Assembly (NCBI GenBank): GCA_964598025.1 | Contig: CAZRAU010000001.1 | Coordinates: 56,201-120,200, forward strand | Direction of reading: 5' to 3' | Length of the DNA stretch: 64,000 bases | DNA from: an uncultured bacterium | Lineage (GTDB): Bacteria; Arandabacterota; Arandabacteria; Arandabacterales; Arandabacteraceae | Shown: positions 1 through 64,000 of the stretch, in pieces | Position numbering within the stretch: position 1 is the stretch's first letter | How the letters are laid out: the number at the start of each line of letters is the position of its first letter | Translations under genes and position numbers: made by a program | Notes under the pieces: model-generated | What the model was told of the DNA's origin: nothing | What the model saw: only the letters and a program-made list of their open reading frames with translations | Database searches by the model: none

Positions 1-765
1 CTTGTGGTTGGCCATGATGGCATAACGACAATAGGCTTCCTCGGCCATCCCGCCTGCGAGCATTATCTCTTCACAGGCCTGCGCAAGACCAATCGGACTT
101 TCGTTCCGTCCGCGAGAATCCTCGGCATAGCGCAGCGCTTCGGCATGCTTACCCATGGCGGAGAGAGCTTTGACCCCCCACTTCCGGTAGTGCCAGTACT
201 TGTGAGGCGCGAGCTCGAGCAACTGCATGATCTCATCATATCGTCCGGCCTCGAACAAGGCGCTGAGGCAGGCGTCCGTCCCTTTGAAATAGTCGCCTGG
301 CACCCGATTCGGACTCCAGACCATCCGTACCATGTCGATGAAACCATCCGCCCAGCTCGAGGCACGTCCGGTCGAGGCGCACAGCTCCCCCCAATGGTCG
401 GTAAGCATCTCGATGTATGGCATATCATCGGCTTCCACCGCCCGCCAAAGGCATTCCAGCCATCTGTCACGCAGCGAGTCATCCGCAGGAGCTTTGGCGA
501 TGAGAGGCACGAGCGCGTCGATGGCGTTGCTGACTGCCGTTCCTATGGCACCTGATGAGCTGTCCACATGTTCAAGGGCCGGTGATACCTTCTCGAGAAA
601 CAATACCGCACCTTCGGCACCCAGAACGGCGTCGGTGCGTGCCGCCTTCTTGATCTCCGATACCGCCTCTTTGATACGCTTGATGGCCGGCTGGGAGCGC
701 CACCCAAAGGCATGGCGCCTGAAGCGGGACCGAAACGTCCACTTGTGTTTGGTGTGTGAAGCCAT
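1..765 (-). CDS. hypothetical alpha-helical protein, N-terminal ~255 aa (start inside window; gene runs off window start)
   Basis: Manual reverse-strand translation in the frame aligned to nt 1-3 gives an uninterrupted protein-like ORF from ATG at 765-763 (MASHTKHKWTFRSRF...WGVKALSAMGKHAEALRYAE...LAGGMAEEAYCRYAIMANHK). There is no stop before nt 1, and an in-frame stop lies upstream at 816-814. It is absent from the ORF track because it has no stop in the window. Plus-strand ORFs 4..555 and 332..790 here have wrong-frame composition. Confidence 0.55.
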   Translation of the reverse strand, partial: MASHTKHKWTFRSRFRRHAFGWRSQPAIKRIKEAVSEIKKAARTDAVLGAEGAVLFLEKVSPALEHVDSSSGAIGTAVSNAIDALVPLIAKAPADDSLRDRWLECLWRAVEADDMPYIEMLTDHWGELCASTGRASSWADGFIDMVRMVWSPNRVPGDYFKGTDACLSALFEAGRYDEIMQLLELAPHKYWHYRKWGVKALSAMGKHAEALRYAEDSRGRNESPIGLAQACEEIMLAGGMAEEAYCRYAIMANHK

Positions 766-883
766 GGCAATCAGCGCCTCTTTCCGATGATCGGTTTGCC
801 GTCCAGACAGCCATCATCCATGTCGACCCTGGTGGCAGAGTGCTCAGGGCCATCGACCCGGGCGAGAAGACGACCGTGTTCCG

Positions 884-2059
884 TTATAAACCCTCTTCTA
901 CCAGGGGCTTGCCCGGCAGAAGAGATCTCAGAAACGCATCACACGGCAAACATAGAATGCTTCCCTTGCGCAATCGTTCCTCGCCACGATAGAGCATGAG
1001 GGCTTCTGATTCCGGGTAATCCTGCTGGAAAGCACGCAACCCCGTTAGATCTCGCGTCTGAATGCGTGCTGCGTTCGTAACTTCTATTGCGCAAATACCT
1101 TCCGAGGTATAGACAATGAAATCCACCTCAACTCCGGCCCGCGTACGCCAGTAGTAGAGGGAGCCACCTGTATGGCTGTAGTCCATCCATGCCCGGAGGT
1201 GCTGACCCACGAGCCCTTCGAGTGCATGCCCGTCGATCCCTTGGGCTCGGTCGAGAGGGCCACTCGGCCGCAGTGAACGATACACCCCCGCATCAAAGAA
1301 GTAGAACTTCGGATGTGCTACAAGTGCCCTATGGGCTCGTTTCGTGAATACGGGAAGGCGGTACCCGAGCAGCAGATCCTCCAGGATATCCACGTAACCC
1401 TGGACGGTCTTCCGCTCCGCCTGGCATTCTCTGGCAATGTTACTTATGTTGAGCGTTGCCCCGTGCGAGAAACTTATGGTTTCCATGAAGCGCGAAAAGC
1501 TGCCGACATTCCTGACGATGCCCTCCATCTGCACCTCTTCCTGAAGATAGAGCGCAGCATAGGCTTCCAGGACCCGCTTCTGGTCATCCGATCCGCACAC
1601 CAAAGGCAAGAGCCCATTCCTGAGTGCTGCCTCCAGTTCGAAACGATCCCCCAACTCGGCGGCCATGAAGGGGTGCAGACGACATACCAGTGCACGCCCG
1701 GCCAGGAGATCGACTCCCGCGCGCTTGAGCTTTCTTGAGCTCGAGCCGGTCAAAACAAAAAGCAGGCCGTGCTTCTCCTCGATCAGGCCATGAACCAGGC
1801 TAAGAAGCTCAGGGATTCTCTGGATCTCGTCGATGACCACGGCTGAGACGGTGGGCTCGGCAAGTAGTCTTTCCCGCAGGTGCTCCGGGTTTGCCGAGTA
1901 CGTGCGGAATACCTTCGGGTCAAGCAAGTCGATGTAGATGGCGTCACTGAATTGCTGCTTCACCAGTGTGGATTTGCCCGTACCCCTGGGCCCGAACAGG
2001 AAGAAGCTCTGTGTTGGAGGAATGAAAAATCTATCTATGGTTTCCATATTGGGCCCCAA
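884..2059 (-). CDS. AAA+ ATPase with DUF4143-type C-terminal domain (COG1373-like)
   Basis: Walker A FGPRGTGKST and Walker B VVIDEIQ are present. The C-terminal half resembles DUF4143. 391 aa. Confidence 0.85.
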   Translation of the reverse strand: MGPNMETIDRFFIPPTQSFFLFGPRGTGKSTLVKQQFSDAIYIDLLDPKVFRTYSANPEHLRERLLAEPTVSAVVIDEIQRIPELLSLVHGLIEEKHGLLFVLTGSSSRKLKRAGVDLLAGRALVCRLHPFMAAELGDRFELEAALRNGLLPLVCGSDDQKRVLEAYAALYLQEEVQMEGIVRNVGSFSRFMETISFSHGATLNISNIARECQAERKTVQGYVDILEDLLLGYRLPVFTKRAHRALVAHPKFYFFDAGVYRSLRPSGPLDRAQGIDGHALEGLVGQHLRAWMDYSHTGGSLYYWRTRAGVEVDFIVYTSEGICAIEVTNAARIQTRDLTGLRAFQQDYPESEALMLYRGEERLRKGSILCLPCDAFLRSLLPGKPLVEEGL

Positions 2060-2600
2060 ATTGGCAGTGCGCTACCCAAAATTAACGGCATCTGGAGGGG
2101 ACATGTCAAGCAAAAACCCTGGCTGGCGTTGGATTTGCCTCGGGTGGGTCTATGTGCGGTGGCCCAAGTTCATTGTCATGGGATCACCACGTGCCTTACC
2201 CTCCTCTCCGTAGACCGGCTAATGCACGAAGTGGAGTTGCCCCGCTTTCATGGACGGTCAACCACCTATGATCATGCACCATGATTTGGCCCTCTTGATC
2301 TCATAACCTGTCGGCGACTTACAGTCCCGTGCGGAGTTGTGTCTGTTTTGAGGGTTGTGGAAGCCCTCGCCCACCGGGCCCATCGACGGCCGCACCCCGG
2401 CCTCGCGGCAATGCTGCCCGAAGACAATCGACGTCTACCGGCAGCCCTGGTCCGAGTGATGGATCACACCCTTGAGACACCGGCGCAGACAGCCTGGACG
2501 AAGAGGAGTGAGGGGTGTAAGATGTGCTGCGGACCGAGGGAGCCCTGATACGGCCATGACCCGAGGTGTTTCGGAACGCTCTTCTGTGGCAGGTGATGAT

Positions 2601-4118
2601 ATGACCACGAAGTCTGTTTGTAAGGTTTGCGGCAGGCTGGCCAGGCGCCGCTGCCCGGCCATAGAGGCCCATATTTGCACGCGTTGCTGCGGTTCCAAGC
2701 GAGGAGCTGACTTCGGATGCCCCGTGGATTGCAAGTTCTACCCCTTCGGTATCGCGGGTTATGATCTGTGGTTGAATCTGAATGACGCCCTGGCGGCCAA
2801 GATGGTCAAGCGAGTCATCAGTGAGGTGGACGAGTTTCACTTCCAATCGGTTTTGGGCTCGTTTTCAGCCGCTGAGGCATCATATAGGGAATCTCAGGGT
2901 GAAGCCGCCTATCTGGCGGTTCTTCATTGCTTACTCGTTGAACGGGATGATGAGGGGAAGACCGTGGCCGATAGGTGGAAGGCCGATGGCTGGGCCGGGT
3001 TGAGGCCGGATGAGGCCTTGATGATGAAGTATCGAACTGGGTCGTTTGTCACTGTCACTGAGATTCAGAAGGTAGTGGATCATCAGAGAATGGAGTGCAT
3101 AGATGTATTCGATACTGAGAAGAGGCCCTTCATTCTCGTTGATAGGACATTTGCCAGACGCGCGACAAGGTTCAGCAGGATCCTAGGCTGGCTGACGCAC
3201 TATCCGCATTTCAGCAAGATGGGTCAGTTCTGCCATGAGGTGCCCCAGCTGGTGTATCAGGAGTTTCTCGATCTCATCCGGGAGCATGCCGAGGGAGAGG
3301 GGTATGCCCATGATGAGGGGGGCTGCAAAGCTTACATGACGGAACGCCTGGCCGATCTACTCGAATTCCTGGCCGTCATGCCTCGAGAGAAGATGATGGC
3401 CATCTTCAGGAATATGGATTCCTATCACTGTGTGAGTACGTACGACATCACCGGTCGGCGCGAGGAGATCAGGTGCATCCTGGAAGCCAAACCCGACTTC
3501 GAGTGGGACGACCGTGAGCCCGACGAGGGAGATCCCCCTGAGGTTGAATACTATGGCTGGCGGCGTCTGGGAGAGTCTCAGGAGATCGAGAAGAGCATGG
3601 CCCCTCAGTTCCGCCATCATCCTGGAAGCGAGTGGGTAGGTGGAGTGGGGAACATCAAGTTGTATGAGGAGAAACTGGTCTTCGAGGCTTTCACAAGGCA
3701 GTTGTACGACTTGGGAAAGGGAATGATCCAGCGCTATTTCGGAAAGCATGTGAGACTTATGGATGAGGAAATCTCGGAGATTGCCGGTAAGATCGCGGAC
3801 ATGTGCGAGGATGAGGATCCAACCGAGGAACGGGAGCCAAGGGGCCTTGCACCGGACGCGATACCGTCTGAGGTCCGGGCCGAGATTGTTAAGAAATTCT
3901 ATGAGGAACACTACACCAGATTCCTGGATGATCCCATTCCTGCGCTGGACGGCTTGACGCCGAGGGAGGCATCCGGAAGACCTGACGCCCGTTCCATGTT
4001 GGTTGAGCTCATGAAAGAGCATATCCATGGCATTGAAAGAAGGAACAGGGAAGAAGGCACCGATATCAGCATAGACTTCGTGCTCAAGAAGTTGGGTCTC
4101 GATGAATTGCTCGGCTGA
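2601..4118 (+). CDS. hypothetical protein with N-terminal Cys-rich (zinc-ribbon-like) segment
   Basis: The ORF is 2472..4118. Its first 43 codons are Arg/Gly-rich junk. The ATG at 2601 is preceded by AGGTGA, and the protein starts MTTKSVCKVCG...CTRCCG...CPVDC. I recognise no known family. 505 aa. Confidence 0.6.
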   Translation: MTTKSVCKVCGRLARRRCPAIEAHICTRCCGSKRGADFGCPVDCKFYPFGIAGYDLWLNLNDALAAKMVKRVISEVDEFHFQSVLGSFSAAEASYRESQGEAAYLAVLHCLLVERDDEGKTVADRWKADGWAGLRPDEALMMKYRTGSFVTVTEIQKVVDHQRMECIDVFDTEKRPFILVDRTFARRATRFSRILGWLTHYPHFSKMGQFCHEVPQLVYQEFLDLIREHAEGEGYAHDEGGCKAYMTERLADLLEFLAVMPREKMMAIFRNMDSYHCVSTYDITGRREEIRCILEAKPDFEWDDREPDEGDPPEVEYYGWRRLGESQEIEKSMAPQFRHHPGSEWVGGVGNIKLYEEKLVFEAFTRQLYDLGKGMIQRYFGKHVRLMDEEISEIAGKIADMCEDEDPTEEREPRGLAPDAIPSEVRAEIVKKFYEEHYTRFLDDPIPALDGLTPREASGRPDARSMLVELMKEHIHGIERRNREEGTDISIDFVLKKLGLDELLG

Positions 4119-4572
4119 AGCGCCGGTCTCATGCATCTGAAGGAAACACTATCGGACTGTGTTTCGCCGAGTTACGCAAAAGAATGGCGTGGAATCCCGA
4201 CAATCCCGCCGTGTTTACTATAGATCATTCAGCCGGCGGCACCGACAATCCTCTGAAAGAGCGACCGGCGCGTCCATGAGTGGTCTGCTTCCCGGATCCT
4301 CATCCATTTCGGGTGAGGGACTCCTGGTGGTCGATGTGCTCCCAGACTCTGGACGACCAGCCCCTCGAGAAACGCCGCTTTTCGCCCGCCTGTAGTCACT
4401 GACGTCAGTAGTTCCTCTCTTCCGCTTGGTGGAAATATCTTCCGGCTTGATTCCCGATTGCTTGGCAACCGGGGCAGCGGAAATTCGACATTCTGATCCC
4501 GGTGCGGCGCAAATCTGTTGATATGACGCAAGTTAACACATGGCACTCAAATACTGGGAAATATCGGGGTTT

Positions 4573-4588
4573 TGGCAAGGGGCTTGCT
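4573..4588 (+). promoter_or_regulatory. sigma-54 (-24/-12) promoter candidate upstream of flgF
   Basis: TGGCAAGGGGCTTGCT matches TGGCAC-N5-TTGCW at 15 of 16 positions, with the GG and GC exactly 10 nt apart. It ends about 34 nt before the flgF ATG. Confidence 0.5.
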
Positions 4589-4621
4589 CTGGGTTAGGCC
4601 GGGGTAATAACGGAGGTGTGC

Positions 4622-5383
4622 ATGATCGATGGCGTGAAGAAGATGGCGAAGGACATGTCGGTCAAGGTCCTGAGGCAGGAACTCATTGCCAACAACCTGG
4701 CCAACGTCAACACTCCGGGCTTTAAGACCCAGAGGGCGTTCTCCACGCTGCTCAAGCAGTCGATGGGTGCTGAGGCGGCTCGAATGGGTGAGGCTCCCGG
4801 CGGGGCCACGTCGAAGCCGGAAGGCGCAGACGGGCAGCAAACCGTCGGCATCTATACCTCCTTCGAGCAGGGGAGGATCGAATACACCCACCGTAGTCTC
4901 GATCTTGCCATAGACGGGGACGGATTTTTCGTTGTGGATACGCCGTTCGGGGAGCGCTTCACGCGATCGGGTTCCTTCACCCTTACCGAGTCGGGGCTGC
5001 TTGCCACCTATGGCGGGAACCTCGTGATGGGAGCGGGTGGGCCTATCACCATTCAGGGTGAGGAGGTCGAAATCACGCCGGACGGCAGCGTGGTTGTGGA
5101 CGGAGATGAGGTGGACACCATAAGGGTCGTAGCCTTCCCGGAGCCCGAGAACCTTGACAGGCAGGGCAGCACCTTCGCATCGAACAATGCACAGTATGAG
5201 GACGTGGACTTCGCCCGGACCCAGATAGTCCAGGGGGCGCTGGAGCGGTCCAATGTCAATCCTATAGATGAAATGGTGGAGATGATCGCACTCCATCGCG
5301 GTTTTGAGGCCGACCAGATGGGCATCAGGCTTCAGATTGACGCCGCAAAGAAACTTCTGGAGCAGGTGGGTAATCTTGATTGA
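4622..5383 (+). CDS. flgF: flagellar basal-body rod protein FlgF
   Basis: It has the rod-protein N-terminal motif LANNLANVNTPGFK and C-terminal helix. An ATG at 4622 lies 4 nt after GGAGG. 253 aa. Confidence 0.8.
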   Translation: MIDGVKKMAKDMSVKVLRQELIANNLANVNTPGFKTQRAFSTLLKQSMGAEAARMGEAPGGATSKPEGADGQQTVGIYTSFEQGRIEYTHRSLDLAIDGDGFFVVDTPFGERFTRSGSFTLTESGLLATYGGNLVMGAGGPITIQGEEVEITPDGSVVVDGDEVDTIRVVAFPEPENLDRQGSTFASNNAQYEDVDFARTQIVQGALERSNVNPIDEMVEMIALHRGFEADQMGIRLQIDAAKKLLEQVGNLD

Positions 5384-5401
5384 TCTGAGGGGGTATAGCG
5401 C

Positions 5402-6190
5402 ATGATAAGAGCACTCAAGACGGCGGCAACGGGCATGGCCGCCCAGCAGCTTAATGTCGACAATATCGCGAACAACCTGGCCAACATAAACACCACGGGG
5501 TTCAAGCGAAGCAAGGTGGAGTTTCAGGATCTTTTCTACCAGACAACCAGGTCCCCGGGCGGCATCGCCCGCCAGGGGGTGGAACGGCCCACATCGCTCG
5601 AGGTGGGTTACGGAGCGGTACCCGTGGCGACGCCCAGGATCTTCTCCCAGGGGGAGCTGCTTCCAACGAGCAATCCGCTGGATATCGCGATAAACGGGGG
5701 CGGGTTCCTCAGGGTCTTGATGGCCGACGGTACCTATGCCTATACGCGTGACGGGGCCTTGAAGCTCTCAGGCGACGGCAGGCTTGTGACCACGGATGGG
5801 GAGGTCATAGATCCCGAGATCACTATTCCCGAGGGTGCGACCGAGATCATGATCGCCAGGGACGGCACCGTGGGTGTGAGGGTCGGCAATGATATGGATG
5901 CCCAGGAAGTGGGAAGCATCGAACTGGTGCGTTTCCTGAATCCCGCCGGGCTTGCCTCGATCGGGCGAAACCTGATGGTGGAAACGCCCGCGGCGGGTGA
6001 CCCCATAGCCGGAACTCCCGGTCTCGACGGGAACGGGGAGATCTACCAGGGCTACCTGGAGACCGCCAACGTGGAGATTGTGGAAGAGATGGTCAATATG
6101 ATCGTGGCCCAGCGGGCCTATGAGATCAACTCCAAGGCCATAAAGACGGCCGATGACATGCTGGCCATTGTAAACAACATTGCGAGGTAG
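5402..6190 (+). CDS. flgG: flagellar basal-body rod protein FlgG (distal rod)
   Basis: The start MIRALKTAATGM...IANNLANINTTGFK and the end VAQRAYEINSKAIKTADDML match FlgG. 262 aa. Confidence 0.9.
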   Translation: MIRALKTAATGMAAQQLNVDNIANNLANINTTGFKRSKVEFQDLFYQTTRSPGGIARQGVERPTSLEVGYGAVPVATPRIFSQGELLPTSNPLDIAINGGGFLRVLMADGTYAYTRDGALKLSGDGRLVTTDGEVIDPEITIPEGATEIMIARDGTVGVRVGNDMDAQEVGSIELVRFLNPAGLASIGRNLMVETPAAGDPIAGTPGLDGNGEIYQGYLETANVEIVEEMVNMIVAQRAYEINSKAIKTADDMLAIVNNIAR

Positions 6191-6193
6191 GTG

Positions 6194-6934
6194 ATGAATG
6201 TGAAGATCCGCTTGAAACTCGGACTTTCACTGCTCGGGCTCCTGGTTCTCGCCCTGCCCGGGATCGCAACGGCGGGCCGGGCCGACACCATGAATTCCCT
6301 GACCGAAATGGTCAGGGGTTCCGTGGAAAGTTACGTGCGGGACCGGGTCACGACACCGGCCGATTCGGTGGCGGTCGCAGTAGCCCTACCCATGTTTGCG
6401 GTCGAGCCGCATGAGGTCACGGATTTCAGGCTGGATCTTTTCTCCACCAAACCTGTCATAGGCACGGTACCGGTGAAGATCACTTTTCTGCTTGATGGCG
6501 GTGGCTCACTAACCTATGCCGCGACGGCCCGGGTAAGGGTCTATGCTTCCGTGCTTGTGGCCGCCGAGCGTCTGAATCGGCACGAGATTGTGACCCAGGA
6601 GGCACTTCGGGTGGAGACGCGGGAGATCACAAACCTTACCGATGCCTACTTCACGGTACCGGCAGAGGTTGCGGGTAAGCGCGCCCGGCGGGTCATAAGC
6701 CCGGGCAACATGCTCAAGGCGTCGGATGTCGAGGCCATTCCTCTGGTGAACAGAGGGGCGGGGGTCACGGTGGCAATCGTCTTGGGGAAGGTGACTGTCA
6801 CTTCCAAGGCGAAGGCCCTGGAAGACGGTGAGATGGGAGAGATCATAAAGGTGCAGGACCTTACGACGGGGAAGCGGCTTGTGGGGACCGTTGCGGGTAA
6901 GTGCCTGGTTGTTCTGGATGAAAGCATGCTTTGA
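6194..6934 (+). CDS. flgA: flagellar P-ring assembly chaperone FlgA
   Basis: Signal peptide, then a C-terminal FlgA/SAF-like region (GEIIKVQDLTTGKRLVGTV). Its position between flgG and flgH supports the call. Confidence 0.75.
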   Translation: MNVKIRLKLGLSLLGLLVLALPGIATAGRADTMNSLTEMVRGSVESYVRDRVTTPADSVAVAVALPMFAVEPHEVTDFRLDLFSTKPVIGTVPVKITFLLDGGGSLTYAATARVRVYASVLVAAERLNRHEIVTQEALRVETREITNLTDAYFTVPAEVAGKRARRVISPGNMLKASDVEAIPLVNRGAGVTVAIVLGKVTVTSKAKALEDGEMGEIIKVQDLTTGKRLVGTVAGKCLVVLDESML

Positions 6935-6938
6935 GGTC

Positions 6939-7517
6939 ATGACAATGAGAATAACAAGATGGTTCATGTTTGGTGCCGCAGTGCTTCTTATCATATGTGT
7001 CCCGGTCGGGGCCTGGGCCCAGGGGTCGCTTTATACGGATCTTAAGGCCGTGGCCGTCGGGGACGTCGTAACCATCATCATCATCGAGAAGACCATGGCT
7101 TCGAATAGCTCGGGGCTAGATACCGAAAAGGAGTCCCGAGTCTTCACCGAGGGTTCGGGCACCGGGCCCATGGATTTCGTCAATCCCTTCTCGCTCGGGG
7201 CGAGTATCGGCCGGGAGCATGGCGGCAGCGGGAGCACCGAGCGTGCCGGGAGCATCGTGGGGAAGATGGCGGCCACGGTCATGGCCGTGACGCCCAACGG
7301 CAACCTCGAGATCCAAGGCCGTCGGGAGATCGTGGTCAATGACGAGAAGGAGATCCTCACCATCACCGGGACGGTGAGACCTCAGGACATCTCGACCGAC
7401 AACATCGTTTACTCGACGGATATTGCCAATACGCAGATTGAATACAAGGGCAAGGGACTTGTGACTTCGGGCAGCAAACCCGGGATCATCTCCCGGATCG
7501 TTTCACTCTTCTTCTAA
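6939..7517 (+). CDS. flgH: flagellar L-ring lipoprotein FlgH
   Basis: Signal peptide with a Cys near the cleavage site. The FlgH core motifs GDVVTIII and ITGTVRPQDIS are present. An RBS GAGGT lies upstream. Confidence 0.85.
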   Translation: MTMRITRWFMFGAAVLLIICVPVGAWAQGSLYTDLKAVAVGDVVTIIIIEKTMASNSSGLDTEKESRVFTEGSGTGPMDFVNPFSLGASIGREHGGSGSTERAGSIVGKMAATVMAVTPNGNLEIQGRREIVVNDEKEILTITGTVRPQDISTDNIVYSTDIANTQIEYKGKGLVTSGSKPGIISRIVSLFF

Positions 7518-7531
7518 AGGTAAGGACCAAG

Positions 7532-8662
7532 ATGCGAAGGAACGTACTTCTCTTTGTAGTCTTGCCGGCGGCCTTGGGGTTTTGGCTCGCGGTGGATACG
7601 GTTTTGGCCACGCCGCGCATCAAGGACATAAGCAGGGTCGGCACCGATGGCGAGATGCGCCTGATCGGCTACGGGCTGGTGGTGGGCCTTGACGGTACGG
7701 GTGACAGTAAGGGCACCGAATTCACGGTGCAGTCGGTTACCAACATGCTCACGCGTATGGGGATCACCGTGCCTCAGAACAAGGTGAAGACCAAGAACGT
7801 CGCCGCCGTAATCGTCTCGGCTGAGATGCCCCTGACGGCGAGGGTGGGGACCAGGATAGACGTCACGGTCTCCTCGCTTGGAGACGCCAAGAGCTTGGAA
7901 GGCGGGACGCTTCTACTTTCACCCCTGAAGGGTACCGACAACGAGTTTTATGCCACTGCCCAGGGCCCGGTCTCTGTGGGGGGATTCAAGGCGACCGGTG
8001 CCGGGGGCGACCAGGTAAGCAAGAATTACACCTTGGTGGGGCGGATCCCGTCCGGTGCCGTGGTGGATGCCGAGGCGGGGGTCGGCGGGTTCGAGAGCGA
8101 CTATGTAGATATCATGCTCTTCCATCCGGATTACACGACGGCCTCGAGAATAAGTGAAGCCATAACGGCGGCCTTCGGCGACATAGACGCCGTAGCGCTG
8201 GATCCGGCAATGGTCAGGGTCACGCTGCCTGAAGAGGTACGTCAGGGCGGTCGAGTGGTGGACTTCATCGCAAAGGTGGAGACCACGCGGGTGCATCCGG
8301 ATGTGGCCGCCATAGTGGTGATAAACGAGAAAACCGGCACCATCGTCGCGGGCGAGAATGTGACGATTGGTGCCGTTGCTATTGCCCACGGGGGTCTGAG
8401 CATCGAGATAAGGTCATGGCCTGTGATATCCCAGCCACCGGCTTTCTCGGCCAAGGGGGCGGGCCAGACGGTGGTCACCGAGGACTCCAACGTCCAGGCA
8501 GAGGTTGAGCAGAGCCGGCTTGTGGCATTTGAAGAGTCCCCCAGTGTGGCAGAGGTGGCCCGGGCCTTGAATGCCCTTGGTGTAAACCCGAGGGACATAA
8601 TCGCCATATTCCAGGCCCTCAAGGAAGCGGGGGCCCTGAGGGCGCAGATAAAGATAATCTAA
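7532..8662 (+). CDS. flgI: flagellar P-ring protein FlgI
   Basis: Signal peptide; RIKDISRVGTDGEMRLIGYGLVVGLDGTGD is the typical FlgI N-terminus. 376 aa. Confidence 0.9.
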   Translation: MRRNVLLFVVLPAALGFWLAVDTVLATPRIKDISRVGTDGEMRLIGYGLVVGLDGTGDSKGTEFTVQSVTNMLTRMGITVPQNKVKTKNVAAVIVSAEMPLTARVGTRIDVTVSSLGDAKSLEGGTLLLSPLKGTDNEFYATAQGPVSVGGFKATGAGGDQVSKNYTLVGRIPSGAVVDAEAGVGGFESDYVDIMLFHPDYTTASRISEAITAAFGDIDAVALDPAMVRVTLPEEVRQGGRVVDFIAKVETTRVHPDVAAIVVINEKTGTIVAGENVTIGAVAIAHGGLSIEIRSWPVISQPPAFSAKGAGQTVVTEDSNVQAEVEQSRLVAFEESPSVAEVARALNALGVNPRDIIAIFQALKEAGALRAQIKII

Positions 8663-8683
8663 GAGGAGTGGCGTAGAGACGAC

Positions 8684-9556
8684 ATGGAGATCCAGGGACT
8701 GGACAACATCGTTTCCAGGTTGGCAGGCAAGCCCGCTGACAACTCCGCCTGCCCGTCCAAGGAGGCGGCGGACACGGCGAAGGCACGGAAGGCCTGCAGT
8801 GAGTTCGAATCCATCCTGCTATATCGGATGCTCTCCACGATGAGGAAAGCCTTCCAGGACGAGGATGGGGAGGACTCCGGGTTTGGGGGCGACATCTTCA
8901 AGTCCATGATGGATGAGCAGCTTAGCCTTGCGCTCGCCAAGTCGGGCGGCATCGGGCTTGCCGACATGCTCCAAAAGGCCTTGGGGATAGAGTCGGAAAG
9001 CGAAGAGCTGCGGCCGGGCAAGGAGGTTCAGGTCTCGCCGGTCCGGATGGAGGAGCGGCGCGTGACTCCGGCGGGAGCGGCTTCGTCCGGGGGGGCCCAG
9101 CATGAGGCCGCAGCCTCCGAGGCGGCCGAAACCGGGAGAACCGGCCTGAGCGGCATCCTGAAGATCTACGATTCCACGATAAGAGCGGCATCTCAGGTCT
9201 TCGGCGTGAGTGCCGACCTCATTCGCGCCGTGATCATCCAGGAATCGGGCGGCGACCCCGAGGCGGTTTCTCACAAGGGGGCCAAGGGGCTGATGCAGCT
9301 CACCGACCCGACGGCCCGCGACCTGGGGGTCAGCAATCCCTTCGATCCGGTGCAGAACATATTCGGCGGGACGCGTTTCCTGGCCAACATGCTGAAGACC
9401 TGTAAGGGGAACCTCGAGCTGGCGCTTGCCTCATACAACGCCGGTCCCGGGGCCGTGGAGAAGTATGGCGGTATCCCGCCCTTTGAGGAGACGCAGAACT
9501 ACGTAAAGAGTGTCATTGGGAAACTGGAGACCTTAAGAACACCACAGGCGGAGTAA
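8684..9556 (+). CDS. flgJ: FlgJ-like rod-assembly protein: N-terminal rod-binding domain fused to a C-terminal lytic transglycosylase (SLT) domain
   Basis: The N-terminus CSEFESILLYRMLSTMRKAF...GGIGLADML matches the Rod-binding domain. The C-terminus IIQESGGDPEAVSHKGAKGLMQLT...YNAGPGAV matches SLT family 1, with the catalytic Glu in QES. Confidence 0.8.
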   Translation: MEIQGLDNIVSRLAGKPADNSACPSKEAADTAKARKACSEFESILLYRMLSTMRKAFQDEDGEDSGFGGDIFKSMMDEQLSLALAKSGGIGLADMLQKALGIESESEELRPGKEVQVSPVRMEERRVTPAGAASSGGAQHEAAASEAAETGRTGLSGILKIYDSTIRAASQVFGVSADLIRAVIIQESGGDPEAVSHKGAKGLMQLTDPTARDLGVSNPFDPVQNIFGGTRFLANMLKTCKGNLELALASYNAGPGAVEKYGGIPPFEETQNYVKSVIGKLETLRTPQAE

Positions 9557-9590
9557 CACCGGGTCCTCTAAGGGCCCTGAAAGGGAACGC

Positions 9591-10082
9591 ATGGAGGAAG
9601 AAGCCCTCGAGAGACTCATCGCGATCCTGGGTAAGGAGACGGGGCTCCTACAGCATCTCCACGCGACTCTGGCCGCGCAGCAGAACGCGCTGGTGCAGGG
9701 TAATGTCGAGGAGATAAGGCAGTCGGTTGAAGGCCAGATAGCGACCCTAGGCGAGATCTCAGACCTTGAACGCGAGCGTGGATCACTCCTCGGCGTGATT
9801 CTGTCAGGCGATGGCAAGCAGGATGTGACCTTGAGTCATCTGATCGAAGCAGCGCCTCAGCATGGAGAGCGCCTCCGCGAGGTGCGCTCCGCGCTCAGAG
9901 ATGTGCTTGAAGCCATAGGCACGTTAAACAAGCACAACAGCATGCTCATAGGCCAGTCGCTTTCCTATATCGGTAAGACGCTGAGAATGATCGCCGGGGA
10001 AGATACTTCATCGACCGTATATACGGCAGATGGTGGTGTGACCTGCCCGACCGGCCGGCTGGCCGTGGACAGGAAGATATGA
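9591..10082 (+). CDS. flgN: FlgN-family flagellar export chaperone (putative)
   Basis: A 163-aa helical protein sitting directly upstream of flgK-flgL, as in Bacillus flgN(yvyG)-flgK-flgL-fliW-csrA. Its Leu/Gln-rich pattern is compatible with FlgN. Confidence 0.55.
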   Translation: MEEEALERLIAILGKETGLLQHLHATLAAQQNALVQGNVEEIRQSVEGQIATLGEISDLERERGSLLGVILSGDGKQDVTLSHLIEAAPQHGERLREVRSALRDVLEAIGTLNKHNSMLIGQSLSYIGKTLRMIAGEDTSSTVYTADGGVTCPTGRLAVDRKI

Positions 10083-10113
10083 AACCGGCGGAGACCGGCG
10101 GAAGGAGTCAAGC

Positions 10114-11493
10114 ATGATCGGACTCACAGCGGGACTCGAGATCGCCAGGAAGGCCCTCTCGTCCTACCAGCTTGCCCTGAGTGTTTACGGCAACAACATA
10201 GCCAACGTCGATACGCCGGGTTTCTCGAGAAAGCGTCCTGTCTTCGGCGAGGCCGAGGCCGTGGACCTACCCCTGGGAAGAATAGGTCTGGGTGTGGACA
10301 CGCGGACCATTGAGCGGATGCGCGACATCTATCTAGATGCGGCATACAGGAGAGAGAATACGGCCTACGCAGAGTATGAGAGCCTGGAACAGTGTCTCTC
10401 CGAGGTCGAAATGGCCTTCAGCGAACCCTCGGATACGGGTCTGGGTGATGTCCTGAGGGATTTCTGGGATGCCTGGCAGGAACTTGCCAACCAGCCCGAG
10501 AGCGCGGCGTCGAGGTCGTATGTGGTATCCAAGGCGACATCACTCTCAACCTCGCTCGCCCACACAAGCTCACAGCTTACCCGCATGAGGGAAAACATCG
10601 ACGGGGAGATAGCAGGTATCGTGGGTGACATCAATTCGTTGGCGGAAAGGATTGCCGCCCTGAACGGCAGCATCGTGGAAGCGGAGGTCTCGGGTAACGA
10701 GGCCGGCGATCTCAGGGACAAGCGCGATCTGCTGATAGATGAACTCTCGGGTCTTGCGGAGATTCAGGTTTTTGAGACCAATGATGGGGCGGCCTCGGTG
10801 AAGATCGGGAGCGACAGTCTGGTTGAGCGGAAGACCGCGGTCCTGCTGGGGACGTCGGCACGCGGCGACAACAATATTGTGATCACGGATGTGACTCTGG
10901 GGGCCGGCGACCGCGCCATAAAGATAACGGGAGGCCGGCTGGGAGGGTTGCTCCAGAGCCGGGATGTGACCGTGCCGGAGTATCTTTCGAGATTGGACGA
11001 GATAGCCAAGACCGTCGTGGAAGAGGTAAACCGGGTCCACAGGACGGGATTCGACCTCACAGGTGCGGCGGGGGGCGATTTCTTCGATCCGGACGGGCTT
11101 ACGGCAGCAACGATCCGGGTCTCTGATGCGGTGCGGGCCGATTCCAGCCTGGTTTCAGCCTCAGGAGACGGCACGCCGGGCAGCGGCGCCATCGCGCTCG
11201 CGATCTCCGATCTCAGACTTGCGGGCATCTTCGGGGCCGAAGGGGCCTCGGCCGAGGACTACTACGCTTCGCTGATAGCGGACCTGGGGATCGAGGCCGA
11301 AAGAGCAGTCGAGCAAAAGGAGACGCAGAACCTGCTTCTTACTGAAATCGACTCGAGACGTGAGAGCGTCAGGGGGGTGAGCATCGACGAGGAGATGACC
11401 AATCTGGTCGCCTCGCAGCATGCCTACCAGGCGGCGGCCAAACTCGTGACCGTCATAGATGACCTGATGCAAACCATATTGGCGACGTTCTAG
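10114..11493 (+). CDS. flgK: flagellar hook-associated protein 1 FlgK
   Basis: N-terminal ALSVYGNNIANVDTPGFSRK and C-terminal MTNLVASQHAYQAAAKLVTVIDDLMQTIL are FlgK-like. An RBS AAGGAG is present. Confidence 0.9.
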   Translation: MIGLTAGLEIARKALSSYQLALSVYGNNIANVDTPGFSRKRPVFGEAEAVDLPLGRIGLGVDTRTIERMRDIYLDAAYRRENTAYAEYESLEQCLSEVEMAFSEPSDTGLGDVLRDFWDAWQELANQPESAASRSYVVSKATSLSTSLAHTSSQLTRMRENIDGEIAGIVGDINSLAERIAALNGSIVEAEVSGNEAGDLRDKRDLLIDELSGLAEIQVFETNDGAASVKIGSDSLVERKTAVLLGTSARGDNNIVITDVTLGAGDRAIKITGGRLGGLLQSRDVTVPEYLSRLDEIAKTVVEEVNRVHRTGFDLTGAAGGDFFDPDGLTAATIRVSDAVRADSSLVSASGDGTPGSGAIALAISDLRLAGIFGAEGASAEDYYASLIADLGIEAERAVEQKETQNLLLTEIDSRRESVRGVSIDEEMTNLVASQHAYQAAAKLVTVIDDLMQTILATF

Positions 11494-11506
11494 CCGGGGG
11501 GGTGTG

Positions 11507-12622
11507 ATGCGCGTTACAGGCAATATGATAAGACAGAAGATACTCAACAATAGCAACTCGGCCATGGAGCGGCTTCAGTTTGCTCAAACCCAGCTGGCCA
11601 CGGGCAAGAGCATTCTCAAGCCCTCGGATGACCCCTTGAGTCTTTCCAAGGCCATCCGCACCAGGGCCGTCCTCAGTGACAACGAGCAGTACTTGCGGAA
11701 CATCGAGGACGCGCTCTCGTGGCTCGAGAACACGGAGCCCGAAGTGGACGCCATGGTAACGGTAATAACGGAGCTCAAGGAGATTGCGGTTGAAGGGGCA
11801 AGCGACACCAAGAGTGCCGGCCAAAGGCAGGTCTTGGCCGGCCAGGTGGAAGACTTGATAGAACGCCTGGTGGATCTCGCCAATACCAGGTACGCCGGCA
11901 AGTATGTCTTCGCGGGCACCTATACGACGACGCCTCCTTACAGCACGAGTCACGCGGTTACAGGCGAGACGGTGGGCTTTCCGGATCTCGAGTTTGTCGA
12001 CCTCGATCATGCCGGCATCACGGGAGGCACGGTCACGGTGACGGGGGGAAGTGGTGAGGTATACACGGAGGGGGTGGATTACGAGATCGACGTCACCGCA
12101 GGCCGGATAAGAAGGCTCGAGGGTGGAACAATGGGGGCCGGAGACACTTACTTTGTTTCATATGAGACCGAGGGTATCGCGAGCGTCACGCTCGATGTTC
12201 CCACCACGGCCGGAAACCTCGTAAGGGAAATCGCGCCGGGACTGCAGGAGAAGATAAACACGGGCGGCGAGGAGATATTCTCCTCGCGCGTGGACGTCTT
12301 CGATCTCCTGATACGAGTCAAGAACGATCTCCAGCGAAATGACAGCACGGGCGTGAACGAATCGCTGGATGATATAGAAGCGGCGCTCGATCATGTGACG
12401 TCGGTTTTGAGCGATCACGGCATGAAGCAGAACGCCTTCCAGCTGGCCGAGTCCAGGTTGGAGAGCGAGATGGTGAACCTGGAAGCCCTGATATCAGGCT
12501 ATGAAGATGCCGACATGGCCGAGGTCATGGTGCGGTTTGAGACCGAGCAGATGGCCTATGAATCCGCCCTTGCAGCGGCCTCCAAGATCATGAATACGAG
12601 TTTAATCAACTTCATAACCTGA
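11507..12622 (+). CDS. flgL: flagellar hook-associated protein 3 FlgL
   Basis: N-terminal MRVTGNMI...LQFAQTQLATGK and C-terminal flagellin-like helix. 371 aa. Confidence 0.85.
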   Translation: MRVTGNMIRQKILNNSNSAMERLQFAQTQLATGKSILKPSDDPLSLSKAIRTRAVLSDNEQYLRNIEDALSWLENTEPEVDAMVTVITELKEIAVEGASDTKSAGQRQVLAGQVEDLIERLVDLANTRYAGKYVFAGTYTTTPPYSTSHAVTGETVGFPDLEFVDLDHAGITGGTVTVTGGSGEVYTEGVDYEIDVTAGRIRRLEGGTMGAGDTYFVSYETEGIASVTLDVPTTAGNLVREIAPGLQEKINTGGEEIFSSRVDVFDLLIRVKNDLQRNDSTGVNESLDDIEAALDHVTSVLSDHGMKQNAFQLAESRLESEMVNLEALISGYEDADMAEVMVRFETEQMAYESALAAASKIMNTSLINFIT

Positions 12623-12661
12623 GCCGGTCGGCCGGACGGCTGCAGGAAAGGAGCCTGGACC

Positions 12662-13222
12662 ATGAAAATCAATACATCGCGCTTCGGCGGGATCGAGGTC
12701 GAAGATCAGTCGGTTGTGAACATGCCTGAGGGGATGTTGGGCTTCGCCGAGTTCAAGCAGTTTGTGCTTATCCAGCACAACCAGGGATCGCCTTTCCTCT
12801 GGTACCAGGCCGTGGACGAGCCCAATCTCGCATTTGTGATGGTCGATCCCTTCACCTTCTTCCCCGACTATGAAGTGCTGCTCTCGCGTGATGACCTTGA
12901 TGCGCTCGAAGCCGTGGAGCTCGGCAACCTCGCCGTCTTCTCGGTCGTTGTGATACCGGAGAATCCGGAGGACATGACGGCCAACTTGAGAGGCCCTGTG
13001 CTCATAAACGTGGATAAGAAGATCGCCCGTCAGGTGGTCCTTAACGACGAACGCTACTCTCCCCACCAACGCATCCTCGAAACGGTTGGGGGGGCTGGGG
13101 AGGGCCTCGCCCCGGGGGGAAGCGGCGGGAGTGCCTTCGCAGGCAGCGATGCGGGCACACCGGTGGGTGGCCGGGCCGTGGGTGTGTGTGGCGCCGGCAT
13201 GCGCGACGGCGGGGGTGAGTGA
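12662..13222 (+). CDS. fliW: flagellar assembly factor FliW, with an unusual Gly-rich C-terminal tail
   Basis: The FliW core is FGGIEVEDQSVVNMPEGMLGF...PFLWYQAVDEPNLAFVMVDPF. The last ~45 aa (GGAGEGLAPGGSGGSAFAGSDAGTPVGGRAVG...) are low complexity. Confidence 0.85.
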   Translation: MKINTSRFGGIEVEDQSVVNMPEGMLGFAEFKQFVLIQHNQGSPFLWYQAVDEPNLAFVMVDPFTFFPDYEVLLSRDDLDALEAVELGNLAVFSVVVIPENPEDMTANLRGPVLINVDKKIARQVVLNDERYSPHQRILETVGGAGEGLAPGGSGGSAFAGSDAGTPVGGRAVGVCGAGMRDGGGE

Positions 13223-13557
13223 TGCTTATCCTCAAGCGCAAGATGGGAGAGGGAATAGACGTAGGGGACAATGTACGCATTGTGCTCAAGGAGATAAGCG
13301 GAGGTCATGTCAAGATAGGAATAGAGGCCCCCACCGATATCAGAGTCAAACGCAGCGAGACCGCCACGAGCATAGAAGCGGAAAACCTGAGGGCGGCCAA
13401 GTCATGCCTCGCGGTAGCCAAAGACCTCGGCTGCCTGGATGGCATAGCCAACGTGAACCGATTGGAATGTGGAAAGGCCGAATGCCCAATGGGGGAGGCG
13501 GGCGGACTGCACCACGGCGAGGGTATCCGGAAAGCAAGAGGGGGGCCCGATGCTTAG
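13222..13557 (+). CDS. csrA: carbon storage regulator CsrA (FliW-partner type, extended Cys-containing C-terminus)
   Basis: MLILKRKMGEGIDVGDNVRIVLKEISGGHVKIGIEAPTDIRVKRSE is a classic CsrA fold sequence. The ATG overlaps the fliW stop (TGATG). At 111 aa it is much longer than typical CsrA. Confidence 0.85.
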   Translation: MLILKRKMGEGIDVGDNVRIVLKEISGGHVKIGIEAPTDIRVKRSETATSIEAENLRAAKSCLAVAKDLGCLDGIANVNRLECGKAECPMGEAGGLHHGEGIRKARGGPDA

Positions 13558-14755
13558 GCGCGACTGCAGGCACTTCCCGGGCGATAGGCCGTGCGGCTTC
13601 CACAAGCAGGATCTTGCGACCTGCGAAACCTGTAGCCATTACGCCCCCCGGGGCACGACGATCCTCATAATAAAGCTCGAAGCCTTGGGCGACGTACTTC
13701 GGACAACGTCGGTTCTCCCGGCGCTCCACCGACAATACGACCCTTGTCACATTACCTGGATCACCTCAGGCGCCGCGCGGGACCTCTTTGCCGGCAACCG
13801 CCTGGTGGACAAGGTCATATCCGCTTCTGATGACTACCTCCCGACGCTCTTAAGCAGGACCTTCGATGTGGTGATAAACCCCGATGCCGCGGCACGTCCA
13901 TGCGAACTTGCCGCCATCTCGCGGGGGCACACGGCTTTCGGCTACCGGGCAGGTCCCGAAGGTATCGTCGTGGCCCTGAACAGGGCCGCGGACCGTTGGT
14001 TGGAGATGGGTGGTTGTGACGCGGCGAAGCGGAGTAACACCAAGACGTATCAGCAAATACTTCACGAGATCTGTGCGCTGGCCCCCAAAGGTCAGCACAT
14101 CGTGCTGAATCTGACCCAGGACGAGGCCGGAGCAAGAGAGGATCTCGCCCGGGAGATCGGGATAGATGTCACACGACCGGTCGTTGGGCTCAATACCGGA
14201 GCCGGCAAGCGGTGGAAGCTCAAGAAGTGGAGGACCGAAGGGTTTATTGAACTCATAGAGATGATCCTCGATGGGTCCGATGCCCAGGTGGTCTTGTTGG
14301 GTGGGGAGCTCGAGGGTGGGAGAAACGCCTTCATGAAGTCGAAGTTCGACCGGAGGGTGAGAAACCCTGTCTCGCGCAGTATAAGGCGCTTCGTACGCAC
14401 GGTCGATCTGTGCGACGCAGTGGTAACAGGCGACACGCTCGCGCTCCATGCGGCACTGGGCCTCAAGAAACGTGTGGTGGCGCTGTTCGGTCCCACATCT
14501 GCGGCCGAAATCGATATGTATGGACTGGGCATCAAGGTGGTCCCGGATATCGACTGCGTCTGCTGCTATAGCACCGACTGTGACAGGGAACCCAACTGCA
14601 TGGATGTCATAAGCGCGGATGAGGTATACGAGCATCTCTTGGACGAGATGAAGATTGCGGCCTCCGGACGAAGTGTGGACCGGATCGCCGAAGTGGGCGA
14701 TGTCCGGAGTGATGGGGAAGCATGTATGGTTGGCGAGCCAATTGCGGATTGGTGA
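13550..14755 (+). CDS. GT9-family (heptosyltransferase-like) glycosyltransferase with Cys-rich N-terminal extension
   Basis: ILIIKLEALGDVLRTTSVLPAL...LNTGAGKRWKLKKW...VVTGDTLALHAALG matches GT9/ADP-heptose transferase motifs. The N-terminus reads CRHFPGDRPCGFHKQDLATCETCSH. The ATG at 13550 follows AGAGGGGGG and overlaps the csrA stop. Confidence 0.75.
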   Translation: MLRRDCRHFPGDRPCGFHKQDLATCETCSHYAPRGTTILIIKLEALGDVLRTTSVLPALHRQYDPCHITWITSGAARDLFAGNRLVDKVISASDDYLPTLLSRTFDVVINPDAAARPCELAAISRGHTAFGYRAGPEGIVVALNRAADRWLEMGGCDAAKRSNTKTYQQILHEICALAPKGQHIVLNLTQDEAGAREDLAREIGIDVTRPVVGLNTGAGKRWKLKKWRTEGFIELIEMILDGSDAQVVLLGGELEGGRNAFMKSKFDRRVRNPVSRSIRRFVRTVDLCDAVVTGDTLALHAALGLKKRVVALFGPTSAAEIDMYGLGIKVVPDIDCVCCYSTDCDREPNCMDVISADEVYEHLLDEMKIAASGRSVDRIAEVGDVRSDGEACMVGEPIADW

Positions 14756-14854
14756 GCTATGATCCGGCCGATCCGACTCCCCTTTTGTGCCTCGCCAACC
14801 TATCCATATTAGGACGCCGGGCAGCTCGTGACAGCCCGGGATGGAAGGAGCCCA

Positions 14855-15967
14855 ATGGAGTTTACCGGAGAGCGCTACGTACCCGGAGCGGCAGGGCAGG
14901 AAGAGATTTATGTCGAGCATATGAGCCGCTATCGGTTTGCGGAAGGCCTGGCCGGCGGGCGGTGGGTGCTTGATGTCGGCAGCGGTTGCGGTTACGGCAC
15001 GTATCATCTGGCCACGGTGGGTGCAGGTCTCGCGCTGGGGATCGACATCTCCCCCGAGGCCGTGGCCTACTCCCGGAGCAATTATCGCCATCCCCGCCTG
15101 TGTTTTGCGGTGATGGATGCCTCACGGCTCAGGCTGAGGAGCGGGTTCCATCTTGCAACCTGTTTCGAGCTCATAGAGCACGTGGAAGATGCTCAGGTTG
15201 TGCTCCAGGGTGTTCATGAGGTGCTGGATGAGTCGGGTGTCTTCGTCGTCTCCACGCCCAACAAGGCGACCTATGTGGCAGGCGGCGAAGCTGGAAAGAA
15301 CCCCTTTCACGTGAGGGAATACTATCGTGAGGAATTCAAAGATCTTCTTGGGAGTGTATTCCCTTCGGTGCGGGTTCTGGGCCAACACTGGGTCGAGGGC
15401 ATGGCCCTGAGGCCCCACCCGGTCCTGGAGGGTCGTGATGTGGTGAGGGCGGCAAGCCTGCGGATTGCCGGGGGCGGAACTGCCATCCCCATGACCGACG
15501 GGGCTGCTTCGGACCCCGCCTGCAGGTGCGCGACGGCCGGCGAGGCCCATTCGAATTGCGCTGCGTGCGGGGAACCGCCGTACTTCATAGGTCTCTGCGC
15601 CAAGAACGATATTCTCGATGACGTCATCCGCAAGCTCAATCCCTTGGCCTTCTACGGTAGGGCCCTCAGATACGAGAGCCTGAAAGCTGCCGCCATGCGA
15701 CTGGAGCGCGAATTCGACCGGAGAGGCGAGTGGGCAAGGGGGCTGGACCGGGAGATCGGCTCGAGGGACGAAACGATACGCAGCCTCCAACGCGAGCTCG
15801 CAGAAGTGCGAAACGAATTCAATGAACGCGGCCGGTGGGCCGAGCGCCTGAACGGCGAGCTCCGCCGATCCGGCGCTCTGGTGGAGAGATTCGCCGAGGA
15901 GAACAGACATTTGAGGGAATCGCTGGCGGCCCGGCGACCGGCCGGCAGGAGCAAGGTGGCAAAATGA
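14855..15967 (+). CDS. class I SAM-dependent methyltransferase with C-terminal coiled-coil
   Basis: The start MEFTGERYVPG and the SAM motif VLDVGSGCGYGT are present. An RBS GGAAGGAG precedes it. The C-terminal ~100 aa are a repetitive coiled-coil (RGEWARGLDREI / RGRWAERLNGEL). Confidence 0.75.
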   Translation: MEFTGERYVPGAAGQEEIYVEHMSRYRFAEGLAGGRWVLDVGSGCGYGTYHLATVGAGLALGIDISPEAVAYSRSNYRHPRLCFAVMDASRLRLRSGFHLATCFELIEHVEDAQVVLQGVHEVLDESGVFVVSTPNKATYVAGGEAGKNPFHVREYYREEFKDLLGSVFPSVRVLGQHWVEGMALRPHPVLEGRDVVRAASLRIAGGGTAIPMTDGAASDPACRCATAGEAHSNCAACGEPPYFIGLCAKNDILDDVIRKLNPLAFYGRALRYESLKAAAMRLEREFDRRGEWARGLDREIGSRDETIRSLQRELAEVRNEFNERGRWAERLNGELRRSGALVERFAEENRHLRESLAARRPAGRSKVAK

Positions 15968-18900
15968 AGCAGCCGACGGTCATATCGATACTTGCACTCA
16001 ACAATCTTGCGCTCACCAAGCAGTGTCTCGAGAGCATCTTCGAGAATACGACCGCGCCCTATGAGGTCTGCGTCGTCAATCAGGCCTCGGCCGACGGAAC
16101 CAGGGAGTATCTTGACAGTCTGGAGGATAAGATAGATGCGGTACATCTACCCAAAAACGTCGGTTTCATAGGCGGCAACAACCTGGTCATGGATCGCTAC
16201 CCGGACCGGGACATCGTTCTGCTCAATAACGACACGCTGGTGGAGAAGGGTTGGCTGAAGGCCCTGGAAGGATGTGCCTACAGCGACTCGAGCATAGGCA
16301 TCGTGGGGGCGAAGCTCGTCTATCCCGGCGGCAAGCTCCAGGAAGCCGGCGGCGAGATATTCAAGGATGGTTCGGGCAGAAACATCGGGAAGAACGATGA
16401 TCCCGAGCGGCATATATATAATGTATGTCGTGATGTCGACTACTGCTCGGGAGCATGTCTTTTCGTAAAACGGGTCGTGCTGGACAAGGTAGGGTATCTT
16501 GATGAGATCTTCAGCCCCGCCTACTGGGAAGACACCGATCTATGCTTCAGGGCCAGAAAAGCCGGCTGGCGCGTGGTTTATGAGCCCGATTCCAAGGTAA
16601 TGCACCTGGAGGGCGCGACCGCCGGTTTGCCCGGCCGGAAGTCACTTTCCGAGAGCCTCCAGCAACGCAACAAACCTAAGTTCATGGCCCGGTGGGGCGA
16701 GGAGCTCATGTCCCACCGCAGCAATGTCTTTGAGGTAAGGCCCCGGTACGGGAAAGAACAGATCCTCGTGGTGCTGCCCTTCCTCCCCATGTATGACCGT
16801 GCAGCCGGCGAGAAGAGGTGGTTCCATACGCTGAAGATCCTTACCCGGCACTTCGATGTCACCTTTCTGGCGCGAAACGGCGCGGGCCAGCTCAAGTATA
16901 TAAACGACCTGGAGAAGATGGGCATCACCGTTTTTCATACCGACCAATCACGCCTCGAGCCCATGGGCTGCTCTGAGAAGGGCCCGCTCCGGATCGACTT
17001 TCCCTTGCTGCTAAAGTCCAACGACTTCAAAGCCGTAATCGTCGGGTTCTATCATATGGCGCACCAGTACTACCGCGACATTCGCGAGCACTCGCCCCGA
17101 AGTGTGCTGATCGTGGATTCTTACGATCTTTGCTGGATACGCCAGCGGCGCAAGGCGGACTTGACCGGTGAGGCCGGTGATATCTGGGAAGCGCTCGAGG
17201 TGAAACGCCGGGAGATCGCCATGTACGGCAAGACCGATATGGTGCTTACGGTGACCGAAGAGGACAGGCTACGGCTCTTGCAGGAGCTCCCGGGTCTGAG
17301 CGTAGGTATTTCTACGGACATACACCCTCTCACCGGTGAATGCCGGGAGGGACGCGGCCGCGACCTGGTTTTTGTGGGTAACTACAAACACGATCCGAAT
17401 GAGGACGCCGTGCTTCACTTCGCGCGCGAAATCTTCCCCCTGATAAGAGATGCGATTCCCGGGATCAGGCTCTATGTGGTAGGCAATTCCCCGACACCGC
17501 CGGTCGAGGCCCTTGCATGTGACGATATCATCGTGACCGGCTTCGTGCCCGAGGTGACGCCCTACCTGCTTGAATCACGGGTGTTCGTGGTGCCGCTTCG
17601 TTACGGCGCAGGCTTGAAGGGCAAGATCGGAGAGGCGCTTGCCGCCGGCATCCCGATCGTGACCACCTCGATAGGTGCGGAGGGGATGAACCTCCTCCAC
17701 CGCAAGAACGCCATGATAGGCGACACGCCTGAGGATTTCGCCAGGTGTGTCGTCGAGGCATACACGGATGACGCTCTCTGGGACACGCTTTCCAGCGAGG
17801 GGAAGCGCCTGGCCGATGAGAGCTATAGCGTCCGGGCGGTCGAGAAACACTGGCTGGAGATAATAGACTTCATTCGCGACGGGAGAAAAACACGGGAGAA
17901 GCCCGACCGGGGAGCTGGTACGGCAGGCAAGCGCGCCGGGTCGCCGGGCCGCGGCTTCAAGCGGACCACGGCACCACCTGAGATCGTGCCCGACGTGGGC
18001 ATAGTGATTCCCGTCTTTAACAACCTGGACCTGACCAGAACCTGCTGGACCAGTGTGAGGAAAAGTACCGGGATTCCACACCAGGTCGTCATAGTGGATA
18101 ACGCATCCACCGAGGATGTCGCCTATGAAGCCGATCAGAACAACCTCGAAGTGATTAGGAATGAAACCAACCGTGGCTTCGCATATGCATGCAACCAGGG
18201 GATAATGCATACCCACGGCGATTTCGTAGTGATCCTCAACAACGACACCATAGTCACTCCTGGCTGGCTTGAGCGGCTGATGTGGCACATGGGTGATGAT
18301 CCGGACATGGGCATCCTCGGGGTCACGACCAACTATGCGGGGAGCGAACAGCAGATCCCGGCTACCTATGAGACTGAAAGGCAACTCTACGATTTCAGCG
18401 AAGAGATCTACCGGAAGAACCGTCACCGCAGGAAGGAAACAGGCAAGGTGGTCGCCGTCTGTGTCGTGTTAAGACGTAAGATGCTCAGAGATGTGGGGCT
18501 CTTCGACACCCGGTTCGGTCTGGGCAACTTCGAGGATGACGACATCTGTCTGAGGGCGAGGCTCGCCGGCTACAAGGTGGCTTTTGCCAGGGATGTGTTC
18601 ATCCACCATGCCGGCAGTAAGACCTTCCAGGTGCTCAAGCTTGACTATGGCCGCCTGATGGAGGAGAACCGCAGACGATACGAGGCCAAGTGGGCGCCGC
18701 TGGCCCGTGAGTTCTGCCGCTGCGACGCCGGGGACATGGCCGAGACCGGGCCCGAGAGAAGCCACCTGACCTGCATGGATGCAAGACAGAACGAGTGCGC
18801 CGACCACCCCGAAGGCGGGCCCATCATCAGCCTGGCTGACATTCAGATTTCTGCGGATGAGACTTTGGCAGGTCACCTCGTCAACAGGGTGCGGGGTCTG

Positions 18901-19926
18901 GACGCGAACACGGCCTTCTTCCTGGCACCCGGGACCGTCGCGCCCCCCGGCTGGACTTCCGTGCTTGAGGCGGCCCTGACGGCTGACGGCGTGGGCTGTG
19001 TTCTGGCTGCGTCCAACAAGGGTCTTGGCGAGGACCTTGTAGAGCCGGGCTATCGCAAGCTCGGCAAGCCATTTGTCAGGTTTGCCGCCAAGCATGCGAA
19101 GGCATGGCAAGGCCGGATACAGAGTATAGAGATGGGCTTCCCGGCCGCCATGGCCATAAGCAAGGACGTCCTTCTCAAGTACGGTCTGAGCGATGAATTC
19201 AACACACCGGGAATCCTCCTCGATCTCCAACGGAAGCTGGCGGACGCCGGGCTGCGCATCGTCTGTGCGAAGGAGACCTACGTCCATGCCGCCGACTTCG
19301 CGACCGAGGAAGCCGCGAAGGAGATGGAGGCCGTCCTCCAGCTCCTCGCAGCCAGGAAGTGCTTGGGCGAGGAGAAGTCAGTGCAGTCGCTGGGGGCCCT
19401 TGACCAGGCTCTGGCCGCCAAAGACGACTATACGGAAGCCCTCTACGAGAGAGGTCTCGTGTTTTCGCTCATGGGCAAGAAGCGACAGGCGATCGCCGAT
19501 TTCGAGAGGGTGCTTGATCTCAAGCCGTCCGATTCGCGGGCCGTAAACAATCTTGGATGCCTCCACTTCGAGATGGGAGACCAGGCCGAAGGCGAACGCA
19601 GGTTCCGGGACGCGATCGGGGCCGATGCGGGCAACTGGGAAGCCAGGAAGAACCTGGCGGATCTGCTGCTCTGCCGGGGCGACTCGGACGAGGCCATCGA
19701 GATATATGCTTCACTGATTCAAGAACATGGAGAGCGGCCAGGAGTCTATGCATCCGTAGGGGAGGTCTTCGCCAACCTCGGAGATCTGGAATCCGCCGGG
19801 CACCTGTTTGAAATGGCGCTCCGGATCTTCCCTGAAGACGAAGCTGCCCGGCGAGGCCTCCTTGCGGTCCAATCGGCGATGTCGACCACGAACCAAGCAG
19901 GAAGGAGCCAAATCGATGAGGGATAA
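15964..19926 (+). CDS. 1321-aa multidomain glycosyltransferase: GT2 + GT-B (GT4-like) + GT2 + uncharacterised region + C-terminal TPR repeats
   Basis: ATGA start/stop overlap with the methyltransferase. GT2 module 1 (SILALNN...DTDLCFRARKAGW) covers about 15.97-16.63 kb. A GT-B/GT4-like module (VGNYKHDPNEDAV...GLKGKIGEALAAGIPIVTT) covers about 16.75-17.9 kb. GT2 module 2 (VGIVIPVFNN...FEDDDICLRARLAGY) covers about 18.0-18.6 kb. TPR repeats (AEYNERGLVF...) cover about 19.35-19.9 kb. Confidence 0.8.
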   Translation: MKQPTVISILALNNLALTKQCLESIFENTTAPYEVCVVNQASADGTREYLDSLEDKIDAVHLPKNVGFIGGNNLVMDRYPDRDIVLLNNDTLVEKGWLKALEGCAYSDSSIGIVGAKLVYPGGKLQEAGGEIFKDGSGRNIGKNDDPERHIYNVCRDVDYCSGACLFVKRVVLDKVGYLDEIFSPAYWEDTDLCFRARKAGWRVVYEPDSKVMHLEGATAGLPGRKSLSESLQQRNKPKFMARWGEELMSHRSNVFEVRPRYGKEQILVVLPFLPMYDRAAGEKRWFHTLKILTRHFDVTFLARNGAGQLKYINDLEKMGITVFHTDQSRLEPMGCSEKGPLRIDFPLLLKSNDFKAVIVGFYHMAHQYYRDIREHSPRSVLIVDSYDLCWIRQRRKADLTGEAGDIWEALEVKRREIAMYGKTDMVLTVTEEDRLRLLQELPGLSVGISTDIHPLTGECREGRGRDLVFVGNYKHDPNEDAVLHFAREIFPLIRDAIPGIRLYVVGNSPTPPVEALACDDIIVTGFVPEVTPYLLESRVFVVPLRYGAGLKGKIGEALAAGIPIVTTSIGAEGMNLLHRKNAMIGDTPEDFARCVVEAYTDDALWDTLSSEGKRLADESYSVRAVEKHWLEIIDFIRDGRKTREKPDRGAGTAGKRAGSPGRGFKRTTAPPEIVPDVGIVIPVFNNLDLTRTCWTSVRKSTGIPHQVVIVDNASTEDVAYEADQNNLEVIRNETNRGFAYACNQGIMHTHGDFVVILNNDTIVTPGWLERLMWHMGDDPDMGILGVTTNYAGSEQQIPATYETERQLYDFSEEIYRKNRHRRKETGKVVAVCVVLRRKMLRDVGLFDTRFGLGNFEDDDICLRARLAGYKVAFARDVFIHHAGSKTFQVLKLDYGRLMEENRRRYEAKWAPLAREFCRCDAGDMAETGPERSHLTCMDARQNECADHPEGGPIISLADIQISADETLAGHLVNRVRGLDANTAFFLAPGTVAPPGWTSVLEAALTADGVGCVLAASNKGLGEDLVEPGYRKLGKPFVRFAAKHAKAWQGRIQSIEMGFPAAMAISKDVLLKYGLSDEFNTPGILLDLQRKLADAGLRIVCAKETYVHAADFATEEAAKEMEAVLQLLAARKCLGEEKSVQSLGALDQALAAKDDYTEALYERGLVFSLMGKKRQAIADFERVLDLKPSDSRAVNNLGCLHFEMGDQAEGERRFRDAIGADAGNWEARKNLADLLLCRGDSDEAIEIYASLIQEHGERPGVYASVGEVFANLGDLESAGHLFEMALRIFPEDEAARRGLLAVQSAMSTTNQAGRSQIDEG

Positions 19927-21376
19927 GCCGACGCTTGCCGTGTGTATGATCGCTCGGAACGAGGGTAAGAGGCTTCCTACCGCCATAGACAGTGTCAGGA
20001 GGATAGCCGACCAGGTGATAGTCGTTGATACGGGTTCCACGGACGACACGATTGAGGCGGCGCGCTCCCTCGGGGCGGAAGTGGTCGAGTATGCCTGGAA
20101 AGACGACTTCGCCGATGCACGGAACAGGTCACTCGCAGAGGCCCGATGTGATTGGATCCTGTGTCTGGATGCCGACGAGTGGGTTGCACCGGAAAGCGAA
20201 TCCAAGGTGATTGAAGCCCTGTCGGAGGGGGCCGGCGCCTATATGGTACGAATCGAAAGCCGGGTCGATTCTACGGCAGGCAAGGTGTTCGTCAATTTCT
20301 TCCCCAGGCTTTTCCGTAACCTGGAAGGGGTCCGGTTCGAGGGGAAGGTCCATGAACAGGTCGCTCCATCACTCGAAGGCCTTGGTGTGTCGATTGAAGT
20401 CTCCGACATACTGATCAAGCATACGGGCTATGCCCTCTCGGACTCAGACCTTAAGGCGAAGGCCCGTAGAAACGCCGACCTGCTCCTGAAGGATGTGGAG
20501 GAGCATGCCGATGACGCGCTAGCCCTCTTCCACCTGGGCGAAGCCTTCTCAATGCTCGAGCACTTCGAGGAGGCAGTGGAATTTTATGACAGAGCGCTCG
20601 CGGCGGGTGGCCTCGACGGCATAGTCCGCGGTGCCCTGCTCCAGAACAAGGGCACGGCACTTGTGAAGCTCAAGGACTACGAAAAGGCGATCGTCTCGCT
20701 AAGGCAAGCCCGCGAGGTCGATCCCGGGTTGCTCACGGTCCACCTGGTTTTGGCATCGGCCCACTATGGCATGGGGAAGTTCAAGCGGGCGGAACAGGAG
20801 GTGATCTCCTATATCTCCATATGCCGTGAGATAGGACGGGTTAAGCGGATAACCCTCGGGCATGACCCCGACATTCCCAATGCCCTGGTCATGCTCGCCA
20901 GGTGCCGGCTTGCGCTGGGCCGGCTCGACGAGGCAAGGAAGGCTCTCGAGGATGCACTGAGCCTGGATGGGTCTAAGGGTGATGCCCACATGCTCCTGGG
21001 AAGGATAGCTTTTGAGGAGCTCAGGTTCGGCCGGGCGGCGGCCCACTTCGAGAAGGCGGTTGACGCCTATCCCGGCGGAGAGAGGCTTTACTTCGAGCTG
21101 GCCCGGGCATATGTGGCCTGTGGTTCCAACGACAAAGCGATCCGGACGCTGGACAGCGCGATAGAGAACGGAATGGAAGGGGCCGATCTTCTGAGGTGTC
21201 TCGGGGTCCTCAAGATAAAGCAGAAGGATTTCGAGGGTGCGATAGATGCCTATCGCCGGACGCTGGACGTCGATCCCGGCGATGCCGACTCGCGGAAGAA
21301 GCTCGCCGGACTGTATCATGCCCTGGGCAAGACCAATCTTGCGGAAGCAACCCTTGCCGGATGGTCGGGCCGGTGA
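19916..21376 (+). CDS. GT2-family glycosyltransferase with C-terminal TPR domain (GmaR-like architecture; putative flagellin glycosyltransferase)
   Basis: LAVCMIARNEGKRLP...VIVVDTGSTDDT...DWILCLDADE is GT2 with a DxD-like motif. The C-terminal ~250 aa are TPR repeats. An RBS AGGAAGGAG precedes it, and it overlaps the upstream gene by 11 nt. Confidence 0.8.
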   Translation: MRDKPTLAVCMIARNEGKRLPTAIDSVRRIADQVIVVDTGSTDDTIEAARSLGAEVVEYAWKDDFADARNRSLAEARCDWILCLDADEWVAPESESKVIEALSEGAGAYMVRIESRVDSTAGKVFVNFFPRLFRNLEGVRFEGKVHEQVAPSLEGLGVSIEVSDILIKHTGYALSDSDLKAKARRNADLLLKDVEEHADDALALFHLGEAFSMLEHFEEAVEFYDRALAAGGLDGIVRGALLQNKGTALVKLKDYEKAIVSLRQAREVDPGLLTVHLVLASAHYGMGKFKRAEQEVISYISICREIGRVKRITLGHDPDIPNALVMLARCRLALGRLDEARKALEDALSLDGSKGDAHMLLGRIAFEELRFGRAAAHFEKAVDAYPGGERLYFELARAYVACGSNDKAIRTLDSAIENGMEGADLLRCLGVLKIKQKDFEGAIDAYRRTLDVDPGDADSRKKLAGLYHALGKTNLAEATLAGWSGR

Positions 21377-21515
21377 AAACGGTCCGTCTGCCGCGCTATG
21401 CTTGTCCCCCGCCTCGCCATTCACCTGTGTAGTGGGAGCGCTACGAAACACAACGGTCTCTAAGTAGATGCAAGTCTCTGCAAGAGGAGGGTTTGGGGCA
21501 GGCTGGTTTTGCGGC

Positions 21516-21542
21516 TAAAGTAATTCGCAAACCTTGCGATAG
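21516..21542 (+). promoter_or_regulatory. sigma-28 (FliA)-type promoter candidate for the flagellin gene
   Basis: TAAAGT, then a 15-nt spacer, then GCGATAGG. The consensus is TAAA-N15-GCCGATAA. It lies about 215 nt upstream of the flagellin ATG, and the leader is rich in GGA/AGGAAG motifs. Confidence 0.5.
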
Positions 21543-21757
21543 GTCATACGGGAGTTGGATTAAAGGCCGTATAAGGGATCATCCTATGTGCAAAGAACCG
21601 TGGATCGAAAGGAGGTGGGTTCTTTACTTGCCTGCACCTACCTGGTGCGTATTCCGTCCATCTTCAGGAAGTAGAACCTTGGTGCCGGTCATGAAGGCCG
21701 GATCCCAAGCAGGCAAGGAAGCCCCGAGGTCAAGACGATCAAAAGGGGGTTGTTGAA

Positions 21758-22600
21758 ATGGCGAATGCCGACCTCAGTCGTATTAACGCAAACATTGGTG
21801 CGTTGAACGCTCTTAACGCGCTCCGCGACGTCAATCAGAAACTCGCCCTGCATCAGCTCAGGCTGGCGACGGGCAAGAAGATCAACTCGGCCGGCGATGA
21901 TCCGGCGGGTATGACCTTCGCAAAGAAGCTGGATTCCAGGGCGAGAGGCCTTGCCGTCGCCCGCGACAATATCGGCGACGTTCAGAATCTTATGGCGGTT
22001 GCCGAGGGCGGTATCGAGAACATCAGTGAGATTCTGATCACCATGAAGGAGAAGATCCTTCAGGCCGCCAACGATACCATCGGTACCTCCGAAAGAGCTG
22101 CCGTCGAGAGCCAGCTGGATGACCTGGCCGCCGAGATCGACCAGATCGTAGCCTCCACCACATGGGGCGGCGTTACGCTTCTGGATTCCACATACACCGG
22201 CAAGCAGTTCCAGGTCGGCGAGCAGACTACCGATACGCTGAGTTTCTCAATAAGCCAGAATCATCAGGCTGCTTCTCTCAGTGTTGCGGATGCGAATCTG
22301 GACGTGACTACCAGTGCGGCGGCATCGACTTCGCTGAGCAATGTCAATACGGCCATCGACACCATAAACACGAGCCTTCAGTCGATAGGTTCGGTGTCTT
22401 CACGGATGTCGATCAAAGAGGCCAATATCTCTGTCGCCATCACCAACGTGACCGCATCCTATAGCCGTATTTTCAATGCGGACATGGCGAGCGAACAGCT
22501 CGAGGCCACAAAGTACCTGGTCCTGCAGCAGACGGCTACGGCCATGCTTGCTCAGGCCAACCTTGCTCCTCAGAGCATACTGCAACTGATCACCGGTTAA
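21758..22600 (+). CDS. fliC: flagellin (short, 280 aa; Ser/Thr-rich central region)
   Basis: The N-terminus LRLATGKKINSAGDDPAGMTFAKKL and C-terminus EATKYLVLQQTATAMLAQANLAPQSILQLI are flagellin N and C helices. An SD AAAGGGGG precedes it. Confidence 0.9.
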   Translation: MANADLSRINANIGALNALNALRDVNQKLALHQLRLATGKKINSAGDDPAGMTFAKKLDSRARGLAVARDNIGDVQNLMAVAEGGIENISEILITMKEKILQAANDTIGTSERAAVESQLDDLAAEIDQIVASTTWGGVTLLDSTYTGKQFQVGEQTTDTLSFSISQNHQAASLSVADANLDVTTSAAASTSLSNVNTAIDTINTSLQSIGSVSSRMSIKEANISVAITNVTASYSRIFNADMASEQLEATKYLVLQQTATAMLAQANLAPQSILQLITG

Positions 22601-22639
22601 GTACTGCTGGTCTCGATTGGTCTGGTGCCTCTGGTGGTT

Positions 22640-22664
22640 GGTGCCCCTACTCTGTAGGGGCGCC
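22640..22664 (+). terminator. GC-rich hairpin downstream of flagellin (attenuator/terminator candidate; no U-tract)
   Basis: GGTGCCCCTAC-tct-GTAGGGGCGCC forms a 10-11 bp stem about 40 nt after the fliC stop. Confidence 0.35.
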
Positions 22665-22741
22665 AACCCCGCTTAAGGAACGTAGATCGTCCGGCGCCGT
22701 GACCCATAAGGGTTTGTGTACAAAACAGAAGGGAGCGCGGG

Positions 22742-23101
22742 GTGAACCAGAACGGAATCGATACTTACAGGACGAACCAGGTGTTGGGAGCCTCTCCCGG
22801 ACAGCTGGTTCTCTTGCTTTATGACCACGTAATCCGGTGCCTCAAGAACGAGGACATGCGGGGGGCCAGCAAAGGTCTGGTGGAACTCATGGGCTCCCTG
22901 GATCTTGATTACCAGGAGGTCTCAGGCAGGCTCTTCAGCCTCTACGAGTATTGTCTCGACATGGTGAAGAAGAGCGAATACGAACAGGCCTCGAAGATCC
23001 TGACTGAGATGAGACAAATGTGGGCTGCCGCCATCGGCAGGATGGCAAACCAGGAAGAAAACACCCTGAAAGACAAGGAGCCGCAGAATGTCGAGTCTTG
23101 A
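22742..23101 (+). CDS. fliS: flagellar export chaperone FliS
   Basis: YRTNQVLGASPGQLVLLLYDHVIRCL is a FliS signature. 119 aa. Confidence 0.85.
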   Translation: MNQNGIDTYRTNQVLGASPGQLVLLLYDHVIRCLKNEDMRGASKGLVELMGSLDLDYQEVSGRLFSLYEYCLDMVKKSEYEQASKILTEMRQMWAAAIGRMANQEENTLKDKEPQNVES

Positions 23102-24506
23102 CATCTCGTCGATAAGCCTCAACGATTATCTCACCCAGTCGCTTGCCTACCTGAGGCAGCCTATAACCAACCTCGAGTCCCAGAGATCGGAGCTCGAGGT
23201 GAAGAGCGCAGTCTTCACGGACCTGGCCGAGAAACTGTCCGCGCTCGAGGATGCGCTGGACCGGATGTCGGCTTCAGGTACGTCGTCACCTTTCAGATCG
23301 AAGTCGGTCACATTATCTGCCGAAGACCTGATTACAGCCACGGCGACGGGGGATGCGCAGGTGGGGTCTCACACGGTCTTCGTGACACAGGTTGCAAGAG
23401 CTCATGCGGTCGTATCGGGCAGATATGACCAGGCCGGGACCGTCTTAAGCCAGTCGCAGGCGGGGACCAAGTCGTTCTCGATCACAGTCGGTGGCGAAAC
23501 CTACGACATAAGTGTGGATATTTCGGACGGCGAAACCGACGCGACGGTTCTGGACCGCATAGCGTCGGCCATAAACGACGCTACCGACGGCGAGGTCATG
23601 GCCTCATATGTAATGGACACACCGGCTACGGGGAAGATATCCATCAGAAGCGCTTCCACCGGGACGGCGGGCAGCATGACCTTTACCGACACCGACGGGC
23701 TTCTCACGGCGCTCGGTGTCACCAATGCCACCGAAGCCACTGATGCCGTCGGGGGATATATCTATGCGGACCTTGGGGGCAACGAGCTCGATGCCAAGAT
23801 CACCATCGATGGCATCAATGTGATAAGCAGCGACAACGTGGTCGAGAACGTGATTGGCGGACTGACGTTTACGCTGCTCGCGGAGCAGGACCTGGGCGAT
23901 GCTCCGGTGACACTATCGGTTGCCGTGGATACCGAGGGCATCATGTCCGACGTGGAAGAGTTCCTGGACGCGTACAACGAAGTGTTCACCTATCTCAGAG
24001 AGAAGACCCGGGTCGATGGTGTTACCTATGAGAGAGGCGTCCTTGCCGGAGAGTTCCCCTATGTGTCGCTAAGGATCGGCATGCGTGGCAGTATGGGCAA
24101 CTATGTGAGTGGAGGCTCGGCGGGCTATAGTGCCCTGAGCCAGATCGGGATCACCTCCGACCGCAGCGGCAGTTTCTCCGTCACGGATTCCAGCCTTTTG
24201 GCCGAGGTAATAGCCTCGAACCCCCAAGCGCTGGAGAGCCTGTTTGCCGGGGAGGGCGGGATCGCTGCATCGCTGGCGGGTCTGATTTCGGGCTACACGG
24301 ACGCAGGTGGCACGATCTCCAGCAGCGAGGACGGCGTCAGTGCACGCCTGGATCTCATAGACAAGAGCATAGAAAGGCAGGAGAAGCACCTGGAGATAAG
24401 GGAGAAGACCCTGCGGGCGCAATACGCGGCGCTTCAGGAGGTCCTTTACAGCCTGGAGCAGACCAGTTCGCTGACCGACATGTTCTCAAGTCTGGTAGGA
24501 CTGTGA
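23088..24506 (+). CDS. fliD: flagellar filament cap protein FliD (hook-associated protein 2)
   Basis: N-terminal and C-terminal coiled-coil regions (C-terminus IEKQEKHLEIREKTLRAQYAALQEVL) are present. It overlaps the fliS end. 472 aa. Confidence 0.85.
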   Translation: MSSLDISSISLNDYLTQSLAYLRQPITNLESQRSELEVKSAVFTDLAEKLSALEDALDRMSASGTSSPFRSKSVTLSAEDLITATATGDAQVGSHTVFVTQVARAHAVVSGRYDQAGTVLSQSQAGTKSFSITVGGETYDISVDISDGETDATVLDRIASAINDATDGEVMASYVMDTPATGKISIRSASTGTAGSMTFTDTDGLLTALGVTNATEATDAVGGYIYADLGGNELDAKITIDGINVISSDNVVENVIGGLTFTLLAEQDLGDAPVTLSVAVDTEGIMSDVEEFLDAYNEVFTYLREKTRVDGVTYERGVLAGEFPYVSLRIGMRGSMGNYVSGGSAGYSALSQIGITSDRSGSFSVTDSSLLAEVIASNPQALESLFAGEGGIAASLAGLISGYTDAGGTISSSEDGVSARLDLIDKSIERQEKHLEIREKTLRAQYAALQEVLYSLEQTSSLTDMFSSLVGL

Positions 24507-24529
24507 GAACGTGAAAACCAAGGAGGCCT

Positions 24530-24844
24530 GTGCAATTGATCATTAACGGGGACCACAACGCCATACCTCCGGTTGGAAGCAAGACCGGCGACCCGGACCG
24601 GGGGCCCGCCAAGGCCCGGCGAGATACTCAGCCGAATGATGTTGTGGAGATATCAGGCCGGGCCAATGCGGCCACGCAATCCAACACCGGTAAGCCGGGT
24701 CCCGGCGGCGCCTATAGCGAGATGGGCGCGACTGTGAACCGGGTCCGCACGCAGTTACAAGAGAGAATAACAAGCGGTTTCTACGATAGCGAGGAAGTAC
24801 TCGGACGCATTGCGGGCAAGATGCTCGATCTATTCGGATTATAG
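24530..24844 (+). CDS. flgM: anti-sigma-28 factor FlgM (putative)
   Basis: A small protein about 100 aa long. The C-terminus (VNRVRTQLQERITSGFYDSEEVLGRIAGKMLDL) resembles the conserved sigma-28-binding helices of FlgM (...I..G.Y.vd...IA.k.l). An alternative TTG start at 24536 has better RBS spacing. Confidence 0.6.
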   Translation: MQLIINGDHNAIPPVGSKTGDPDRGPAKARRDTQPNDVVEISGRANAATQSNTGKPGPGGAYSEMGATVNRVRTQLQERITSGFYDSEEVLGRIAGKMLDLFGL

Positions 24845-24883
24845 TTTGCGCGATTTCAGATACCCGGGGAAGGCTGGACGATC

Positions 24884-25102
24884 TTGATACTGCTGACTCA
24901 ATTCAATGGCGATGAAGTCTATGTCAATCCGAACCTGATCGAGACCGTGGAGAGCAAGCCCGATACCGTGATCAGGCTTGCCAACGGCAGAAAGATCATA
25001 GTGCGGGAGTCGCGGGAAGATGTTGTTCGGAAGTTCACCGAATTCGCCGCCAAGGTCTCCGGATCTATTATCCAGGATAGCGAGGAACTCCAGTGGACGT
25101 AA
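24884..25102 (+). CDS. flbD: flagellar protein FlbD
   Basis: MILLTQFNGDEVYVNPNLIETVESKPDTVIRLANGRKIIVRES is FlbD-like. It lies immediately upstream of motA and overlaps it. Confidence 0.75.
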   Translation: MILLTQFNGDEVYVNPNLIETVESKPDTVIRLANGRKIIVRESREDVVRKFTEFAAKVSGSIIQDSEELQWT

Positions 25103-25875
25103 CAACGATCGTCGGAATAGTAGTGGGCGGCGGATTGCTCTTCCTGGCCATCTTCCAGGGTGGTGGTGTAGGAGTGTTCATCAACATGCCGGCGCTTATG
25201 ATCACGGCCGGGGGTACGCTTGCCGCAACGCTCATAAACTACCCTCTCGGTGATATGCTCAGAGTGGTCAAGGTCATCAAGAACGCCTTCCTTCACAAGA
25301 TGGAATCGCCCGAGCAGATGATAAAGGCACTGGTGACCTTCGCCGAGAAAGCCCGGCGTGAGGGGCTCCTGGCCCTGGAAAAGGATGCGTCGGCCATCGA
25401 AGATCCCTTTATGAAGGGAGGCCTTGAGATGGCAATAGACGGCCTCGATCCGGATCTGGTGACATCCATGCTCAGGATGGAGCTCACCTTCGTGAGCGAG
25501 AGGCACAAACGCGGTCAGGGCATGTTCAAGGCGATGGGCAAGTTCGCGCCCGCCTTCGGCATGATCGGCACCCTGATCGGGCTCATACAGATGTTGAGAT
25601 CCATCGAGGACCCATCGGCCATCGGCCCCGGCATGGCAGTGGCACTGATAACGACCTTCTACGGCACTCTGATCGCCAACCTGGTATGCATACCGCTGGC
25701 AGGCAAACTGGAGACGATATCCGAGCATGAAATCATGGTGAAGGAGCTCGTGATCGAGGGCATCAGATCGATCCAGTCGGGGGACAGCCCAAGGGTGGTG
25801 GACCGGAAGCTCAAATCGTTCCTTGCCCCAAAGATGAGGGAGAATCTTGAGACGATCAAAGCCGGAGCAAGCTGA
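25093..25875 (+). CDS. motA: flagellar stator protein MotA
   Basis: Four TM helices are predicted, and GMIGTLIGLIQML is a MotA/TolQ/ExbB motif. It has a GTG start. Confidence 0.9.
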   Translation: MDVTTIVGIVVGGGLLFLAIFQGGGVGVFINMPALMITAGGTLAATLINYPLGDMLRVVKVIKNAFLHKMESPEQMIKALVTFAEKARREGLLALEKDASAIEDPFMKGGLEMAIDGLDPDLVTSMLRMELTFVSERHKRGQGMFKAMGKFAPAFGMIGTLIGLIQMLRSIEDPSAIGPGMAVALITTFYGTLIANLVCIPLAGKLETISEHEIMVKELVIEGIRSIQSGDSPRVVDRKLKSFLAPKMRENLETIKAGAS

Positions 25876-26624
25876 TGCCGGTCACGATAAAGAAGAGGGA
25901 AGTGGAGGAAGGGGCCAGCTGGCTCACCACTTTCGGTGATATGATCACCCTGCTTTTCACGTTTTTCGTACTCGTCTATTCCTTCTGCTCATTCAACCCG
26001 GGCGAGTGGGAGACGACTTCAGGCTCCATAAAGGGGGCGTTGGGCGTCATACCCGGTACCAAAGGTGACCGCGTGATCCCCGGGGGCGGTTCCGGGGGCT
26101 TCCCCGGGCATCTCGGCGTCGTGCCGCTCTTCGGCGAGCCCTTTGTGTTCGAAGAGTCCTCACCCAAGAGACCGGCTGAGGAGTTTACCAGAATCCGCGA
26201 GAAGCTGGCGGAAACCGAGGGAATCGAGGTCGAGGAGACTGAGACGGGCTATCTGTTCAGGATTGCCACGCCCGTTCTGTTCGAAGTCGGGAGCGCGGAG
26301 ACCAAGCCTGCCGCGAGACCCTTCCTCAGGGCCATCGCGAAGGCTACATACCAGGCACCGGGCACCATTATTGTGACGGGACACACCTGCGATCTTCCCA
26401 TATCGACTGCGGACTTCGAGTCCAACTGGGAACTGTCTGCGCGCAGGGCCACACACGTCTTACGCGTAATCATGGCCGATGCCAGTCCCGATACCAGGTT
26501 CGTCGCACTGGCACGAGGACAGTACGACCCTCTGATACCCAACCGGAACGAGCTGTGCCGGGCCAGAAACAGAAGGGTGGAGATCAGATTCGACCTGGAG
26601 GGAGGCCTGCCGTTTGAGCCCTGA
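25875..26624 (+). CDS. motB: flagellar stator protein MotB (OmpA-like)
   Basis: The TM segment WLTTFGDMITLLFTFFVLV carries the conserved proton-binding Asp. The C-terminal OmpA peptidoglycan-binding domain is present (NWELSARRA...NRRVEI). Confidence 0.85.
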   Translation: MPVTIKKREVEEGASWLTTFGDMITLLFTFFVLVYSFCSFNPGEWETTSGSIKGALGVIPGTKGDRVIPGGGSGGFPGHLGVVPLFGEPFVFEESSPKRPAEEFTRIREKLAETEGIEVEETETGYLFRIATPVLFEVGSAETKPAARPFLRAIAKATYQAPGTIIVTGHTCDLPISTADFESNWELSARRATHVLRVIMADASPDTRFVALARGQYDPLIPNRNELCRARNRRVEIRFDLEGGLPFEP

Positions 26625-27378
26625 GACCTGGCCCAAAAGACCGGATAAGCCTGAGGAGGCCGACGACAGTTTCATGGTATCGTATTCGGCCCTTATGATC
26701 CTGCTCCTTACGTTCATGATACTGCTGGTGACACTTGCGAATTTCAAGGAGCCGCGCTTCAGAAAGGCCATAGGGTCGGTCAGGGGGGCCTTTTCGTTTC
26801 TGCCCTATGCCGGCGGCGACGAGATTATGGCGCACGGATCGCCCGGCTTCTTGCCCGAGAAAGTCCTGGCCAGGGCCACCACGGATGAACAGGACGAGGG
26901 AGCCTACGAACGTGTCGTAGAGGAGATGATGGCGAAGGCGAAGTCGCCGGACCTGGCGGGTTTCGAGGTGGAGGTGAGTAATGATGGTCTGGCGATCAAG
27001 TTGTCTGATTCACTGATGTTCGAGCAAGGTCGGGCGGAGCTAAGGCCCGGAATCCTCTCTCTCATGGATCTTCTGGCTGAGGTCGTGAATGCCAGACCAG
27101 GGAGAGTTTCCATCATTGGAAACACGTGCGATCTTCCAATATCGAACAAGGAATTCCCATCAAACTGGGAGCTTTCGATCATGAGGGCCGTCAATGTGCT
27201 TCATCATCTTGAGGCGCGAGGAGTAAGTCCGGAATCCCTGTATGCCTATGGGGTTGCCGATCAGAGACCCATTGTTCCGAATGAGGACGAGGCGTCAAGA
27301 CGAGAGAACCGCCGGGTAGAGGTGTACATTGCAAATCGTGGCGGGCAGGTTGATACGGCAAGCGAGGTGCTACATTGA
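26614..27378 (+). CDS. MotB-like paralog (OmpA-like) lacking the conserved TM aspartate
   Basis: Its architecture matches MotB (TM, then an OmpA domain with NWELSIMRA...NRRVEV). The TM reads FMVSYSALMILLLTFMILLV, and aligned by eye it places Ala where MotB has Asp. Confidence 0.75.
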   Translation: MSPETWPKRPDKPEEADDSFMVSYSALMILLLTFMILLVTLANFKEPRFRKAIGSVRGAFSFLPYAGGDEIMAHGSPGFLPEKVLARATTDEQDEGAYERVVEEMMAKAKSPDLAGFEVEVSNDGLAIKLSDSLMFEQGRAELRPGILSLMDLLAEVVNARPGRVSIIGNTCDLPISNKEFPSNWELSIMRAVNVLHHLEARGVSPESLYAYGVADQRPIVPNEDEASRRENRRVEVYIANRGGQVDTASEVLH

Positions 27379-28952
27379 ACACGAGGGCAGCTGATGTGAA
27401 TGCGGGTCAGCCCATTGAACGTACAAACAACAAAGACAGGGATGAAACCACAAGATCGTTGGCTCGTGCGCTATCCGGCGCACTGGATGCCCGAAATCCG
27501 AGGGCGAGAGGGCACTCACACCGGGTTGCCATGTATGCGATGGCGATAATGAACGAGCTGGAGCATGATGGTGATCCGGCATATCAGGATCTGCGTGACC
27601 GCGTGAGGATAGCCGCCCTTCTCCATGACGTCGGCAAGATCGGAATCCCCGACAGTGTGCTCCAGCGGGAGAGCGAGGTTGGTGACGATGGGAGCCGGCT
27701 TCTGAGACAGCATCCGGTCCTTGGGGCAGAGATCATGAGCTCATGTGAGGGCCTCAAAGAGGTGGTTCCGGGGGTTCTATATCACCATGAGCGGGTGGAC
27801 GGATCGGGATATCCTTTCGGGTTGACGGGGAGGAGCATTCCCCCTTCGGCCAGGGTGATCGCGCTTGCCGATGTTTTCGATGCCTTGACCACCGACTACG
27901 GGGTTGAGGAAGTATGTTCACACGAGGAAGCCCTGTGCCGGCTGAAAGGCGATCTGTCCTCAGGATTCGATCCGGACGTACTTGAGGCGCTCTCCAGGGC
28001 ACACCACAGCGGGGCTCTCCGGCATGTACGCCTGCCACATAGGCAAGAGCCGTCGGATGAGGCCGTCGATACGGTTGTGGAGAACGTATACGGCCGTCAG
28101 CTGACGTCGGTTCCGTCGCTGCCGGAGGCAATCTATAAGGTGAACTCACTTCTGGAAAGTCAGGAAGCGTCCCTGAAGGAGATAGCCACGATTCTGTCGA
28201 GCGATTCAGGGCTCGCAAGCAGGGTACTTAAGCTTGTGAATTCAGCATACTACGGGTTGCCCCGGATGGTCTCGACGATCCCCCTGGCAACGACCATTCT
28301 GGGGATCAGGGCGATCAAGAACCAGGTTGTGAACATCGCTTATGCGGATGTCATGAAAGAACTTGGTGGACGTCATGCGGAATACCGGATTCTCTGGACG
28401 CACGCCCTCAAGACAGCCGCCTGGGCGCGCATGATCTGCTCGGAGATCTCCGACATCGATCCCGAGGAGGCCTTCACGGCCGGGCTCATACATGATGTAG
28501 GACGGGCGCTGTGCCTCAGGCTCAGACCGGATACCTATGGGGGGCTCGTTACCCAGGCGGAGGTCAGCGGGAGACCATTAATCGCGATCGAAGAAGAATT
28601 GATAGGGTTCGACCACATGAGCATGGGTGGATGGATGGCAGCGAAATGGATGCTGCCGGGGTCACTGGTCAACTCGATACGGTGGCATCATGACCCGGAA
28701 CGTGTGGCGGACCAGGGGCGGGAGGCATACGAGCTCATACGCATAATCCACATAGCCGACATCGCGGCCAGGGCTTGCGAGGCGGTGGAGGTGAACTTCG
28801 TACCGTTTGTTTTGCGGGAGATAAGTCCGAGGGTGCTCAGGGAGCTTGGGAGCGCATATCTGGTGGATCTTGAACACTTCAAGGAAGCGGCCGAAGAGGC
28901 CGAAAAACAGTTAGAGGAGACTTTTGCCGAAGCCGCCGTCCATGTTTCCTGA
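27375..28952 (+). CDS. HD-GYP domain (c-di-GMP phosphodiesterase family) fused to C-terminal HDOD domain
   Basis: The HD region has HSHRV...ALLHDVGKIGIP...YHHERVDGSGYPFGL (HD-GYP). The C-terminal half reads SLPEAIYKVNSLLES...LASRVLKLVNSAYYG...LIHDVGRA (HDOD). It has a TTG start overlapping the motB' stop. Confidence 0.8.
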   Translation: MNTRAADVNAGQPIERTNNKDRDETTRSLARALSGALDARNPRARGHSHRVAMYAMAIMNELEHDGDPAYQDLRDRVRIAALLHDVGKIGIPDSVLQRESEVGDDGSRLLRQHPVLGAEIMSSCEGLKEVVPGVLYHHERVDGSGYPFGLTGRSIPPSARVIALADVFDALTTDYGVEEVCSHEEALCRLKGDLSSGFDPDVLEALSRAHHSGALRHVRLPHRQEPSDEAVDTVVENVYGRQLTSVPSLPEAIYKVNSLLESQEASLKEIATILSSDSGLASRVLKLVNSAYYGLPRMVSTIPLATTILGIRAIKNQVVNIAYADVMKELGGRHAEYRILWTHALKTAAWARMICSEISDIDPEEAFTAGLIHDVGRALCLRLRPDTYGGLVTQAEVSGRPLIAIEEELIGFDHMSMGGWMAAKWMLPGSLVNSIRWHHDPERVADQGREAYELIRIIHIADIAARACEAVEVNFVPFVLREISPRVLRELGSAYLVDLEHFKEAAEEAEKQLEETFAEAAVHVS

Positions 28953-29025
28953 ACATGCCATGGCCGGGGTGGAGTATGTGCTCTACCCGGACTGTCCCGG
29001 ACGGCCGCTTGGAAGGAGCAATCGC

Positions 29026-29904
29026 ATGGGAAACCATCTAGATGCGTTCGTGCAGTATCCCATATACCCTTCACTGACCTGGCTGGAGAAGGCTCTTCTC
29101 CGCACCAGAATGCCCTGGCCGGCCAGGTGTCCGGTCTGCGGTTCTACGACCCTTATTACCGATGTCGGCCGGAGCCTGCGAGAATCATGCAAGTGTCTGC
29201 GGTGCAAGTCCACCAACAGGCAGCGCCAGATAGCCTATGTGGTCTGTGGGGCTGTGAGCAGAATGACCGGCACCGAGATCGCATCCTTGAAGGAAGTGGC
29301 CGAACAGCAAGACTTGGTCATCTACAATACCGAAGCCGGCCGGCAAGTACACGATCGGCTGGCGGCAATGCCCGGTTACCTGTGCAGCGAGTACTTCGGA
29401 GATGCCTGTACGAGCGGGGATGTGATAGGAGGGAGGATGCACCAGGATCTCATGGCACTCTCATTTGATGACAGGAGCATAGACCTGGTCATATCATCCG
29501 ATGTGTTGGAGCATATGCCCGACCCTTACCGCGCCCACAGGGAAATCCATCGCGTGCTGAAGCCCGGAGGAACCCATGTCTTCACCGTCCCCTTCTACCA
29601 GACCGAATTCGAAGATGAGGACAGAACCATTACCGACATAAGAGGGAACACGGTTTTCATCAAAGACCCCATCTATCACGGCGATCCCATGAGATCGGAG
29701 GGGGCACTGGTTCATAAGATCTTCTCACTGGAGATGCTGGTGAAGCTGGGCAAGATCGGTTTCCGCACCAACATGTACAAGATCTATAAACCGTCCTCAG
29801 GCATTCTCGGGCCCAATGCCCTGGTGTTCGAGGCTGTCGCGCAGGAGGCGGTAACCCAGCGCCGAGAGGCACTGTCGCAAGGCAAAGTGGGAGCCGCAGC
29901 ATGA
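29026..29904 (+). CDS. SAM-dependent methyltransferase (Methyltransf_11-like) with N-terminal CxxC...CxxC zinc ribbon
   Basis: ARCPVCGS...CKCLRCKS forms the ribbon. IDLVISSDVLEHMPDPYRAHREIHRVLKPGGTHVF is a class I MTase motif. The ATG at 29026 follows GGAAGGAG. Confidence 0.7.
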   Translation: MGNHLDAFVQYPIYPSLTWLEKALLRTRMPWPARCPVCGSTTLITDVGRSLRESCKCLRCKSTNRQRQIAYVVCGAVSRMTGTEIASLKEVAEQQDLVIYNTEAGRQVHDRLAAMPGYLCSEYFGDACTSGDVIGGRMHQDLMALSFDDRSIDLVISSDVLEHMPDPYRAHREIHRVLKPGGTHVFTVPFYQTEFEDEDRTITDIRGNTVFIKDPIYHGDPMRSEGALVHKIFSLEMLVKLGKIGFRTNMYKIYKPSSGILGPNALVFEAVAQEAVTQRREALSQGKVGAAA

Positions 29905-31028
29905 CGATACCCGGGAGTCTCAACGGTATGCCGGAGCCAAGGAAGCCGGGGCCCGGCGAGGGGCAGCGTGGTGTGGGTACGCGTACCGCGCTGGATGCCG
30001 AAGAGCCCTTGCTGCAGGGTCGGCCGAGCCGCGAGGACCTGCTCGACACACTGCGAACCCGCTGCAAGAAAGGCGCGCGGGGCAGGCCTCAGAAACTGGA
30101 TCTCAGCGGCCTGGATTTCTCCGGTGAGGATCTTTCCGGCCTGGACCTTTCCGGCTATGACTTCAGCCGGGCGAACCTGGCGCGGGTCGATCTCAGCGCG
30201 TCGAATCTTGGGTGGGCGAAGCTCCGGGAGGCCAATCTTCACAGGGGGACGCTGACCGATTGCGAGCTGGTCGGGGCTGATCTGCAAGGTGCGAATCTCA
30301 GTGAGTGTTCGGCCGAAAGGTCGGGGCTGGGTGCCACCGATCTGACCGGTGCCGGACTGATCAGTGCGAACCTGCGTCACGCCACGCTTAGCGAAGCAAA
30401 CATGCGCGGCGCTGATCTGCGGGCGGCGAATCTTCAAGGCTGCAATATTCGGAGTGCGGACCTAACCAACGCGAACTGCACGCGGGCCGAACTCCAGGGG
30501 GCCGATCTTCAGGAGAGCAATGTTCTGGGCACCAGCTTTGAAGTGGCTAACCTGCAGAGGGCCCGGCTGCTCGGCATAAAGAACTATCTTAAGGCTAATT
30601 GGATCGGCACGGACATCCGTGAAGTCGATCTCCGTGGTGCCTATCTGATCCGGCGCTTCATATCGGACGAGAACTACCTCTATGAATTTCGAACCCGGAG
30701 CAAGTACCACAAGGTCCTCTACCGCCTCTGGTGGTTGACTTCGGATTGCGGCCGGAGCCTCTCTCGCTGGACCTTCTGGGTGGCGGCGGTGACGGTGGTC
30801 TTCGCGATTCTGTATAGTACCACCGATGTGGACTACGGCGCCCATCGCACCGTCTTCTCTCCTCTCTATTACAGTGTAGTGACTCTAACGACACTCGGCT
30901 ACGGTGACGTAGTCCCGGCTTCGGGTGGGGCCCAGGCGATCGCAGCCATACAGGCTGTGCTTGGCTATGTGGGCCTGGGGGGATTCCTGAGCATATTGGC
31001 GAACAAGATGGCCCGAAGGGCCGACTGA
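29901..31028 (+). CDS. pentapeptide-repeat domain fused to a 2-TM K+-channel-type pore (TTLGYGD selectivity filter)
   Basis: About 200 aa of A(D/N)LxG pentapeptide repeats (ANLARVDLSASNLGWAKLREANLHRGTL...). Then TM1, a pore helix SVVTLTTLGYGDVVP and TM2. ATGA overlap with the upstream MTase. Confidence 0.75.
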   Translation: MTIPGSLNGMPEPRKPGPGEGQRGVGTRTALDAEEPLLQGRPSREDLLDTLRTRCKKGARGRPQKLDLSGLDFSGEDLSGLDLSGYDFSRANLARVDLSASNLGWAKLREANLHRGTLTDCELVGADLQGANLSECSAERSGLGATDLTGAGLISANLRHATLSEANMRGADLRAANLQGCNIRSADLTNANCTRAELQGADLQESNVLGTSFEVANLQRARLLGIKNYLKANWIGTDIREVDLRGAYLIRRFISDENYLYEFRTRSKYHKVLYRLWWLTSDCGRSLSRWTFWVAAVTVVFAILYSTTDVDYGAHRTVFSPLYYSVVTLTTLGYGDVVPASGGAQAIAAIQAVLGYVGLGGFLSILANKMARRAD

Positions 31029-31050
31029 TCGCCAATCGGAGGGTACGAAA

Positions 31051-31899
31051 ATGTCATTGCTACGATTAGGCAGGAAGAGCGATCCGAAGGGCAAGCTGAA
31101 GAAGGTCCTCGGTGAATACAATCTGCCTTCATTCCCGGGCGCCGTCATGCAAGTGCTTCAGACAATTCGCGACCCCCGGTCCTCAGCGTCTTCGGTTGCC
31201 GATGTCCTCGCAGTCGATCCCGGCCTCTCGGTGCGGGTGCTGCGTGTGGCCAATTCACCGGTGTTCTCCCCGGTTCGAAAGGTCGAGAACCTTGCCCAGG
31301 CGGTAGCTCTTGTCGGACTGACGGAGCTGGAGTCGCTGGTCCTTTCGATAAGCGTCAGGGGAAATCTGCCTCGCGACTCAGCAGAAGGCTACGACTTCGC
31401 GAGATTCTGGCGGGCTTCAGCGAGGCGAGGTTTCGTGGCCCGGGCGCTGGCGGAAATCCTGTGCCCGGCCCGGGAGTCCGAGAGTTTCACGGCGGGCCTC
31501 CTACAGGATATGGCCCTTCCTTTCCTTGCCCATCAGAGATCCAAGGAATACGGTCCGGTCCTTCACCAGTGGCACACCACCGATGTGCTCCTGCATGAGC
31601 TGGAGCGCGAGGTATTCGGCTGGGACCACGCCGAGGTTGGGGCCTGGATCTGTGACGAGTGGAATCTTCCCGAGAGTATAGTCTCTGCCATAGGCAGCCA
31701 CCATCCCGGTGGCGTCCGCAACGGGTGTCCGGTATCGGTGGCTCTAGCGGCCTACCTGCGCGAGGCTGAGGACAGGACCGGCGTGGATAGCCTTATCAAG
31801 ATGGCTGCGACCGAGTATCAGATCAGCGCTGAAAGGGCCGGTGAGATCGTCGAATCGGCGTTCCGGCAAGCGGAAGAATTCACCCAACTCCTCGGTTGA
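31051..31899 (+). CDS. HDOD domain protein
   Basis: PSFPGAVMQVLQTIRDP...SVRVLRVANSPVFS...GLLQDMA...HAEVGAWI are HDOD hallmarks. 282 aa. Confidence 0.8.
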   Translation: MSLLRLGRKSDPKGKLKKVLGEYNLPSFPGAVMQVLQTIRDPRSSASSVADVLAVDPGLSVRVLRVANSPVFSPVRKVENLAQAVALVGLTELESLVLSISVRGNLPRDSAEGYDFARFWRASARRGFVARALAEILCPARESESFTAGLLQDMALPFLAHQRSKEYGPVLHQWHTTDVLLHELEREVFGWDHAEVGAWICDEWNLPESIVSAIGSHHPGGVRNGCPVSVALAAYLREAEDRTGVDSLIKMAATEYQISAERAGEIVESAFRQAEEFTQLLG

Positions 31900-31910
31900 T
31901 TCGGCTTCGT

Positions 31911-32768
31911 CTAAAACAGTTTCTTCACCTCGGCCACTTCGTCTTCGAGGTCAACCATCAGGCCGGCAATCTCGATGTCGCTGAGATTGAGGTATTCGAT
32001 CGACCGTTGGCTCAGGAGATCCATCTCTGTATCGGGCCTAAGATGGAACCCCATCTTACACGATATCGCGTCCGCCGCTTGTATCTGCATTGTCAGCGGC
32101 TGGTCGGGATCAATCTCCTCATCGTGATGGTGCAGCGCCGCATAGCAGATGGGTTCCGGCACACTCCATGTGGTCAGTGTTCTATGACCGAGCTCGGTAT
32201 GGAGAACGGCCATCAGTTCGTCCAGCACCACGGGCGTTATCTCCGCCCCATCATGACCCTCAACATAATCCACGGCGCGGAGTACCAGGAGTTTGCCCGT
32301 GTCATGCAGCAGACCTGCCACAAACGCCTCCTCCGGCTCCAGGCCGGTGAGCCCCGCTACATGTTTTGATGCCATCGCCGTTGTGACGGCGTGGCTCCAG
32401 AGGGTCTCGAGAAGTCGGGACTTCTCGGGATCATCCGATTGAAAGTGCCCACTGTGTGCAAGTGCCGTGACCGCCGATGTCACTTGCCTGAAACCAAGCC
32501 TTGCAATTGCCAGGGACAGATCGGAAACCGGGTTCAGACCGCCGAAGGCGGCGGAGTTTGCCCACCTCAGAAGTGTCGCCGCGATGGCAGGATCGGTCCC
32601 CACGAGTGCCGCAATCCTCTTGGAGCTGGTGCTGCCCTGGTCCCTGAGGAGCTCCATGAGGCGATTCACGAGATTGGGAAGTGGCGGAAGAGCGATCGTC
32701 CCGGCATCCACAACTGCGCGGATGCTGTCTGCAATGGATTGTGTTGTCAATGCTGTTGTCTTGTTCAC
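31911..32768 (-). CDS. HDOD domain protein
   Basis: LPPLPNLVNRLMELLRD...AATLLRWANSAAFG...GLLHDTGKLL are HDOD hallmarks. It overlaps the upstream ATPase stop by 4 nt. Confidence 0.8.
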   Translation of the reverse strand: MNKTTALTTQSIADSIRAVVDAGTIALPPLPNLVNRLMELLRDQGSTSSKRIAALVGTDPAIAATLLRWANSAAFGGLNPVSDLSLAIARLGFRQVTSAVTALAHSGHFQSDDPEKSRLLETLWSHAVTTAMASKHVAGLTGLEPEEAFVAGLLHDTGKLLVLRAVDYVEGHDGAEITPVVLDELMAVLHTELGHRTLTTWSVPEPICYAALHHHDEEIDPDQPLTMQIQAADAISCKMGFHLRPDTEMDLLSQRSIEYLNLSDIEIAGLMVDLEDEVAEVKKLF

Positions 32769-34732
32769 CGTGCCCTCCTTAGTGCAGCGGTTTCCCTGAT
32801 GGTTGTCATGTCTCTGAGCTCGGAGTCGCGGGGAGCGTTGTCTGCGATCTCAGAAAGGGTGGTCTGTCCGGCGGCGACTTTTAGAAGGCCGTCCTCTTCA
32901 AGGGTAAGGAACCCCGGGATCATCTTCGCGATACGCCTGAGATCTCTGGATGAAGCCTTCGCTAGAATGGCGTCACGGAAATCGTCATCCAAGAGCAGGA
33001 CCTCATGTATGCCCATACGTCCGAGGTAGCCGGTGCCGCCACATTCGGGGCAACCGGCGCCCGCAAGCAGGGGCACGCCTCTCAGATAATCGCGGTCAAG
33101 TCCGAGGAAACGGAGGTCCTTCTTGGAGGGTTCGACCGGCCTTCGGCAGTTCTCGCAGATGCGCCTGACCAGACGCTGGGCAATGACACATGTCAATGTC
33201 GATGCTACCAGGAAAGGTTCGACCTTCATCTCGAGAAGACGCACCACCGTGGCCACCCCATCATCGGTGTGAAATGTCGAGAACACCTTGTGGCCGGTCA
33301 GGGCTGCCTCCGTGGCAAGCCCCGCCGTCACACTGTCACGGATCTCGCCGACAACGATCACATCGGGATCCTGACGGACAATGGACTTAAGGGAGTCCGC
33401 GAAGGTCGGGCCGCTCTTCTCATTCACCGAACACTGAGTAGTACCGTCGAGAACATATTCGACGGGATTCTCGCAGGATATGATCTTGAGGCTGTCATCT
33501 CTGGTAAAATCCACGAACGAATACATGGTGGTCGTCTTGCCGCTCCCGGTCGGTCCGGTGATCAGTACGAGACCGCTGGAACTTCTGAGCACGACCTCCC
33601 TGAGCAAACCCAGTATTCTGGGTTCGAAGCCCAGGGCATCAAGCGGAACAAGCCCCCGCCGGCGATCGAGCAGCCGCAGTACAAGCGTCTCCCCGAATAC
33701 CGATGCATAGGAGCTCACCCTTATGTCCACGCCCCTGCCGCCGGCATCCACGAAGAACCTGCCATCCTGATGCAGCCGCCGCTCGGCTATATCCATCTTC
33801 GCAAGCACTTTCACCCGGGAGAGTATGCGCGGGGCGAAGTCGTTCGGAAGATCGGTTAGGTGACGCAAGACGCCATCCACCCTTACCCTTGCTCGTACCT
33901 TGTTCTCAAGGGGCTCGATATGGAGATCGCTGGCGCCGAGGTCTATAGCTTGTGACAGAACATGATCCACAATTGCGGTAGCCCCTTCCCCTGCTTCTTC
34001 GTCCTGCGGCATCTCCTGGATGTCCTTATACTGGAGGACCGTCGACATCTCCACGCCACTGCAATCTCTGAAGCGCTCCAGGGTGCGGAGGGCTTCCTCG
34101 ATCTTGGCGGTAACCGCGGCGCAGGGCCTTATGGGCTGGCCGTAGGTTCGCTCCAGCTCGTCGATCAGAGCGGTATTGAGAGGGTCCGACATAACGACAT
34201 TCAGATGGCCTTCGACGACCCTGAGTGGGAGGGCCTGCTGGCGGATAAGATACGGAATGGAGACCTGCGACAGCGTTGCCGTGTCGACCAGACTCACATC
34301 CGGCTCGATGTACGGGATGTCGTCCTTCGCGCAGAGTGCCCTGAGGTATTGCTCTTCTGTAATCAAGCCCTCTTTAAGGAGCACCTCGCGTTCGCCCAGA
34401 TTGGGACTCTTCGACTTGGCTGCGTGATATCGGGCCAACCCCTCCGCATCGAGAAGGCCATCCTCGAAGAGAATGCGCGCGGTGCTGAGTCTGGACCTGT
34501 ATAGGTGCATGACCCGATCGTGCTCCGACCTGGTGAGCTGTCCGAGGTCCACGAGCACGTTCCCTACCGATCTGGCCTCCTGGAGACGACCCGCCACGCG
34601 ACGGGCGCGTTTCAGCTGCTCCTCGGTGACCAGGTTCTCCGCAAGCAGCAGATTCTCAAACTCGACAGGATGGTGCTGTTCCTCGGGGGGCCGTTCGGCC
34701 CTGGTTACAGTGGTGCTATCTGATGGATTCAT
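32765..34732 (-). CDS. GspE/PilB/MshE-family secretion ATPase with two N-terminal MshEN-type (c-di-GMP-binding) motifs
   Basis: Walker A LITGPTGSGKTT and a tetracysteine CENC...CPEC are present. The N-terminus has GNVLVDLGQLTRSEHDRVMHL and GEREVLLKEGLITEEQYLRAL, resembling the MshEN RLGxxLLxxGxITxxQLxxAL motif. The ORF-track start at 35197 gives a 155-aa Arg/Pro-rich extension, which I rejected. The ATG at 34732 follows GGGGAGGA. Confidence 0.85.
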   Translation of the reverse strand: MNPSDSTTVTRAERPPEEQHHPVEFENLLLAENLVTEEQLKRARRVAGRLQEARSVGNVLVDLGQLTRSEHDRVMHLYRSRLSTARILFEDGLLDAEGLARYHAAKSKSPNLGEREVLLKEGLITEEQYLRALCAKDDIPYIEPDVSLVDTATLSQVSIPYLIRQQALPLRVVEGHLNVVMSDPLNTALIDELERTYGQPIRPCAAVTAKIEEALRTLERFRDCSGVEMSTVLQYKDIQEMPQDEEAGEGATAIVDHVLSQAIDLGASDLHIEPLENKVRARVRVDGVLRHLTDLPNDFAPRILSRVKVLAKMDIAERRLHQDGRFFVDAGGRGVDIRVSSYASVFGETLVLRLLDRRRGLVPLDALGFEPRILGLLREVVLRSSSGLVLITGPTGSGKTTTMYSFVDFTRDDSLKIISCENPVEYVLDGTTQCSVNEKSGPTFADSLKSIVRQDPDVIVVGEIRDSVTAGLATEAALTGHKVFSTFHTDDGVATVVRLLEMKVEPFLVASTLTCVIAQRLVRRICENCRRPVEPSKKDLRFLGLDRDYLRGVPLLAGAGCPECGGTGYLGRMGIHEVLLLDDDFRDAILAKASSRDLRRIAKMIPGFLTLEEDGLLKVAAGQTTLSEIADNAPRDSELRDMTTIRETAALRRAR

Positions 34733-35014
34733 AGTGCGTCCTCCCCACCAGTATCTTCGGCAAGAACCGGGGTTGTCTTGAGCACCGGGAAGGCGCCCGG
34801 GTCGCCTGGGGAACCGCCTATGGCCCGCGACCAGGGCGTCTCGCCGGGGTGGGGTGCCCGGATGTTCCGCGTCGCATAACTTGACAAATCCCCGCACAGT
34901 GCTATCCTTCCCTATAGACTGCGATATGGCCATCAGGGATGTTGGGCGCATGCATGGGATGGTATGCACCAATAGACGGGTCGACAGGTTCAATAGCGCC
35001 TTGAGATCCGGATT

Positions 35015-36784
35015 GTGGGCGGAGCGCCTGTGAAGAGTGAGAGACGACGTCGGGTTACCACGCGGGAGCTTATGGCCGAGCTCCGTCGGAGCGAGGCTCA
35101 GTACAGATCTACGATCGACTCCATGACCGATGCCCTTCACGTTGTGGATCGGGATCTCAGGATCGTTCTCATGAACAGGGCCTTCCTCGATTGGCACGAG
35201 AGGCTCGGTCTCACAGGAGACGCAGTCGGCAAGTTATTGAATGAAGTCTATGATTTCCTCCCCCCAAGTGTGGAAGAAGAGTACCGGAAGGTCTTCAAGG
35301 CCGGCGAGTTGTTGACCACCGAAGAGCTCACGACGATCGGCGACAGAGAGATCACTACCGAAACCAGGAAGATCCCGATCTGTGAAAGAGGGAAGGTTGT
35401 CAAAGTCATAACCATAGTGCGTGATATCACCGAGCGTAAGTGCATGGAGAAGGCCCTGAGGCTGAGTGAGGCGAAATTCAAGACCCTCGCGGAACAGTCC
35501 CCCAACATGATTTTCATGCACCGGATGGGCAAGATCGTATATGTGAACAAGAAGTGCGCGGAGATAATGGGATACACAAGGGAAGAATTCTATGCGCCGG
35601 GATTCGACTTCTTGTGCGTCGCGGCTCCGGAGTCCATCACGGATATAGCGGGCGGGTACTCGGCCTACCTGGAGGGGCGCGGGTATCACTCACATGAGGC
35701 TACGCTTATTACGAAGAGCGGGAGGAGAATCGACTGTATTGTGGCGTGGTCCGCGGTCGACTACGGTGACGGCAAAGCCATGTTGGGGGTTGTGACGGAC
35801 ATCACCGGCCGGAAAGACGCGGAGAGGTCGCTCAGGATCAGTGAAGAGAAATACCGGTCCTTTGTCGAAAACTTCCATGGCATTGCATACCGCGGGGGTT
35901 CGGATGGGGCCCCCATATTCTTCCATGGGGATGTTCGGAGAATAACGGGATATGCCGAGGAGGAATTCCTCCGGGGCATGCCGGCCTGGACGGATATTGT
36001 TCTGCCGGAAGACAGGCAAGAACCCCACGGGGGGCCATTGATGGAAAACCCCAGGGGCGGTGTGCAGCCGGCTGAACGTGAATACAGGATACGAAGAAGA
36101 GACGGTGAGATCCGATGGATCCATCAGTCCTTGCGGCCCGTCCGTGATGAATCGGGTGCGGCTATGTATCTTCAAGGAGCCCTTTACGATGTCACGGCCC
36201 GGAGAGTTGCTGAAGACAAGAGCGCGCGTGAGCGTAGCGCCTTCGGGAGCATTGTGGATGCTGCAACCACGAGCAAAGGGCCGCCCGAGGTATGCGAGAA
36301 GGTTTTGTGCGGATTGATCGCGACTCTGGGTTTCGACTGCGGGGTAGTACGCCTGTATGACCGGGAGACTCGAACGCTCAATCTCGTATGTACACACGGC
36401 TTCACTCCCAGCGAAGTTGACAGGTATCTACATGATCAGCATATCGACGATTCCCGTGGTATCGCCGCCCTTGTAGGGCGGACGCTGAAGGCGGTGTGGG
36501 CGCCGGATGTGTCGCATAGTGAGGAAATGAAAGAATACAGGCACCGGTGCTCGGAGGTGCGTGTGAGGTCCATGATAGGGTGGCCGCTGGTTTCCTCGGA
36601 TCGCACTTTGCTGGGGGTAATGCATCTGATGGGCCGGACCCCGAGAGACATCCCGGAAGAAGACCGCGTCTTTTTCCGGACGGTCGGTGACATGTTCGTG
36701 GTTGTGCTGGAGTGGAAACAAGCAGAGCAATCCATCAAGAGTAGTGAGGCAAGGTACAGGAGCCATTTCGAGAACTCTCCATAG
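35015..36784 (+). CDS. cytoplasmic PAS-PAS-PAS-GAF sensor protein ending inside the N-cap of a further PAS domain (no output domain; possibly truncated)
   Basis: Repeated PAS N-caps (SEAQYRSTIDSMTDAL, SEAKFKTLAEQSPNMIF, SEEKYRSFVENFHGI) and a GAF-like segment are present. The protein ends ...SEARYRSHFENSP and then a stop. It has a GTG start, and the start position is uncertain. Confidence 0.65.
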   Translation: MGGAPVKSERRRRVTTRELMAELRRSEAQYRSTIDSMTDALHVVDRDLRIVLMNRAFLDWHERLGLTGDAVGKLLNEVYDFLPPSVEEEYRKVFKAGELLTTEELTTIGDREITTETRKIPICERGKVVKVITIVRDITERKCMEKALRLSEAKFKTLAEQSPNMIFMHRMGKIVYVNKKCAEIMGYTREEFYAPGFDFLCVAAPESITDIAGGYSAYLEGRGYHSHEATLITKSGRRIDCIVAWSAVDYGDGKAMLGVVTDITGRKDAERSLRISEEKYRSFVENFHGIAYRGGSDGAPIFFHGDVRRITGYAEEEFLRGMPAWTDIVLPEDRQEPHGGPLMENPRGGVQPAEREYRIRRRDGEIRWIHQSLRPVRDESGAAMYLQGALYDVTARRVAEDKSARERSAFGSIVDAATTSKGPPEVCEKVLCGLIATLGFDCGVVRLYDRETRTLNLVCTHGFTPSEVDRYLHDQHIDDSRGIAALVGRTLKAVWAPDVSHSEEMKEYRHRCSEVRVRSMIGWPLVSSDRTLLGVMHLMGRTPRDIPEEDRVFFRTVGDMFVVVLEWKQAEQSIKSSEARYRSHFENSP

Positions 36785-36965
36785 CTTCGTGCAGACGGGA
36801 GAGACCGGCCCGGACTGAGATGGTGGGCCGGCCCCATGTAACCCCAATCCCCACGTACTAGCCAGAGCCACGGAGCCCCCAACTAAGGTGATAGCGTACT
36901 CAATTCCGTCGCTGGAACTAAGTGCGCTGTCACCTTGGTTTACACGCTGATATAAGGCGGAGGGG

Positions 36966-37592
36966 TCAGGACACCAGGGCTCGGCCTGCCGTGAATGTCT
37001 CCTCCATGAGAGCCGGCCTCTCTGCGGCTTCATCGGCTTTGTCGAGGCCCGCGGCCACGATGTCCCCGGCATATTCGAAGCCGATCACATTCGAGAAAGC
37101 CTTGATGATGCTTCGGGTGGGTCTGTACATGTCCGGCTTGTCTTCCGTCGCCCCTACTATGATTGCGAATACCCTGTGCCCGGATCGTCTTTCCGGGCTG
37201 TCGGGGTTGAACTTTCCCAGGATTGCGGAACGCGCCCAGACGGCCTGAAAGCGGTCTATGAAAGCCTTGAGCGACCCCGGAGGCCCCATGAAGTAGACCG
37301 GTGTGGCAATAAGGAGATAGGGGGCATCAAGCACCTTCTCGTAGATGTCATTCATGCCGTCTCTTATCACGCATCTGCCGTCTTTGAAACAGGTGTTCTG
37401 TCCGTCGCACGGGGCGAGACCCAGTTCGGTAGGTATGAGTGTGGTATGGCCACGGCCCTGGCTTGCAGCTCCCCTCAGGAATTCGAAGGCAAGGGTGTCG
37501 CTGTTGCCCCGGCGCCTCGGGCTGCCGAGTATTGCCAGCACTCGGCCGGCATCTCTTCCTTCATGTGTTGTCAATGACTCGGGTCCTTGCAC
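36966..37592 (-). CDS. flavodoxin-fold NAD(P)H-dependent FMN reductase family protein with Cys cluster (iron-sulfur flavoprotein-like)
   Basis: VLAILGSPRRRGNSDTL...LLIATPVYFMGPPGSLKAFIDR is the flavodoxin-like FMN-binding pattern. It also carries CDGQNTCFKDGRC. Confidence 0.7.
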   Translation of the reverse strand: MQGPESLTTHEGRDAGRVLAILGSPRRRGNSDTLAFEFLRGAASQGRGHTTLIPTELGLAPCDGQNTCFKDGRCVIRDGMNDIYEKVLDAPYLLIATPVYFMGPPGSLKAFIDRFQAVWARSAILGKFNPDSPERRSGHRVFAIIVGATEDKPDMYRPTRSIIKAFSNVIGFEYAGDIVAAGLDKADEAAERPALMEETFTAGRALVS

Positions 37593-37658
37593 ATAACTGA
37601 GACAATAGTAGTATATTCAGGATGGTCGGTACACCAAGAGTTTTAGTCAAGGAGGCTT

Positions 37659-39536
37659 GTGATGTCAATCAGACTTCCGCTACTGCTGACGGTAACCCTC
37701 TTTGCCCTGCTGCTTTCACAATCGGCGGGCGGCGCTGAGCCGGCCGATTCGGTCAAGATCCCGGATATCGGGGATTTCATGCAGATAGGATCGGCTGGTT
37801 CTCCCCAGACCAGTGAGGACGGTTCGCTGGTCTTCTTCACGAGCTCTGTGCCGGGAGTCGATCAGGTATTCAAGATCCTACCGTCGGGTTGGCCGTATCA
37901 GATGACCGTGTTTGAGGACGGGATCGACTTCTATAGGGCATCCTACTCCGGCGCAGCGGTTGTTGTGGGCGCGAGTGTAGGCGGGAGCGAGCAGTCCGAC
38001 CTCTACCTCGTGGACTCCGCCTCCGGCGTCTTGACCACACTTAAGGCCGGTGAGGGTATCCGGCATGGAGCGCCTTTATGGAGTCCTGATGAGAAATACG
38101 TGTACTTCAGCAGCAACGAGGCCAACGGTCGGGATTTCTTCATTTACCGGATAGACACGGGTACCGGTGTGGTTGATCTGGTGTGGGAGAAGTCAGGGTG
38201 GAATTCGCCGGATGATATCTCGCAGGACGGGGCCCGGATCGTAACCGGCAGGTGGCTCTCCAACGTGAACAATGATCTCTATCTGGTCAATGTCGAGACC
38301 GGGGAGGAGGCCCTGCTTACCGAGCACGAAGGCGATTATGTCTTCGATCATGCCCAACTCGTGCCCGGCGCGCAGGAGCTCTACTGTGTCAGCAACATGA
38401 ATGATGACGGTATAAGCCGTGTGGCCCGGCTGGACGTCGCGACAGGTGGGCTGGATTTCATACGACCGGAGACACCCTGGGAGACCGAGGAAATGGTCCT
38501 TTCCGAGGACGGCAGACTCCTGGCCTGGGTTGAGAACATCGACGGCTATGGTGTATTACACGGCCTCAACCTAGAAACCGGCGATGAAATGGATCTGAGC
38601 CTTACTTTAGGCATAATCTCAGGTGTCAGGCTCTCTTCCTCAGGGAGCATGGTCTTCACCTTCACAAGCCCTTCGAAGCCGCCGGATGTATGGAAGTATG
38701 ATTTCAGAAGCGGTCGCCTTGAGCAGTTAACGCACTCCACCTATGCGGGTGTGGATCCGGGTCTTTTCGGGGATCCCGAGCTCATCAGGTACAAGAGTTT
38801 CGACGGCCTTGAGATCCCTGCGTTTCTCTATCTGCCTCCGGACTGGGACGGCAGACCGATTCCCTTTGTAATACACGCCCACGGCGGGCCGGAAGGCCAA
38901 TACCGACCGAGCTTCGCAAGACACTTCCATTACCTGGTCCTAAACGGCTTCGGTATTCTTGCTCCCAACGTCAGGGGGAGCTCAGGCTATGGGCGGGAGT
39001 ATGTAGGGCTGGACGATTACAAGAAGCGCAAGGACTCGGTCCGGGACTACTATGAGGCCGCCAGGTGGCTCGTAGACAACGGATACTCCGAGTATGGACG
39101 GATCGGGATCAAGGGGGCGAGCTACGGTGGCTATGTGGCTCTTGCGGCCCTTGTGGATTACCCGGAGGTCTTCGGAGCCGGTATCGACCACATAGGCATC
39201 GCCAACTTCGTGACCTTTCTCCAGAATACTGCGGAGTATCGCAGGGCGATCAGGGAAGCCGAGTATGGGCCGCTCTCCGATGAGGAGTTCTTGAGGGAGA
39301 TATCACCTCTCACACATGCGGAGAACATACGGGCACCGCTGCTCATCGTCCACGGGGAGAACGACCCGCGGGTTCCGGTCGGGGAGGCCCGTCAGATGGC
39401 GGAAGCGGTCCGGTCCCGAGGCGGAGTGGCCGAGACCCTGATATTCCCGGACGAGGGCCACGGGGTCGCAAAACTGGACAACCGCCTGACATACTACCGT
39501 AGGATGGTGGAGTTTCTGGATGAGCATCTCAGGTAG
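37659..39536 (+). CDS. secreted S9-family serine peptidase (beta-propeller + alpha/beta-hydrolase)
   Basis: Signal peptide. The N-terminal region is TolB-like. The C-terminus has the catalytic Ser in GIKGASYGGY plus HGENDPRVP and DEGHG. Confidence 0.85.
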   Translation: MMSIRLPLLLTVTLFALLLSQSAGGAEPADSVKIPDIGDFMQIGSAGSPQTSEDGSLVFFTSSVPGVDQVFKILPSGWPYQMTVFEDGIDFYRASYSGAAVVVGASVGGSEQSDLYLVDSASGVLTTLKAGEGIRHGAPLWSPDEKYVYFSSNEANGRDFFIYRIDTGTGVVDLVWEKSGWNSPDDISQDGARIVTGRWLSNVNNDLYLVNVETGEEALLTEHEGDYVFDHAQLVPGAQELYCVSNMNDDGISRVARLDVATGGLDFIRPETPWETEEMVLSEDGRLLAWVENIDGYGVLHGLNLETGDEMDLSLTLGIISGVRLSSSGSMVFTFTSPSKPPDVWKYDFRSGRLEQLTHSTYAGVDPGLFGDPELIRYKSFDGLEIPAFLYLPPDWDGRPIPFVIHAHGGPEGQYRPSFARHFHYLVLNGFGILAPNVRGSSGYGREYVGLDDYKKRKDSVRDYYEAARWLVDNGYSEYGRIGIKGASYGGYVALAALVDYPEVFGAGIDHIGIANFVTFLQNTAEYRRAIREAEYGPLSDEEFLREISPLTHAENIRAPLLIVHGENDPRVPVGEARQMAEAVRSRGGVAETLIFPDEGHGVAKLDNRLTYYRRMVEFLDEHLR

Positions 39537-39598
39537 GTCCGGGTGGCCCGAAAACGCTCATTTGAGGTGCCGGCGACATGGCGCGCTTCTTGACCTTG

Positions 39599-39626
39599 CA
39601 GCGTTGCCATCCCCGTGGCAACGAAA
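39599..39626. repeat. palindromic ~27-nt element (copy 1) GCGTTGCCATCCCCGTGGCAACG between convergent genes
   Basis: It has an 8-9 bp inverted repeat. A near-identical copy lies at 55619..55646 with about 23 of 27 nt matching. Confidence 0.45.
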
Positions 39627-39654
39627 CGCCGGGGGAGCCCCCGCCGCAGTGTGA

Positions 39655-40023
39655 CTACCAGCCCATGCGCCGAAGATCCCCATCGGTCAGAGAGAAGTGG
39701 TGGCCTATTTCGTGAAGCAGGGTCTTTCTTATGCGCTCATAGATCTCCTCGCGGCTTGAGGAGATGGCCTCGATGTTCTTCTTGTAGATGCTTATCTTGT
39801 CGGGCAGGACCAAGCCGTAACGTGACGTCCGCCGCTTCTGGGGGACGCCCTGGTAAAGGCCCAGAAGCAGCCCTCCTCGCGGCAGTTCTCCCATAACAGC
39901 CCGGGGCGGGTAGTCTTCGATCACCACGTCGACGTTGTCGAGTTTGGATCGGAACTCGTCGGGCAGGCTCTCTATGGCCCGGGTTATCACTTCCTGGAAT
40001 TCTTCGAGATCGAGCTCGAACAT
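39655..40023 (-). CDS. small zincin-like metallopeptidase-family protein (HExxH)
   Basis: 122 aa ending LLHEIGHHFSLTDGDL. Confidence 0.65.
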   Translation of the reverse strand: MFELDLEEFQEVITRAIESLPDEFRSKLDNVDVVIEDYPPRAVMGELPRGGLLLGLYQGVPQKRRTSRYGLVLPDKISIYKKNIEAISSSREEIYERIRKTLLHEIGHHFSLTDGDLRRMGW

Positions 40024-40029
40024 GGATGC

Positions 40030-40671
40030 CTATCTGAGTAGATGGAGCCAGTCGGTCATGAGAAAGTGCAGGCGTCCGAAAAGCAGCGATATACGGGCCA
40101 TGATCGTGTAGCCGAAGGACGCACCGAAGGCGACCATGAGGAAATAAATGCCGACTCTGGAGGTGACACCCAGGAGGCCCTTATGTTCACGGGAGAAGAA
40201 GAAGTAGGTCAAGGTGGTCAATACTCCGACGAGCAGCACGATATAGCCTACCGAAGACCAGAAGTCATACGTATTGAAGAGTGTGCCGGGTGAGAACGGG
40301 GTGAATGTTCCTCTGAGTTGGGGCACCATGTCTCCCTCGACTGCGGCGATGATCTGGAGCCCAAGACTCACCCCAAGCACAAAGGTGAGAGGGAATCTCA
40401 CCAGCCACGATGTACGTTTGGAGACCTGTGTGAACATCATGAAACCCAGGGCAATCGGAATTATGTTCCAGTAGTTACCTTGCCCCAGCGGCTCGAAGAG
40501 ATTGGGATACGCATAGTTCCACCACAGGAACACGGCCCAGTATCCCGCCGAGAGACCCACGAAAATGTACTCGGCGATCTTGTAGAAGGGGTTGTCCTTG
40601 TAGAGGAAGCTGTATATGGCCAGGGTGAGGAATCCCGCAACCCACACCCATGGCCCCGTTGTCATATACAT
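40030..40671 (-). CDS. integral membrane protein, unknown function
   Basis: It is hydrophobic with about 6 TM helices predicted. It is the last of four co-oriented, tightly packed membrane-protein genes. The start is taken at the internal Met (MYMTTGPW). Confidence 0.55.
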   Translation of the reverse strand: MYMTTGPWVWVAGFLTLAIYSFLYKDNPFYKIAEYIFVGLSAGYWAVFLWWNYAYPNLFEPLGQGNYWNIIPIALGFMMFTQVSKRTSWLVRFPLTFVLGVSLGLQIIAAVEGDMVPQLRGTFTPFSPGTLFNTYDFWSSVGYIVLLVGVLTTLTYFFFSREHKGLLGVTSRVGIYFLMVAFGASFGYTIMARISLLFGRLHFLMTDWLHLLR

Positions 40672-40673
40672 CG

Positions 40674-41507
40674 CTAAGCCTTCCTCCGCTTCTCGAGCCA
40701 CAGGATGATGTTGCCAAGGATGACGAAGCCTATTATCAGGAGGTGGGCGATCGACTGGGAATCCATTCCAACCGTGGCGAGGCCCGGTTTCTCCACCAGG
40801 CGCTCATATTCGGCCGACCCCTTCATGCCGCCGATAAGACCCACAAGCTGGCCTGTCTGGAGGTACTGATAGTAGCGGGGGGCGCCTATGGCGGTCTGGG
40901 CGGTAGCCAGGTTGCCGTGGTAGCGCGCATGGTAGTACCAGATCCACTGGTCGCTTCCCGGAACCCCCATCGACATGGTGATCACAAGGCCTATGTCGCT
41001 GGCGTCCTTGACGTCGTTCATCATCGGCAGGTCTGCGACAGGGGTTCCATAGATGTCCTGCCGGCAGACATCGTGTATGTCGCGTCCCAGGTTGACCAGC
41101 ATCACAGCCCCACCGGGCCGATAGCCGAAATTGACATAGTCCACGCCGTACACCTTGGCGTATTCCTGGGCGCCAACCTCCTCCAGTGCTCTTGTCCCGA
41201 GAGGGACGCCGGGCGCCCACAGTCCCAGCACCATCACTCTGAGATTCCTACGGAAACAATGTCTCATTATGGAGATAGTGGCGGGCTGGAGTTCCGGTGA
41301 GCCCGAGGGGTCATAGTCAATGGAAATGAGCACGACAGAGCCTTCCGGGAGCCCCTCGACAACATCATATAGCTGCTTGACCGGAGCGGTCACCTCAATG
41401 GGCAGTCTGAACGGCAGGAAGATCGGCAGGATCACCGCCAAAGCCACCGTGAGAAATATCACGCGGCGATCGAGTTTACTCAGCCTGTCCAGCAGATTCA
41501 CGCGCAC
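40674..41507 (-). CDS. membrane-anchored protein (N- and C-terminal TM, extracytoplasmic domain), unknown function
   Basis: 277 aa with a 2-nt gap to the downstream gene. I could not assign a family. Confidence 0.55.
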   Translation of the reverse strand: MRVNLLDRLSKLDRRVIFLTVALAVILPIFLPFRLPIEVTAPVKQLYDVVEGLPEGSVVLISIDYDPSGSPELQPATISIMRHCFRRNLRVMVLGLWAPGVPLGTRALEEVGAQEYAKVYGVDYVNFGYRPGGAVMLVNLGRDIHDVCRQDIYGTPVADLPMMNDVKDASDIGLVITMSMGVPGSDQWIWYYHARYHGNLATAQTAIGAPRYYQYLQTGQLVGLIGGMKGSAEYERLVEKPGLATVGMDSQSIAHLLIIGFVILGNIILWLEKRRKA

Positions 41508-41511
41508 ACCT

Positions 41512-42135
41512 CTACTGCATATACGAACGCTCTATACCCAGTATCATCCTCAGGGCCATGGAAATAAGGCCCAGGTCTATCCCCAGCCTGATGCCGCGCT
41601 TCGCGGCAGCATTTGGAAACTGCATTATCCATTCGGTCACATCCGGGAAACCCTTCCAGATGAGCGAGCCCACAGGGACTCTGCCCAGCATGATGATCAC
41701 GGCGGCCACCAAGAGCACAGCCGCCTGCTTGTTCCTTGCCCTGAAGGCCCTGAAGGACGCGGACGTGACAAAGAAGGCGAGCAGCGAATACATGGTGGCT
41801 TCAAGCGGAAACTGCACGTTGAAATAGAGATACATGAAGGGCTGCCCCTCATCCATACTGGTGCGGCCCTTGTAGAACCCGGCAAAAAGCATGATCGCAA
41901 GCGATGCAATCATGATGATCGAGTAGGGCCAATCCCGCCGCTTTCCTTTGATCTTCTCCCCATTGACCCGCACGAGGTTAAGCGTACCGAGAAAGATGAA
42001 GAACGTGATGATACCGATGTACCAGTTTCTGAAAGTCTGGTTGAGATCGGCCACGGGCCCGGCGGGGATGAACGCGGTCACAATTGTGAAAAGACCCATC
42101 ACCAGGATAATAAGGAGCGGGATCTGAAGTCTCAT
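41512..42135 (-). CDS. integral membrane protein, unknown function
   Basis: 207 aa, polytopic, with a 4-nt gap to the neighbouring gene. Confidence 0.55.
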   Translation of the reverse strand: MRLQIPLLIILVMGLFTIVTAFIPAGPVADLNQTFRNWYIGIITFFIFLGTLNLVRVNGEKIKGKRRDWPYSIIMIASLAIMLFAGFYKGRTSMDEGQPFMYLYFNVQFPLEATMYSLLAFFVTSASFRAFRARNKQAAVLLVAAVIIMLGRVPVGSLIWKGFPDVTEWIMQFPNAAAKRGIRLGIDLGLISMALRMILGIERSYMQ

Positions 42136-42157
42136 TTGTGTCCTACCTTGGCCATCG

Positions 42158-43321
42158 TCATCCTATCGTGAGAAAACGGTCAACCCAGTCTATCCCCATG
42201 AGCGCAAGCACCACTCCAACGATTATGAGCACTATGAATATAGCCTTGGCGACATCCTGGCCCCTTATGCTTCCGACCTGCACGGGATCGCCCGATAGTG
42301 AGGCGCCGGCGGCGTAGAGTTCCTCTCCGATCAGGGTATAGTCGCAGGCGACCACAAAGAAGGGCAGCTGGTCCACCTCGGCGGTTCCGGCGATCTGAAT
42401 GGCACCCGTTGTGTAACCTGTCTCGGCGAATATCAGGGACTCGGCGTAAAAGGCGCCCAGGTAGAAATTCGCCGCTGGCCGCTCCCTCATCATGATGCCG
42501 TCCACACCGGCCACGTAGCCGAATTGATCGGTGGTGAGATAGTAGATACTCTCTTCGTCGTATTCATCGGGTTTCCCGACCCTGAGGTAGCTCTCCTTGA
42601 CTGTCTCCCGTGCCATGCTCATGGCCATCGGCCAGACACAGGGGATATTGATATCGGTGCCGTAGGAGGCTGTCCTCTCTGCGACCCTGGCGAGGATGTT
42701 CATGCTGGCCACAGTCTGGGGGTCATCCACGTCGAGCCCGCCCATTATGTACAACACGGACTTACCCATCTCCGTAGCTCTGCCTATGGCCTCGTCGATG
42801 GCATCGAATACCGGGAGTCGCCTCAAGAACATTTTGCCGGTCATGCGTTTGGATACGCCGATGAAGATAACCACCAGGAGACATATGAGTATGGTCAGGA
42901 CCAGCACGCTTATCCTGCCCCAATCGAACCACTGCATGCGGCTCATTCCGGGGCCGAAGACCGGCGAGGTAGTCTCCGAGTCGAGTCCCACGGCCGCGAC
43001 CTTGTACCAGTATGGCTTCCCGGTTTCGGTGCCGTCATCCGAATAGGTGGCCGCCCCCGCCGGTACCGCGCCCACCTGCGAGAACTCCCCGTCCGCGGCT
43101 TCGGCGCGCAATATCCTGTACTCGATGACCGAGCCGGGCAGCAGCGATTCGGAAGGAGAGACCTCCCAGGCAATGTCGATGCTCTTGCCGGCATCGTTCG
43201 GAGTATCTTTAAGCGAGGTGATTACCGGGGGTGCTATGGCGTACGTTGCTGCCGATGCGGTGTCCGAAGGCTCGGCTTCCTGACACAGAGCTACCGCCTG
43301 GAAAAGCCAGACCATGAGCAT
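42158..43321 (-). CDS. membrane protein with N-terminal fibronectin-III-like domain, unknown function
   Basis: The ORF-track N-terminus (to 43561) is Arg-rich and overlaps the tkt 3' end, so I rejected it. The start is taken near MLMVWLFQAVAL (43321). An Fn3-like segment is followed by a TM helix and a large domain. Confidence 0.5.
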   Translation of the reverse strand: MLMVWLFQAVALCQEAEPSDTASAATYAIAPPVITSLKDTPNDAGKSIDIAWEVSPSESLLPGSVIEYRILRAEAADGEFSQVGAVPAGAATYSDDGTETGKPYWYKVAAVGLDSETTSPVFGPGMSRMQWFDWGRISVLVLTILICLLVVIFIGVSKRMTGKMFLRRLPVFDAIDEAIGRATEMGKSVLYIMGGLDVDDPQTVASMNILARVAERTASYGTDINIPCVWPMAMSMARETVKESYLRVGKPDEYDEESIYYLTTDQFGYVAGVDGIMMRERPAANFYLGAFYAESLIFAETGYTTGAIQIAGTAEVDQLPFFVVACDYTLIGEELYAAGASLSGDPVQVGSIRGQDVAKAIFIVLIIVGVVLALMGIDWVDRFLTIG

Positions 43322-43517
43322 GCCTACAGCCAGGCACAGCAGCAGGCTTCGGGGCTTGCTCCGGAAGTAGGCTTCCGGGGCCAAACCTCGCCCGGCGCAC
43401 CCAGCACCGTCACCACTCCCGCGGGAACGACCGCCCCTGCAGCACCGGGTCTCCGTGCCCGGGGACCCTTGGTGCGCATTGCGCCCGGGTTGGCTTTGCA
43501 TTGCCTGGACCCTCCGC

Positions 43518-45533
43518 CTATTTCCTTGCGAAGTCGTAAAGCTCCTTGGCCTTCGCCGCAATGTGCTCGGCGCTGACTTCGAATTCCTTCACCAGCTCCC
43601 AGGGAGCGCCGCTTTCGCCGAATCTGTCCTTGACGCCGATCATGCCCATTATCATGGGCTTGCCGTAGAGCTCCTTGGCCTGGCCTATGACGGCGGCGAT
43701 CTGGTTGCCCATGCCGCCGACCTGGTGCTCCTCGGCCGTGATCAGTATGCCTGTGTCAAGTGCCGCCTTGACTATAGCATCCTTGTCAAGAGGTTTGACC
43801 GTATGCATGTTTACCACACGCGTCTCGATTCCGAATTCTTGCTTGAGGATATACGCGGCCCTCATCGCCTCCGGGACGCTGGGCCCGCAGGCCACGATGG
43901 CGATGTCCTCGTTTTCGCTCTTGTATTCGCTTGCCAGCTTGGTCTCGAAGGCGTCGGCGAACTTGGCTTTTTCCCCGCGGTATCTTATGACATTAGCCTT
44001 CCCGAATTCCCAGGGGGTCTCTTCGGTGGTGACAATAGGTGTCGCCTCGCGTGCAAACCGCACATACTTGGGGCCGTTGAGCTGGAACAGGAGATACTCG
44101 GACGCCCGGCGGGTTTCGACAAAATCACAGGGTACCACAACCGTCATGTTGGGAAGGCCGCACATCTGGAAGAGCTCCTCCAGGGCCTGGTGGGTGGCGC
44201 CGTCGGGGCCGACTGAGACACCGCCGTGGGCACCTGCCATGAAGACATTGAATTCACCGTAGCAGACCGTGGTCCTGAGTTGGTCGAGGTTCCGGCCCGA
44301 GGCGAAGACCCCGTAGGTTCCGAAGACCGGAATCTTGCCCTCCTTGGCCAAGCCGGCCGCCACACCCGTCCCACTCTGTTCGGCGATCCCCATGCTGAAC
44401 CACCTGTGCTCTCTTCCCGGGCAATCCTTGTAGAACTGGCTGATAGTGATCGAATCCGAGATATCTGCCCCAAGACAGATCATGCGTTCATCGTCGCCGG
44501 TATCGAGCAGGCAGCTCCCGAAGCCCTTTCTGGTGGGGCTCATATCCGCCTTCATGCGCTCGCCCTTGTTCCAGAAGTAGTCGCGGCTGAACTTGGGCAT
44601 CTTGGCCTCAAGCTTGGCGGTGGCTTGCTTCTGGTGGTCCGCCGCAATCTGGAACATCTTCTTGACCGGGAGTTTATCGGCGAGCCCCAGTTCCTTCAAA
44701 CCCTGCTCCATCTCCTCCACAGAGGGCGGCTTGCCATGCCAGCCGGCAACGTCCTCCATGAAGCTCACGCCCTTGCCCTTGGTGGTGTGACACACAATGA
44801 GCGTCGGTTTGCCCTTATAGGCTTTGGCGGTCTCCAGGGCTTCTACGATCTCCTTCATGTTGTGGCCGTCGATCTCGATAACGTTCCAGTGGAAGTCCTT
44901 GTACTTCTCCACTATGGGATCTATGTTCATCACTTGCTCGACCCAGCCGTCTATCTGGAGCCGGTTCTTGTCAAGGAGACCTATGAGGTTATCCAACTTG
45001 TAGTGTCCTGCTTCCATTACCGCTTCCCAGATCTGGCCTTCCTGTTGCTCGCCGTCGCCCATAAGACAGAACACGTGATAATCCTTCTTGTCCAGCTTGC
45101 CCGCCAGAGCGATCCCGGTCGCAATGGAAAGCCCCTGCCCCAGCGAACCGGTGGAAGCCTCCACACCTTTGAGTTTCGGCCAGTGGGGATGGCCCTGATA
45201 TGGAGCATAGAGTTTTCTCAGGCGTGCCACGTCTTCAACCGGGAAGTACCCGGCCATGCCCAGGCCGATGTAGAGGGAAGGTGCCTTGTGCCCGGAGGAC
45301 CAGATGATGCGGTCGCGGTCCGCCCAGGATGGGTTCTGGGGATCGTGATTCGCGATCTTCAGATAGAGAGCTGCGGTAACGTCCATCACCGAGAGGGTTC
45401 CGCCGGAATGTCCCGACTTGGCACATGCAAGCGATATGAGATCGTAACCGCGCATCGCGTTCGCGGCTTCGGCCAGCTCCTCAATAGTATGGTCCTTCCT
45501 GATCTTCCCAGTCTTGGAGTCGACAATAGACAT
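43518..45533 (-). CDS. tkt: transketolase
   Basis: Thiamine-PP binding motifs (GHSGG, GDGEQQEG) and the transketolase C-terminal domain are present. The start is at MSIVDSK; the ORF-track 28-aa extension is rejected. Confidence 0.9.
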   Translation of the reverse strand: MSIVDSKTGKIRKDHTIEELAEAANAMRGYDLISLACAKSGHSGGTLSVMDVTAALYLKIANHDPQNPSWADRDRIIWSSGHKAPSLYIGLGMAGYFPVEDVARLRKLYAPYQGHPHWPKLKGVEASTGSLGQGLSIATGIALAGKLDKKDYHVFCLMGDGEQQEGQIWEAVMEAGHYKLDNLIGLLDKNRLQIDGWVEQVMNIDPIVEKYKDFHWNVIEIDGHNMKEIVEALETAKAYKGKPTLIVCHTTKGKGVSFMEDVAGWHGKPPSVEEMEQGLKELGLADKLPVKKMFQIAADHQKQATAKLEAKMPKFSRDYFWNKGERMKADMSPTRKGFGSCLLDTGDDERMICLGADISDSITISQFYKDCPGREHRWFSMGIAEQSGTGVAAGLAKEGKIPVFGTYGVFASGRNLDQLRTTVCYGEFNVFMAGAHGGVSVGPDGATHQALEELFQMCGLPNMTVVVPCDFVETRRASEYLLFQLNGPKYVRFAREATPIVTTEETPWEFGKANVIRYRGEKAKFADAFETKLASEYKSENEDIAIVACGPSVPEAMRAAYILKQEFGIETRVVNMHTVKPLDKDAIVKAALDTGILITAEEHQVGGMGNQIAAVIGQAKELYGKPMIMGMIGVKDRFGESGAPWELVKEFEVSAEHIAAKAKELYDFARK

Positions 45534-45768
45534 ACCTCTACCCCCCCGAGTAGGCTTTCCAGCAAGACACAACCCATGCCGGAGGCGATACCCCCGGCAA
45601 CCCAGACAACATATCAAACGCCCCCACCGTAGTCAAGGTAATAGGATAGCGCCACCGGCTCGCTGTTGAGAAGGACATTCGTCGTGACGGAAGTCACGGC
45701 GCTACGAGGCGGGCGGCTTCGCTCCGCTTCTGCAGCATCGGGGTTCCACCCCGACGTTGGTGATTACG

Positions 45769-47457
45769 CTACGAAAGGATGAGGCTCCGGGCGGTCATCT
45801 CGGCTGGCGGGTCGATCCTAAGGACCTGGAGCATGGTAGGGGCTATATCGGACAGCACGCCGCGGTCCCTGAGGCGGATGCTCCCGGTCTCGCGGGCAAC
45901 AAAGATGAAATCCACTTCGTTTGTGGTATGCGCGGTCTGGATCTTGCCGGTCGCCGGATCGGTCATCTGCTCGGCATTGCCGTGATCGGCCGTAACCAGG
46001 GCGACCCCGTCACGCGCCAGCACGGCGTCAACGACTCTCCCGACACATCGATCGACGGCCTCGATGGCTTTTACGGCAGCCTTGAAGACGCCGGTATGGC
46101 CGACCATATCACCGTTTACGAAGTTGAGGACTATGACATCGTAGGTGTCATCGAAACGCCCTTCCGGTGAATCGATGGGTGACGCTTTGTAGAGCGTCAC
46201 CTTCGCTGTACTGCGGGCCTTTTGCCGGGCGGCCCCTATGCCGCCGGTCACGGCCTCGACCACCACGTCGGTGACCTCGTAAGCGCTCATCTCGGGTTTG
46301 GTCTCTTCCGGGACCTTGGGGCTTGCTATGAGTATGCGGTCCTCACCGGGAAAAGGCTCCTCGCGTTTGCTGTTGAAGAAACTCGTGACATGGCGGAACT
46401 TCTGGGTCTCGGATATGCGCAATTGCCACAGACCGTGGTCGGCCAGCACCTCGCCGAGGATGTTGCACATGTCCATAGGGGGGATCACGTAGCCCTCAAA
46501 GGTGTCGTAATAGCGGGTGAGCCCCAAGTAGTAACAGTCGAGCCGCGGTCCGCGCCGGAAACCCGGCTCATCGAAGTCAGCCTCGACGAAAGCCATCGTG
46601 AGTTCCACGGCCCTGTCCTGCCGGTAGTTGAAGAAGATGACCGAGTCCTTTGCCTTCATGAGCCCCACGGGCTTATCATCGCCGCCGACAATCACGGTGG
46701 GCTTAATGAATTCATCTGTCTCTACAACTCCATCGGGTTCCCGCCCTTCCGCCTCGGCCTCCTTGAGATCCGCATCGGCCCTCCGGTAGGCCGCCTCGAT
46801 TGCCTCCGCTGCCGTACGGGCGGCAAAACCCTTGCCTTCGGTAAGAGCCTCATACGCCAGCTTCGTGCGCTCCCAGTTTCTGTCTCTATCCATCGCATAG
46901 TAGCGGCCCATGACCGAAGCCACCTTGCCCAGTCCGATCTCCTCCATCTTACGCTCGAGTCGCTCAAGGTAGGTGAGGGCGCTCCTCGGAGGCGTGTCGC
47001 GGCCGTCGGAGAAGAAGTGCACGAATACCCGTGTGAGACTATTCCGCGCAGCCAGATCCAGCAAAGCATAAAGATGGTCCTCCATGGCATGAACGCCCTG
47101 GTCCTGCACCAATCCCATGAGATGGAGATCTGAATCGTGCAGCTTGCAGTTGTTGACGGCGCCCAGGAGCTTCGGGTCGGTGAAAAAAGACCCATCCCGG
47201 ATACGTTTGTTGATCCTGACCACCTCCTGCTCAACGATCCTCCCGGCCCCCATGTTAAGGTGACCCACCTCTGAAGAACCCTGTGAACCCGGCGTGAGAC
47301 CTACATCTTCACCGGATGCACCCAATCTGGTGTGGGGATACCGGGCAAGCAGCCGGTCGGTCGTCGGTGTATGGGCTGCCGCGACCGCATTCCCGGGATC
47401 GTCGGGCCGGCCTATTCCCCAGCCGTCTCTCACTATGAGTACCAACGGACGCCCCAC
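45769..47457 (-). CDS. gpmI: 2,3-bisphosphoglycerate-independent phosphoglycerate mutase
   Basis: The N-terminus LVLIVRDGWG...GNSEVGHLNMGAGRIV and 562 aa are typical of iPGM. Confidence 0.9.
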   Translation of the reverse strand: MGRPLVLIVRDGWGIGRPDDPGNAVAAAHTPTTDRLLARYPHTRLGASGEDVGLTPGSQGSSEVGHLNMGAGRIVEQEVVRINKRIRDGSFFTDPKLLGAVNNCKLHDSDLHLMGLVQDQGVHAMEDHLYALLDLAARNSLTRVFVHFFSDGRDTPPRSALTYLERLERKMEEIGLGKVASVMGRYYAMDRDRNWERTKLAYEALTEGKGFAARTAAEAIEAAYRRADADLKEAEAEGREPDGVVETDEFIKPTVIVGGDDKPVGLMKAKDSVIFFNYRQDRAVELTMAFVEADFDEPGFRRGPRLDCYYLGLTRYYDTFEGYVIPPMDMCNILGEVLADHGLWQLRISETQKFRHVTSFFNSKREEPFPGEDRILIASPKVPEETKPEMSAYEVTDVVVEAVTGGIGAARQKARSTAKVTLYKASPIDSPEGRFDDTYDVIVLNFVNGDMVGHTGVFKAAVKAIEAVDRCVGRVVDAVLARDGVALVTADHGNAEQMTDPATGKIQTAHTTNEVDFIFVARETGSIRLRDRGVLSDIAPTMLQVLRIDPPAEMTARSLILS

Positions 47458-47489
47458 GAATCCTCCCTTGATGGGACCGCGGATAGACC

Positions 47490-48752
47490 TCAGAGGCCCA
47501 GCTCGTCGGCGATCGCCATCAGGCGATTGTACTTGACCACCCGCTCGCCACGCGAGGGCCCGACCTTGACGAAGTCGGCACCTGCGGCCACGGCAAGGTC
47601 TATTATGAAGGTATCGGTGGTCTCGCCTCCACCGCGGTGCGAGACGATTGTCTTCAGGCCGTTCTTCCGCGCGAGTTCCATGGCTTCCACGGTCTCGCTT
47701 AAAGTCCCGACCTGGTTGGGCTTGATCAGGATTGAGTTAATGGCTTTGATGTCTATCGCCTTCTGGAGCCGCTCCACACTGGTCACGGTGAGATCGTCAC
47801 CCATGACCATTATCCTGCTTCCCATCTTCCGGTTCATGACCGGCCAGGCATCCCAATCGTCCTCGCTCAGGCCGTCTTCTATAGAGAAGATATGGTAATC
47901 CTCGAGGAGGCCTTCATAGTAAGCGATGATCTCATCCGAACTCAGTTTCCTTCCCTCGCATGCGAGATTGTAAACCCCGTCTTCGAAGAACTCGGATGCG
48001 GCCGGATCCAGAGCTATGCCCAGGTCGTCGCCCGGCGTGTAGCCGGCAGCCGTAATGGCCTGCTCGATATAGGTCAGGGGGTCCCTGTTGGATTTTATGC
48101 CGGCCGGGGCATAAGCGCCTTCAGTCCCCACATTGGTATTGAAGCCACGCTCCTTGAGTATGGGCTTGAGTTGAAGATAGGTCTCGATCGCGGCGCGGAC
48201 ATTCTCGCGGCCTCCCCGGTCTTTGGTGACACCCACCAGATATTCCTGGAGATCGGTCGAGTTATCCGCATGCTGGCCGCCCTCTATCACGACAACCATG
48301 GGTCTCGGGAGCACATAGTCCCTGTCCTGGAGGCCGTAGCACTCACGGATGTGCCGGTAAAGGGGTATGCCCTTAGCGACAGCCGCCGCTCTCGCACAAG
48401 CCAGCGAAACACTGAGGATGGCGTTCCCTCCGAGGTTCTTCCGCTGAGGTGTGGGATCAAGGGCGACAAGCCGTGCGTCCACCTCCCGTTGATCCGCGAC
48501 ATCCACTCCCATCATCCTGGGAGCGATGATCTCATTGACATTGGCAGCCGCCTTGAGCATGCCCTTGCCCCGGTATCGTCCGGGGTCCTTGTCCGCCAGG
48601 GTGACAGCCTCGTGTTTTCCTGCCGAAGTGCCGTAGGGAACCGAGGCCGAGGCGATCGTACCGTCATCCAGAGTCACTGCGGTTTCGATGGTCGGCTGCG
48701 CACTGGTACTCAGTATCTCGTGCGCCTTGATCTTCTTCACAGTGCGCGGCAT
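47490..48752 (-). CDS. eno: enolase
   Basis: IKPNQVGTLSET and SHRGGGETTD are enolase motifs. 420 aa. Confidence 0.9.
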   Translation of the reverse strand: MPRTVKKIKAHEILSTSAQPTIETAVTLDDGTIASASVPYGTSAGKHEAVTLADKDPGRYRGKGMLKAAANVNEIIAPRMMGVDVADQREVDARLVALDPTPQRKNLGGNAILSVSLACARAAAVAKGIPLYRHIRECYGLQDRDYVLPRPMVVVIEGGQHADNSTDLQEYLVGVTKDRGGRENVRAAIETYLQLKPILKERGFNTNVGTEGAYAPAGIKSNRDPLTYIEQAITAAGYTPGDDLGIALDPAASEFFEDGVYNLACEGRKLSSDEIIAYYEGLLEDYHIFSIEDGLSEDDWDAWPVMNRKMGSRIMVMGDDLTVTSVERLQKAIDIKAINSILIKPNQVGTLSETVEAMELARKNGLKTIVSHRGGGETTDTFIIDLAVAAGADFVKVGPSRGERVVKYNRLMAIADELGL

Positions 48753-49060
48753 AACTGCTCTCCTTGCAATAGGTTACAGAAATTTTGTCCGGGGTCCGCG
48801 AGGTCCCCATTTTGCCATGGTCAACGTCAATTTAGCACCTGGCGAAGGGGTTGTCCACACCTTATCTCGGGCGGGCTGGAAGCGTCCGGATATGGAGCAT
48901 TTTGTAGCGTCGTGGTTCCACCCATGACGAGGCCGCCGGGCGCGGAGCCCAACGCCGTAGATGTGCGCTTCTCCTCTGCCTGAAAAAATAGTGATTGACG
49001 TTTGGGGCAGTCCGTATCAACATACAATGGAATCGGACGAAGGGACAAGGCAGGCTCACA

Positions 49061-49270
49061 ATGGGAAGAATCGGCACATTCGAGATAATCCTCATCATCC
49101 TGGTGATCGTGCTGCTTTTCGGAGCCAGGAGAATACCCGAGCTGATGCGCTCGCTCGGGTCCGGAGTTCGCGAGTTCAGAAAGGGTGCGAGGGGAGAGAT
49201 GGGCGAAGACGATGCCAAGACCGCGAAACCTCCGGAGTCCGAGAAGACGGCGGGGGAAGAGAAGAAGTAG
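49061..49270 (+). CDS. tatA: twin-arginine translocase subunit TatA/E
   Basis: MGRIGTFEIILIILVIVLLFGARRIPELMRSLG is the TatA TM helix plus amphipathic helix. The ORF-track N-terminal 22 aa are rejected. Confidence 0.8.
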   Translation: MGRIGTFEIILIILVIVLLFGARRIPELMRSLGSGVREFRKGARGEMGEDDAKTAKPPESEKTAGEEKK

Positions 49271-49422
49271 CTCGGGCTGCTGCCTCCATCCCCCGTGTCG
49301 TAGTCATCCCTCGTCACTGCAACGTACCCGCAGGGCCGTAGCTTCTGTGACGATGAATCGTCAAGCACAGAGCCCCGACGCCACAAGAGACATCCATTAC
49401 AGCGGGCGGGGCAACGCCGGTT

Positions 49423-49998
49423 TCATTTCGCCTGAATCAGCCTTCTCAAGTAGTATCTCGAATAGATGGCTCCGCACGGGTTGTGCGTAAGCACCCTGTC
49501 CTTGACCACCAGTGTCGACACCGGGGCCCGGGAGTGCTCCGTGAATGCGATGTCGTGGCCCATACAGAGGCCCACGATCAGATTGAGATCGGTCCCGCAG
49601 TCATTGAGAAGCCTCGCCTGGCCGATCGGATTACACATGACCTCGTCGGGGCCGCCCGATACCGGTTTGAGGTCGAAGGTCTTTTTGGGGACACCACAGA
49701 CCTTGCAGCAGACCGAGTGAACTTCAAAGTGCTGTGCAAGTATGGTGTGGATTCTCTCCGCCTCATGGGAGAGTCCGATACAGAAGGCGACACCGATACG
49801 CTCATAGCTCATGGATTTCGCGAACTCTATGGTTTCCTCGATCCGGGTCTTCTGCATGTAGAAAGTAGCTTCGACATAGGCGGCGGTCCGGGCCATTGTA
49901 AGCGCGTCACCATGATAGGCCCGAATTGCATCCTCCTTTATCTTGCTGCAGTCTTTTCCTGAGATACATTCCTTGTTGTCACAAAGAGCACACTTCAT
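49423..49998 (-). CDS. DUF1847-family Cys-rich metal-binding protein
   Basis: MKCALCDNKECISGKDCSKIKEDAIRAY is the typical DUF1847 start. There are multiple CxxC motifs. Confidence 0.6.
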   Translation of the reverse strand: MKCALCDNKECISGKDCSKIKEDAIRAYHGDALTMARTAAYVEATFYMQKTRIEETIEFAKSMSYERIGVAFCIGLSHEAERIHTILAQHFEVHSVCCKVCGVPKKTFDLKPVSGGPDEVMCNPIGQARLLNDCGTDLNLIVGLCMGHDIAFTEHSRAPVSTLVVKDRVLTHNPCGAIYSRYYLRRLIQAK

Positions 49999-50034
49999 GG
50001 TTACCCCCCATCAGCTCTGCCCGGACGCCTGCCT

Positions 50035-51471
50035 TCAGCCGGCGCTGAATTCCGCGAGCCGCTCGGCGAACATCCCGGCATAGTCACCGGCCGGGAAAAC
50101 GGACTCGAGGATCTTGGCGCCGATCCTGCTCGCCTCCTCCGGCGGGAGACAATACTTCATCTCCGGGAAATCGCCGCGGTATCTCGAGACTTGCTCTTTC
50201 ACGTTTCTGTTCCTTATGACGACGTCGGCGACAAGTTCGGCCAGGCGTGCGAAATCCGCTTGCTTCATCCCGAATCTCGTCATCTCTTGGACGCCGGTGC
50301 GGATACCGCTCGATTCGAGGAAGCTCTCATCGTCGGGAAGGGCCTGATAGTTGCAGACGATGTTGTTGTCCTCGAGGCGCCTGGCCACGTCTTCGCCGAT
50401 GCCGTGGTCGCGGACTCTGACTATCACCTGATGTGTATGCGTGTAGCCGTCGGATGGATCGCCTTCGACCTTGAGGCCCTGGTCGCTCAGGGCCTTGGCG
50501 AAGGCTCTGGCGTTTTTCCTGACTTCCGCCTGGTACTCGTTCTTGAAGGCGTTCATCTCATAGGTGGCGATGAGAAGCCCCAGCAGGGTCCCGAGGTGAT
50601 GGTTGCTGGTAGATCCCGGAAAGGCGCGTCCCTTGATGTCTATCCAGAGCTTTCTCAGGTCATGGCCCTTGATGAAGTTGCTGACCACGACACCCCTCTG
50701 CGGGCCGAAGAAGGTCTTGTGTGTGCTTCCCGTAACAATGTCGGCACCGTCCTGAAGGGGTTGTTGGAAAGCCCCGTAGAGACCTAGGACGTGCGCCATG
50801 TCATACATGATGATCGGTTTCGGGTCGAGGCCCTGCACGGCCTCGAAAGCCTCCTTCACCGGCTCGGGGTAGATGAACATGCTCTTGCCGAAAACGATCA
50901 GGTCCGGTTTTCGTTCCCGAATCAGGTCCACCATCTTGTCTGCGTCTATTCTGTACGGATTGTCCTCCCTAATGGGGAAGTTCAGGACGGCCTCCTTGCC
51001 GGTCTCCGGATCGGTCTCCACATAATTGAACAATGCCCCCATCGGCTGAGAGCTAAGGTGTCCGCCCTTGGTGAGGTCGTTATTCATGACGAGGCTCATC
51101 CGCCTTATCGGCGCCTCGGACTTGCGGTTCACAAACTTGGTAATGGCTTTGAACACGACCTCGTTTGCCATCTGTCCGCTTATCGGACGAAGCTCCGCTT
51201 CCTTGCAGTCGAAAAATCCCCCTATTGCCGCGCGCGTCTCCTCTTCGATGTCCCTGATAAAATCCGTCCCCTGGTAGAAGTAGACTTCCTTGCCCTTCAT
51301 GGATCGGTGCTCGGCATAACGGCCGGCGGGATCCGAGATCTCGCACATTTTCACGATAAGGCTGGGGGTGGTCTCCGATGGTATGAGATTGAAGCAGTGC
51401 CTCTGGCGCCAGAGGTTGTTCTCAACCGCCCGGTCGGCAACCGCGCTGATCTTGTCTTTCAGGTTTCCCAT
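50035..51471 (-). CDS. serine hydroxymethyltransferase-like PLP enzyme (divergent GlyA/SHMT family)
   Basis: FNLIPSETTPS resembles the SHMT motif NLIASEN. GSTHKTFFGPQRG resembles the SHMT PLP-Lys motif. The start is Met1 or Met5. Confidence 0.7.
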   Translation of the reverse strand: MGNLKDKISAVADRAVENNLWRQRHCFNLIPSETTPSLIVKMCEISDPAGRYAEHRSMKGKEVYFYQGTDFIRDIEEETRAAIGGFFDCKEAELRPISGQMANEVVFKAITKFVNRKSEAPIRRMSLVMNNDLTKGGHLSSQPMGALFNYVETDPETGKEAVLNFPIREDNPYRIDADKMVDLIRERKPDLIVFGKSMFIYPEPVKEAFEAVQGLDPKPIIMYDMAHVLGLYGAFQQPLQDGADIVTGSTHKTFFGPQRGVVVSNFIKGHDLRKLWIDIKGRAFPGSTSNHHLGTLLGLLIATYEMNAFKNEYQAEVRKNARAFAKALSDQGLKVEGDPSDGYTHTHQVIVRVRDHGIGEDVARRLEDNNIVCNYQALPDDESFLESSGIRTGVQEMTRFGMKQADFARLAELVADVVIRNRNVKEQVSRYRGDFPEMKYCLPPEEASRIGAKILESVFPAGDYAGMFAERLAEFSAG

Positions 51472-51684
51472 GCGAACCTCCATTGTTATAGCACTCCAAG
51501 CCTAGTGCTCACTATATTTCGGAAACCCCTCCATGTCAACCGGACCGGTGGTGTATGGGTGCGGTGGAAATCCGATCTTTCGGGTTGGAGTCAAAAGGCT
51601 TGTGCGGTGAATCAGGTCAAGTTATGATTGCTTTGATTCCTCGGGATCATCCATTTCCGGAATCTGTACTCAAAGGAGGGGGAA

Positions 51685-54570
51685 ATGCGGGGCCTTGAGC
51701 GTGCTCGGAAAGGACCGGGCTTGATCCTGGTTCTTGCAGTCCTCGTCGGCCTGGCCCACACCTGTTGGGCCGATGATGTCCTCGTGGTTCACTACAAGCG
51801 CTACAGCAGTGATTATGATGGCTGGACGCTCTGGACCTGGGACGACAAGACCGACCAGGACTCGCAAGAACTCGAAAAGGTGGGCCAGGACGAATTCGGG
51901 CTCATCTTCAAGGTGACCAAATCCGAATACGGTGATGGTACACAGATCGGACTTCTTCCGAAGTTCAAGGACTGGGAAAGCAAGGATCCGCCGGACAGGA
52001 TCTGGACCGCCGATATGGGTGACACGGTCTGGATTCTCGCGGGGAACCCCGCCCTTCAGACTTCGCAGCCGGATGAGGGGCCCATGGGAAAGGATGTGGG
52101 AGACGTGATAACAGTGCACTATCACAGGCCGGGGAAGGACTACAAGGGCTGGACGCTCTGGACCTGGGATGACAAGACCGACCAGGACTCCCGTGAGATC
52201 TCCGCATCCGGTACCGACGATTACGGCCTGGTTTTCAAGGTTGAGAGGAAGAACTACGGCGACCATGGCATGCAGATAGGTGTCCTGCCCAAGTTCGGAA
52301 ACTGGGAAAGCAAGGATGGCCCCGACAGGATCTGGTTTGCCAACATGGGTAGCGAGGTCTGGATCTTGACAGGGAATGAGCAGCTCTTTTCCGAAGTGCC
52401 CGACACCACGCCCTGGATAGTCGGTGCCCTTGTGGACGGCAAGAAAGTGGTGACCATATCCCTCTCCGCGCCTCTCAAGCCCGAGCTTCTGAAGCCTGAG
52501 AAGATTGCGGTCAAGGACGACCAGGGCAACCCTCTCGCAGTGAGCCAGGTCGGACAGCTGCCTCCCCGGAAAGGATCGGACTTCCTTGTGGGCGTCACCA
52601 TGAGCGAGGAATTCAGTATTCCGGGCCGGCCGCTCGCCGAGTATACCATCGAGGTGGAAGGTTACAGGCCTGCCAATCTTCAGATCAGGGGCATCCTTGA
52701 CAGCCCGGAATTCTATACGGAAAAGGAGATGGGCGCCGCCTATTCCCCGACCCAGACCGTGTTCAGGGTCTTTGCTCCGACCGCCACCGGGGTAATGGTC
52801 CTCCTGTATGACCGGCCCGAGGGTGGTACAGCCGATCCCCGCCCGATGCAGCACGCCGGGAACGGCATCTGGGAAGCGGTGGTGGCAGGCGATCTTATCG
52901 GGAGATACTACACGCTCAAGGCGGCGGGGGTGGACCCGCGCCTCGGTTCCGACCCGGAGGTCATCGATCCCTATTCCCGGTGCAATACCGCTCACAACGG
53001 CCGCGGCATGATTGTCGATGACAATACGCCGATCGCCCCCTATCCGGTATTCGACAGGAGCGAGGCCATAATCTATGAGCTTCACATCAGGGATTTCACG
53101 ATTGCTCCGACCTCGGGTATCGCGCATAAAGGCAAGTACCTGGGATTTACGGAGACCGGCACGGCCTTGCCTGAGCATCCGGACATCAAGACCGGCATAG
53201 ACCATCTTGAGGAACTGGGAGTCAATGTGGTTCAGGTGATGCCCATTGAGGACTTCGACAACGATGAATCGAGCGAGCAATATAACTGGGGCTATATGCC
53301 GGTGCATTTCAACTCCCCGGACGGCTGGTACGCTACCGAGAGACACAACGCCAAGCGAGTGGAGGAGTTCAAGCTCCTGGTGGATGCGCTTCATAAGAAA
53401 GGTATGAAGGTTGTGATGGATGTGGTTTACAACCACACGGCGGAATACCGGCCCAACAGGATATTCAGCTTCGAAGGTCTGGTGCCCGGCTATTACTACC
53501 GGCTTCACGATGACGGCACTTACTGGAATGGTTCCGGGACGGGCAACGAGACCCGGAGCGAGGCCCTTATGATGCGCAAGTTCATCGTCGAATCGTGCAA
53601 GTACTGGGTTGAGGAGTATGATGTGGACGGGTTCCGGTTCGATCTCATGGGCCTCATGGACTTGGAAACCGTGGTCCGGATCGTCGAGGAGTGCAGGGCC
53701 ATAAAGCCCGACATCGTGATCCACGGTGAGCCGTGGACCGGCGGTGAGACGCCGATCAATCCCACGGGTAAGGGTTCCCAGCGCAACAAGGGCTTTGCTG
53801 TCTTCGGCGATAACTTCAGAGATGCCATAAAGGGCGGTGTTTTCGATCTCAGCAAGGGCTACGTCCAGGCGGGCATCAACATTGACAAGATTAAGCTCGG
53901 CATCCAGGGCAGTATAAACGACTTCACGCAACAACCCACTGAGGTTCTCAACTACGTGGCCAGCCATGACAACCACACTTTCTGGGATAGGCTTGTTCTG
54001 ACGACCAAGAGTGACCGTAACGTTACCGACGAGGACCGGAAGCGCATGGACAGGATGGGAGCGGTGCTGGTTCTCACCTCTCAGGGGATACCCTTCATCC
54101 ACAGCGGCCAGGAGATGCTGCGAACCAAACGGGGCAACGGCAACAGTTACAACCAACCGGACGCCGTGAACATGATAGACTGGGACTTGAAGCGCATCCA
54201 CATGGACATCTTCGACTACTATAAGGGGCTGATCTCTCTAAGGAAGATGCATCCCATGTTCCGGATGAAGACACGGGACGAAGTGTCGGCGAATCTTGAG
54301 TTCTTGGACGATGATCTTGGAATGCGTTTGCCGCCGAGGTGTGTGGGTTACAGGCTCAAGCGGGGCGGATCGGGAGACGCGTGGGAGGAGGTCATAGTCC
54401 TCTACAACCCTAATCCGGCGGGTGTGACCGTTGGTATTCCGGATGGCGACTGGACCGTCGTGGTCGATGACGATGAAGCCGGTACGACACAGGTTGGGAC
54501 AGGGACGAAATCGGTATCAGGAGGGAAGATCGAGGTTCCCCGGATAAGCGCCATGGTTCTTTATAAGTAA
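51685..54570 (+). CDS. pulA: secreted type I pullulanase (GH13) with two tandem N-terminal PUD/CBM-like modules
   Basis: Signal peptide. A duplicated ~110-aa module (DYDGWTLWTWDDKTDQDS...) is followed by the GH13 regions YNWGYMPVHFNSPDGWYAT, GFRFDLMG and EPWTGG. An RBS AAAGGAGGGGG is present. Confidence 0.85.
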   Translation: MRGLERARKGPGLILVLAVLVGLAHTCWADDVLVVHYKRYSSDYDGWTLWTWDDKTDQDSQELEKVGQDEFGLIFKVTKSEYGDGTQIGLLPKFKDWESKDPPDRIWTADMGDTVWILAGNPALQTSQPDEGPMGKDVGDVITVHYHRPGKDYKGWTLWTWDDKTDQDSREISASGTDDYGLVFKVERKNYGDHGMQIGVLPKFGNWESKDGPDRIWFANMGSEVWILTGNEQLFSEVPDTTPWIVGALVDGKKVVTISLSAPLKPELLKPEKIAVKDDQGNPLAVSQVGQLPPRKGSDFLVGVTMSEEFSIPGRPLAEYTIEVEGYRPANLQIRGILDSPEFYTEKEMGAAYSPTQTVFRVFAPTATGVMVLLYDRPEGGTADPRPMQHAGNGIWEAVVAGDLIGRYYTLKAAGVDPRLGSDPEVIDPYSRCNTAHNGRGMIVDDNTPIAPYPVFDRSEAIIYELHIRDFTIAPTSGIAHKGKYLGFTETGTALPEHPDIKTGIDHLEELGVNVVQVMPIEDFDNDESSEQYNWGYMPVHFNSPDGWYATERHNAKRVEEFKLLVDALHKKGMKVVMDVVYNHTAEYRPNRIFSFEGLVPGYYYRLHDDGTYWNGSGTGNETRSEALMMRKFIVESCKYWVEEYDVDGFRFDLMGLMDLETVVRIVEECRAIKPDIVIHGEPWTGGETPINPTGKGSQRNKGFAVFGDNFRDAIKGGVFDLSKGYVQAGINIDKIKLGIQGSINDFTQQPTEVLNYVASHDNHTFWDRLVLTTKSDRNVTDEDRKRMDRMGAVLVLTSQGIPFIHSGQEMLRTKRGNGNSYNQPDAVNMIDWDLKRIHMDIFDYYKGLISLRKMHPMFRMKTRDEVSANLEFLDDDLGMRLPPRCVGYRLKRGGSGDAWEEVIVLYNPNPAGVTVGIPDGDWTVVVDDDEAGTTQVGTGTKSVSGGKIEVPRISAMVLYK
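51820..51863 (+). repeat. direct repeat copy 1 (44 nt) inside pulA
   Basis: GGCTGGACGCTCTGGACCTGGGACGACAAGACCGACCAGGACTC. It is repeated 327 nt downstream with 1 mismatch, which marks a tandem domain duplication. Confidence 0.7.
52147..52190 (+). repeat. direct repeat copy 2 (44 nt) inside pulA
   Basis: It matches 51820..51863 at 43 of 44 nt. Confidence 0.7.
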
Positions 54571-54837
54571 GCGATACGACTTCAGGTCCGGGCCTCCGGG
54601 CGCCCGGATTGTGCTGGAACCCCCTTTAGCCATTTGTGTCTAAAGAGCCTGAGGGAAGAGTGGCTTGTGGGGGAGTAGGGTTTCCGGCAACGGCATCCAG
54701 TGTCGCGATTCATGGTGCGGCCGGTCGGTCTGTTCCAGGACATACGACCGAGGCTGCAGTGCGGGGTTCTTGCACCTCGCGCGATCTGCAGCAGATTTTG
54801 TTCAATAGGTTTGTGCGTATGCACCGGGAGGTGAGGG

Positions 54838-55119
54838 ATGGTGTATAATGGGCAGGGTCGAGCAGGAGGAGCCGGCAAGTCGAAGCGGCGGGGCGGCAAG
54901 CGAAAGAAGCGGGGCGGCAAGCCTGGAAGGGTCGGTCCTCCGAGGATGGGGCCTCCAAGACAGCGACCAAAGGGTCATTGTCTGTGCCCGGTTTGCGGCA
55001 CCAAAGTCGCGATCTACACCGAGGTTCCTTGCTACATAATGCACTGCGCCAAGTGCGGCGCGCAGATGGTGAAGGAATCTTCGGGTAAGAACCCCCAACA
55101 TGACCTCCAACCCCGATAG
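54838..55119 (+). CDS. small basic zinc-ribbon protein (hypothetical)
   Basis: An RBS GGGAGGTGAGGG precedes the ATG. The C-terminus has CPVCG...CAKCG. The N-terminus is Arg/Gly/Lys-rich, so the true start may be the internal Met. Confidence 0.4.
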   Translation: MVYNGQGRAGGAGKSKRRGGKRKKRGGKPGRVGPPRMGPPRQRPKGHCLCPVCGTKVAIYTEVPCYIMHCAKCGAQMVKESSGKNPQHDLQPR

Positions 55120-55223
55120 GCCTCGGAGTGGGGCCTGATGGCCCTGGATTCGGACTTGATGCTCTGAGGAATTGACGTCGGGTCAGGCAAGGCCTTGCTG
55201 TTACGTCTTGTATCGGCAATCGA

Positions 55224-55580
55224 ATGGAGGCCTATGTCGGCAAGAACACCGGCTCTGGCACCAACGCCGTTCCCTATGCCGACGATCCGGAAACCGAGGA
55301 TGAGATCGAGGAGACGAAGGTAGAGGTCGAGATGGAGTCGGTCACCGATCCATCGCTTACCCTTGGCGAGAACCTTCTCTTCACGTCCAATCTGGAGCTT
55401 TTCTCCGACCTTGAGGCTTCGAACCGGATGGATGTGGTTTGGGACAATCTGCTTGCGGCCAAGGTCCAGGAATACGTGACGGCGAGCCTCAATGTGAAGA
55501 TCTTCTACGACCGGGATATCTCCGAAAAACGCCAGCTCAAGCAATCGCCGGCCATCGGGCTTACCTACACCCTCATGTAG
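55224..55580 (+). pseudogene. possible remnant (C-terminal third) of a DUF3078-like outer-membrane protein gene
   Basis: The C-terminus VWDNLLAAKVQEYVTASLNVKIFYDRDISEKRQLKQSPAIGLTYTLM resembles the DUF3078 C-terminal consensus as I recall it. There is no signal peptide or N-terminal barrel part, and no upstream coding space. Confidence 0.35.
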
Positions 55581-55618
55581 CAGCGAGGTTCCACCCGCCT
55601 GGCTGGTACGGTTCAGGT

Positions 55619-55646
55619 AGCGTTGCCACTCCCGCGGCAACGAATC
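55619..55646. repeat. palindromic ~27-nt element (copy 2) GCGTTGCCACTCCCGCGGCAACG between convergent genes
   Basis: It is a near-identical copy of 39599..39626 and again sits downstream of two converging genes. Confidence 0.45.
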
Positions 55647-55827
55647 TTCTCTGTGATATGGTTCGTCGTGACAGGAGTTGCGAGGCCGGGAGATGAGGGT
55701 TTCGCTCCGGCATCGGCCTGCACGGCATAAGGGGGCTACTTCCGATATTAGCAGCCAAAAGAAGAAGGCGGCCGGCAAACCGGGAGGTCACTCCCGGTCT
55801 GCCGGTCGCCTATCGATCGACAAAAAC

Positions 55828-57018
55828 CTATCTCAGACGGTAGCTTATGCTTCCACGCAGCGCCCAATTGGACAAGGCATCCCCCACGCCATCGTCGAGG
55901 TAATTTAAGACGAACGATGGATTGAACGTCAGCTGGTTCTCGATATAGAGGATGTAGGTACTGGTGAAGTTAAGCGACAGGGTATTCTCGGCCCCGGCCA
56001 CGGTCGGGATCAGGTAGTCGACCGCCAGCGTGTTGTCCCAGTCGATACGATTGCTGATTTCGTAGTAGATCTGGAAGATATCGCCGATTCGATGGACGGG
56101 ATCGTCCTGAAAGACAGTGCTGTAGTAAGCATTGTTGTTCAGCTGGAGCTGAATGCTGAACGGCCTCGAATAGTCGAAGTTGACATCGACGAACGGATCA
56201 CCCTGCTCGCCCGCGAAGTCCGAGATCACGACACCGGCCCCACCGCGTAGTTCCCAGCCGTAATAGCGCCGGCCGGTCGGCTCATCCAGGACCTCCTGAA
56301 TCCGAAGCACTCCCATCGCCCCAAGCCCGTCTTCCGCCAACACACCGGCTTTCTGGAGGACCGCCTCCATCTCTTCGTACCAGTACTTGCGGTATTCAAC
56401 GGGGCCGTATTTGGAGCGGAACTCGCCCTCCCGATCGATTATGCGCGCCAGTTCAATCAGAGTGGCTTCCGACACTTCCGACTTGACCACTCCAAAGCGC
56501 TTGAAGTCCTGCGCCATGCGGTACGCCTGCTTCATCACGGTCGCGTCGATGGTGCGCCCATATCCCAGACCGGCACTCACGTCCCAATATGGATCGTCTG
56601 CGTCGTCCTGGACGGCAAGTTTCCGGTATTCGGCCGTTGTCGCGCCGAAGCCGAAGACCTTGGATTCGTTGCTGAAATACCTGCTCGCCCGTGTCCGGAG
56701 CCTCACATTATAAGCATCCTGCCGCTCGGCCTCTTGCTCCTGGGCTTTGTTCATAGAGAAGCTGCCGTTCGCATTCAGGCTGTAGGTGAACGGCAAAGAT
56801 CTGTAGAACAGATCATAACGTGCGTCCGCCCCGAAGTTGTAGCCCGTCTCCAGGGTGTCAAGGGAAGTCCCGTTGACGTTGAACGTTCCGTTCAGGTACG
56901 CCTCCTGCGACCTACTGGTCGGGAATGTGTACTTGGTCAGGTCAACTGCCTGCGAGTTACTCACCCAGCAGAAGCTGCACACCAGCGCAAGCACAAATGC
57001 CGCCGAAGTAGCTTTCAT
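55828..57018 (-). CDS. outer-membrane beta-barrel-type protein with signal peptide (hypothetical)
   Basis: The start MKATSAAFVLALVCSFCWVSNSQA follows GGAGGGA. It has an alternating beta-strand pattern with aromatic-rich ends. The ORF-track 12-aa extension is rejected. Confidence 0.65.
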   Translation of the reverse strand: MKATSAAFVLALVCSFCWVSNSQAVDLTKYTFPTSRSQEAYLNGTFNVNGTSLDTLETGYNFGADARYDLFYRSLPFTYSLNANGSFSMNKAQEQEAERQDAYNVRLRTRASRYFSNESKVFGFGATTAEYRKLAVQDDADDPYWDVSAGLGYGRTIDATVMKQAYRMAQDFKRFGVVKSEVSEATLIELARIIDREGEFRSKYGPVEYRKYWYEEMEAVLQKAGVLAEDGLGAMGVLRIQEVLDEPTGRRYYGWELRGGAGVVISDFAGEQGDPFVDVNFDYSRPFSIQLQLNNNAYYSTVFQDDPVHRIGDIFQIYYEISNRIDWDNTLAVDYLIPTVAGAENTLSLNFTSTYILYIENQLTFNPSFVLNYLDDGVGDALSNWALRGSISYRLR

Positions 57019-57515
57019 ACTGTTCCCTCCTTTCAGGAACCACCCGGCCCTCATGTAGCCGAGTGTTGTAATATGGTATAGATATAGTATGATGAGCTAT
57101 GGTTGCGGATAGTCAAGAGTTTTCTGCAGAAGTGGCCTTGGGTGACGATCCTTTGGCATGGGCCCGGCTGCTCTTGCCGTACATGATGTCCACAGCCGGA
57201 GGCCGACTGTGCTTGTGAAAGGCTGTTTCTGGGCCGGCGACTTCGAGGTCGGCTCGGGTCCAAGTCGGGTCGGGTCCCCGTGCCCGACACTGACTCTCGA
57301 GCACCAAGCGGAGCCATCGGTGGTATTCCATAATGATCCGATCATGCGGACCCTTGTGGGCAAGGTCGGGATCGGAGTGAAAACCGACCCGGCCGCCTCC
57401 TCACTTCGCACGTGACAATGCCCCCGGCCTGTTGTATAATACGCGTGTAGTGGAGATCTGGCGGGCGGGTCCGTCGGGACACCCACGAGGCATTTTCTCA
57501 AGCGAGGTAATTGAA

Positions 57516-58979
57516 ATGCGCTGCGAAAAAACTGTGGCAGTCGCCGCTGTCGGCATGCTTCTCCTATCGGCCACGGCATGGGCCGGAAGTGGGCCGGACA
57601 GTCTTTGGATGCGAACATACCATCGGGGCAACTTCGAAGCCGGCTGGAGCGTGCAGGAGCTATCCGCCGGGGGCTTCATAGCGGTCGGCAGGACCCAGCA
57701 GTTTCCGGACGCGAGCCCGGACGTATATATCCTCAGGATGGATGACAACGGTGATACGCTTTGGACCCGGAAGTACGGGTGGCCGCTTGTCGACGAACCA
57801 AGCCAGGTGCGAGAGACATCGGACGGCAACTACATTGTAGTGGGGAAGACCCAGGCGGTGCTTGACTCAACCTACTATGTGCTTCTTCTCAAGGTTGCCC
57901 CCGACGGTGATACGCTCTGGACCAAGACATACGGACAGGGCTATCTGTCCTCGTACGGCCTGTCGGTCGAGGAGGTCTCGTCCGGCGGATACATTCTCGC
58001 CGGCGGTTGCGGGACCTATGCGAAAAGCACCGAGCTTCTTCTCATAAGGACGAACTCCGACGGTGACACCCTATGGACCAAGCTCCACGGGACCTATACG
58101 CAGGAAGAAGCCTGGTCGGTCCGGGAGACCTTTGATGGGGGTTTTGTCGCCGCCGGCCGCAGGTCCGATGATGCATATCTCCTCAGAACAGATGCGAACG
58201 GTGACACGCTCTGGACGAAGCAATACGGTGGGGCGTACAGCGAGACTGGGCTATCCGTCAAGGAGACCCCCGACAGCGGCTACATCATTGCGGGCTCTAC
58301 ATGGTCGTACGGTTCGGGCATGAGTGATGCCTATTACGTGAAGACAGACCGGGACGGAGATCTTGTGTGGGAGAGAGCCTATGGAGGCCCTCAGAGGGAC
58401 GGGATGAACACAGTGGTCGTGACGACTGATAATCACTATGTTTCTGCGGGTTTCACCGAGTCCTTTGGACCATTGGCCGCCAATATGTGGCTCGTCGAGA
58501 TGGATGCCGCTGGGGATACGGTCTGGACAGCCACCTATGGAGGGAATGGAGATGACCGGGCCTACTGGGGGGAGGAGACCGCTGATGGCGGGTTCATCCT
58601 TGTAGGGTCCACGAATTCCTTCGGTGCCCCGCAAAACAACGTATACTTGGTGAAAACCAAACCGGATCGGTCTGGAGTCAACGAGGGTATCGACGCGCCT
58701 ATAGCAGGATTTGGGCTGAGGGTGCTGCCTACTCCGTCTGCTTCGGATATCACCCTGGAGTTTGAGGTGGCCCGGACCCAGCCGGTGCAGATCGTGATCT
58801 ATAACCTGCTTGGTCAGGAGATGGGGGTGCTCGTGAGCGGTGTCATTGGGGTAGGTGCACATCAAGTTACCTGGGATGGACTAGACCCGCATGGGCGGCC
58901 CGTTCCGGCAGGCGTGTACTTCGTGAAGCTTACGACGCCCCGTGGCTCCGAAACCCGCAAGGCGGTGTTGATGAAGTAA
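57516..58979 (+). CDS. secreted SBBP-type beta-propeller repeat protein with C-terminal T9SS (Por) sorting domain
   Basis: Signal peptide. About 7 repeats of ...DGDTLWTK.YGG...G.SV.ET.DGGYI. The C-terminal ~90 aa end ...GVYFVKLTTPRGSETRKAVLMK, a typical T9SS CTD. The ATG at 57516 is 8 nt after GAGGT. Confidence 0.75.
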   Translation: MRCEKTVAVAAVGMLLLSATAWAGSGPDSLWMRTYHRGNFEAGWSVQELSAGGFIAVGRTQQFPDASPDVYILRMDDNGDTLWTRKYGWPLVDEPSQVRETSDGNYIVVGKTQAVLDSTYYVLLLKVAPDGDTLWTKTYGQGYLSSYGLSVEEVSSGGYILAGGCGTYAKSTELLLIRTNSDGDTLWTKLHGTYTQEEAWSVRETFDGGFVAAGRRSDDAYLLRTDANGDTLWTKQYGGAYSETGLSVKETPDSGYIIAGSTWSYGSGMSDAYYVKTDRDGDLVWERAYGGPQRDGMNTVVVTTDNHYVSAGFTESFGPLAANMWLVEMDAAGDTVWTATYGGNGDDRAYWGEETADGGFILVGSTNSFGAPQNNVYLVKTKPDRSGVNEGIDAPIAGFGLRVLPTPSASDITLEFEVARTQPVQIVIYNLLGQEMGVLVSGVIGVGAHQVTWDGLDPHGRPVPAGVYFVKLTTPRGSETRKAVLMK

Positions 58980-59075
58980 CTCCGACCGGGCCTGTCGGGT
59001 AGCTGGGACTGAGAAGGATCAGGGCGGAATCGTGGTTTGCAGGTGGAAACCACCGGAGTCGGGGAGGGTGCTTGG

Positions 59076-60134
59076 TCAGGCCGCTTCCTTTCTTCTGGGC
59101 CGATAGACCTCTATGAGCGTGAAGATGATGGAGACCACCACCGGCCCCAGTATTATGCCGAGGAGACCGAAGAGCTTGATCCCGCCCAGGATACTGAAGA
59201 AGAGCGCCAGCGTGGGGATCTTGGTTCTGCTGCTCACGATCATGGGGCGGAGGATATTGTCGGACTGGCTCACCACCACAAGTCCGAGGACCAGCACGAT
59301 GACGCCTCTTATCCACGAGCCCGATACGATAAGAATCACCCCGGCCGGGAGATATACGAGGTAGGGACCCACTATGGGGATGAGTGAGAGCATCGCCATA
59401 ACCGTCCCCCAGAAGATGGGCGAAGGCAGCCCTGTTGCCCAGAATATTAGCCCGCCCAGGATCCCCTGTATACCTGCCACCAGCACCTGTCCGTAGATCG
59501 AGGCCTCGATAACCTCTTTGAGGCGGCGGGTGAGGTTGGACTTCAGATCATCGGACATGGGCAGAAGGTCCTTGAGCCTCACCACCAGCCTGTCTCCATC
59601 TCGGAAGAAGAAGAACATCGAGAGCACGGCGAAAGCGAAGGAGACGATGGCAAGCGAGAAATTCCCGATCAGATTCGAGAACTGCTGAAGTAGAAAGGTG
59701 CTCAGGCGCTGCACGTTGTTCACTATAATCGACTCGATATCGAGATTGGACGTATCCACGTAGTCACCGAGGAAGGTCTTGATCTTCTCGTTCCATCCAT
59801 AGGCCTCGGGCTTGAGCAGGAAATCCAGCTGGCCCGCATCGATGGCCTGCCTCAATTTGGGCAAGCTGCTGGCCGCTTCTCCTATGAGGCCCACGGTGAG
59901 GAAGACGGCTGGTATGACGATGACCGCCACCACGATTATGCACATGATCGTCGCGCGAAGATTGTCACGGAGGCGCCGGCGCAAGAACAGCGCGTTTAAG
60001 GGATAGAAGATGCCGGCGAGCACGGCGCCCCAAATTATGGATGCAAGGAAGGGCTTGAAAATGGCATAGAAGAGAAAGATGGTTATCACTATCAGTGCGA
60101 CGAAAATGACAAGTGCAATATGCTCGCGCTTCAT
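59076..60134 (-). CDS. AI-2E family transporter (PerM/UPF0118)
   Basis: An 8-TM protein of about 350 aa. Its N-terminus and overall pattern are typical of the AI-2E family. Confidence 0.8.
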   Translation of the reverse strand: MKREHIALVIFVALIVITIFLFYAIFKPFLASIIWGAVLAGIFYPLNALFLRRRLRDNLRATIMCIIVVAVIVIPAVFLTVGLIGEAASSLPKLRQAIDAGQLDFLLKPEAYGWNEKIKTFLGDYVDTSNLDIESIIVNNVQRLSTFLLQQFSNLIGNFSLAIVSFAFAVLSMFFFFRDGDRLVVRLKDLLPMSDDLKSNLTRRLKEVIEASIYGQVLVAGIQGILGGLIFWATGLPSPIFWGTVMAMLSLIPIVGPYLVYLPAGVILIVSGSWIRGVIVLVLGLVVVSQSDNILRPMIVSSRTKIPTLALFFSILGGIKLFGLLGIILGPVVVSIIFTLIEVYRPRRKEAA

Positions 60135-60422
60135 GTCTCCAATCCTTCCGGGGCCAAAGCCTATAACTTCTTCGCCGGGTTTTCAAGCACAACGTGCATC
60201 TACGAACTTGCTTGAATCTCGAGTATGCCTGTGCTATACTTCAAATGGTAAATCTTATGCATCTTAGCGGTTACACAGCACCCGAGAATATCCCGAGCCC
60301 GCCCTGGCCTGGATGTTGTCTCCCATTGGGGGTTCCATCTCCCGATACGTTTTACCCAAGCGAAGCGGTTGAGATCCTTTTGATTGAGTAATCCTCGAAC
60401 CTGTGAAAGGAGGTTCTTCGTG

Positions 60423-63173
60423 ATGAGAGGCAGCGCATGCTTACCCCTGTTTGTCCTGGCACTCGTAGTCCTGGCGGTTGCTTCCCCCGGCCTCGCCGTC
60501 GATCAGGCGGCCGAGCACAGGGCCCGCGATTGGGAAGACCGCAGCGAGGTCCCCTGCACCGTCGATATCGAGTCACTCAGACAGCAGGCCGAAGAGGAGG
60601 GCTGGACCTTCACCGTGGGGGAGAACCCTGCCACCCAGTATACGCTTGACCAGCTATGCGGTCTGGTTGTGCCCGAGAACTGGCGGGAAGGTGCGCGGTT
60701 TGTGAAAATGACGCCGCGGCTGAGCCTTCCTTCTTACTATGACTGGCGGGATACCGGTGGCTGCACATCGGTCAAGAACCAGGGCTCATGCGGCAGTTGC
60801 TGGGCCTTCGGTACTGTCGGGCCCCTGGAGTGCAACATCCTCATCAAAGACGGCGTGGAGGTGGATCTTTCCGAGCAGTGGCTTGTAAGCTGTAACACCG
60901 ACGGCTGGGGTTGTGGCGGGGGTTGGTGGGCCCACGATTATCATGAATGGAAGACGGATCCATGCGGGCATGACGGCGCTGTCCTGGAGGAGTACTTCCC
61001 CTACACGGCTACAGACGCTCCATGCAATTGTCCCTATCCCCATGACTACTGGATCGATACCTGGGCCTATATCGGTACAGGCGATATACCGGCAGTGGAT
61101 GACATCAAGCAAGCGATACTGGACTATGGACCGGTATCGGTGGCGATCTGTGTGAACAGCTCGTTTCAAGCCTATACCGGCGGCATATTCTCAGGCCCGA
61201 CCTGCTCCGACATAAGCCATGGAGTGACCCTGGTCGGTTGGGACGACAGCCAGGGTACCAACGGCGTGTGGTTCCTGCGGAACTCATGGGGCCCCGGTTG
61301 GGGAGAAGGCGGCTACATGCGTATCGAGTACGGGGTGTGTGACGTGGGGTACGGGGCGTGCTTCGTGGATTATGCGGGGACGGCCACCTTGAGGGTGACG
61401 CTACCCAACGGCACGCCCGATGTCATTCCCCCCGGCCAGGCAGTGGCCATCGATGTGCGAATCGAGGAGATCTCCGATACCTATGTGCCCGGCACAGGCA
61501 CTCTTCACTACCGCTATGACGGCGGCACCTGGCTCACCTCGGCCCTGGCCCATTTGAGCGGCGACCTCTATGAGGCCACCCTGCCGCCGGCAGCATGCGA
61601 CGACGCACCCGAATATTACTTCAGTGCTCAGGGAGTGGAGAGCGGGACCGTCTATAGTCCCACCGATGCGCCTGCGGGCGTATACACCTCGCTTGTTGGC
61701 ACGACGACCACCTTCTTCACCGATGACTTCGAAACCGATACGGGCTGGACCGTCCAGAACGATCCCAATCTCACCGATGGTCCCTGGGACAGAGGTGTTC
61801 CGGTGGGAGGCGGCGACCGGGGCGATCCCGCGACGGATTATGACGGTTCCGGCAAGTGCTATCTCACCGACAACGTCGATGACAACTCCGATGTGGATGG
61901 GGGCATAACCTGGCTTATCTCACCGGTTATCGATCTCAGCGCAGCCTCGGACGCCAAAGTCGATTATGCTCTATGGTACACCAACAATTTCGGGTCCGAT
62001 CCCGATAATGACCTTTTCATAGTCTATGTTTCCAACAACAACGGCTCGAGCTGGGTCCCCGTGGATACAGTGGGGCCGTCTACCCCGACCCCTATCGAGT
62101 GGACCGAATGCAGTTTCATGGTGGCGGACTATGTCGCGCCCACATCGCAGGTCAAGGTGCGCTTCGAGGCCTCCGATCTGGGTTCCGGCTCGGTTGTCGA
62201 GGCGGGGATCGATGATTTCACGGTTTCGATCTTCGAGTGCGGTACGTCGGTAGACCCGGACTACTCCTTTGTTACCCTGACCCATGAACCCGAAAGCGGT
62301 ATGACCACTTGCCCGGCAGGCGACGGGCCCGCCTACAAGTATGTGAAGGTGACCGTGAGGGACGAATCCAACAATCCGATGCAGGGCATTCCGTCCGGCC
62401 AGATCACATTCTCGATTATACCCGCCGGCGGGGCGACCTATTACGGGACCTTCTCGGCCACGACCACAGCTGTCGATGCCGAGACCGATGCGGCGGGAGA
62501 GATACGCTTCGATCTTGTCGGTGACACGTCGGTCACAGGCGACATCAACATAGAGGCGACGGTGGCCGGAGTGGCCCTTAACGACATGGATGTCCTCTCC
62601 ACAAGGACCGTGGATCTCCGCTTGGACGGCATCGTCGATCTAATCGATCTGTTGAGGTTCGCTGCGGACTACAACACCACCGCTGCGCAAAGTGACTTCG
62701 ACTGGAGCGGCTATGTGGACCTGGTGGATTTCTCCAGGTTCGCGGTGCATTACCTGCATGGTGACCAGTCACTCATTGTGGAGTACGACCCCGATGTCGT
62801 ACTGAACGACAAAGCCCGGGCCATGCTGGAAGGCCTGAGGGGCATCTCGCCCGAGATCGACGAGATGGTGGACCGGATGCTCAACGGCGTGGCCAAACAG
62901 GGCCTGACTCTCAGCTGCTGGCCCAATCCGCTGGGGCAATCCACCAAGGTCACCTATTCGCTGCCCGGCGGGCGGCAGGTTCGTCTGACCGTCCATGATG
63001 TCCGGGGGCGGACAGTGAGGACCCTGGTCGATCGATTCCGTGAGGCCGGTACGCATTCCGAAGTCTGGGAGGGCCGTGACGATGCCGGCAGGCGGGTATC
63101 TCCCGGCATCTACTTCGTAAGGCTCGAAGGCGGCACGCGGGCCCTGCACCAGAGAGTAGTGCTAATCGATTAG
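60423..63173 (+). CDS. secreted papain-family (C1) cysteine peptidase with dockerin-like repeats and C-terminal T9SS sorting domain
   Basis: Signal peptide. The catalytic Cys is in NQGSCGSCWAF, His in SHGVTLVGWD and Asn in NSWGPGWGEGGY. The dockerin-like pair is DLRLDGIVDLIDLLRFAADY and DFDWSGYVDLVDFSRFAVHY. The last ~90 aa (...GIYFVRLEGGTRALHQRVVLID) are a T9SS CTD. An RBS GAAAGGAGG lies 9 nt before the ATG. Confidence 0.85.
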   Translation: MRGSACLPLFVLALVVLAVASPGLAVDQAAEHRARDWEDRSEVPCTVDIESLRQQAEEEGWTFTVGENPATQYTLDQLCGLVVPENWREGARFVKMTPRLSLPSYYDWRDTGGCTSVKNQGSCGSCWAFGTVGPLECNILIKDGVEVDLSEQWLVSCNTDGWGCGGGWWAHDYHEWKTDPCGHDGAVLEEYFPYTATDAPCNCPYPHDYWIDTWAYIGTGDIPAVDDIKQAILDYGPVSVAICVNSSFQAYTGGIFSGPTCSDISHGVTLVGWDDSQGTNGVWFLRNSWGPGWGEGGYMRIEYGVCDVGYGACFVDYAGTATLRVTLPNGTPDVIPPGQAVAIDVRIEEISDTYVPGTGTLHYRYDGGTWLTSALAHLSGDLYEATLPPAACDDAPEYYFSAQGVESGTVYSPTDAPAGVYTSLVGTTTTFFTDDFETDTGWTVQNDPNLTDGPWDRGVPVGGGDRGDPATDYDGSGKCYLTDNVDDNSDVDGGITWLISPVIDLSAASDAKVDYALWYTNNFGSDPDNDLFIVYVSNNNGSSWVPVDTVGPSTPTPIEWTECSFMVADYVAPTSQVKVRFEASDLGSGSVVEAGIDDFTVSIFECGTSVDPDYSFVTLTHEPESGMTTCPAGDGPAYKYVKVTVRDESNNPMQGIPSGQITFSIIPAGGATYYGTFSATTTAVDAETDAAGEIRFDLVGDTSVTGDINIEATVAGVALNDMDVLSTRTVDLRLDGIVDLIDLLRFAADYNTTAAQSDFDWSGYVDLVDFSRFAVHYLHGDQSLIVEYDPDVVLNDKARAMLEGLRGISPEIDEMVDRMLNGVAKQGLTLSCWPNPLGQSTKVTYSLPGGRQVRLTVHDVRGRTVRTLVDRFREAGTHSEVWEGRDDAGRRVSPGIYFVRLEGGTRALHQRVVLID

Positions 63174-63188
63174 AACAGCGGACGCATA

Positions 63189-63223
63189 GGGGCCGGAGCC
63201 CATAAACGGGGCCTCCGGCCCCC
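63189..63223 (+). terminator. GC-rich stem-loop after the peptidase gene (terminator candidate, no U-tract)
   Basis: GGGGCCGGAGCCCC-ataaac-GGGGCCTCCGGCCCC forms a ~14 bp stem. Confidence 0.4.
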
Positions 63224-63275
63224 TCCCCAGATAGAACTTGTAAGGTGCGGGGGTTTGTCCTATATTTCTGCCACC

Positions 63276-64000
63276 ATGCCCAAGAGATCTTCCATAATCA
63301 GGTTGGCACTCGCCCAGGTGAACCTCACGGTCGGCGATGTCAGAGGCAACACGCGGAAAGTGCTGAGGTGGATCGACAAGGCGGACCGGCAGGGGGCAGA
63401 TATAGTCGCCTTTCCCGAGCTCACCCTGGCCGGGTATCCCGCTGAGGACCTGTTGCTCAAGAAGAGGTTTCTCGAGGACTGCCGGTCGGCACTGGAACTT
63501 CTCGCCGGGAAGGTCAGAGGCCCGGTGGCCGTGGTGGGTTTTCCCAGTCTCGGTGATGGGACCCATAACTCCATCGCCGTAATCCATAGGGGCAGGATTG
63601 GCGGCATCTGTAACAAGATCGAGCTCCCCAACTACGGCGTTTTCGACGAAAGGCGCTATTTCTCTCCCGGCAAGCATGCATGTGTATTGGCATTGGACGG
63701 GGTGAGGATCGGCTTGAGCATATGCGAAGACATCTGGCTGGAAGAGGTGACCGCTGCACAAGTGGCCGGGGGCAAGGCCCGGATAATCCTCAACGTGTCA
63801 TGCTCGCCCTACAATGTGGGGAAGGGGGCGCAGAGGGAAGCGTTGATGAAGGCCCGGGCGGCGGCCAACAGTGCATATGTTGCCTACGTCAATCTCGTTG
63901 GGGGCCAGGACGAGCTTGTCTTCGACGGGCACAGCCTGGTGGTCGACCCCGAGGGCAGGATACTTGCACGAGGCAAGCAGTTCGAAGAGGACCTGGTGGT
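63276..64000 (+). CDS. nadE: glutamine-dependent NAD+ synthetase, N-terminal nitrilase/CN-hydrolase domain (gene continues beyond window)
   Basis: Manual translation from the ATG at 63276 gives MPKRSSIIRLALAQVNLTVGDVRGN...VAFPELTLAGYPAEDLLLK...GLSICEDIW. It is open to the window end and not in the ORF track. Confidence 0.8.
   Translation, partial: MPKRSSIIRLALAQVNLTVGDVRGNTRKVLRWIDKADRQGADIVAFPELTLAGYPAEDLLLKKRFLEDCRSALELLAGKVRGPVAVVGFPSLGDGTHNSIAVIHRGRIGGICNKIELPNYGVFDERRYFSPGKHACVLALDGVRIGLSICEDIWLEEVTAAQVAGGKARIILNVSCSPYNVGKGAQREALMKARAAANSAYVAYVNLVGGQDELVFDGHSLVVDPEGRILARGKQFEEDLV

What the first reader, a model, noticed from the sequence alone, without database searches (positions are those of the whole stretch)
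13550..14755. GT9 (heptosyltransferase-family) enzyme inside a flagellar operon, with Cys4/His N-terminal extension
GT9 enzymes normally act on LPS inner core. Here one is translationally coupled to csrA and sits upstream of the flagellin-modification GTs. Its N-terminus CRHFPGDRPCGFHKQDLATCETCSH looks like a small metal-binding knuckle that standard heptosyltransferases lack.
Basis: partly seen in the sequence, partly recalled or inferred. Interest (0 to 1): 0.55.

Follow-up and report, generated by a model that had tools for sequence, protein, structure and literature searches.

The report
Two-cysteine-knuckle GT9 glycosyltransferase in flagellin-glycosylation operon
A sugar-transferring enzyme of the family that normally builds the lipopolysaccharide core sits between the flagellin regulator csrA and flagellin-glycosylation genes, and it belongs to a large uncharacterised branch of that family carrying two conserved four-cysteine (probably metal-binding) motifs.

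Summary
ORF 13550-14755 (+), 401 aa, is a GT9 enzyme (Pfam 45 bits against a cutoff of 22). Its ATG overlaps the csrA stop by 8 nt. It lies in flgK-flgL-fliW-csrA-GT9-methyltransferase-giant GT2/GT4/GT2-TPR-GT2-TPR-fliC.

The whole block, including the tight csrA/GT9 junction (-32 to +15 nt), recurs in 11 related loci from two phyla: 7 from the window's unclassified lineage and 4 from Candidatus Eisenbacteria.

The N-terminal C-x8-C-x9-C-x2-C motif is real and about 99% conserved.
- A second Cys4 motif, C336-x2-C339-x4-C344-x5-C350, aligns with the four iron-ligand cysteines of TibC.
- Both motifs mark a large clade (about 1,650 50%-identity clusters). Its members mostly lie in non-flagellar GT4-GT9-methyltransferase-YfhO-Wzx loci, or are fused to methyltransferase, GT2 or GT-C domains.

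By sequence, fold and tree the protein is neither WaaC/WaaF/WaaQ nor BAHT/TibC. All five WaaC catalytic and ADP-heptose-contacting residues are kept.

Best reading: a cytoplasmic glycan-building transferase, probably a heptosyltransferase, recruited to flagellin O-glycan synthesis and co-expressed with csrA. Donor, acceptor and metal are untested. It is a new variant of a known kind and of moderate interest.

The parts
13550..14755 (+). GT9-family glycosyltransferase gene (401 aa), a member of the two-Cys4-motif clade
   Evidence: Pfam PF01075 at 45 bits. More than 1,270 homologues. AF2 model pLDDT 86 with a GT-B fold; the best PDB matches are 3TOV, WaaF and WaaC.
13550..13657 (+). N-terminal extension (residues 1-36) with the Cys4 motif C6-x8-C15-x9-C25-x2-C28 inside the conserved DCRHFPGDRPCxxHK...CxxC
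   Evidence: Each Cys is at least 98% conserved over 315-322 aligned sequences. The extension is absent from WaaC/F/Q/U. It is genuinely absent in some family members such as P0256.
13691..13693 (+). Codon of D48 in the GDVLRTT motif, aligned with the catalytic base D13 of E. coli WaaC
   Evidence: Invariant in the family and aligned with WaaC D13. The role of D13 is taken from PMC3559599.
14432..14449 (+). D295-T-L-A-L-H300, the family's version of the heptosyltransferase signature D(T/S)(G/A)xxH
   Evidence: D295 and H300 are invariant and align with WaaC D261 and H266. The third position is L or M instead of G or A.
14555..14599 (+). C-terminal Cys4 motif C336-x2-C339-x4-C344-x5-C350 (DCVCCYSTDCDREPNCM), positionally equivalent to the TibC iron finger
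   Evidence: 94-99% conserved. Kept in members that lack the N-terminal knuckle. Aligns with TibC C339/C342/C358/C370.
14726..14752 (+). C-terminal tail MVGEPIADW, following a low-confidence linker
   Evidence: A (M/L)VGEP tail recurs in part of the window-lineage flagellar clade only. pLDDT is below 50. Its function is unexplained.
13222..13557 (+). csrA (111 aa; the CsrA domain is residues 1-51, followed by a roughly 50-aa C-terminal extension); its stop overlaps the GT9 start
   Evidence: Pfam CsrA E=5e-17. The overlap is read. The junction is conserved in 11 loci.
12662..13222 (+). fliW, the CsrA antagonist and flagellin partner
   Evidence: Pfam FliW E=1e-38.
14855..15967 (+). Class I SAM-dependent methyltransferase directly downstream of GT9
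   Evidence: Pfam Methyltransf_25/11/31. A methyltransferase at position +1 recurs in 34 non-flagellar loci and is fused to GT9 in P0256.
15961..19926 (+). Giant GT2-GT4-GT2-TPR glycosyltransferase
   Evidence: Pfam domains. Conserved in all the flagellar loci.
19916..21376 (+). GT2-TPR glycosyltransferase, the candidate flagellin-directed transferase
   Evidence: Pfam GT2 plus TPR. The best NCBIfam match is the SunS peptide S-glycosyltransferase at 4e-24, which is below that model's cutoff.
21516..21541 (+). Sigma-28-like promoter TAAAGTAATTCGCAAACCTTGCGATA upstream of fliC
   Evidence: The same motif lies at -237 to -243 in 4 relatives. This is a consensus match only.
21712..21723 (+). GGCAAGGAAGCC, a small hairpin with a GGA loop in the fliC leader; a CsrA-site-like element
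   Evidence: Conserved in both phyla upstream of fliC. The CsrA-site assignment is inferred.
21758..22600 (+). Flagellin (280 aa), the presumed target of the glycosylation cassette
   Evidence: NCBIfam flagellin models. 71-91% identical in the syntenic loci.

Best explanation
The gene encodes an active, inverting GT-B glycosyltransferase of family GT9. It belongs to a distinct, widespread clade defined by two independent Cys4 (probably metal-binding, structural) motifs: one N-terminal, and one inserted near the C-terminus at the position of TibC's iron finger.

Across the clade the enzyme is one step in a multi-enzyme glycan assembly line. It is habitually paired with a GT4 and a SAM methyltransferase.

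In the window's lineage and in Candidatus Eisenbacteria the gene has been placed in the late-flagellar operon, directly behind fliW-csrA and ahead of a methyltransferase, a GT2-GT4-GT2-TPR protein and a GT2-TPR protein. There it most likely adds one sugar, probably a heptose from ADP-heptose, to the O-glycan that these enzymes build on flagellin in the cytoplasm before export. The TPR-bearing GT2 most likely makes the first, protein-linked sugar.

Overlap with csrA ties the enzyme's synthesis to the same transcript as the flagellin translation checkpoint.

Shown: family, fold, conserved catalytic residues, conserved cysteines, synteny. Inferred: metal binding, donor, acceptor, cytoplasmic flagellin glycan.
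For: Family and fold:
- GT9 HMM hit.
- AF2 GT-B model with pLDDT 86 whose best PDB neighbours are GT9 structures at E about 1e-15 to 1e-16.
- The WaaC key residues D13, K192, E222, D261 and H266 align with the invariant or near-invariant D48, K225, E255, D295 and H300.

Cysteine motifs:
- Eight cysteines are 94-100% conserved over about 320-340 sequences, and 274 of 355 aligned segments carry all eight.
- Members that truly lack the N-terminal extension keep the C-terminal Cys4, so the two motifs are separate modules.

Synteny:
- The block flgK-flgL-fliW-csrA-GT9-MT-bigGT-GT2TPR-fliC is conserved in 7 loci of the window's lineage and 4 Eisenbacteria loci.
- The csrA/GT9 junction is -32 to +15 nt in all 11.
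- No consensus terminator stands out within the block; the count equals the shuffle expectation.
- fliC has its own conserved sigma-28-like promoter.

Glycan-assembly role:
- In the non-flagellar loci (about 70 of the 81) a GT4 lies at position -1 in 55 loci, a methyltransferase at +1 in 34 loci, and YfhO and Wzx follow.
- Fusions exist to a methyltransferase (P0256), a GT2 (P0264) and a GT-C domain (P0205).

Protein-directed step:
- The GT2-TPR neighbour resembles the SunS peptide glycosyltransferase.
- TPR domains confer flagellin binding in FlmG, according to the abstract of PMC7591256.
Against: - No biochemical evidence exists for donor, acceptor or metal.
- The heptosyltransferase signature deviates at its third position (L or M instead of G or A).
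- No ADP-heptose pathway genes are in the 64-kb window, and the rest of the genome could not be inspected.
- Most clade members lie in loci with a Wzx flippase or GT-C enzymes. That points to lipid-linked rather than protein-linked acceptors, so the ancestral acceptor is probably not flagellin.
- The geometry of the cysteines in the AF2 model could not be measured, because coordinates are not exposed.
- Joint monophyly of the two flagellar clades has only 34% NJ bootstrap support.
Confidence: 0.55

Rival explanations
1. The enzyme is a direct protein O-heptosyltransferase of flagellin, a functional analogue of the BAHT enzymes TibC and AAH. Its Cys4 finger or fingers would grip the protein substrate.
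For: - The C-terminal Cys4 aligns with the four iron ligands of TibC, followed by a similar C(M/T)x(V/L)I(S/T)xxxV segment.
- In TibC the iron finger contacts the TibA substrate and is needed for activity (PMC4358343).
- The gene lies about 7 kb upstream of flagellin in a conserved cassette.
Against: - There is no significant sequence relation to TibC: the profile search does not find it at E<=10 and hhalign probability is 0.11%.
- Foldseek gives E=5e-8 and TM 0.49 for TibC, against 4e-16 and TM 0.66 for 3TOV.
- There is no N-terminal beta-barrel.
- The clade is mostly found with Wzx, YfhO or GT-C partners.
- Two neighbouring GTs carry TPR domains that are better candidates for flagellin recognition.
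- MAFFT tends to align cysteines with each other, so the four-Cys match is only suggestive.
Confidence: 0.17
2. The enzyme acts on an envelope glycolipid or lipid-linked glycan (LPS core or another surface polysaccharide) and is merely carried in the flagellar operon. Expression would be linked but flagellin would not be the target.
For: - GT9 is classically an LPS-core family, and the WaaC residues are conserved.
- The organism is diderm, with FlgH and FlgI L- and P-ring proteins.
- The wider clade sits in Wzx/YfhO/PMT_2-type loci.
Against: - The position between csrA and the methyltransferase/TPR-GT genes is kept in 11 loci of two phyla whose GT9 proteins are only 44-59% identical.
- The flagellar cassette has no flippase, ligase, initiating phosphoglycosyltransferase or Kdo/lipid A genes.
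- NCBIfam HepI, HepII and HepIII scores are far below their cutoffs.
- The family is separated from WaaC/F/Q/U in the tree.
Confidence: 0.2
3. The cysteine motifs are redox- or iron-sensing. The enzyme, or a moonlighting form of it, would feed back on the FliW-CsrA-flagellin checkpoint.
For: - The csrA/GT9 overlap is conserved.
- Eight conserved cysteines could bind Fe or Fe-S.
- CsrA carries an unusual C-terminal extension here.
Against: - The same cysteine motifs occur in hundreds of members with no flagellar or csrA context.
- The catalytic residues are intact.
- Nothing shows an interaction.
- The CsrA extension is not conserved in length across relatives.
Confidence: 0.05

Closest known systems
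LPS inner-core heptosyltransferases WaaC and WaaF (E. coli; PDB 2GT1/2H1H, 1PSW) and the uncharacterised Veillonella parvula GT9 (PDB 3TOV)
   Same: Same Pfam family and GT-B fold. These are the best sequence-profile and Foldseek matches: 3TOV 6e-24, WaaF 5e-16, WaaC 2e-12, with TM 0.56-0.66. The catalytic base and the ADP-heptose-contacting residues are conserved.
   Different: - About 15% identity.
- NCBIfam equivalog thresholds are missed by a factor of 2.5 to 6.
- An extra 36-residue N-terminal Cys4 extension and a C-terminal Cys4 insertion, both absent from WaaC/F/Q/U.
- The signature is DT(L/M)xxH rather than D(T/S)(G/A)xxH.
- The gene context is flagellar or GT4-MT-YfhO-Wzx, never Kdo/lipid A genes.
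Bacterial autotransporter heptosyltransferases (BAHT: TibC, AAH), which are iron-containing dodecamers (PDB 4RAP, 4RB4; PMC4358343)
   Same: - A GT9-like GT-B core.
- A Cys4 motif inserted near the C-terminus of the C-lobe at the same place in the chain; the four cysteines align with TibC C339, C342, C358 and C370.
- A possible protein-glycosylation context.
   Different: - No detectable sequence homology beyond the local segment.
- A lower structural match.
- The loops of the finger are much shorter (x2, x4, x5 against x2, x15, x11).
- No N-terminal beta-barrel, and a second N-terminal Cys4 motif instead.
- The partner gene is not an autotransporter.
- The oligomeric state and the metal are unknown.
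Flagellin glycosylation cassettes placed beside late flagellar genes (for example the C. difficile fliW-csrA...fliC-glycosyltransferase region; Caulobacter FlmG, a TPR-GT)
   Same: Glycosyltransferase and methyltransferase genes are embedded between flgK/flgL/fliW/csrA and fliC. There are TPR-bearing GTs next to flagellin. These systems appear in the papers retrieved.
   Different: No GT9-family enzyme and no cysteine-knuckle GT turned up for such cassettes in the six full-text searches. The cassette contains no nonulosonic-acid (Pse/Leg) biosynthesis or Maf genes.

Membership tests
CAZy GT9 / Pfam PF01075 Glyco_transf_9 | Significant match to the family HMM above the gathering threshold | tested here: met
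   45.1 bits against 22, E=9.9e-12, residues 173-328. All 120 listed homologues carry PF01075.
CAZy GT9 / Pfam PF01075 Glyco_transf_9 | GT-B fold closest to solved GT9 structures | tested here: met
   AF2 pLDDT 86 and pTM 0.85. Foldseek ranks 1-9 are 3TOV, 1PSW, 2GT1, 2H1H, 6DFE and 2H1F.
CAZy GT9 / Pfam PF01075 Glyco_transf_9 | WaaC key residues D13, K192, E222, D261 and H266 | tested here: met
   They align with D48, K225, E255, D295 and H300, which are invariant or at least 90% conserved. The residue list comes from PMC3559599.
CAZy GT9 / Pfam PF01075 Glyco_transf_9 | Heptosyltransferase signature D(T/S)(G/A)xxH | tested here: inconclusive
   The sequence is D-T-L-A-L-H. D, T and H are kept, but the third position is L or M throughout the clade. 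Published variants of the signature exist.
CAZy GT9 / Pfam PF01075 Glyco_transf_9 | Uses ADP-heptose as donor | not testable with these tools
   This needs an enzyme assay. No heptose pathway genes lie in the window.
LPS core heptosyltransferases I/II/III (WaaC/WaaF/WaaQ equivalogs) | Score above the NCBIfam equivalog cutoffs | tested here: not met
   TIGR02193 scores 57.4 against 185.3; TIGR02195 scores 55 against 134.6; TIGR02201 scores 28 against 170.2.
LPS core heptosyltransferases I/II/III (WaaC/WaaF/WaaQ equivalogs) | Groups with WaaC/WaaF/WaaQ in a tree | tested here: not met
   In the NJ tree the Cys-motif family is separated from the E. coli WaaC/F/Q/U group on a long branch, with 76% bootstrap support. 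The outgroup sample is small and the method is NJ only.
LPS core heptosyltransferases I/II/III (WaaC/WaaF/WaaQ equivalogs) | LPS core or lipid A genes in the neighbourhood | tested here: not met
   None appeared among the recurrent neighbour clusters of 81 loci or in the window.
BAHT (TibC/AAH autotransporter heptosyltransferases) | Detectable sequence homology to TibC | tested here: not met
   TibC is not among the PDB hits at E<=10. hhalign probability is 0.11%. No autotransporter-heptosyltransferase NCBIfam hit appears at E<=0.01.
BAHT (TibC/AAH autotransporter heptosyltransferases) | N-terminal beta-barrel domain (TibC residues 1-97) | tested here: not met
   Only 36 residues, mostly coil, precede the first Rossmann strand. 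The barrel is described.
BAHT (TibC/AAH autotransporter heptosyltransferases) | Cys4 iron finger inserted in the C-lobe | tested here: inconclusive
   Four conserved cysteines sit at the equivalent place and align with the TibC ligands. The metal and the geometry were not determined.
BAHT (TibC/AAH autotransporter heptosyltransferases) | Gene adjacent to its autotransporter substrate; dodecameric ring | tested here: not met
   No autotransporter gene lies in the window or in the 81 loci. The oligomeric state cannot be tested here.
Flagellin glycosylation systems | Glycosyltransferase genes co-located with flagellin and late flagellar genes, conserved across genomes | tested here: met
   11 syntenic loci in two phyla.
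Flagellin glycosylation systems | Flagellin demonstrably glycosylated in a manner dependent on the gene | not testable with these tools
   This needs mass spectrometry and genetics.

The most novel reading that the evidence does not exclude
The clade is a previously unrecognised class of metallo-glycosyltransferases with two Cys4 metal sites, one of them homologous to the BAHT iron finger. In the flagellar lineages the enzyme would itself O-heptosylate flagellin, or a flagellin-bound glycan, under the FliW-CsrA checkpoint. That would extend BAHT-type, iron-finger-dependent protein heptosylation from autotransporters of Proteobacteria to flagella of FCB-group candidate phyla.
Probability: 0.15. 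Interest if true: 0.7.

Novelty: new variant of a known kind. Interest (0 to 1): 0.45.

Why it matters
GT9 is treated almost as a synonym for LPS-core heptosyltransferase. The only well-studied exception, BAHT, is a virulence-linked protein glycosyltransferase with an unusual iron finger.

This work shows a large, uncharacterised GT9 clade (about 1,650 50%-identity clusters at E<=1e-30). It carries two strictly conserved Cys4 motifs, one at the BAHT iron-finger position, and it is habitually linked to a GT4 and a methyltransferase.

Two candidate phyla have inserted the gene into their flagellin-glycosylation operon, directly behind csrA. That placement gives a concrete, testable substrate context for an otherwise orphan clade: co-expression with a 280-aa flagellin followed by mass spectrometry.

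It also cautions against the automatic annotation 'ADP-heptose:LPS heptosyltransferase' that these proteins carry. The result is of moderate, specialist interest and does not reveal a new principle.

Tried and rejected
- AF2 coordinates are not exposed. Cys-Cys distances and the position of the knuckles relative to the active site could not be measured. The independence of the two motifs was inferred instead from natural variants that lack the N-terminal one.
- P0151 was first counted as 'N-less'. It is probably a mis-called start, because its first residue is V and a 396-aa member sits in the same cluster. It was not used as evidence.
- An exact look-up of the window protein's contig found nothing.
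- hhalign against TibC is not significant overall. The iron-finger correspondence therefore rests on a local alignment and on MAFFT, and is only suggestive.
- I considered whether the downstream methyltransferases of flagellar and non-flagellar loci are orthologous. They share only 19-26% identity, which is generic class I similarity, so I claim a recurring association only.
- I considered the same question for the upstream GT4 of Ignavibacteria and the GT4 domain of the giant GT. tblastn with the giant GT hit few of those loci, so orthology is not claimed.
- I looked for clade-specific substitutions in the flagellar proteins. Only a handful appeared, for example N276 being lost, and only 4 flagellar rows remained after de-duplication. 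This is too thin to interpret.
- Six literature searches found no description of a Cys-rich GT9 or of a GT9 in a flagellar glycosylation locus. Subscription journals are not covered.
- The alternative upstream GTG start at 13469 was rejected because homologues start at the ATG position.
Full report
**1. The observation**

The + strand ORF 13550-14755 encodes a 401-aa protein. A longer GTG-initiated reading from 13469 exists. The ATG at 13550 is the supported start for two reasons:
- A G-rich Shine-Dalgarno-like stretch precedes it.
- All full-length homologues start about five residues before the first cysteine.

Pfam assigns Glyco_transf_9 (PF01075) with E=9.9e-12 and 45.1 bits against a gathering score of 22.

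The upstream ORF 13222-13557 is csrA (Pfam CsrA, E=5e-17) and the ORF before it is fliW (E=1e-38). The csrA stop codon (TAG, 13555-13557) lies inside the string ATGCTTAG that begins the GT9 gene, giving an 8-nt overlap.

**2. The surroundings**

The window carries a late-flagellar block on the + strand:

| Gene | Coordinates |
|---|---|
| flgF | 4616-5383 |
| flgG | 5402-6190 |
| flgA | 6191-6934 |
| flgH | 6879-7517 |
| flgI | 7532-8662 |
| flgJ-like | 8684-9556 |
| flgN | 9591-10082 |
| flgK | 10114-11493 |
| flgL | 11504-12622 |
| fliW | 12662-13222 |
| csrA | 13222-13557 |
| GT9 | 13550-14755 |
| Class I SAM methyltransferase | 14855-15967 |
| GT2-GT4-GT2-TPR protein (1321 aa) | 15961-19926 |
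| GT2-TPR protein (486 aa) | 19916-21376 |
| Flagellin | 21758-22600 |
| fliS | 22742-23101 |
| fliD | 23088-24506 |
| motB-like | 25875-26624 |
| motB-like | 26614-27378 |

- FlgH and FlgI (L and P rings) indicate a diderm cell.
- No consensus terminator stands out inside the flgK-to-GT2-TPR stretch; the count equals the shuffle expectation.
- fliC has its own sigma-28-like promoter motif. It is conserved at -237 to -243 in four relatives.
- The rest of the window holds no LPS, Kdo or ADP-heptose pathway genes.

**3. Conservation of the arrangement**

A scan of one genome per species found 590 relatives; 80 loci were retrieved. tblastn with the window's flagellar proteins shows the complete block flgJ-flgN-flgK-flgL-fliW-csrA-GT9-MT-giant GT-GT2-TPR-fliC in two groups:
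- Seven loci from the window's own unclassified lineage (L001-L007; GT9 identity 49-83%).
- Four Candidatus Eisenbacteria loci (L018, L020, L045, L058; best-segment identity 44-48%).

In all eleven the csrA stop and the GT9 start lie between -32 and +15 nt of each other. The tight csrA-GT9 junction is therefore a conserved feature, not an accident of this genome.

**4. The protein family**

Size and distribution:
- The word-indexed search found more than 1,272 homologues.
- An exhaustive profile search of 1.84 billion cluster representatives found 1,655 at E<=1e-30, out of 49,187 GT9-like proteins at E<=1e-3.
- The clade occurs in Ignavibacteria and Bacteroidota, Eisenbacteria, Deltaproteobacteria, Nitrospiraceae and a Woesebacteria MAG, among others.

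N-terminal motif:
- The alignment shows DCRHFPGDRPC-x2-HK-x5-C-x2-C, with cysteines at positions 6, 15, 25 and 28.
- Over 355 aligned segments these positions are cysteine in 315/315, 316/316, 316/321 and 319/322.

- The pattern is C336-x2-C339-x4-C344-x5-C350.
- These positions are cysteine in 338/341, 319/339, 337/339 and 335/338.
- 274 segments carry all eight cysteines.

The motifs are independent modules:
- Several members begin directly at the first Rossmann strand, lack the N-terminal extension and still keep the C-terminal motif.
- For P0256 this is genuine, because a stop codon lies four codons upstream of its ATG.
- Each four-cysteine set is therefore sufficient for its own site. Metal binding is inferred, not shown.

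**5. What kind of GT9 it is**

Profile search of the PDB:
- Veillonella GT9 3TOV, 6e-24.
- WaaF, 5e-16.
- WaaC, 2e-12.
- TibC does not appear even at E<=10.

Structure:
- The AF2 model (pLDDT 86, pTM 0.85) is a GT-B fold.
- Foldseek ranks 3TOV, WaaF and WaaC first, at E about 1e-15 to 1e-16 and TM 0.56-0.66.
- TibC follows at E=5e-8 and TM 0.49.

Thresholds and tree:
- NCBIfam equivalog models for heptosyltransferases I, II and III score 57, 55 and 28 bits against cutoffs of 185, 135 and 170.
- In an NJ tree with E. coli WaaC, WaaF, WaaQ, WaaU and TibC, the Cys-motif family forms its own group (76% bootstrap).
- The window-lineage flagellar proteins are monophyletic (100%), as are the Eisenbacteria ones (91%).
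- The two flagellar groups sit next to each other, but that grouping has only 34% support.

Catalytic residues:
- The residues that matter in WaaC are D13, K192, E222, D261 and H266 (PMC3559599).
- They align with D48, K225, E255, D295 and H300, all invariant or nearly so.
- The signature D(T/S)(G/A)xxH reads D-T-(L/M)-x-x-H throughout the clade.

The enzyme is thus very probably catalytically active and GT9-like in mechanism. ADP-heptose is a reasonable but unproven donor.

**6. Relation to BAHT/TibC**

TibC's iron finger is a Cys4 site (C339, C342, C358, C370) inserted in the C-lobe. It is needed for dodecamer assembly, activity and contact with the TibA substrate (PMC4358343).

hhalign of the family against TibC is not significant overall. 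Its only local alignment places C336, C339 and C350 on TibC C339, C342 and C370. A similar C(M/T)x(V/L)I(S/T)xxxV stretch follows.

An independent MAFFT alignment places all four cysteines on the four TibC ligands. TibC has longer loops, and WaaC/F/Q/U have no cysteines there.

This is a positional resemblance worth testing. It does not establish membership. The N-terminal beta-barrel, the autotransporter partner and detectable homology are all missing.

**7. What the clade does elsewhere**

Neighbour clustering over 81 loci shows the following for the non-flagellar loci (about 70 of the 81):
- A roughly 385-aa GT4 lies immediately upstream in 55 loci.
- A roughly 270-aa class I methyltransferase lies immediately downstream in 34 loci.
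- A YfhO-like membrane protein and a Wzx-type flippase commonly follow.

A deltaproteobacterial locus has GT9-GT2-PMT_2-LPG_synthase_TM-radical SAM-DegT.

Natural fusions join the GT9 to three partners:
- A methyltransferase (P0256).
- A GT2 (P0264).
- A GT-C-type membrane transferase (P0205).

The clade is therefore a component of multi-step glycan assembly, recurrently coupled to methylation. The methyltransferases are only generically similar (19-26% identity).

**8. Most likely mechanism in this window**

The flagellar cassette has five GT catalytic domains and one methyltransferase:
- GT9.
- GT2, GT4 and GT2 in the giant protein.
- GT2 in the GT2-TPR protein.
- The class I methyltransferase.

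It has no flippase, ligase or initiating phosphoglycosyltransferase. That pattern is what is expected for stepwise cytoplasmic O-glycosylation of flagellin before export. This expectation rests on established knowledge of flagellin glycosylation and on the FlmG paper retrieved.

The GT2-TPR protein is the best candidate for the protein-directed first step. Its best NCBIfam match is the SunS peptide glycosyltransferase (4e-24, below cutoff). GT9 is best read as an elongating transferase, probably adding heptose, with the methyltransferase decorating the product.

Expression is tied to csrA by overlapping or abutting reading frames. The fliC leader carries a conserved GGA-loop hairpin and a GGA-containing Shine-Dalgarno region in both phyla. 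This is consistent with a working FliW-CsrA-flagellin circuit, which is inferred.

I give this reading a confidence of about 0.55. The rivals are:

| Rival | Confidence |
|---|---|
| Direct BAHT-like flagellin heptosylation | 0.17 |
| An envelope-glycan enzyme merely carried in the operon | 0.20 |
| A regulatory or redox-sensing role | 0.05 |

**9. Novelty and verdict**

Six full-text searches found no description of a cysteine-motif GT9 clade or of a GT9 in a flagellin-glycosylation locus. The library lacks most subscription papers.

The proteins are routinely auto-annotated 'ADP-heptose:LPS heptosyltransferase'. The evidence here does not support that label for the flagellar members.

Its interpretation is partly supported:
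- The flagellar context and the knuckle are real.
- The knuckle is clade-wide rather than flagellum-specific.
- A second Cys4 motif exists.
- The protein is not a BAHT.

This is a new variant of a known kind, with moderate interest (0.45).

Noticed in passing
window 13222-13557: CsrA is 111 aa. The CsrA domain covers residues 1-51 and is followed by a roughly 50-residue C-terminal extension that runs into the GT9 start. The same long form is seen in L002. In other relatives csrA is shorter but still abuts GT9.
   Followed up: partly
window 21516-21541 and 21712-21749: A sigma-28-like promoter (TAAAGTA...GCGATA) lies about 240 nt upstream of fliC and is conserved in 4 relatives. The long leader contains a GGCAAGGAAGCC hairpin with a GGA loop, plus a GGA/GGGGG Shine-Dalgarno region, conserved in both phyla. 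It resembles the two-site CsrA operator of Bacillus hag.
   Followed up: partly
window 14726-14752; also L001, L002, L006, L007 GT9 C-termini: After a disordered linker, part of the flagellar-clade GT9 proteins end in a conserved (M/L)VGEP(G/I).. tail. The tail is absent from Eisenbacteria and from non-flagellar members. It could be a docking peptide, for example for the TPR domains of the neighbouring GTs. It remains unexplained.
   Followed up: no
L013, L023, L027, L028, L039, L052, L056, L066 (about 8000-16000 in each): Ignavibacteria share a conserved cassette GT4-GT4-GT9(Cys8)-methyltransferase-YfhO-like (about 840 aa)-Wzx-small protein. This is an uncharacterised surface-glycan or protein-glycosylation locus.
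   Followed up: partly
P0256 (L086:8001-9863), P0264, P0205: Natural fusions join the Cys-motif GT9 to a zinc-ribbon plus SAM methyltransferase, to a GT2 domain, and to a GT-C (GT87/PMT_2-like) membrane domain. P0171, P0203 and P0244 carry an extra domain of about 100 residues between the N-terminal knuckle and the GT9 core.
   Followed up: partly
window 25875-26624 and 26614-27378: Two tandem, overlapping motB-like genes (MotB_plug plus OmpA). The preceding minus-strand ORF 24919-25728 has no Pfam hit. No motA was recognised nearby.
   Followed up: no
window 27375-32768: A run of HDOD and HD-domain signalling proteins (an HD-GYP-like HD_5+HDOD protein and two further HDOD proteins), a methyltransferase, and a pentapeptide-repeat/ion-channel fusion lie next to the flagellar cluster. 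An MshEN-domain T2SSE ATPase follows at 32765-35197 (-).
   Followed up: no
window 57432-58979 and 60384-63173: Two large secreted-type proteins end in a FlgD Ig-like domain. One is a papain-family (C1) protease of 929 aa. Similar FlgD_ig/Por_Secre_tail ends occur near the Ignavibacteria GT9 loci (L081), in keeping with an FCB-group organism.
   Followed up: no
window 24530-24844: A 104-aa ORF directly after fliD has no Pfam or NCBIfam match. Its position suggests a small flagellar chaperone or regulator (FliT- or FlaG-like).
   Followed up: no
Foldseek hits 9grx_1, 7wff_a, 7f9o_6: A subunit of the plant chloroplast NDH-PSI supercomplex ranks just below the bacterial GT9 structures as a structural neighbour (E=9e-12). 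This suggests that a GT9-like fold is built into that complex.
   Followed up: no

Follow-up and report, generated by a model that had tools for sequence, protein, structure and literature searches.

Most of the flagellin glycosylation that has been studied relies on single-domain transferases, such as Maf, FlmG and GmaR, that add one sugar. To our knowledge, the enzymes that build longer flagellin glycans, as in Pseudomonas a-type flagellins and Azospirillum, are poorly defined. GmaR, the flagellin O-GlcNAc transferase of Listeria monocytogenes (its GT2 domain is PDB 22ao), is a cytoplasmic protein encoded with the flagellar genes that joins a GT-A (GT2) domain to C-terminal TPRs. FlmG, the flagellin pseudaminyltransferase of Caulobacter crescentus, is a modular protein with TPR and GT-B parts, both of which are needed (PMC7591256). 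Its TPR binds flagellins (PMC7591256), and the TPR serves as a marker for flagellin glycosyltransferases (PMC13317340). Flagellin glycans with several sugars, with two stages or with repeat units are also known (PMC3958885).

We compared these systems with a gene that lies among flagellar genes in a 64-kb window, the whole stretch of DNA analysed from an uncultured bacterium, and that encodes a soluble multi-module glycosyltransferase of 1320 aa (15964..19926, + strand; assigned from the ORF and its start context). The protein has the GT-A (GT2) fold, C-terminal TPRs, cytoplasmic character and flagellar gene context of GmaR, but where GmaR has a single catalytic domain it also carries a GT-B, another GT2 and a pseudo-GT-A. 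It is modular like FlmG, with TPR and GT-B parts; FlmG, however, carries its TPR at the N-terminus, the reverse of the order found here, has one catalytic domain and uses a nonulosonic-acid donor. WsaE/WsaF, which synthesise the S-layer glycan of Geobacillus stearothermophilus, depend on a lipid carrier, Wzm/Wzt export and transfer by an oligosaccharyltransferase (PMC2943079); the genes for these steps are all absent here. Their fusion pattern also differs, with the methyltransferase fused and the GT-B separate. Escherichia coli O9a WbdA/WbdD and Klebsiella O7 ORF6 resemble this locus in combining a multi-module polymerase with a methyltransferase-containing coiled-coil terminator (PMC3482155, PMC11231755). 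Those O-antigen systems are membrane-associated and use a lipid-linked acceptor, a kinase-methyltransferase terminator and an ABC transporter, whereas here a transporter is lacking and the presumed acceptor is a protein. The multi-module transferase is not a member of the ABC-transporter-dependent systems, and the analogy is functional only. K4CP (PDB 2z86/2z87) also has a pair of GT2 GT-A domains on a single chain, which add alternating sugars. Unlike our protein, K4CP lacks GT-B and TPR domains, acts on a polysaccharide acceptor and has canonical DXD motifs. Taking the locus as a whole, we think it fairly likely that the multi-module transferase is a soluble cytoplasmic enzyme that works within a four-gene kit and contributes to an O-linked oligo- or polysaccharide assembled on flagellin ahead of export.

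The gene starts at ATG 15964, downstream of aggagcaaggtgg, where it overlaps the stop of the methyltransferase gene as ATGA, and its stop codon finishes at 19926. An earlier reading of the sequence alone (the sequence-only reading) gave the product as 1321 aa; the ORF and its coordinates stand, but that figure includes the stop codon. A second copy of the protein, identical over 1320 aa, occurs in NCBI-derived data (P0001). The nearest GTDB-representative match is 79% identical and comes from the MAG Meg22_46_Bin_89, and 47 full-length orthologues share 43-81% identity. The layout proposed in that reading, GT2, GT4-like GT-B, GT2 and TPR, agrees with the Pfam matches: PF00535 twice, PF13692/PF00534 and TPR families. 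Three modules keep catalytic-type residues, invariant in the 47 orthologues, ahead of the C-terminal TPR, as had been suggested. Column conservation was highest in modules 1-3 (0.66-0.85), lower in domain 4 (0.39-0.53) and 0.19 in the linker between them (aa ~918-950; 18715..18813, +), which is predicted to be disordered (pLDDT <50). No hydrophobic segment was found in the protein (maximum KD19 1.34).

Modules 1 (aa 1-250; 15964..16713, +) and 3 (aa 671-915; 17974..18708, +) are GT2 domains of the GT-A fold. PF00535 scored 138.6 bits over two stretches, above the family cut-off of 23.3, with its best stretch in module 3 (aa 680-844) and its second in module 1, and the two modules matched each other in HHalign (100%, E 1e-40). 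A sequence search of the PDB with module 1 returned no match at E <= 0.01. K4CP ranked among the top PDB sequence hits for module 3 (E 9e-8), and GmaR matched this module weakly (E 0.0045, aa 6-111 only). DxD-type motifs had been reported in both modules. The NNDT (aa 88 and 759) and FEDDD (aa 856-860) motifs are indeed present, along with EDTD at aa 189, but the reported "DAD" is absent from this protein and is part of CLDADEW in the downstream GT2-TPR gene. Residues invariant across the 47 orthologues were N88-x-D90, E189-D190-T191-D192, H214 and E216 in module 1, and D712-N713-x-S715, N759-x-D761, E857-D858-D859-D860 and H881-H882 in module 3. The DxD-type motif thus takes an N-x-D form (N88-N-D90 and N759-N-D761) with the Asp kept in 47/47 orthologues, and N759-N-D761 aligned with DCD and DSD in the chondroitin polymerase K4CP (2z87). 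The replacement of the canonical first Asp by Asn in both modules counts against our main reading. The two invariant acidic ED stretches lie about 100 aa past the DxD position and, going by other members of the family, presumably supply the putative catalytic base.

The middle region had been read as a GT-B, and module 2 (aa 255-655; 16726..17928, +) proved to be a true GT-B of GT4 type with both Rossmann-like lobes, so that the refuting outcome named in that reading, a middle region without this fold, did not occur. PF13692 matched it with 86 bits (aa 466-602) and PF00534 with 35.5 bits. An intact EX7E-type motif, which that reading had proposed to check, is missing: the first Glu is absent from 47/47 orthologues (Ala in 42, Ser in 5), and the second position, E557, holds Glu in 36 orthologues and Gln in 11. 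This departure, too, counts against our main reading. Alignment with TarM agrees on this register. Since there is no canonical EX7E, we describe module 2 as GT4-like, of the PF13692 subgroup, and not as a canonical GT4. In place of the motif stand the invariant R546-Y-G-x-G-x-K552-G-K554 and E573-G574.

A fourth region at ~18.8-19.3 kb had been called unclear in identity. Scanned alone against Pfam at E <= 5 it matched no family, in keeping with that call, but HHalign resolves it into an N-terminally truncated, degenerate GT-A (domain 4, aa ~954-1113; 18823..19302, +). Against the module 3 profile it scored 99.5% (E 4.4e-23), with aa 958-1113 corresponding to aa 729-886. Domain 4 lacks the first ~60 residues of the GT2 fold, where the nucleotide-binding beta-alpha-beta unit would lie, and the structure prediction gives its alpha/beta order of secondary-structure elements with pLDDT >90. 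At the DxD position it reads A-P-G, variable across orthologues, so that the metal-binding Asp is lost; the EDDD stretch is deleted and D1087 is the sole acidic residue left. Judged by these sequence features, domain 4 is a pseudo-glycosyltransferase, a degenerate copy of the second GT2 and not a fourth enzyme. The TPR domain that follows (aa 1119-1316; 19318..19911, +) has about 10 helices, and many TPR Pfam families matched it at aa 1126-1300. Glycosyltransferase domains and TPRs are here encoded together beside flagellin genes, the arrangement of the TPR-bearing flagellin glycosyltransferases of GmaR, FlmG and Maf-1 type. By analogy with FlmG, this TPR may recognise flagellin (PMC7591256). 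Its structural matches include Cps3D. TPRs of other multi-enzyme glycan polymerases serve roles other than acceptor binding, an observation that we count against our main reading.

Four glyco genes lie together on the + strand, directly 3' of fliW and csrA (12662..13557, +; PF02623, PF02599). One encodes a GT9-like transferase of the heptosyltransferase fold (13553..14755, +; PF01075), whose ORF opens at 13469 and whose start is uncertain. It matched WaaF 1psw (E 2.7e-6). Assignment as a BAHT/TibC-type protein heptosyltransferase was unsupported, as only WaaF and 3tov matched. It is followed by a SAM methyltransferase gene (14828..15967, +; likely start ATG 14855), with methyltransferase Pfam matches at aa 43-161 and a C-terminal tandem repeat of ~90 aa. 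In orthologues this tail conserves F(D/E)xRGxWAxxLDxE repeats with 3.5-residue periodicity, and we call it coiled-coil-like on the basis of heptad periodicity and motif conservation. Downstream of the multi-module transferase, and overlapping its stop by 11 nt, lies a GT2 gene with TPR Pfam matches (19916..21376, +). Over aa 4-196 its product matched GmaR 22ao (E 2e-29) and SunS 7msp (E 3e-25), which on sequence places it in the GmaR/SunS family; it is probably the priming flagellin O-glycosyltransferase. The presumed substrate is a flagellin of 280 aa (21758..22600, +; Flagellin_N and Flagellin_C), 71-91% identical among orthologous loci, with 30% Ser/Thr in its central segment (aa 148-193).

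The order flgK-flgL-fliW-csrA, GT9, methyltransferase, multi-module transferase, GT2-TPR and fliC-fliS-fliD was found in 12/12 related loci, down to 44% identity. This conserved order strongly supports the link to flagellin made in the sequence-only reading. Neighbouring glyco genes overlap through their start and stop codons, and a promoter and terminator scan inside them gave results no better than shuffled sequence. None of the four glyco proteins has a hydrophobic segment. We found no nucleotide-sugar synthesis genes in the window, a result that counts against our main reading. We rejected a Maf or nonulosonic-acid system: MAF_flag10 was absent among the best 25 of 26 Pfam families matched by the multi-module transferase at E <= 0.1 and was also absent from its three partners, and no nonulosonic-acid genes turned up in the window.

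Under our main reading, the four glyco genes would form a conserved, co-transcribed kit. Domain layout, residue conservation and gene order are observed; from sequence, predicted structure and gene order we infer that the modules are catalytically active, that flagellin is the acceptor, in which sequence the steps run and what the TPR does. The first sugar would most likely be placed on Ser/Thr by the GmaR/SunS-type GT2-TPR. The multi-module transferase would then extend the chain together with the GT9-like transferase, and the methyltransferase with the coiled-coil tail would modify or cap it. The two GT2 modules would act as inverting-type GT-A enzymes and the GT4-like module as a retaining-type GT-B. 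Each of the three modules probably adds a different sugar, so that one cycle would lengthen the glycan by as many as three residues. The decayed GT-A and the TPR would probably keep the multi-module transferase attached to flagellin or to the enzymes it works with.

The sequence-only reading had one enzyme building the glycan processively, which is unlikely as stated. In that account, the multi-module transferase alone would recognise flagellin through its TPR, attach the first sugar and processively build the whole glycan. It does have a TPR of its own alongside three modules that are conserved, and FlmG indicates that a fusion of TPR and glycosyltransferase can suffice for flagellin glycosylation (PMC7591256). 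However, the GmaR/SunS-type GT2-TPR, the GT9-like transferase and the methyltransferase always flank it, its GT2 modules match GmaR weakly, and processivity is not readable from sequence; we consider this account distinctly unlikely. The TPR and domain 4 might instead mediate oligomerisation or multi-enzyme assembly with the methyltransferase, GT9-like and GT2-TPR proteins, and not flagellin binding. This is possible if somewhat unlikely, given that the TPRs of FlmG and Maf-1 bind flagellin (PMC7591256, PMC13317340). A role in complex assembly would also be compatible with our main reading. It is improbable, in our view, that only some of the modules are active, with the GT-B or one GT2 being, like domain 4, a pseudoenzyme that serves structure or acceptor binding. 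The non-canonical EX7E, with its Glu/Gln variation at the second position, and the presence of one clearly decayed glycosyltransferase domain in the same protein point that way. Against it, GT-B conservation (0.73-0.83) is among the highest in the protein, both lobes contain polar residues that do not vary, the R-Y-G-x-G-x-K-G-K motif is invariant, and the GT-B is kept in all 120 closest homologues.

A more ambitious scheme, which we hold to be unlikely, treats the kit as a protein-primed polymerase with a terminator. The GmaR-like enzyme would prime flagellin, and the multi-module transferase, docked through its TPR and domain 4, would repeat a three-sugar unit on it in the cytoplasm. The methyltransferase would cap the chain and its coiled-coil tail would set the length, as in ABC-transporter-dependent O-antigen and S-layer assembly, keeping the glycoprotein small enough to fit the export channel. 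The conserved tail of the methyltransferase, the translational coupling of its gene to that of the multi-module transferase and the repeated fusion of methyltransferase domains to the cassette of modules 1-3 in other proteins are consistent with this scheme. Coiled-coil-ruler terminators and multi-module polymerases are documented (PMC11231755, PMC3482155), WsaE/WsaF bring together a pair of GT2 modules, a GT-B and a methyltransferase that caps the chain (PMC2943079), and Azospirillum flagellin carries 3-4 repeats (PMC3958885). Long chains, however, would need to pass through the narrow flagellar export channel, and the methyltransferase might do no more than decorate a sugar or methylate flagellin. 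If true, the scheme would move the "polymerase plus molecular ruler" logic of O-antigens onto a protein acceptor, and the cassette would be a widespread and so far unstudied core of flagellin glycosylation islands in several phyla. Finally, the multi-module transferase could make a non-flagellin glycoconjugate, for example a cell-surface polysaccharide, and share no more than location or regulation with the flagellar genes. Most GTDB loci with more distant cassette homologues lack flagellar genes in the vicinity, and JGI named one relative "O-antigen biosynthesis protein". The position between csrA and fliC is nevertheless conserved down to 44% identity, unrelated phyla also have the cassette next to flagellin, and the window genes include no membrane anchor, lipid-carrier priming enzyme, Wzm/Wzt or Wzx/Wzy; we regard this explanation as very improbable.

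Outside the related loci, many distant cassette homologues (32-39% identity; Bacteroidetes, Solirubrobacterales and others) had no flagellar genes within 10 kb, and the cassette is therefore not intrinsically flagellin-specific, a point that we set against our main reading. About 2800 homologues of the cassette are on record. The GT2-GT4-GT2 cassette did adjoin flagellin genes in seven of the eight more distant genomes sampled, including Paenibacillus elgii, whose cassette gene encodes 1357 aa. Loci with the cassette beside flagellin came from Eisenbacteria-like MAGs and Paenibacillus and included some carrying FlaF/FlbT. If the cassette is an elongation machine, it would be a genomic marker for complex flagellin glycans and a testable candidate in a cultured host, P. 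elgii, and domain 4 would be a natural case of a pseudo-glycosyltransferase domain kept beside active ones. Methyltransferases, GT9 and TPR domains often accompany the cassette, either fused to it or next to it, and in one protein (P0072) a GT9 domain is fused to it.

The multi-module glycosyltransferase gene lies in an ORF that opens at 15835 on the + strand. Its credible start is the ATG at 15964, preceded by aggagcaaggtgg and forming an ATGA overlap with the upstream gene's stop. The stop codon ends at 19926, giving a product of 1320 aa. This confirms the ORF recognised in the sequence-only reading, whose length of 1321 aa had included the stop codon. Since NCBI-derived data contain one identical 1320-aa protein and 46 further full-length relatives (43–81% identity), the gene is real and conserved.

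Pfam matches comprised PF00535 (GT2) in two stretches (138.6 bits), PF13692 and PF00534 at aa 466–609, and many TPR families at aa 1126–1300. Modules 1 and 3, the two GT2 regions, are GT-A paralogues (HHalign 100%, E 1e-40). The claim that the middle module is GT-B withstood a PDB profile search, in which TarM, TreT, PimA and PimB' were among the matches. Two of the proposed DxD-type motifs, NNDT (aa 88 and 759) and FEDDD (aa 856–860), are present, as is EDTD at aa 189, but the proposed DAD is absent and belongs to the next gene (CLDADEW). N759-N-D761 lines up with DCD and DSD in chondroitin polymerase, so the GT2 motif is an N-x-D variant that keeps the metal-binding Asp. Invariant across 47 orthologues are N88-x-D90, E189-D190-T191-D192, H214 and E216 in module 1; D712-N713-x-S715, N759-x-D761, E857-D858-D859-D860 and H881-H882 in module 3; and D278, D385, D388, R393, E417, D425, H476-x-P-N479-x-D481, R546-Y-G-x-G-x-K552-G-K554 and E573-G574 in the GT-B module. 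The EX7E motif expected in GT-B is not canonical: every one of the 47 orthologues has Ala or Ser in place of the first Glu, and at the second position 36 have Glu and 11 have Gln. Mean column conservation was 0.66–0.85 in the three catalytic modules, 0.39–0.53 in the following domain 4, 0.39–0.61 in the TPR and 0.19–0.36 in the two linkers.

Domain 4 falls within aa ~900–1120, for which the Pfam scan gave no match. A structure model of aa 900–1320 (the second model; pLDDT 86.8) contained a disordered linker (aa ~918–950), a compact alpha/beta domain (aa ~954–1110) and ~10 TPR helices. In HHalign comparisons, the domain 4 profile aligned with module 3 (99.5%, E 4.4e-23; aa 958–1113 to aa 729–886) and module 1 (E 5e-10), and gave no alignment with GT-B or TPR. 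We therefore consider domain 4 a decayed GT-A copy. Its first ~60 residues, including the DxxS nucleotide motif, are gone, A-P-G stands in place of NND, and the EDDD stretch is missing. No conserved acid occupies the DxD position in the 47 orthologues, which carry APG, SEG, SGG or STR by lineage. Structure searches returned lists swamped by TPR and no independent support for the domain 4 fold. We read the protein as having three modules that are probably active and one pseudo-enzyme domain. The earlier interpretation is partly supported: its three modules stand, with invariant catalytic-type residues, and its unclear fourth region is a pseudo-enzyme GT-A copy of module 3.

Among the best 120 homologues, domain 4 occurs in this exact arrangement only in the flagellar orthologue group. 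The pair of module 3 (GT2b) and domain 4, with or without TPR, is also found in other architectures that lack GT-B. In P0129, P0131, P0133–P0137, P0140, P0145, P0146, P0149 and P0171, an active-type GT2b is followed ~100 aa on by a domain 4-type region, often then by TPR. In many domain 4 copies of such GT-B-less proteins, an Asp lost from the window's lineage survives as part of x-P-D or x-S-D, and the copies with x-P-D might still be active. The most distant orthologues (P0036–P0047, several from Candidatus Eisenbacteria; alignment A2) have a longer, better-aligned segment, VILFQDG...VRILC, before domain 4, where the window's lineage has the disordered linker. This segment may be the lost N-terminal beta-alpha-beta. 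Decay of the pseudo-domain appears to proceed at lineage-dependent rates.

A search of other genomes, as the sequence-only reading had proposed, recovered the GT2a-GT-B-GT2b cassette, almost complete and with its order unchanged, in nearly all the best 120 homologues. Its host proteins span 900–2270 aa, with extra GT2, TPR, methyltransferase, radical-SAM, sulfotransferase or WbsX domains. Seven of eight further genomic contexts sampled adjoin flagellin, FliS, FliD, FliW or CsrA genes, usually with GT2-TPR genes and methyltransferases too; they include Paenibacillus elgii, a FlaF/FlbT locus and a locus with sulfation genes. The eighth is non-flagellar; there the cassette is fused to a GT9 domain, and a methyltransferase-TPR gene lies upstream. 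No flagellar genes were found within 10 kb of more distant GTDB loci (32–39% identity; Bacteroidetes, Solirubrobacterales and others). Within one large branch, therefore, the cassette serves flagellin; elsewhere it presumably serves other glycans. One related flagellin glycosylation island (L083, 1057–8049, the P0054 context) also carries an ATP-sulfurylase and a 1738-aa sulfatase-fold/methyltransferase fusion; together with the sulfotransferase domains in other cassette proteins, this hints at sulfated flagellin glycans.

In the window, flgF-G-A-H-I-J-N-K-L, fliW, csrA, a GT9-like gene and a SAM methyltransferase gene precede the target, which is followed by a GT2-TPR gene, a 280-aa flagellin, fliS, fliD and two motB-like genes. 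All 12 related genomes whose flanks were long enough (44–79% identity; Candidatus Eisenbacteria and unclassified MAGs) keep the flgH-to-motB order. The GT9-like gene (heptosyltransferase fold; 13553–14755, +) is a constant part of the flagellar glycosylation kit; in P0072 (L088, 10001–15523), at a non-flagellar locus, the cassette has a GT9 domain fused to it. The GT2-TPR gene (19916–21376, +), which shares its first 11 nt with the end of the target gene, encodes a GmaR/SunS-type GT2 carrying DAD and a long TPR domain. Against the GT2 domain structure of Listeria GmaR (22ao) it scores E 2e-29, and against SunS, a peptide glycosyltransferase, E 3e-25, whereas the target's own GT2 reaches only E 0.0045 against GmaR. 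This makes the neighbour the better candidate for adding the first sugar to flagellin. None of the four glycosylation proteins has a hydrophobic segment, which fits cytoplasmic modification before export. The central 46 residues of the flagellin are 30% Ser/Thr, and no nucleotide-sugar genes were found within the window. The region 5' of the flagellin gene, at ~21517–21757 (+), holds a sigma-28-like CTAAAG-N15-GCGATAG motif and a leader of ~200 nt in which several GGA/AGGA motifs occur; taken with the fliW and csrA genes further upstream, these features suggest that FliW-CsrA controls translation of the flagellin.

On the best-supported reading, the genes form a co-transcribed kit whose products share out the work. 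The GmaR-like GT2-TPR would prime flagellin Ser/Thr, the three-module target and the GT9-like transferase would lengthen the chain, and the methyltransferase would modify or cap it. Docking of the target on flagellin or partners would fall to the TPR, perhaps together with domain 4; alternatively, the TPR could be an assembly or oligomerisation module. Known multi-sugar flagellin glycans include the Pseudomonas a-type glycan, which is built in two stages and can reach 11 sugars, and the 3–4 repeat units of Azospirillum (PMC3958885). The methyltransferase (14828–15967, +) ends in ~90 residues (aa ~285–372) of tandem F(D/E)xRGxWAxxLDxE...RDxTIxxLQ repeats with 3.5-residue, heptad-like hydrophobic periodicity, kept in 12/12 orthologues. 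They are reminiscent of the coiled-coil rulers carried by O-antigen chain terminators, including methyltransferases, which act beside multi-module polymerases in ABC-transporter-dependent assembly (PMC11231755, PMC3482155). WsaE and WsaF between them contain two GT2 domains and one GT-B, along with a methyltransferase for capping (PMC2943079). By these parallels the kit could be a polymerase-terminator system on a protein acceptor, which we regard as unlikely. The target belongs with TPR-bearing flagellin glycosyltransferases and multi-module glycan polymerases and forms no new category. Of interest are its retained pseudo-glycosyltransferase domain and a cassette, conserved in flagellin glycosylation islands and apparently unstudied, for which a cultured host for testing exists.

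The two tandem MotB-like genes (MotB_plug and OmpA; 25875–26624 and 26614–27378, +) are kept in orthologous loci, and the scan of neighbouring genes recognised no MotA. Three HDOD-domain proteins, two with HD domains, are encoded just after the flagellar genes (27375–28952, +; 31051–31899, +; 31911–32768, −) and flank a methyltransferase-like gene (28924–29904) and a pentapeptide-repeat/ion-channel fusion (29901–31028). Two large proteins (57432–58979 and 60384–63173, +), of which one is a papain-family protease, carry at the C-terminus a FlgD Ig-like domain that looks like a shared sorting or anchoring module.

What the first reader, a model, noticed from the sequence alone, without database searches (positions are those of the whole stretch)
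24884..31899. Stator operon extended by a c-di-GMP/ion-channel signalling tail
flbD-motA-motB-motB' is followed, with overlapping or very short junctions, by an HD-GYP/HDOD fusion, a Zn-ribbon methyltransferase, a pentapeptide-repeat/K+-channel fusion and an HDOD protein. Such tight linkage suggests a dedicated module that modulates the motor. Plausible inputs are c-di-GMP turnover and ion flux or membrane potential. I know of no described system that matches it.
Basis: inference. Interest (0 to 1): 0.7.

Follow-up and report, generated by a model that had tools for sequence, protein, structure and literature searches.

The report
Flagellar stator operon with signalling tail
In a group of uncultured bacteria the genes for the flagellar motor's force-generating units are followed in one tight gene string by a c-di-GMP-degrading enzyme and, in some members, by a potassium channel with its own partner protein, an arrangement kept across related genomes that gives testable ideas about how motors are throttled and what the long-mysterious HDOD domain does.

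Summary
Junctions are -10, -1, -11, -4, +73, -4 and +22 nt, with no terminator signal above chance.

Synteny does not refute the idea, but it splits the tail into separate modules.

1. The HD-GYP-HDOD fusion follows motB' in 8 of 9 independent relatives' loci (50-75% identity). More distant homologues (43% and about 32-36%) are not next to mot genes. All catalytic HD-GYP residues are invariant.

2. MTase, K+ channel and HDOD occur together after the stator genes in the window and three relatives. In one of these they follow motB' directly, without the fusion.

3. The channel-HDOD pair is a cassette of its own. It lies adjacent in two unrelated genomes far from flagellar genes, and the two hit lists share 31 contigs against 1 in the control.

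New here: motB' lacks the universal ion-binding Asp in all eight genomes. It is a conserved degenerate paralogue, not a duplicate stator subunit.

Best reading: a lineage-specific stator operon with a hard-wired c-di-GMP phosphodiesterase plus an optional recruited K+ channel/HDOD unit. All functions are inferred. I rate it a new variant of a known kind, interest about 0.6.

The parts
24530..24844 (+). Conserved 104-aa gene of unknown function between fliD and flbD
   Evidence: No Pfam hit even at E<=1. Present at the same position in all relatives at 37-64% identity. It lies 39 nt upstream of flbD.
24884..25102 (+). flbD
   Evidence: PF06289 FlbD, E 9e-24.
25093..25875 (+). motA (PomA/MotP-like stator A subunit)
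   Evidence: MotA_ExbB, E 1e-30. Best NCBIfam hits are PomA at 276 bits and MotP at 266 bits, both below their cut-offs. Identity to relatives is 79-93%.
25875..26624 (+). motB, the canonical B subunit with the ion-binding Asp
   Evidence: MotB_plug + OmpA. The TM motif TTFGDMITLLFTFF keeps the Asp in all 8 genomes.
26614..27378 (+). motB', a conserved MotB paralogue that lacks the ion-binding Asp
   Evidence: MotB_plug + OmpA. It is 31% identical to motB. The TM motif is SYSALMILLLTFM, with Ala or Ser at the Asp position in all 8 genomes. Only about 3 close representative clusters exist among 1.84 billion.
27375..28952 (+). HD-GYP (predicted c-di-GMP phosphodiesterase) fused to an HDOD domain; short form without the N-terminal GAF-like domain
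   Evidence: Pfam HD_5 + HDOD. H47, H84-D85, K88, H113, H137-H138-E139, G143xG145-Y146-P147 and D169 are invariant in 26 homologues. The HDOD half keeps five His and one Asp. A model of the long-form homologue has pLDDT 84.7 and matches PmGH 4mcw, PA4781 4r8z, DvhD 9rbz and the HDOD structures 3hc1 and 9qzk.
28962..29006 (+). Conserved GC-rich hairpin in the 73-nt spacer between the fusion gene and the MTase gene
   Evidence: The spacer DNA is 89% identical among the window, L171 and L001. The RNAalifold hairpin shows three one-sided, wobble-compatible changes and no broken stem pair in the core helix. There are only 3 sequences and no U-tract. It is absent in L173, where the fusion gene is missing.
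29026..29904 (+). Cys4 zinc-ribbon plus class I SAM-methyltransferase-like protein, substrate unknown
   Evidence: Methyltransf_11 matches the C-terminal half only. The start at 29026 is supported by orthologues. Identity is 80-82% in L001, L171 and L173, and 53% in L002. The motif I position reads YNTEAG instead of GxGxG.
29901..31028 (+). 2-TM K+ channel with an N-terminal cytoplasmic pentapeptide-repeat domain
   Evidence: Pentapeptide E 2e-32 and Ion_trans_2 E 6e-11. Filter TTLGYGD. The family has at least 120 clusters at >=51% identity, with TLGYGD in 118 of 120. No solved structure of this fusion was found.
31051..31899 (+). Stand-alone HDOD protein, the conserved partner of the channel
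   Evidence: HDOD E 2e-53. It lies directly after the channel in L171, L173 and the P0128 contig, and also in the unrelated loci L174 and L175. The family has QD instead of HD in 109 of 120 members.
31911..32768 (-). Convergent HDOD protein with intact His/Asp metal ligands
   Evidence: HDOD E 5e-43 plus HD. Sequence shown. Conserved with the ATPase in L083, L171 and L173.
32765..35197 (-). MshE-like T2SS/T4P ATPase with an MshEN (c-di-GMP-binding type) domain
   Evidence: T2SSE E 2e-102 and MshEN E 2e-15. NCBIfam GspE/PilB hits are below their cut-offs.

Best explanation
This is the 3' half of a late flagellar gene string in an uncultured lineage that NCBI labels only 'bacterium'. The stator set flbD-motA-motB-motB' has been extended by accessory signalling cassettes that are conserved independently of each other.

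(1) The HD-GYP-HDOD protein is a lineage-wide member of the stator operon. It has every catalytic residue of an active HD-GYP c-di-GMP phosphodiesterase. Being made together with the stator units, it most likely lowers c-di-GMP when and where stators are made, and so counteracts c-di-GMP-dependent inhibition of the motor (inferred). Most relatives carry an N-terminal GAF-like sensor domain. The window's sub-clade has lost it.

(2) A methyltransferase of unknown substrate, followed by a K+ channel and its HDOD partner, forms an optional second block. The channel-HDOD pair is an older, self-contained two-gene unit found in many unrelated bacteria. It was recruited to the end of this operon. The degenerate HDOD protein is most likely the cytoplasmic regulatory partner of the channel's pentapeptide-repeat domain. 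Any effect on the motor would go through K+ flux and membrane potential, which sets the ion-motive force that drives the stators (inferred).

(3) motB' is not a spare stator subunit. It lacks the ion-binding Asp in every genome, so it cannot conduct ions in the usual way. It probably acts as a structural or regulatory partner of MotA/MotB (inferred).

Shown here: gene content, residues, conserved synteny and the modular pattern of presence and absence. Not shown: co-transcription, enzyme activity, channel gating, or any motility effect.
For: - Domains and residues.
- Fusion directly after motB', with a -17 to +44 nt junction, in L001, L002, L083, L085, L087, L171/L172 and the P0017 contig. Genes downstream of it differ between loci, so rearrangements happened right behind it while it stayed attached.
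- Trio after the stator genes in the window, L171/L172, the P0017 contig and L173. In L173 it follows motB' directly and overlaps it by 20 nt.
- Tail proteins are as conserved as the stator B subunits: MTase 80-82%, channel 73-77%, HDOD 79-82%, against motB 71-80% in the same loci.
- Trio-bearing genomes lie on two separate branches of the fusion-protein tree.
- Channel-HDOD adjacency outside the lineage: L174 (+86 nt) and L175 (-4 nt). The two top-120 hit lists share 31 contig lengths, 16 of them under 8 kb, against 1 for the channel-versus-fusion control.
- motB' lacks the Asp in 8 of 8 genomes.
- Structure model and fold matches for the fusion.
- Stand-alone HDOD proteins change swimming in several species (PMC11813219; PMC11004494).
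Against: - All stator-linked cases are from one lineage in which the whole flagellar region is syntenic, so shared ancestry alone could keep the genes together.
- The tail is dispensable: L083, L085 and L087 lack the trio and L173 lacks the fusion.
- More distant fusion homologues (43% and about 32-36% identity) sit in unrelated contexts.
- The channel-HDOD pair is not near flagellar genes in either sampled outside genome.
- No PilZ-type c-di-GMP receptor was found among the ORFs scanned in the window, so the target of any c-di-GMP control is unidentified.
- The 73-nt spacer with a conserved hairpin could separate two transcription or processing units.
- There are no transcript, biochemical or genetic data, and the organisms are uncultured.
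Confidence: 0.45

Rival explanations
1. Only the HD-GYP-HDOD phosphodiesterase is functionally tied to the motor. The MTase-channel-HDOD block is a general K+/ion-homeostasis or signalling cassette that happens to sit in a variable slot at the operon's end, with no motor-specific role.
For: - The channel-HDOD pair is widespread and lies away from flagellar genes in L174 and L175.
- The slot after the fusion is variable: TM_HPP in L083, flavodoxin on the opposite strand in L085, and glgP-pfk in L002 and L087.
- The trio is missing in several relatives.
- A 73-nt spacer with a conserved hairpin separates it from the fusion gene.
Against: - The trio sits at the same place on two separate branches of the lineage.
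- In L173 it is joined directly to motB' with a 20-nt overlap after loss of the fusion.
- No promoter-like site was found in the spacer.
- Its proteins are conserved as strongly as the stator B subunits.
Confidence: 0.3
2. The whole tail is a passenger. The genes are neighbours of the stator genes only through shared ancestry within one lineage and have no functional link to motility.
For: - All linked loci belong to one lineage with a fully syntenic flagellar region.
- More distant homologues of the fusion are elsewhere in the genome.
- Short junctions are common in compact genomes.
Against: - The fusion stays attached to motB' with overlapping or <=44-nt junctions, while everything behind it has been rearranged at least four different ways.
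- c-di-GMP control of stators is an established theme (reviewed in PMC9303241).
- HDOD proteins affect swimming in other bacteria (PMC11813219, PMC11004494).
Confidence: 0.1
3. The tail belongs functionally with the convergent HDOD / MshE-like ATPase pair. Together they would form a c-di-GMP switch between swimming and pilus- or secretion-based surface attachment, rather than a modulator of the motor itself.
For: - There are three HDOD-containing genes within 5.4 kb.
- The MshE-like ATPase carries an MshEN domain.
- The HDOD-MshE pair is conserved next to the stator operon in L083, L171 and L173.
- HD-GYP genes are followed by MshE-like ATPases in unrelated loci L074, L099, L102, L109, L116 and L125.
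Against: - The pair is on the opposite strand.
- It is absent next to the operon in L085, L002, L087 and the P0017 contig.
- No pilin or platform genes were seen nearby in the window.
Confidence: 0.1

Closest known systems
c-di-GMP brakes acting on stators through PilZ receptors (E. coli YcgR, Bacillus MotI/DgrA, Pseudomonas FlgZ, Vibrio PlzD)
   Same: c-di-GMP signalling aimed at the MotA/MotB stator level of the motor (PMC9303241, PMC3913639, PMC10653909, and my own knowledge).
   Different: Here the operon encodes a degrading enzyme (HD-GYP), not a receptor. No PilZ gene was found in the scanned window ORFs. The enzyme is fused to HDOD and sits inside the stator operon, which I did not find described.
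HD-GYP phosphodiesterases with solved structures (PmGH 4mcw, PA4781 4r8z, DvhD 9rbz, Bd1817 3tm8)
   Same: Same fold and the full HD...HHExxDGxGYP motif set.
   Different: It has a C-terminal HDOD domain with a second complete His5/Asp site. The sensor is GAF-like, or absent as in the window, rather than REC or PAS.
Stand-alone HDOD proteins that alter swimming (PSPTO_4229, PFL_0554/PFL_5871, Cj0248, GsmR, SadB)
   Same: About 280-aa HDOD-only proteins with a genetic link to motility (PMC11813219, PMC11004494, PMC12075610). PDB sequence matches include 3m1t, 3hc1 and 1vqr.
   Different: The window's HDOD-only protein belongs to a distinct, tightly conserved subfamily (QD instead of HD) that is paired with a K+ channel gene. 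No such pairing is reported in those papers.
KcsA/MthK-type prokaryotic K+ channels with cytoplasmic regulatory domains
   Same: 2-TM pore with a TxGYGD filter and a large cytoplasmic domain.
   Different: The cytoplasmic domain is an N-terminal pentapeptide-repeat beta-helix, not RCK or CNBD. A separate HDOD gene is its conserved neighbour. No solved structure of this architecture was found.
Tandem stator B genes (for example Aquifex motA-motB1-motB2) and multi-stator systems such as MotAB/MotCD and MotAB/MotPS (my own knowledge)
   Same: One motA followed by two motB-like genes.
   Different: In those systems both B subunits keep the Asp and conduct ions. Here the second one has lost it in all 8 genomes.
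NaVBP channel supporting Na+-driven motility in alkaliphilic Bacillus; K+-channel electrical signalling that affects swimming (my own knowledge; PMC4225499, PMC11149930)
   Same: An ion channel influencing flagellar motility through ion cycling or membrane potential.
   Different: Those channels are not encoded in the stator operon and belong to other channel families.

Membership tests
HD-GYP c-di-GMP phosphodiesterase | HD dyad plus further His ligands and the HHExxDGxGYP motif | tested here: met
   H47, H84-D85, H113, H137-H138-E139, G143xG145-Y146-P147 and D169 are invariant in 26 sequences. The motif is present in 94 of 98 homologues.
HD-GYP c-di-GMP phosphodiesterase | HD-GYP fold | tested here: met
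   The model of homologue P0002 (74% identical) has pLDDT 84.7. Foldseek matches are 4mcw (E 3e-12), 4r8z and 9rbz.
HD-GYP c-di-GMP phosphodiesterase | Hydrolysis of c-di-GMP (or cGAMP) | not testable with these tools
   Needs purified protein.
HDOD domain (PF08668) | Profile match above the curated cut-off | tested here: met
   Fusion 199.5 bits, HDOD-only 181.6 bits, convergent HDOD 147.2 bits; the cut-off is 22.9 bits.
HDOD domain, metal-binding type (as in 3hc1) | Five His and one Asp lining the pocket | tested here: met
   This holds for the fusion's HDOD half (H343, H373-D374, H414, H438-H439) and for the convergent HDOD. It does NOT hold for the channel-linked HDOD, which has Ala at the first His and QD instead of HD. 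The description of the pocket comes from PMC12075610.
MotB stator subunit (applied to motB') | Single TM helix, plug region and OmpA-like peptidoglycan-binding domain | tested here: met
   MotB_plug E 1.6e-9 and OmpA E 3e-11.
MotB stator subunit (applied to motB') | Universally conserved ion-binding Asp in the TM helix | tested here: not met
   Ala or Ser at that column in all 8 orthologues, while motB keeps Asp in all 8. motB' is therefore not filed as a functional ion-conducting MotB.
K+ channel (Ion_trans_2) | Pore helix plus TxGYGD selectivity filter between two TM helices | tested here: met
   Ion_trans_2 E 6e-11. Filter TTLGYGD. TLGYGD in 118 of 120 family members.
K+ channel (Ion_trans_2) | Tetrameric assembly and K+-selective conduction | not testable with these tools
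   Needs biochemistry or electrophysiology.
Class I SAM-dependent methyltransferase | Rossmann-like fold with the GxGxG SAM-binding motif I | tested here: inconclusive
   Only the post-motif-II half matches Pfam and PDB profiles. The motif I position reads an invariant YNTEAG. The single-sequence AF2 model is unusable, pLDDT 38.
PilZ-type c-di-GMP motor brake (YcgR/MotI) | PilZ-domain protein encoded with the flagellar or stator genes | tested here: not met
   No PilZ hit among the roughly 55 window ORFs scanned with Pfam. The rest of the genome was not available.
Single operon | Co-directional genes with short or overlapping junctions and no terminator | tested here: met
   Junctions are -11 to +73 nt. 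Terminator-like sites are no more frequent than in shuffles, and none lies after motB'.
Single operon | One transcript spanning motB' to the last HDOD gene | not testable with these tools
   Needs RNA data.

The most novel reading that the evidence does not exclude
The operon would encode a three-layer control of the stator that has not been described.

- An Asp-less MotB' forms non-conducting units, or mixed MotB/MotB' units, that occupy or lock rotor positions.
- A stator-coupled HD-GYP-HDOD enzyme sets local c-di-GMP.
- An HDOD-gated pentapeptide-repeat K+ channel tunes membrane potential and hence motor torque.

This would give the HDOD domain its first defined molecular job, as the regulatory subunit of an ion channel.
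Probability: 0.12. Interest if true: 0.85.

Novelty: new variant of a known kind. Interest (0 to 1): 0.6.

Why it matters
c-di-GMP control of flagellar motors is known mainly through PilZ receptors that bind stators or the switch. A phosphodiesterase built into the stator operon would be a different, local way to protect a newly assembled motor from that brake.

The conserved K+ channel-HDOD gene pair is found in many bacteria. It offers a concrete, testable hypothesis for the HDOD domain, whose function has stayed unknown even though several HDOD proteins affect swimming.

The conserved MotB paralogue without the ion-binding Asp raises the possibility of non-conducting stator units as regulators. 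I found no description of this in the literature searched.

All of this comes from uncultured organisms. The first tests would therefore be heterologous, or done in cultured carriers of the channel-HDOD pair.

Tried and rejected
They returned almost only unrelated HD-GYP genes, so they gave no denominator for synteny. Only L003 (36% identity, full length) was a useful extra.
- The single-sequence AlphaFold model of the MTase had pLDDT 38 and was not used.
- Profile searches of the MTase against PDB, Pfam and NCBIfam gave only generic class I methyltransferases. An RlmA-like rRNA methyltransferase reading was considered but no match supports it.
- The PADLOC scan showed no defence-system membership. 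The ZorB hits to motB' are generic MotB similarity.
- Rfam gave no hit in the window, so no known c-di-GMP riboswitch is present.
- The plasmid tblastn with the channel found nothing relevant.
- I suspected from its C-terminal sequence that the 104-aa gene before flbD is FlgM-like, but Pfam gives no hit even at E<=1. It stays unknown.
- Sigma-28, sigma-54 and sigma-70 consensus scans found no convincing internal promoter in the tail.
- The organism could not be placed. NCBI names for relatives are only 'bacterium'. C-terminal FlgD_ig domains on secreted enzymes hint at the FCB group, but this was not tested.

Full report
**What is in the window.**

The region lies at the end of a long co-directional flagellar cluster. 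In order:
- flgF/G/A/H/I/J, flgN, flgK/L, fliW, csrA
- a block of glycosyltransferase, methyltransferase and TPR genes
- flagellin, fliS, fliD
- a conserved 104-aa gene of unknown function

From 24884 the + strand then carries:
- flbD
- motA, whose best NCBIfam hits are PomA and MotP, both below their cut-offs
- motB and a second motB-like gene
- a 525-aa HD_5 (HD-GYP) + HDOD fusion
- a Cys4 plus class I methyltransferase-like protein
- a 375-aa protein with about 200 aa of pentapeptide repeats followed by a 2-TM pore with the filter TTLGYGD
- a 282-aa HDOD-only protein

The junctions are -10, -1, -11 and -4 nt up to the fusion gene. The next junction is +73 nt to the methyltransferase start that orthologues support (ATG 29026). 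The last two are -4 and +22 nt.

Twelve nucleotides after the last stop codon, a convergent pair ends: an HDOD protein with intact His/Asp ligands and an MshE-like ATPase with an MshEN domain. The two + strand ORFs the listing shows beyond 31899 have no family match and overlap these minus-strand genes, so I read them as their shadows.

Consensus scans give no more terminator-like or promoter-like sites than shuffled sequence, and none after motB'. Rfam finds nothing in the window. G+C content is even across the region.

Exact-protein look-ups of homologues gave nine independent related loci.

| Locus | Identity to window | After flbD-motA-motB-motB' |
|---|---|---|
| L001 | fusion 74% | fusion, MTase, then contig end |
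| L083 | fusion 70% | fusion, then a TM_HPP gene, then the same convergent HDOD/MshE pair |
| L085 | fusion 61% | fusion, then opposite-strand flavodoxin |
| L002 | fusion 55% | fusion, glgP, pfk, MTase |
| L087 | fusion 50% | fusion, glgP, pfk |
| P0017/P0128 contig | fusion 57%, channel 71% | fusion, MTase, channel, HDOD |
| L171/L172 | channel 75-77% | fusion, MTase, channel, HDOD, then the convergent pair |
| L173 | channel 73% | no fusion; MTase overlaps motB' by 20 nt, then channel, HDOD |

So the fusion follows motB' in 8 of 9 loci, while everything behind it has been rearranged in several different ways. The MTase-channel-HDOD trio recurs in three relatives, once without the fusion.

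More distant fusion homologues are not near mot genes. These are the Eisenbacteria-labelled P0063 at 43% identity and P0085 at about 32-36% identity.

A tblastn table shows the tail proteins are as conserved as the stator B subunits:
- MTase 80-82%
- channel 73-77%
- HDOD 79-82%
- motB 71-80% and motB' 58-70% in the same loci

On a neighbour-joining tree of the fusion proteins, the trio-bearing genomes fall on two separate branches, with fusion-only genomes between them. That fits an old association with repeated loss. Transfer between relatives is not excluded.

**The channel-HDOD pair is a unit of its own.**

The channel belongs to a large, uniform family. At least 120 clusters are >=51% identical, with a median length of 363 aa. 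TLGYGD is present in 118 of 120. Sources name it only 'pentapeptide repeat-containing protein', in Desulfobacterales, Pseudomonadota and others.

The HDOD-only protein belongs to an equally uniform family of about 283 aa over the same range of organisms. Members have QD in place of the HD dyad in 109 of 120.

In two unrelated genomes the two genes are adjacent and far from flagellar genes:
- L174: +86 nt between them
- L175: a 4-nt overlap, followed by a hybrid kinase and a sigma-54 regulator

The channel list and the fusion list share only 1. I found no paper describing this pairing and no solved structure of this channel architecture.

**The fusion protein.**

In an alignment of 26 homologues, every HD-GYP ligand and motif residue is invariant. 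The HDOD half keeps five His and one Asp. This is the same set that binds two iron ions in the Geobacter HDOD structure 3hc1, according to PMC12075610.

Most homologues are about 700 aa, with an extra N-terminal domain. A model of P0002 has pLDDT 84.7. It matches the following:
- HD-GYP structures: 4mcw at E 3e-12, 4r8z and 9rbz
- HDOD structures: 9qzk and 3hc1
- weakly, GAF domains for the N-terminal part (E 0.03-0.06)

The window and a few close relatives have the short form, which starts right at the motB' stop codon. Galperin's HD-GYP census (bioRxiv 10.1101/2021.11.05.467447) mentions HDOD only as a distinct domain and does not mention a stator link. A search for MotB + stator + HD-GYP found no such operon.

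**motB' is not a duplicate.**

motB carries the canonical TM motif TTFGDMITLL. motB' has SYSALMILLL. The ion-binding Asp is Ala or Ser in all eight orthologues, whereas motB keeps it in all eight. The plug-like region and the OmpA-type domain are retained.

In a search of 1.84 billion representatives, only about three clusters are close relatives of motB'. About 20 of the best 150 MotB-like proteins from elsewhere also lack the Asp. I found no description of Asp-less MotB paralogues.

**How it most likely works.**

Shown here:
- a co-directional, tightly spaced gene string
- conserved attachment of a catalytically complete HD-GYP enzyme to the stator genes across a lineage
- an optional second block whose core, channel plus HDOD, is an independent conserved pair
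- a degenerate second MotB

Inferred:
- The phosphodiesterase is made with the stators and lowers c-di-GMP, which in many bacteria slows or stops motors at the stator level (PMC9303241).
- The QD-type HDOD protein regulates the K+ channel through its cytoplasmic pentapeptide-repeat domain.
- K+ flux changes the membrane potential, and with it the driving force for the stators.
- motB' acts as a structural or regulatory partner.

Stand-alone HDOD proteins change swimming in Pseudomonas, Xanthomonas and Campylobacter without a known mechanism (PMC11813219, PMC11004494).

Against a dedicated motor module:
- The tail is dispensable in some relatives.
- All linked cases share ancestry.
- The outside channel-HDOD pairs are not flagellar.
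- No PilZ receptor was seen in the window.

The 73-nt spacer after the fusion gene is unusually conserved, 89% at the DNA level. It folds into a GC-rich hairpin without a U-tract, and may mark a processing or attenuation point.

**Verdict.**

The linkage is conserved, not fortuitous, but the 'module' is a mosaic of separable cassettes and only the phosphodiesterase is lineage-wide. The arrangement is a new variant of known c-di-GMP and ion-motive control of motility.

It has two side results worth following up: the channel-HDOD gene pair and the Asp-less MotB'. Interest 0.6.

Noticed in passing
window 26614-27378 (and L001, L002, L083, L085, L087, L171, L173): The second motB-like gene lacks the universally conserved ion-binding Asp (Ala/Ser instead) in all eight genomes. 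It keeps the TM helix, the plug-like region and the OmpA domain.
   Followed up: yes
proteins P0383, P0389, P0400, P0415, P0426, P0427, P0440, P0455, P0461, P0471, P0483, P0495, P0499, P0512, P0513: About 20 of the 150 best MotB-like representatives from other, unknown organisms also lack the Asp (Ser/Ala/Asn/Thr). Asp-less MotB-like proteins therefore recur beyond this lineage. Their genomic context was not retrieved.
   Followed up: partly
window 28953-29025 (hairpin about 28962-29006): The spacer between the fusion and MTase genes is 89% identical at the DNA level among the window, L171 and L001, more than expected from the 73-82% protein identity of the flanking genes. It folds into a GC-rich hairpin kept through three wobble-compatible changes, with no U-tract. 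It is missing in L173 together with the fusion gene.
   Followed up: partly
L174 8001-9982; L175 8001-9949: The pentapeptide-repeat K+ channel and a QD-type HDOD gene are adjacent in unrelated bacteria away from flagellar genes. The hit lists share 31 contigs. This looks like a conserved two-gene cassette that has not been described.
   Followed up: partly
window 31911-35197 (-), L083, L171, L173: A convergent operon, MshE-like ATPase (MshEN domain) then HDOD with an intact His5/Asp site, ends 12 nt from the stop of the last tail gene. The pair is conserved in three relatives.
   Followed up: partly
L074, L099, L102, L109, L116, L125 (about 10001-12750): In unrelated metagenome and genome loci, an HD-GYP gene is followed about 0.5 kb downstream on the same strand by an MshE-like T2SSE ATPase (33-39% identical to the window's). 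This may be a recurring phosphodiesterase/c-di-GMP-binding ATPase pair.
   Followed up: no
L002 12085-15819; L087 12076-15829: In two relatives the fusion gene is followed, with overlapping junctions, by glycogen phosphorylase and phosphofructokinase on the same strand. Carbohydrate-catabolic genes therefore sit directly behind the stator operon.
   Followed up: no
window 27375 versus P0002 and other ~700-aa homologues: The window's fusion protein, like P0004, P0008, P0010, P0011 and the one in L171, lacks the N-terminal GAF-like domain of about 185 aa that most homologues have. The gene starts at the motB' stop codon.
   Followed up: yes
window 24530-24844: A 104-aa gene between fliD and flbD is conserved in all relatives (37-64% identity) but has no Pfam match even at E<=1. 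Its C-terminus looked FlgM-like to me, but that is unsupported.
   Followed up: partly
window about 21515-21545 and 22633-22668: A sigma-28-like motif (CTAAAG-N16-GCGATAG) lies upstream of the flagellin gene. A strong GC-rich palindrome lies between flagellin and fliS. No promoter-like site occurs in the 39 nt before flbD.
   Followed up: partly
window 13469-21376: A large block inside the flagellar cluster, just upstream of flagellin, holds a heptosyltransferase-like gene, a methyltransferase, a 1363-aa multi-glycosyltransferase/TPR protein and a 522-aa GT2/TPR protein. It is probably flagellin glycosylation, and it is conserved in relatives.
   Followed up: no
window 57432-58979 and 60384-63173: Two proteins carry a C-terminal FlgD_ig-like domain. 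One is of unknown function and the other has a papain-family peptidase domain. This may be a secretion sorting tag and a hint at the organism's affiliation.
   Followed up: no
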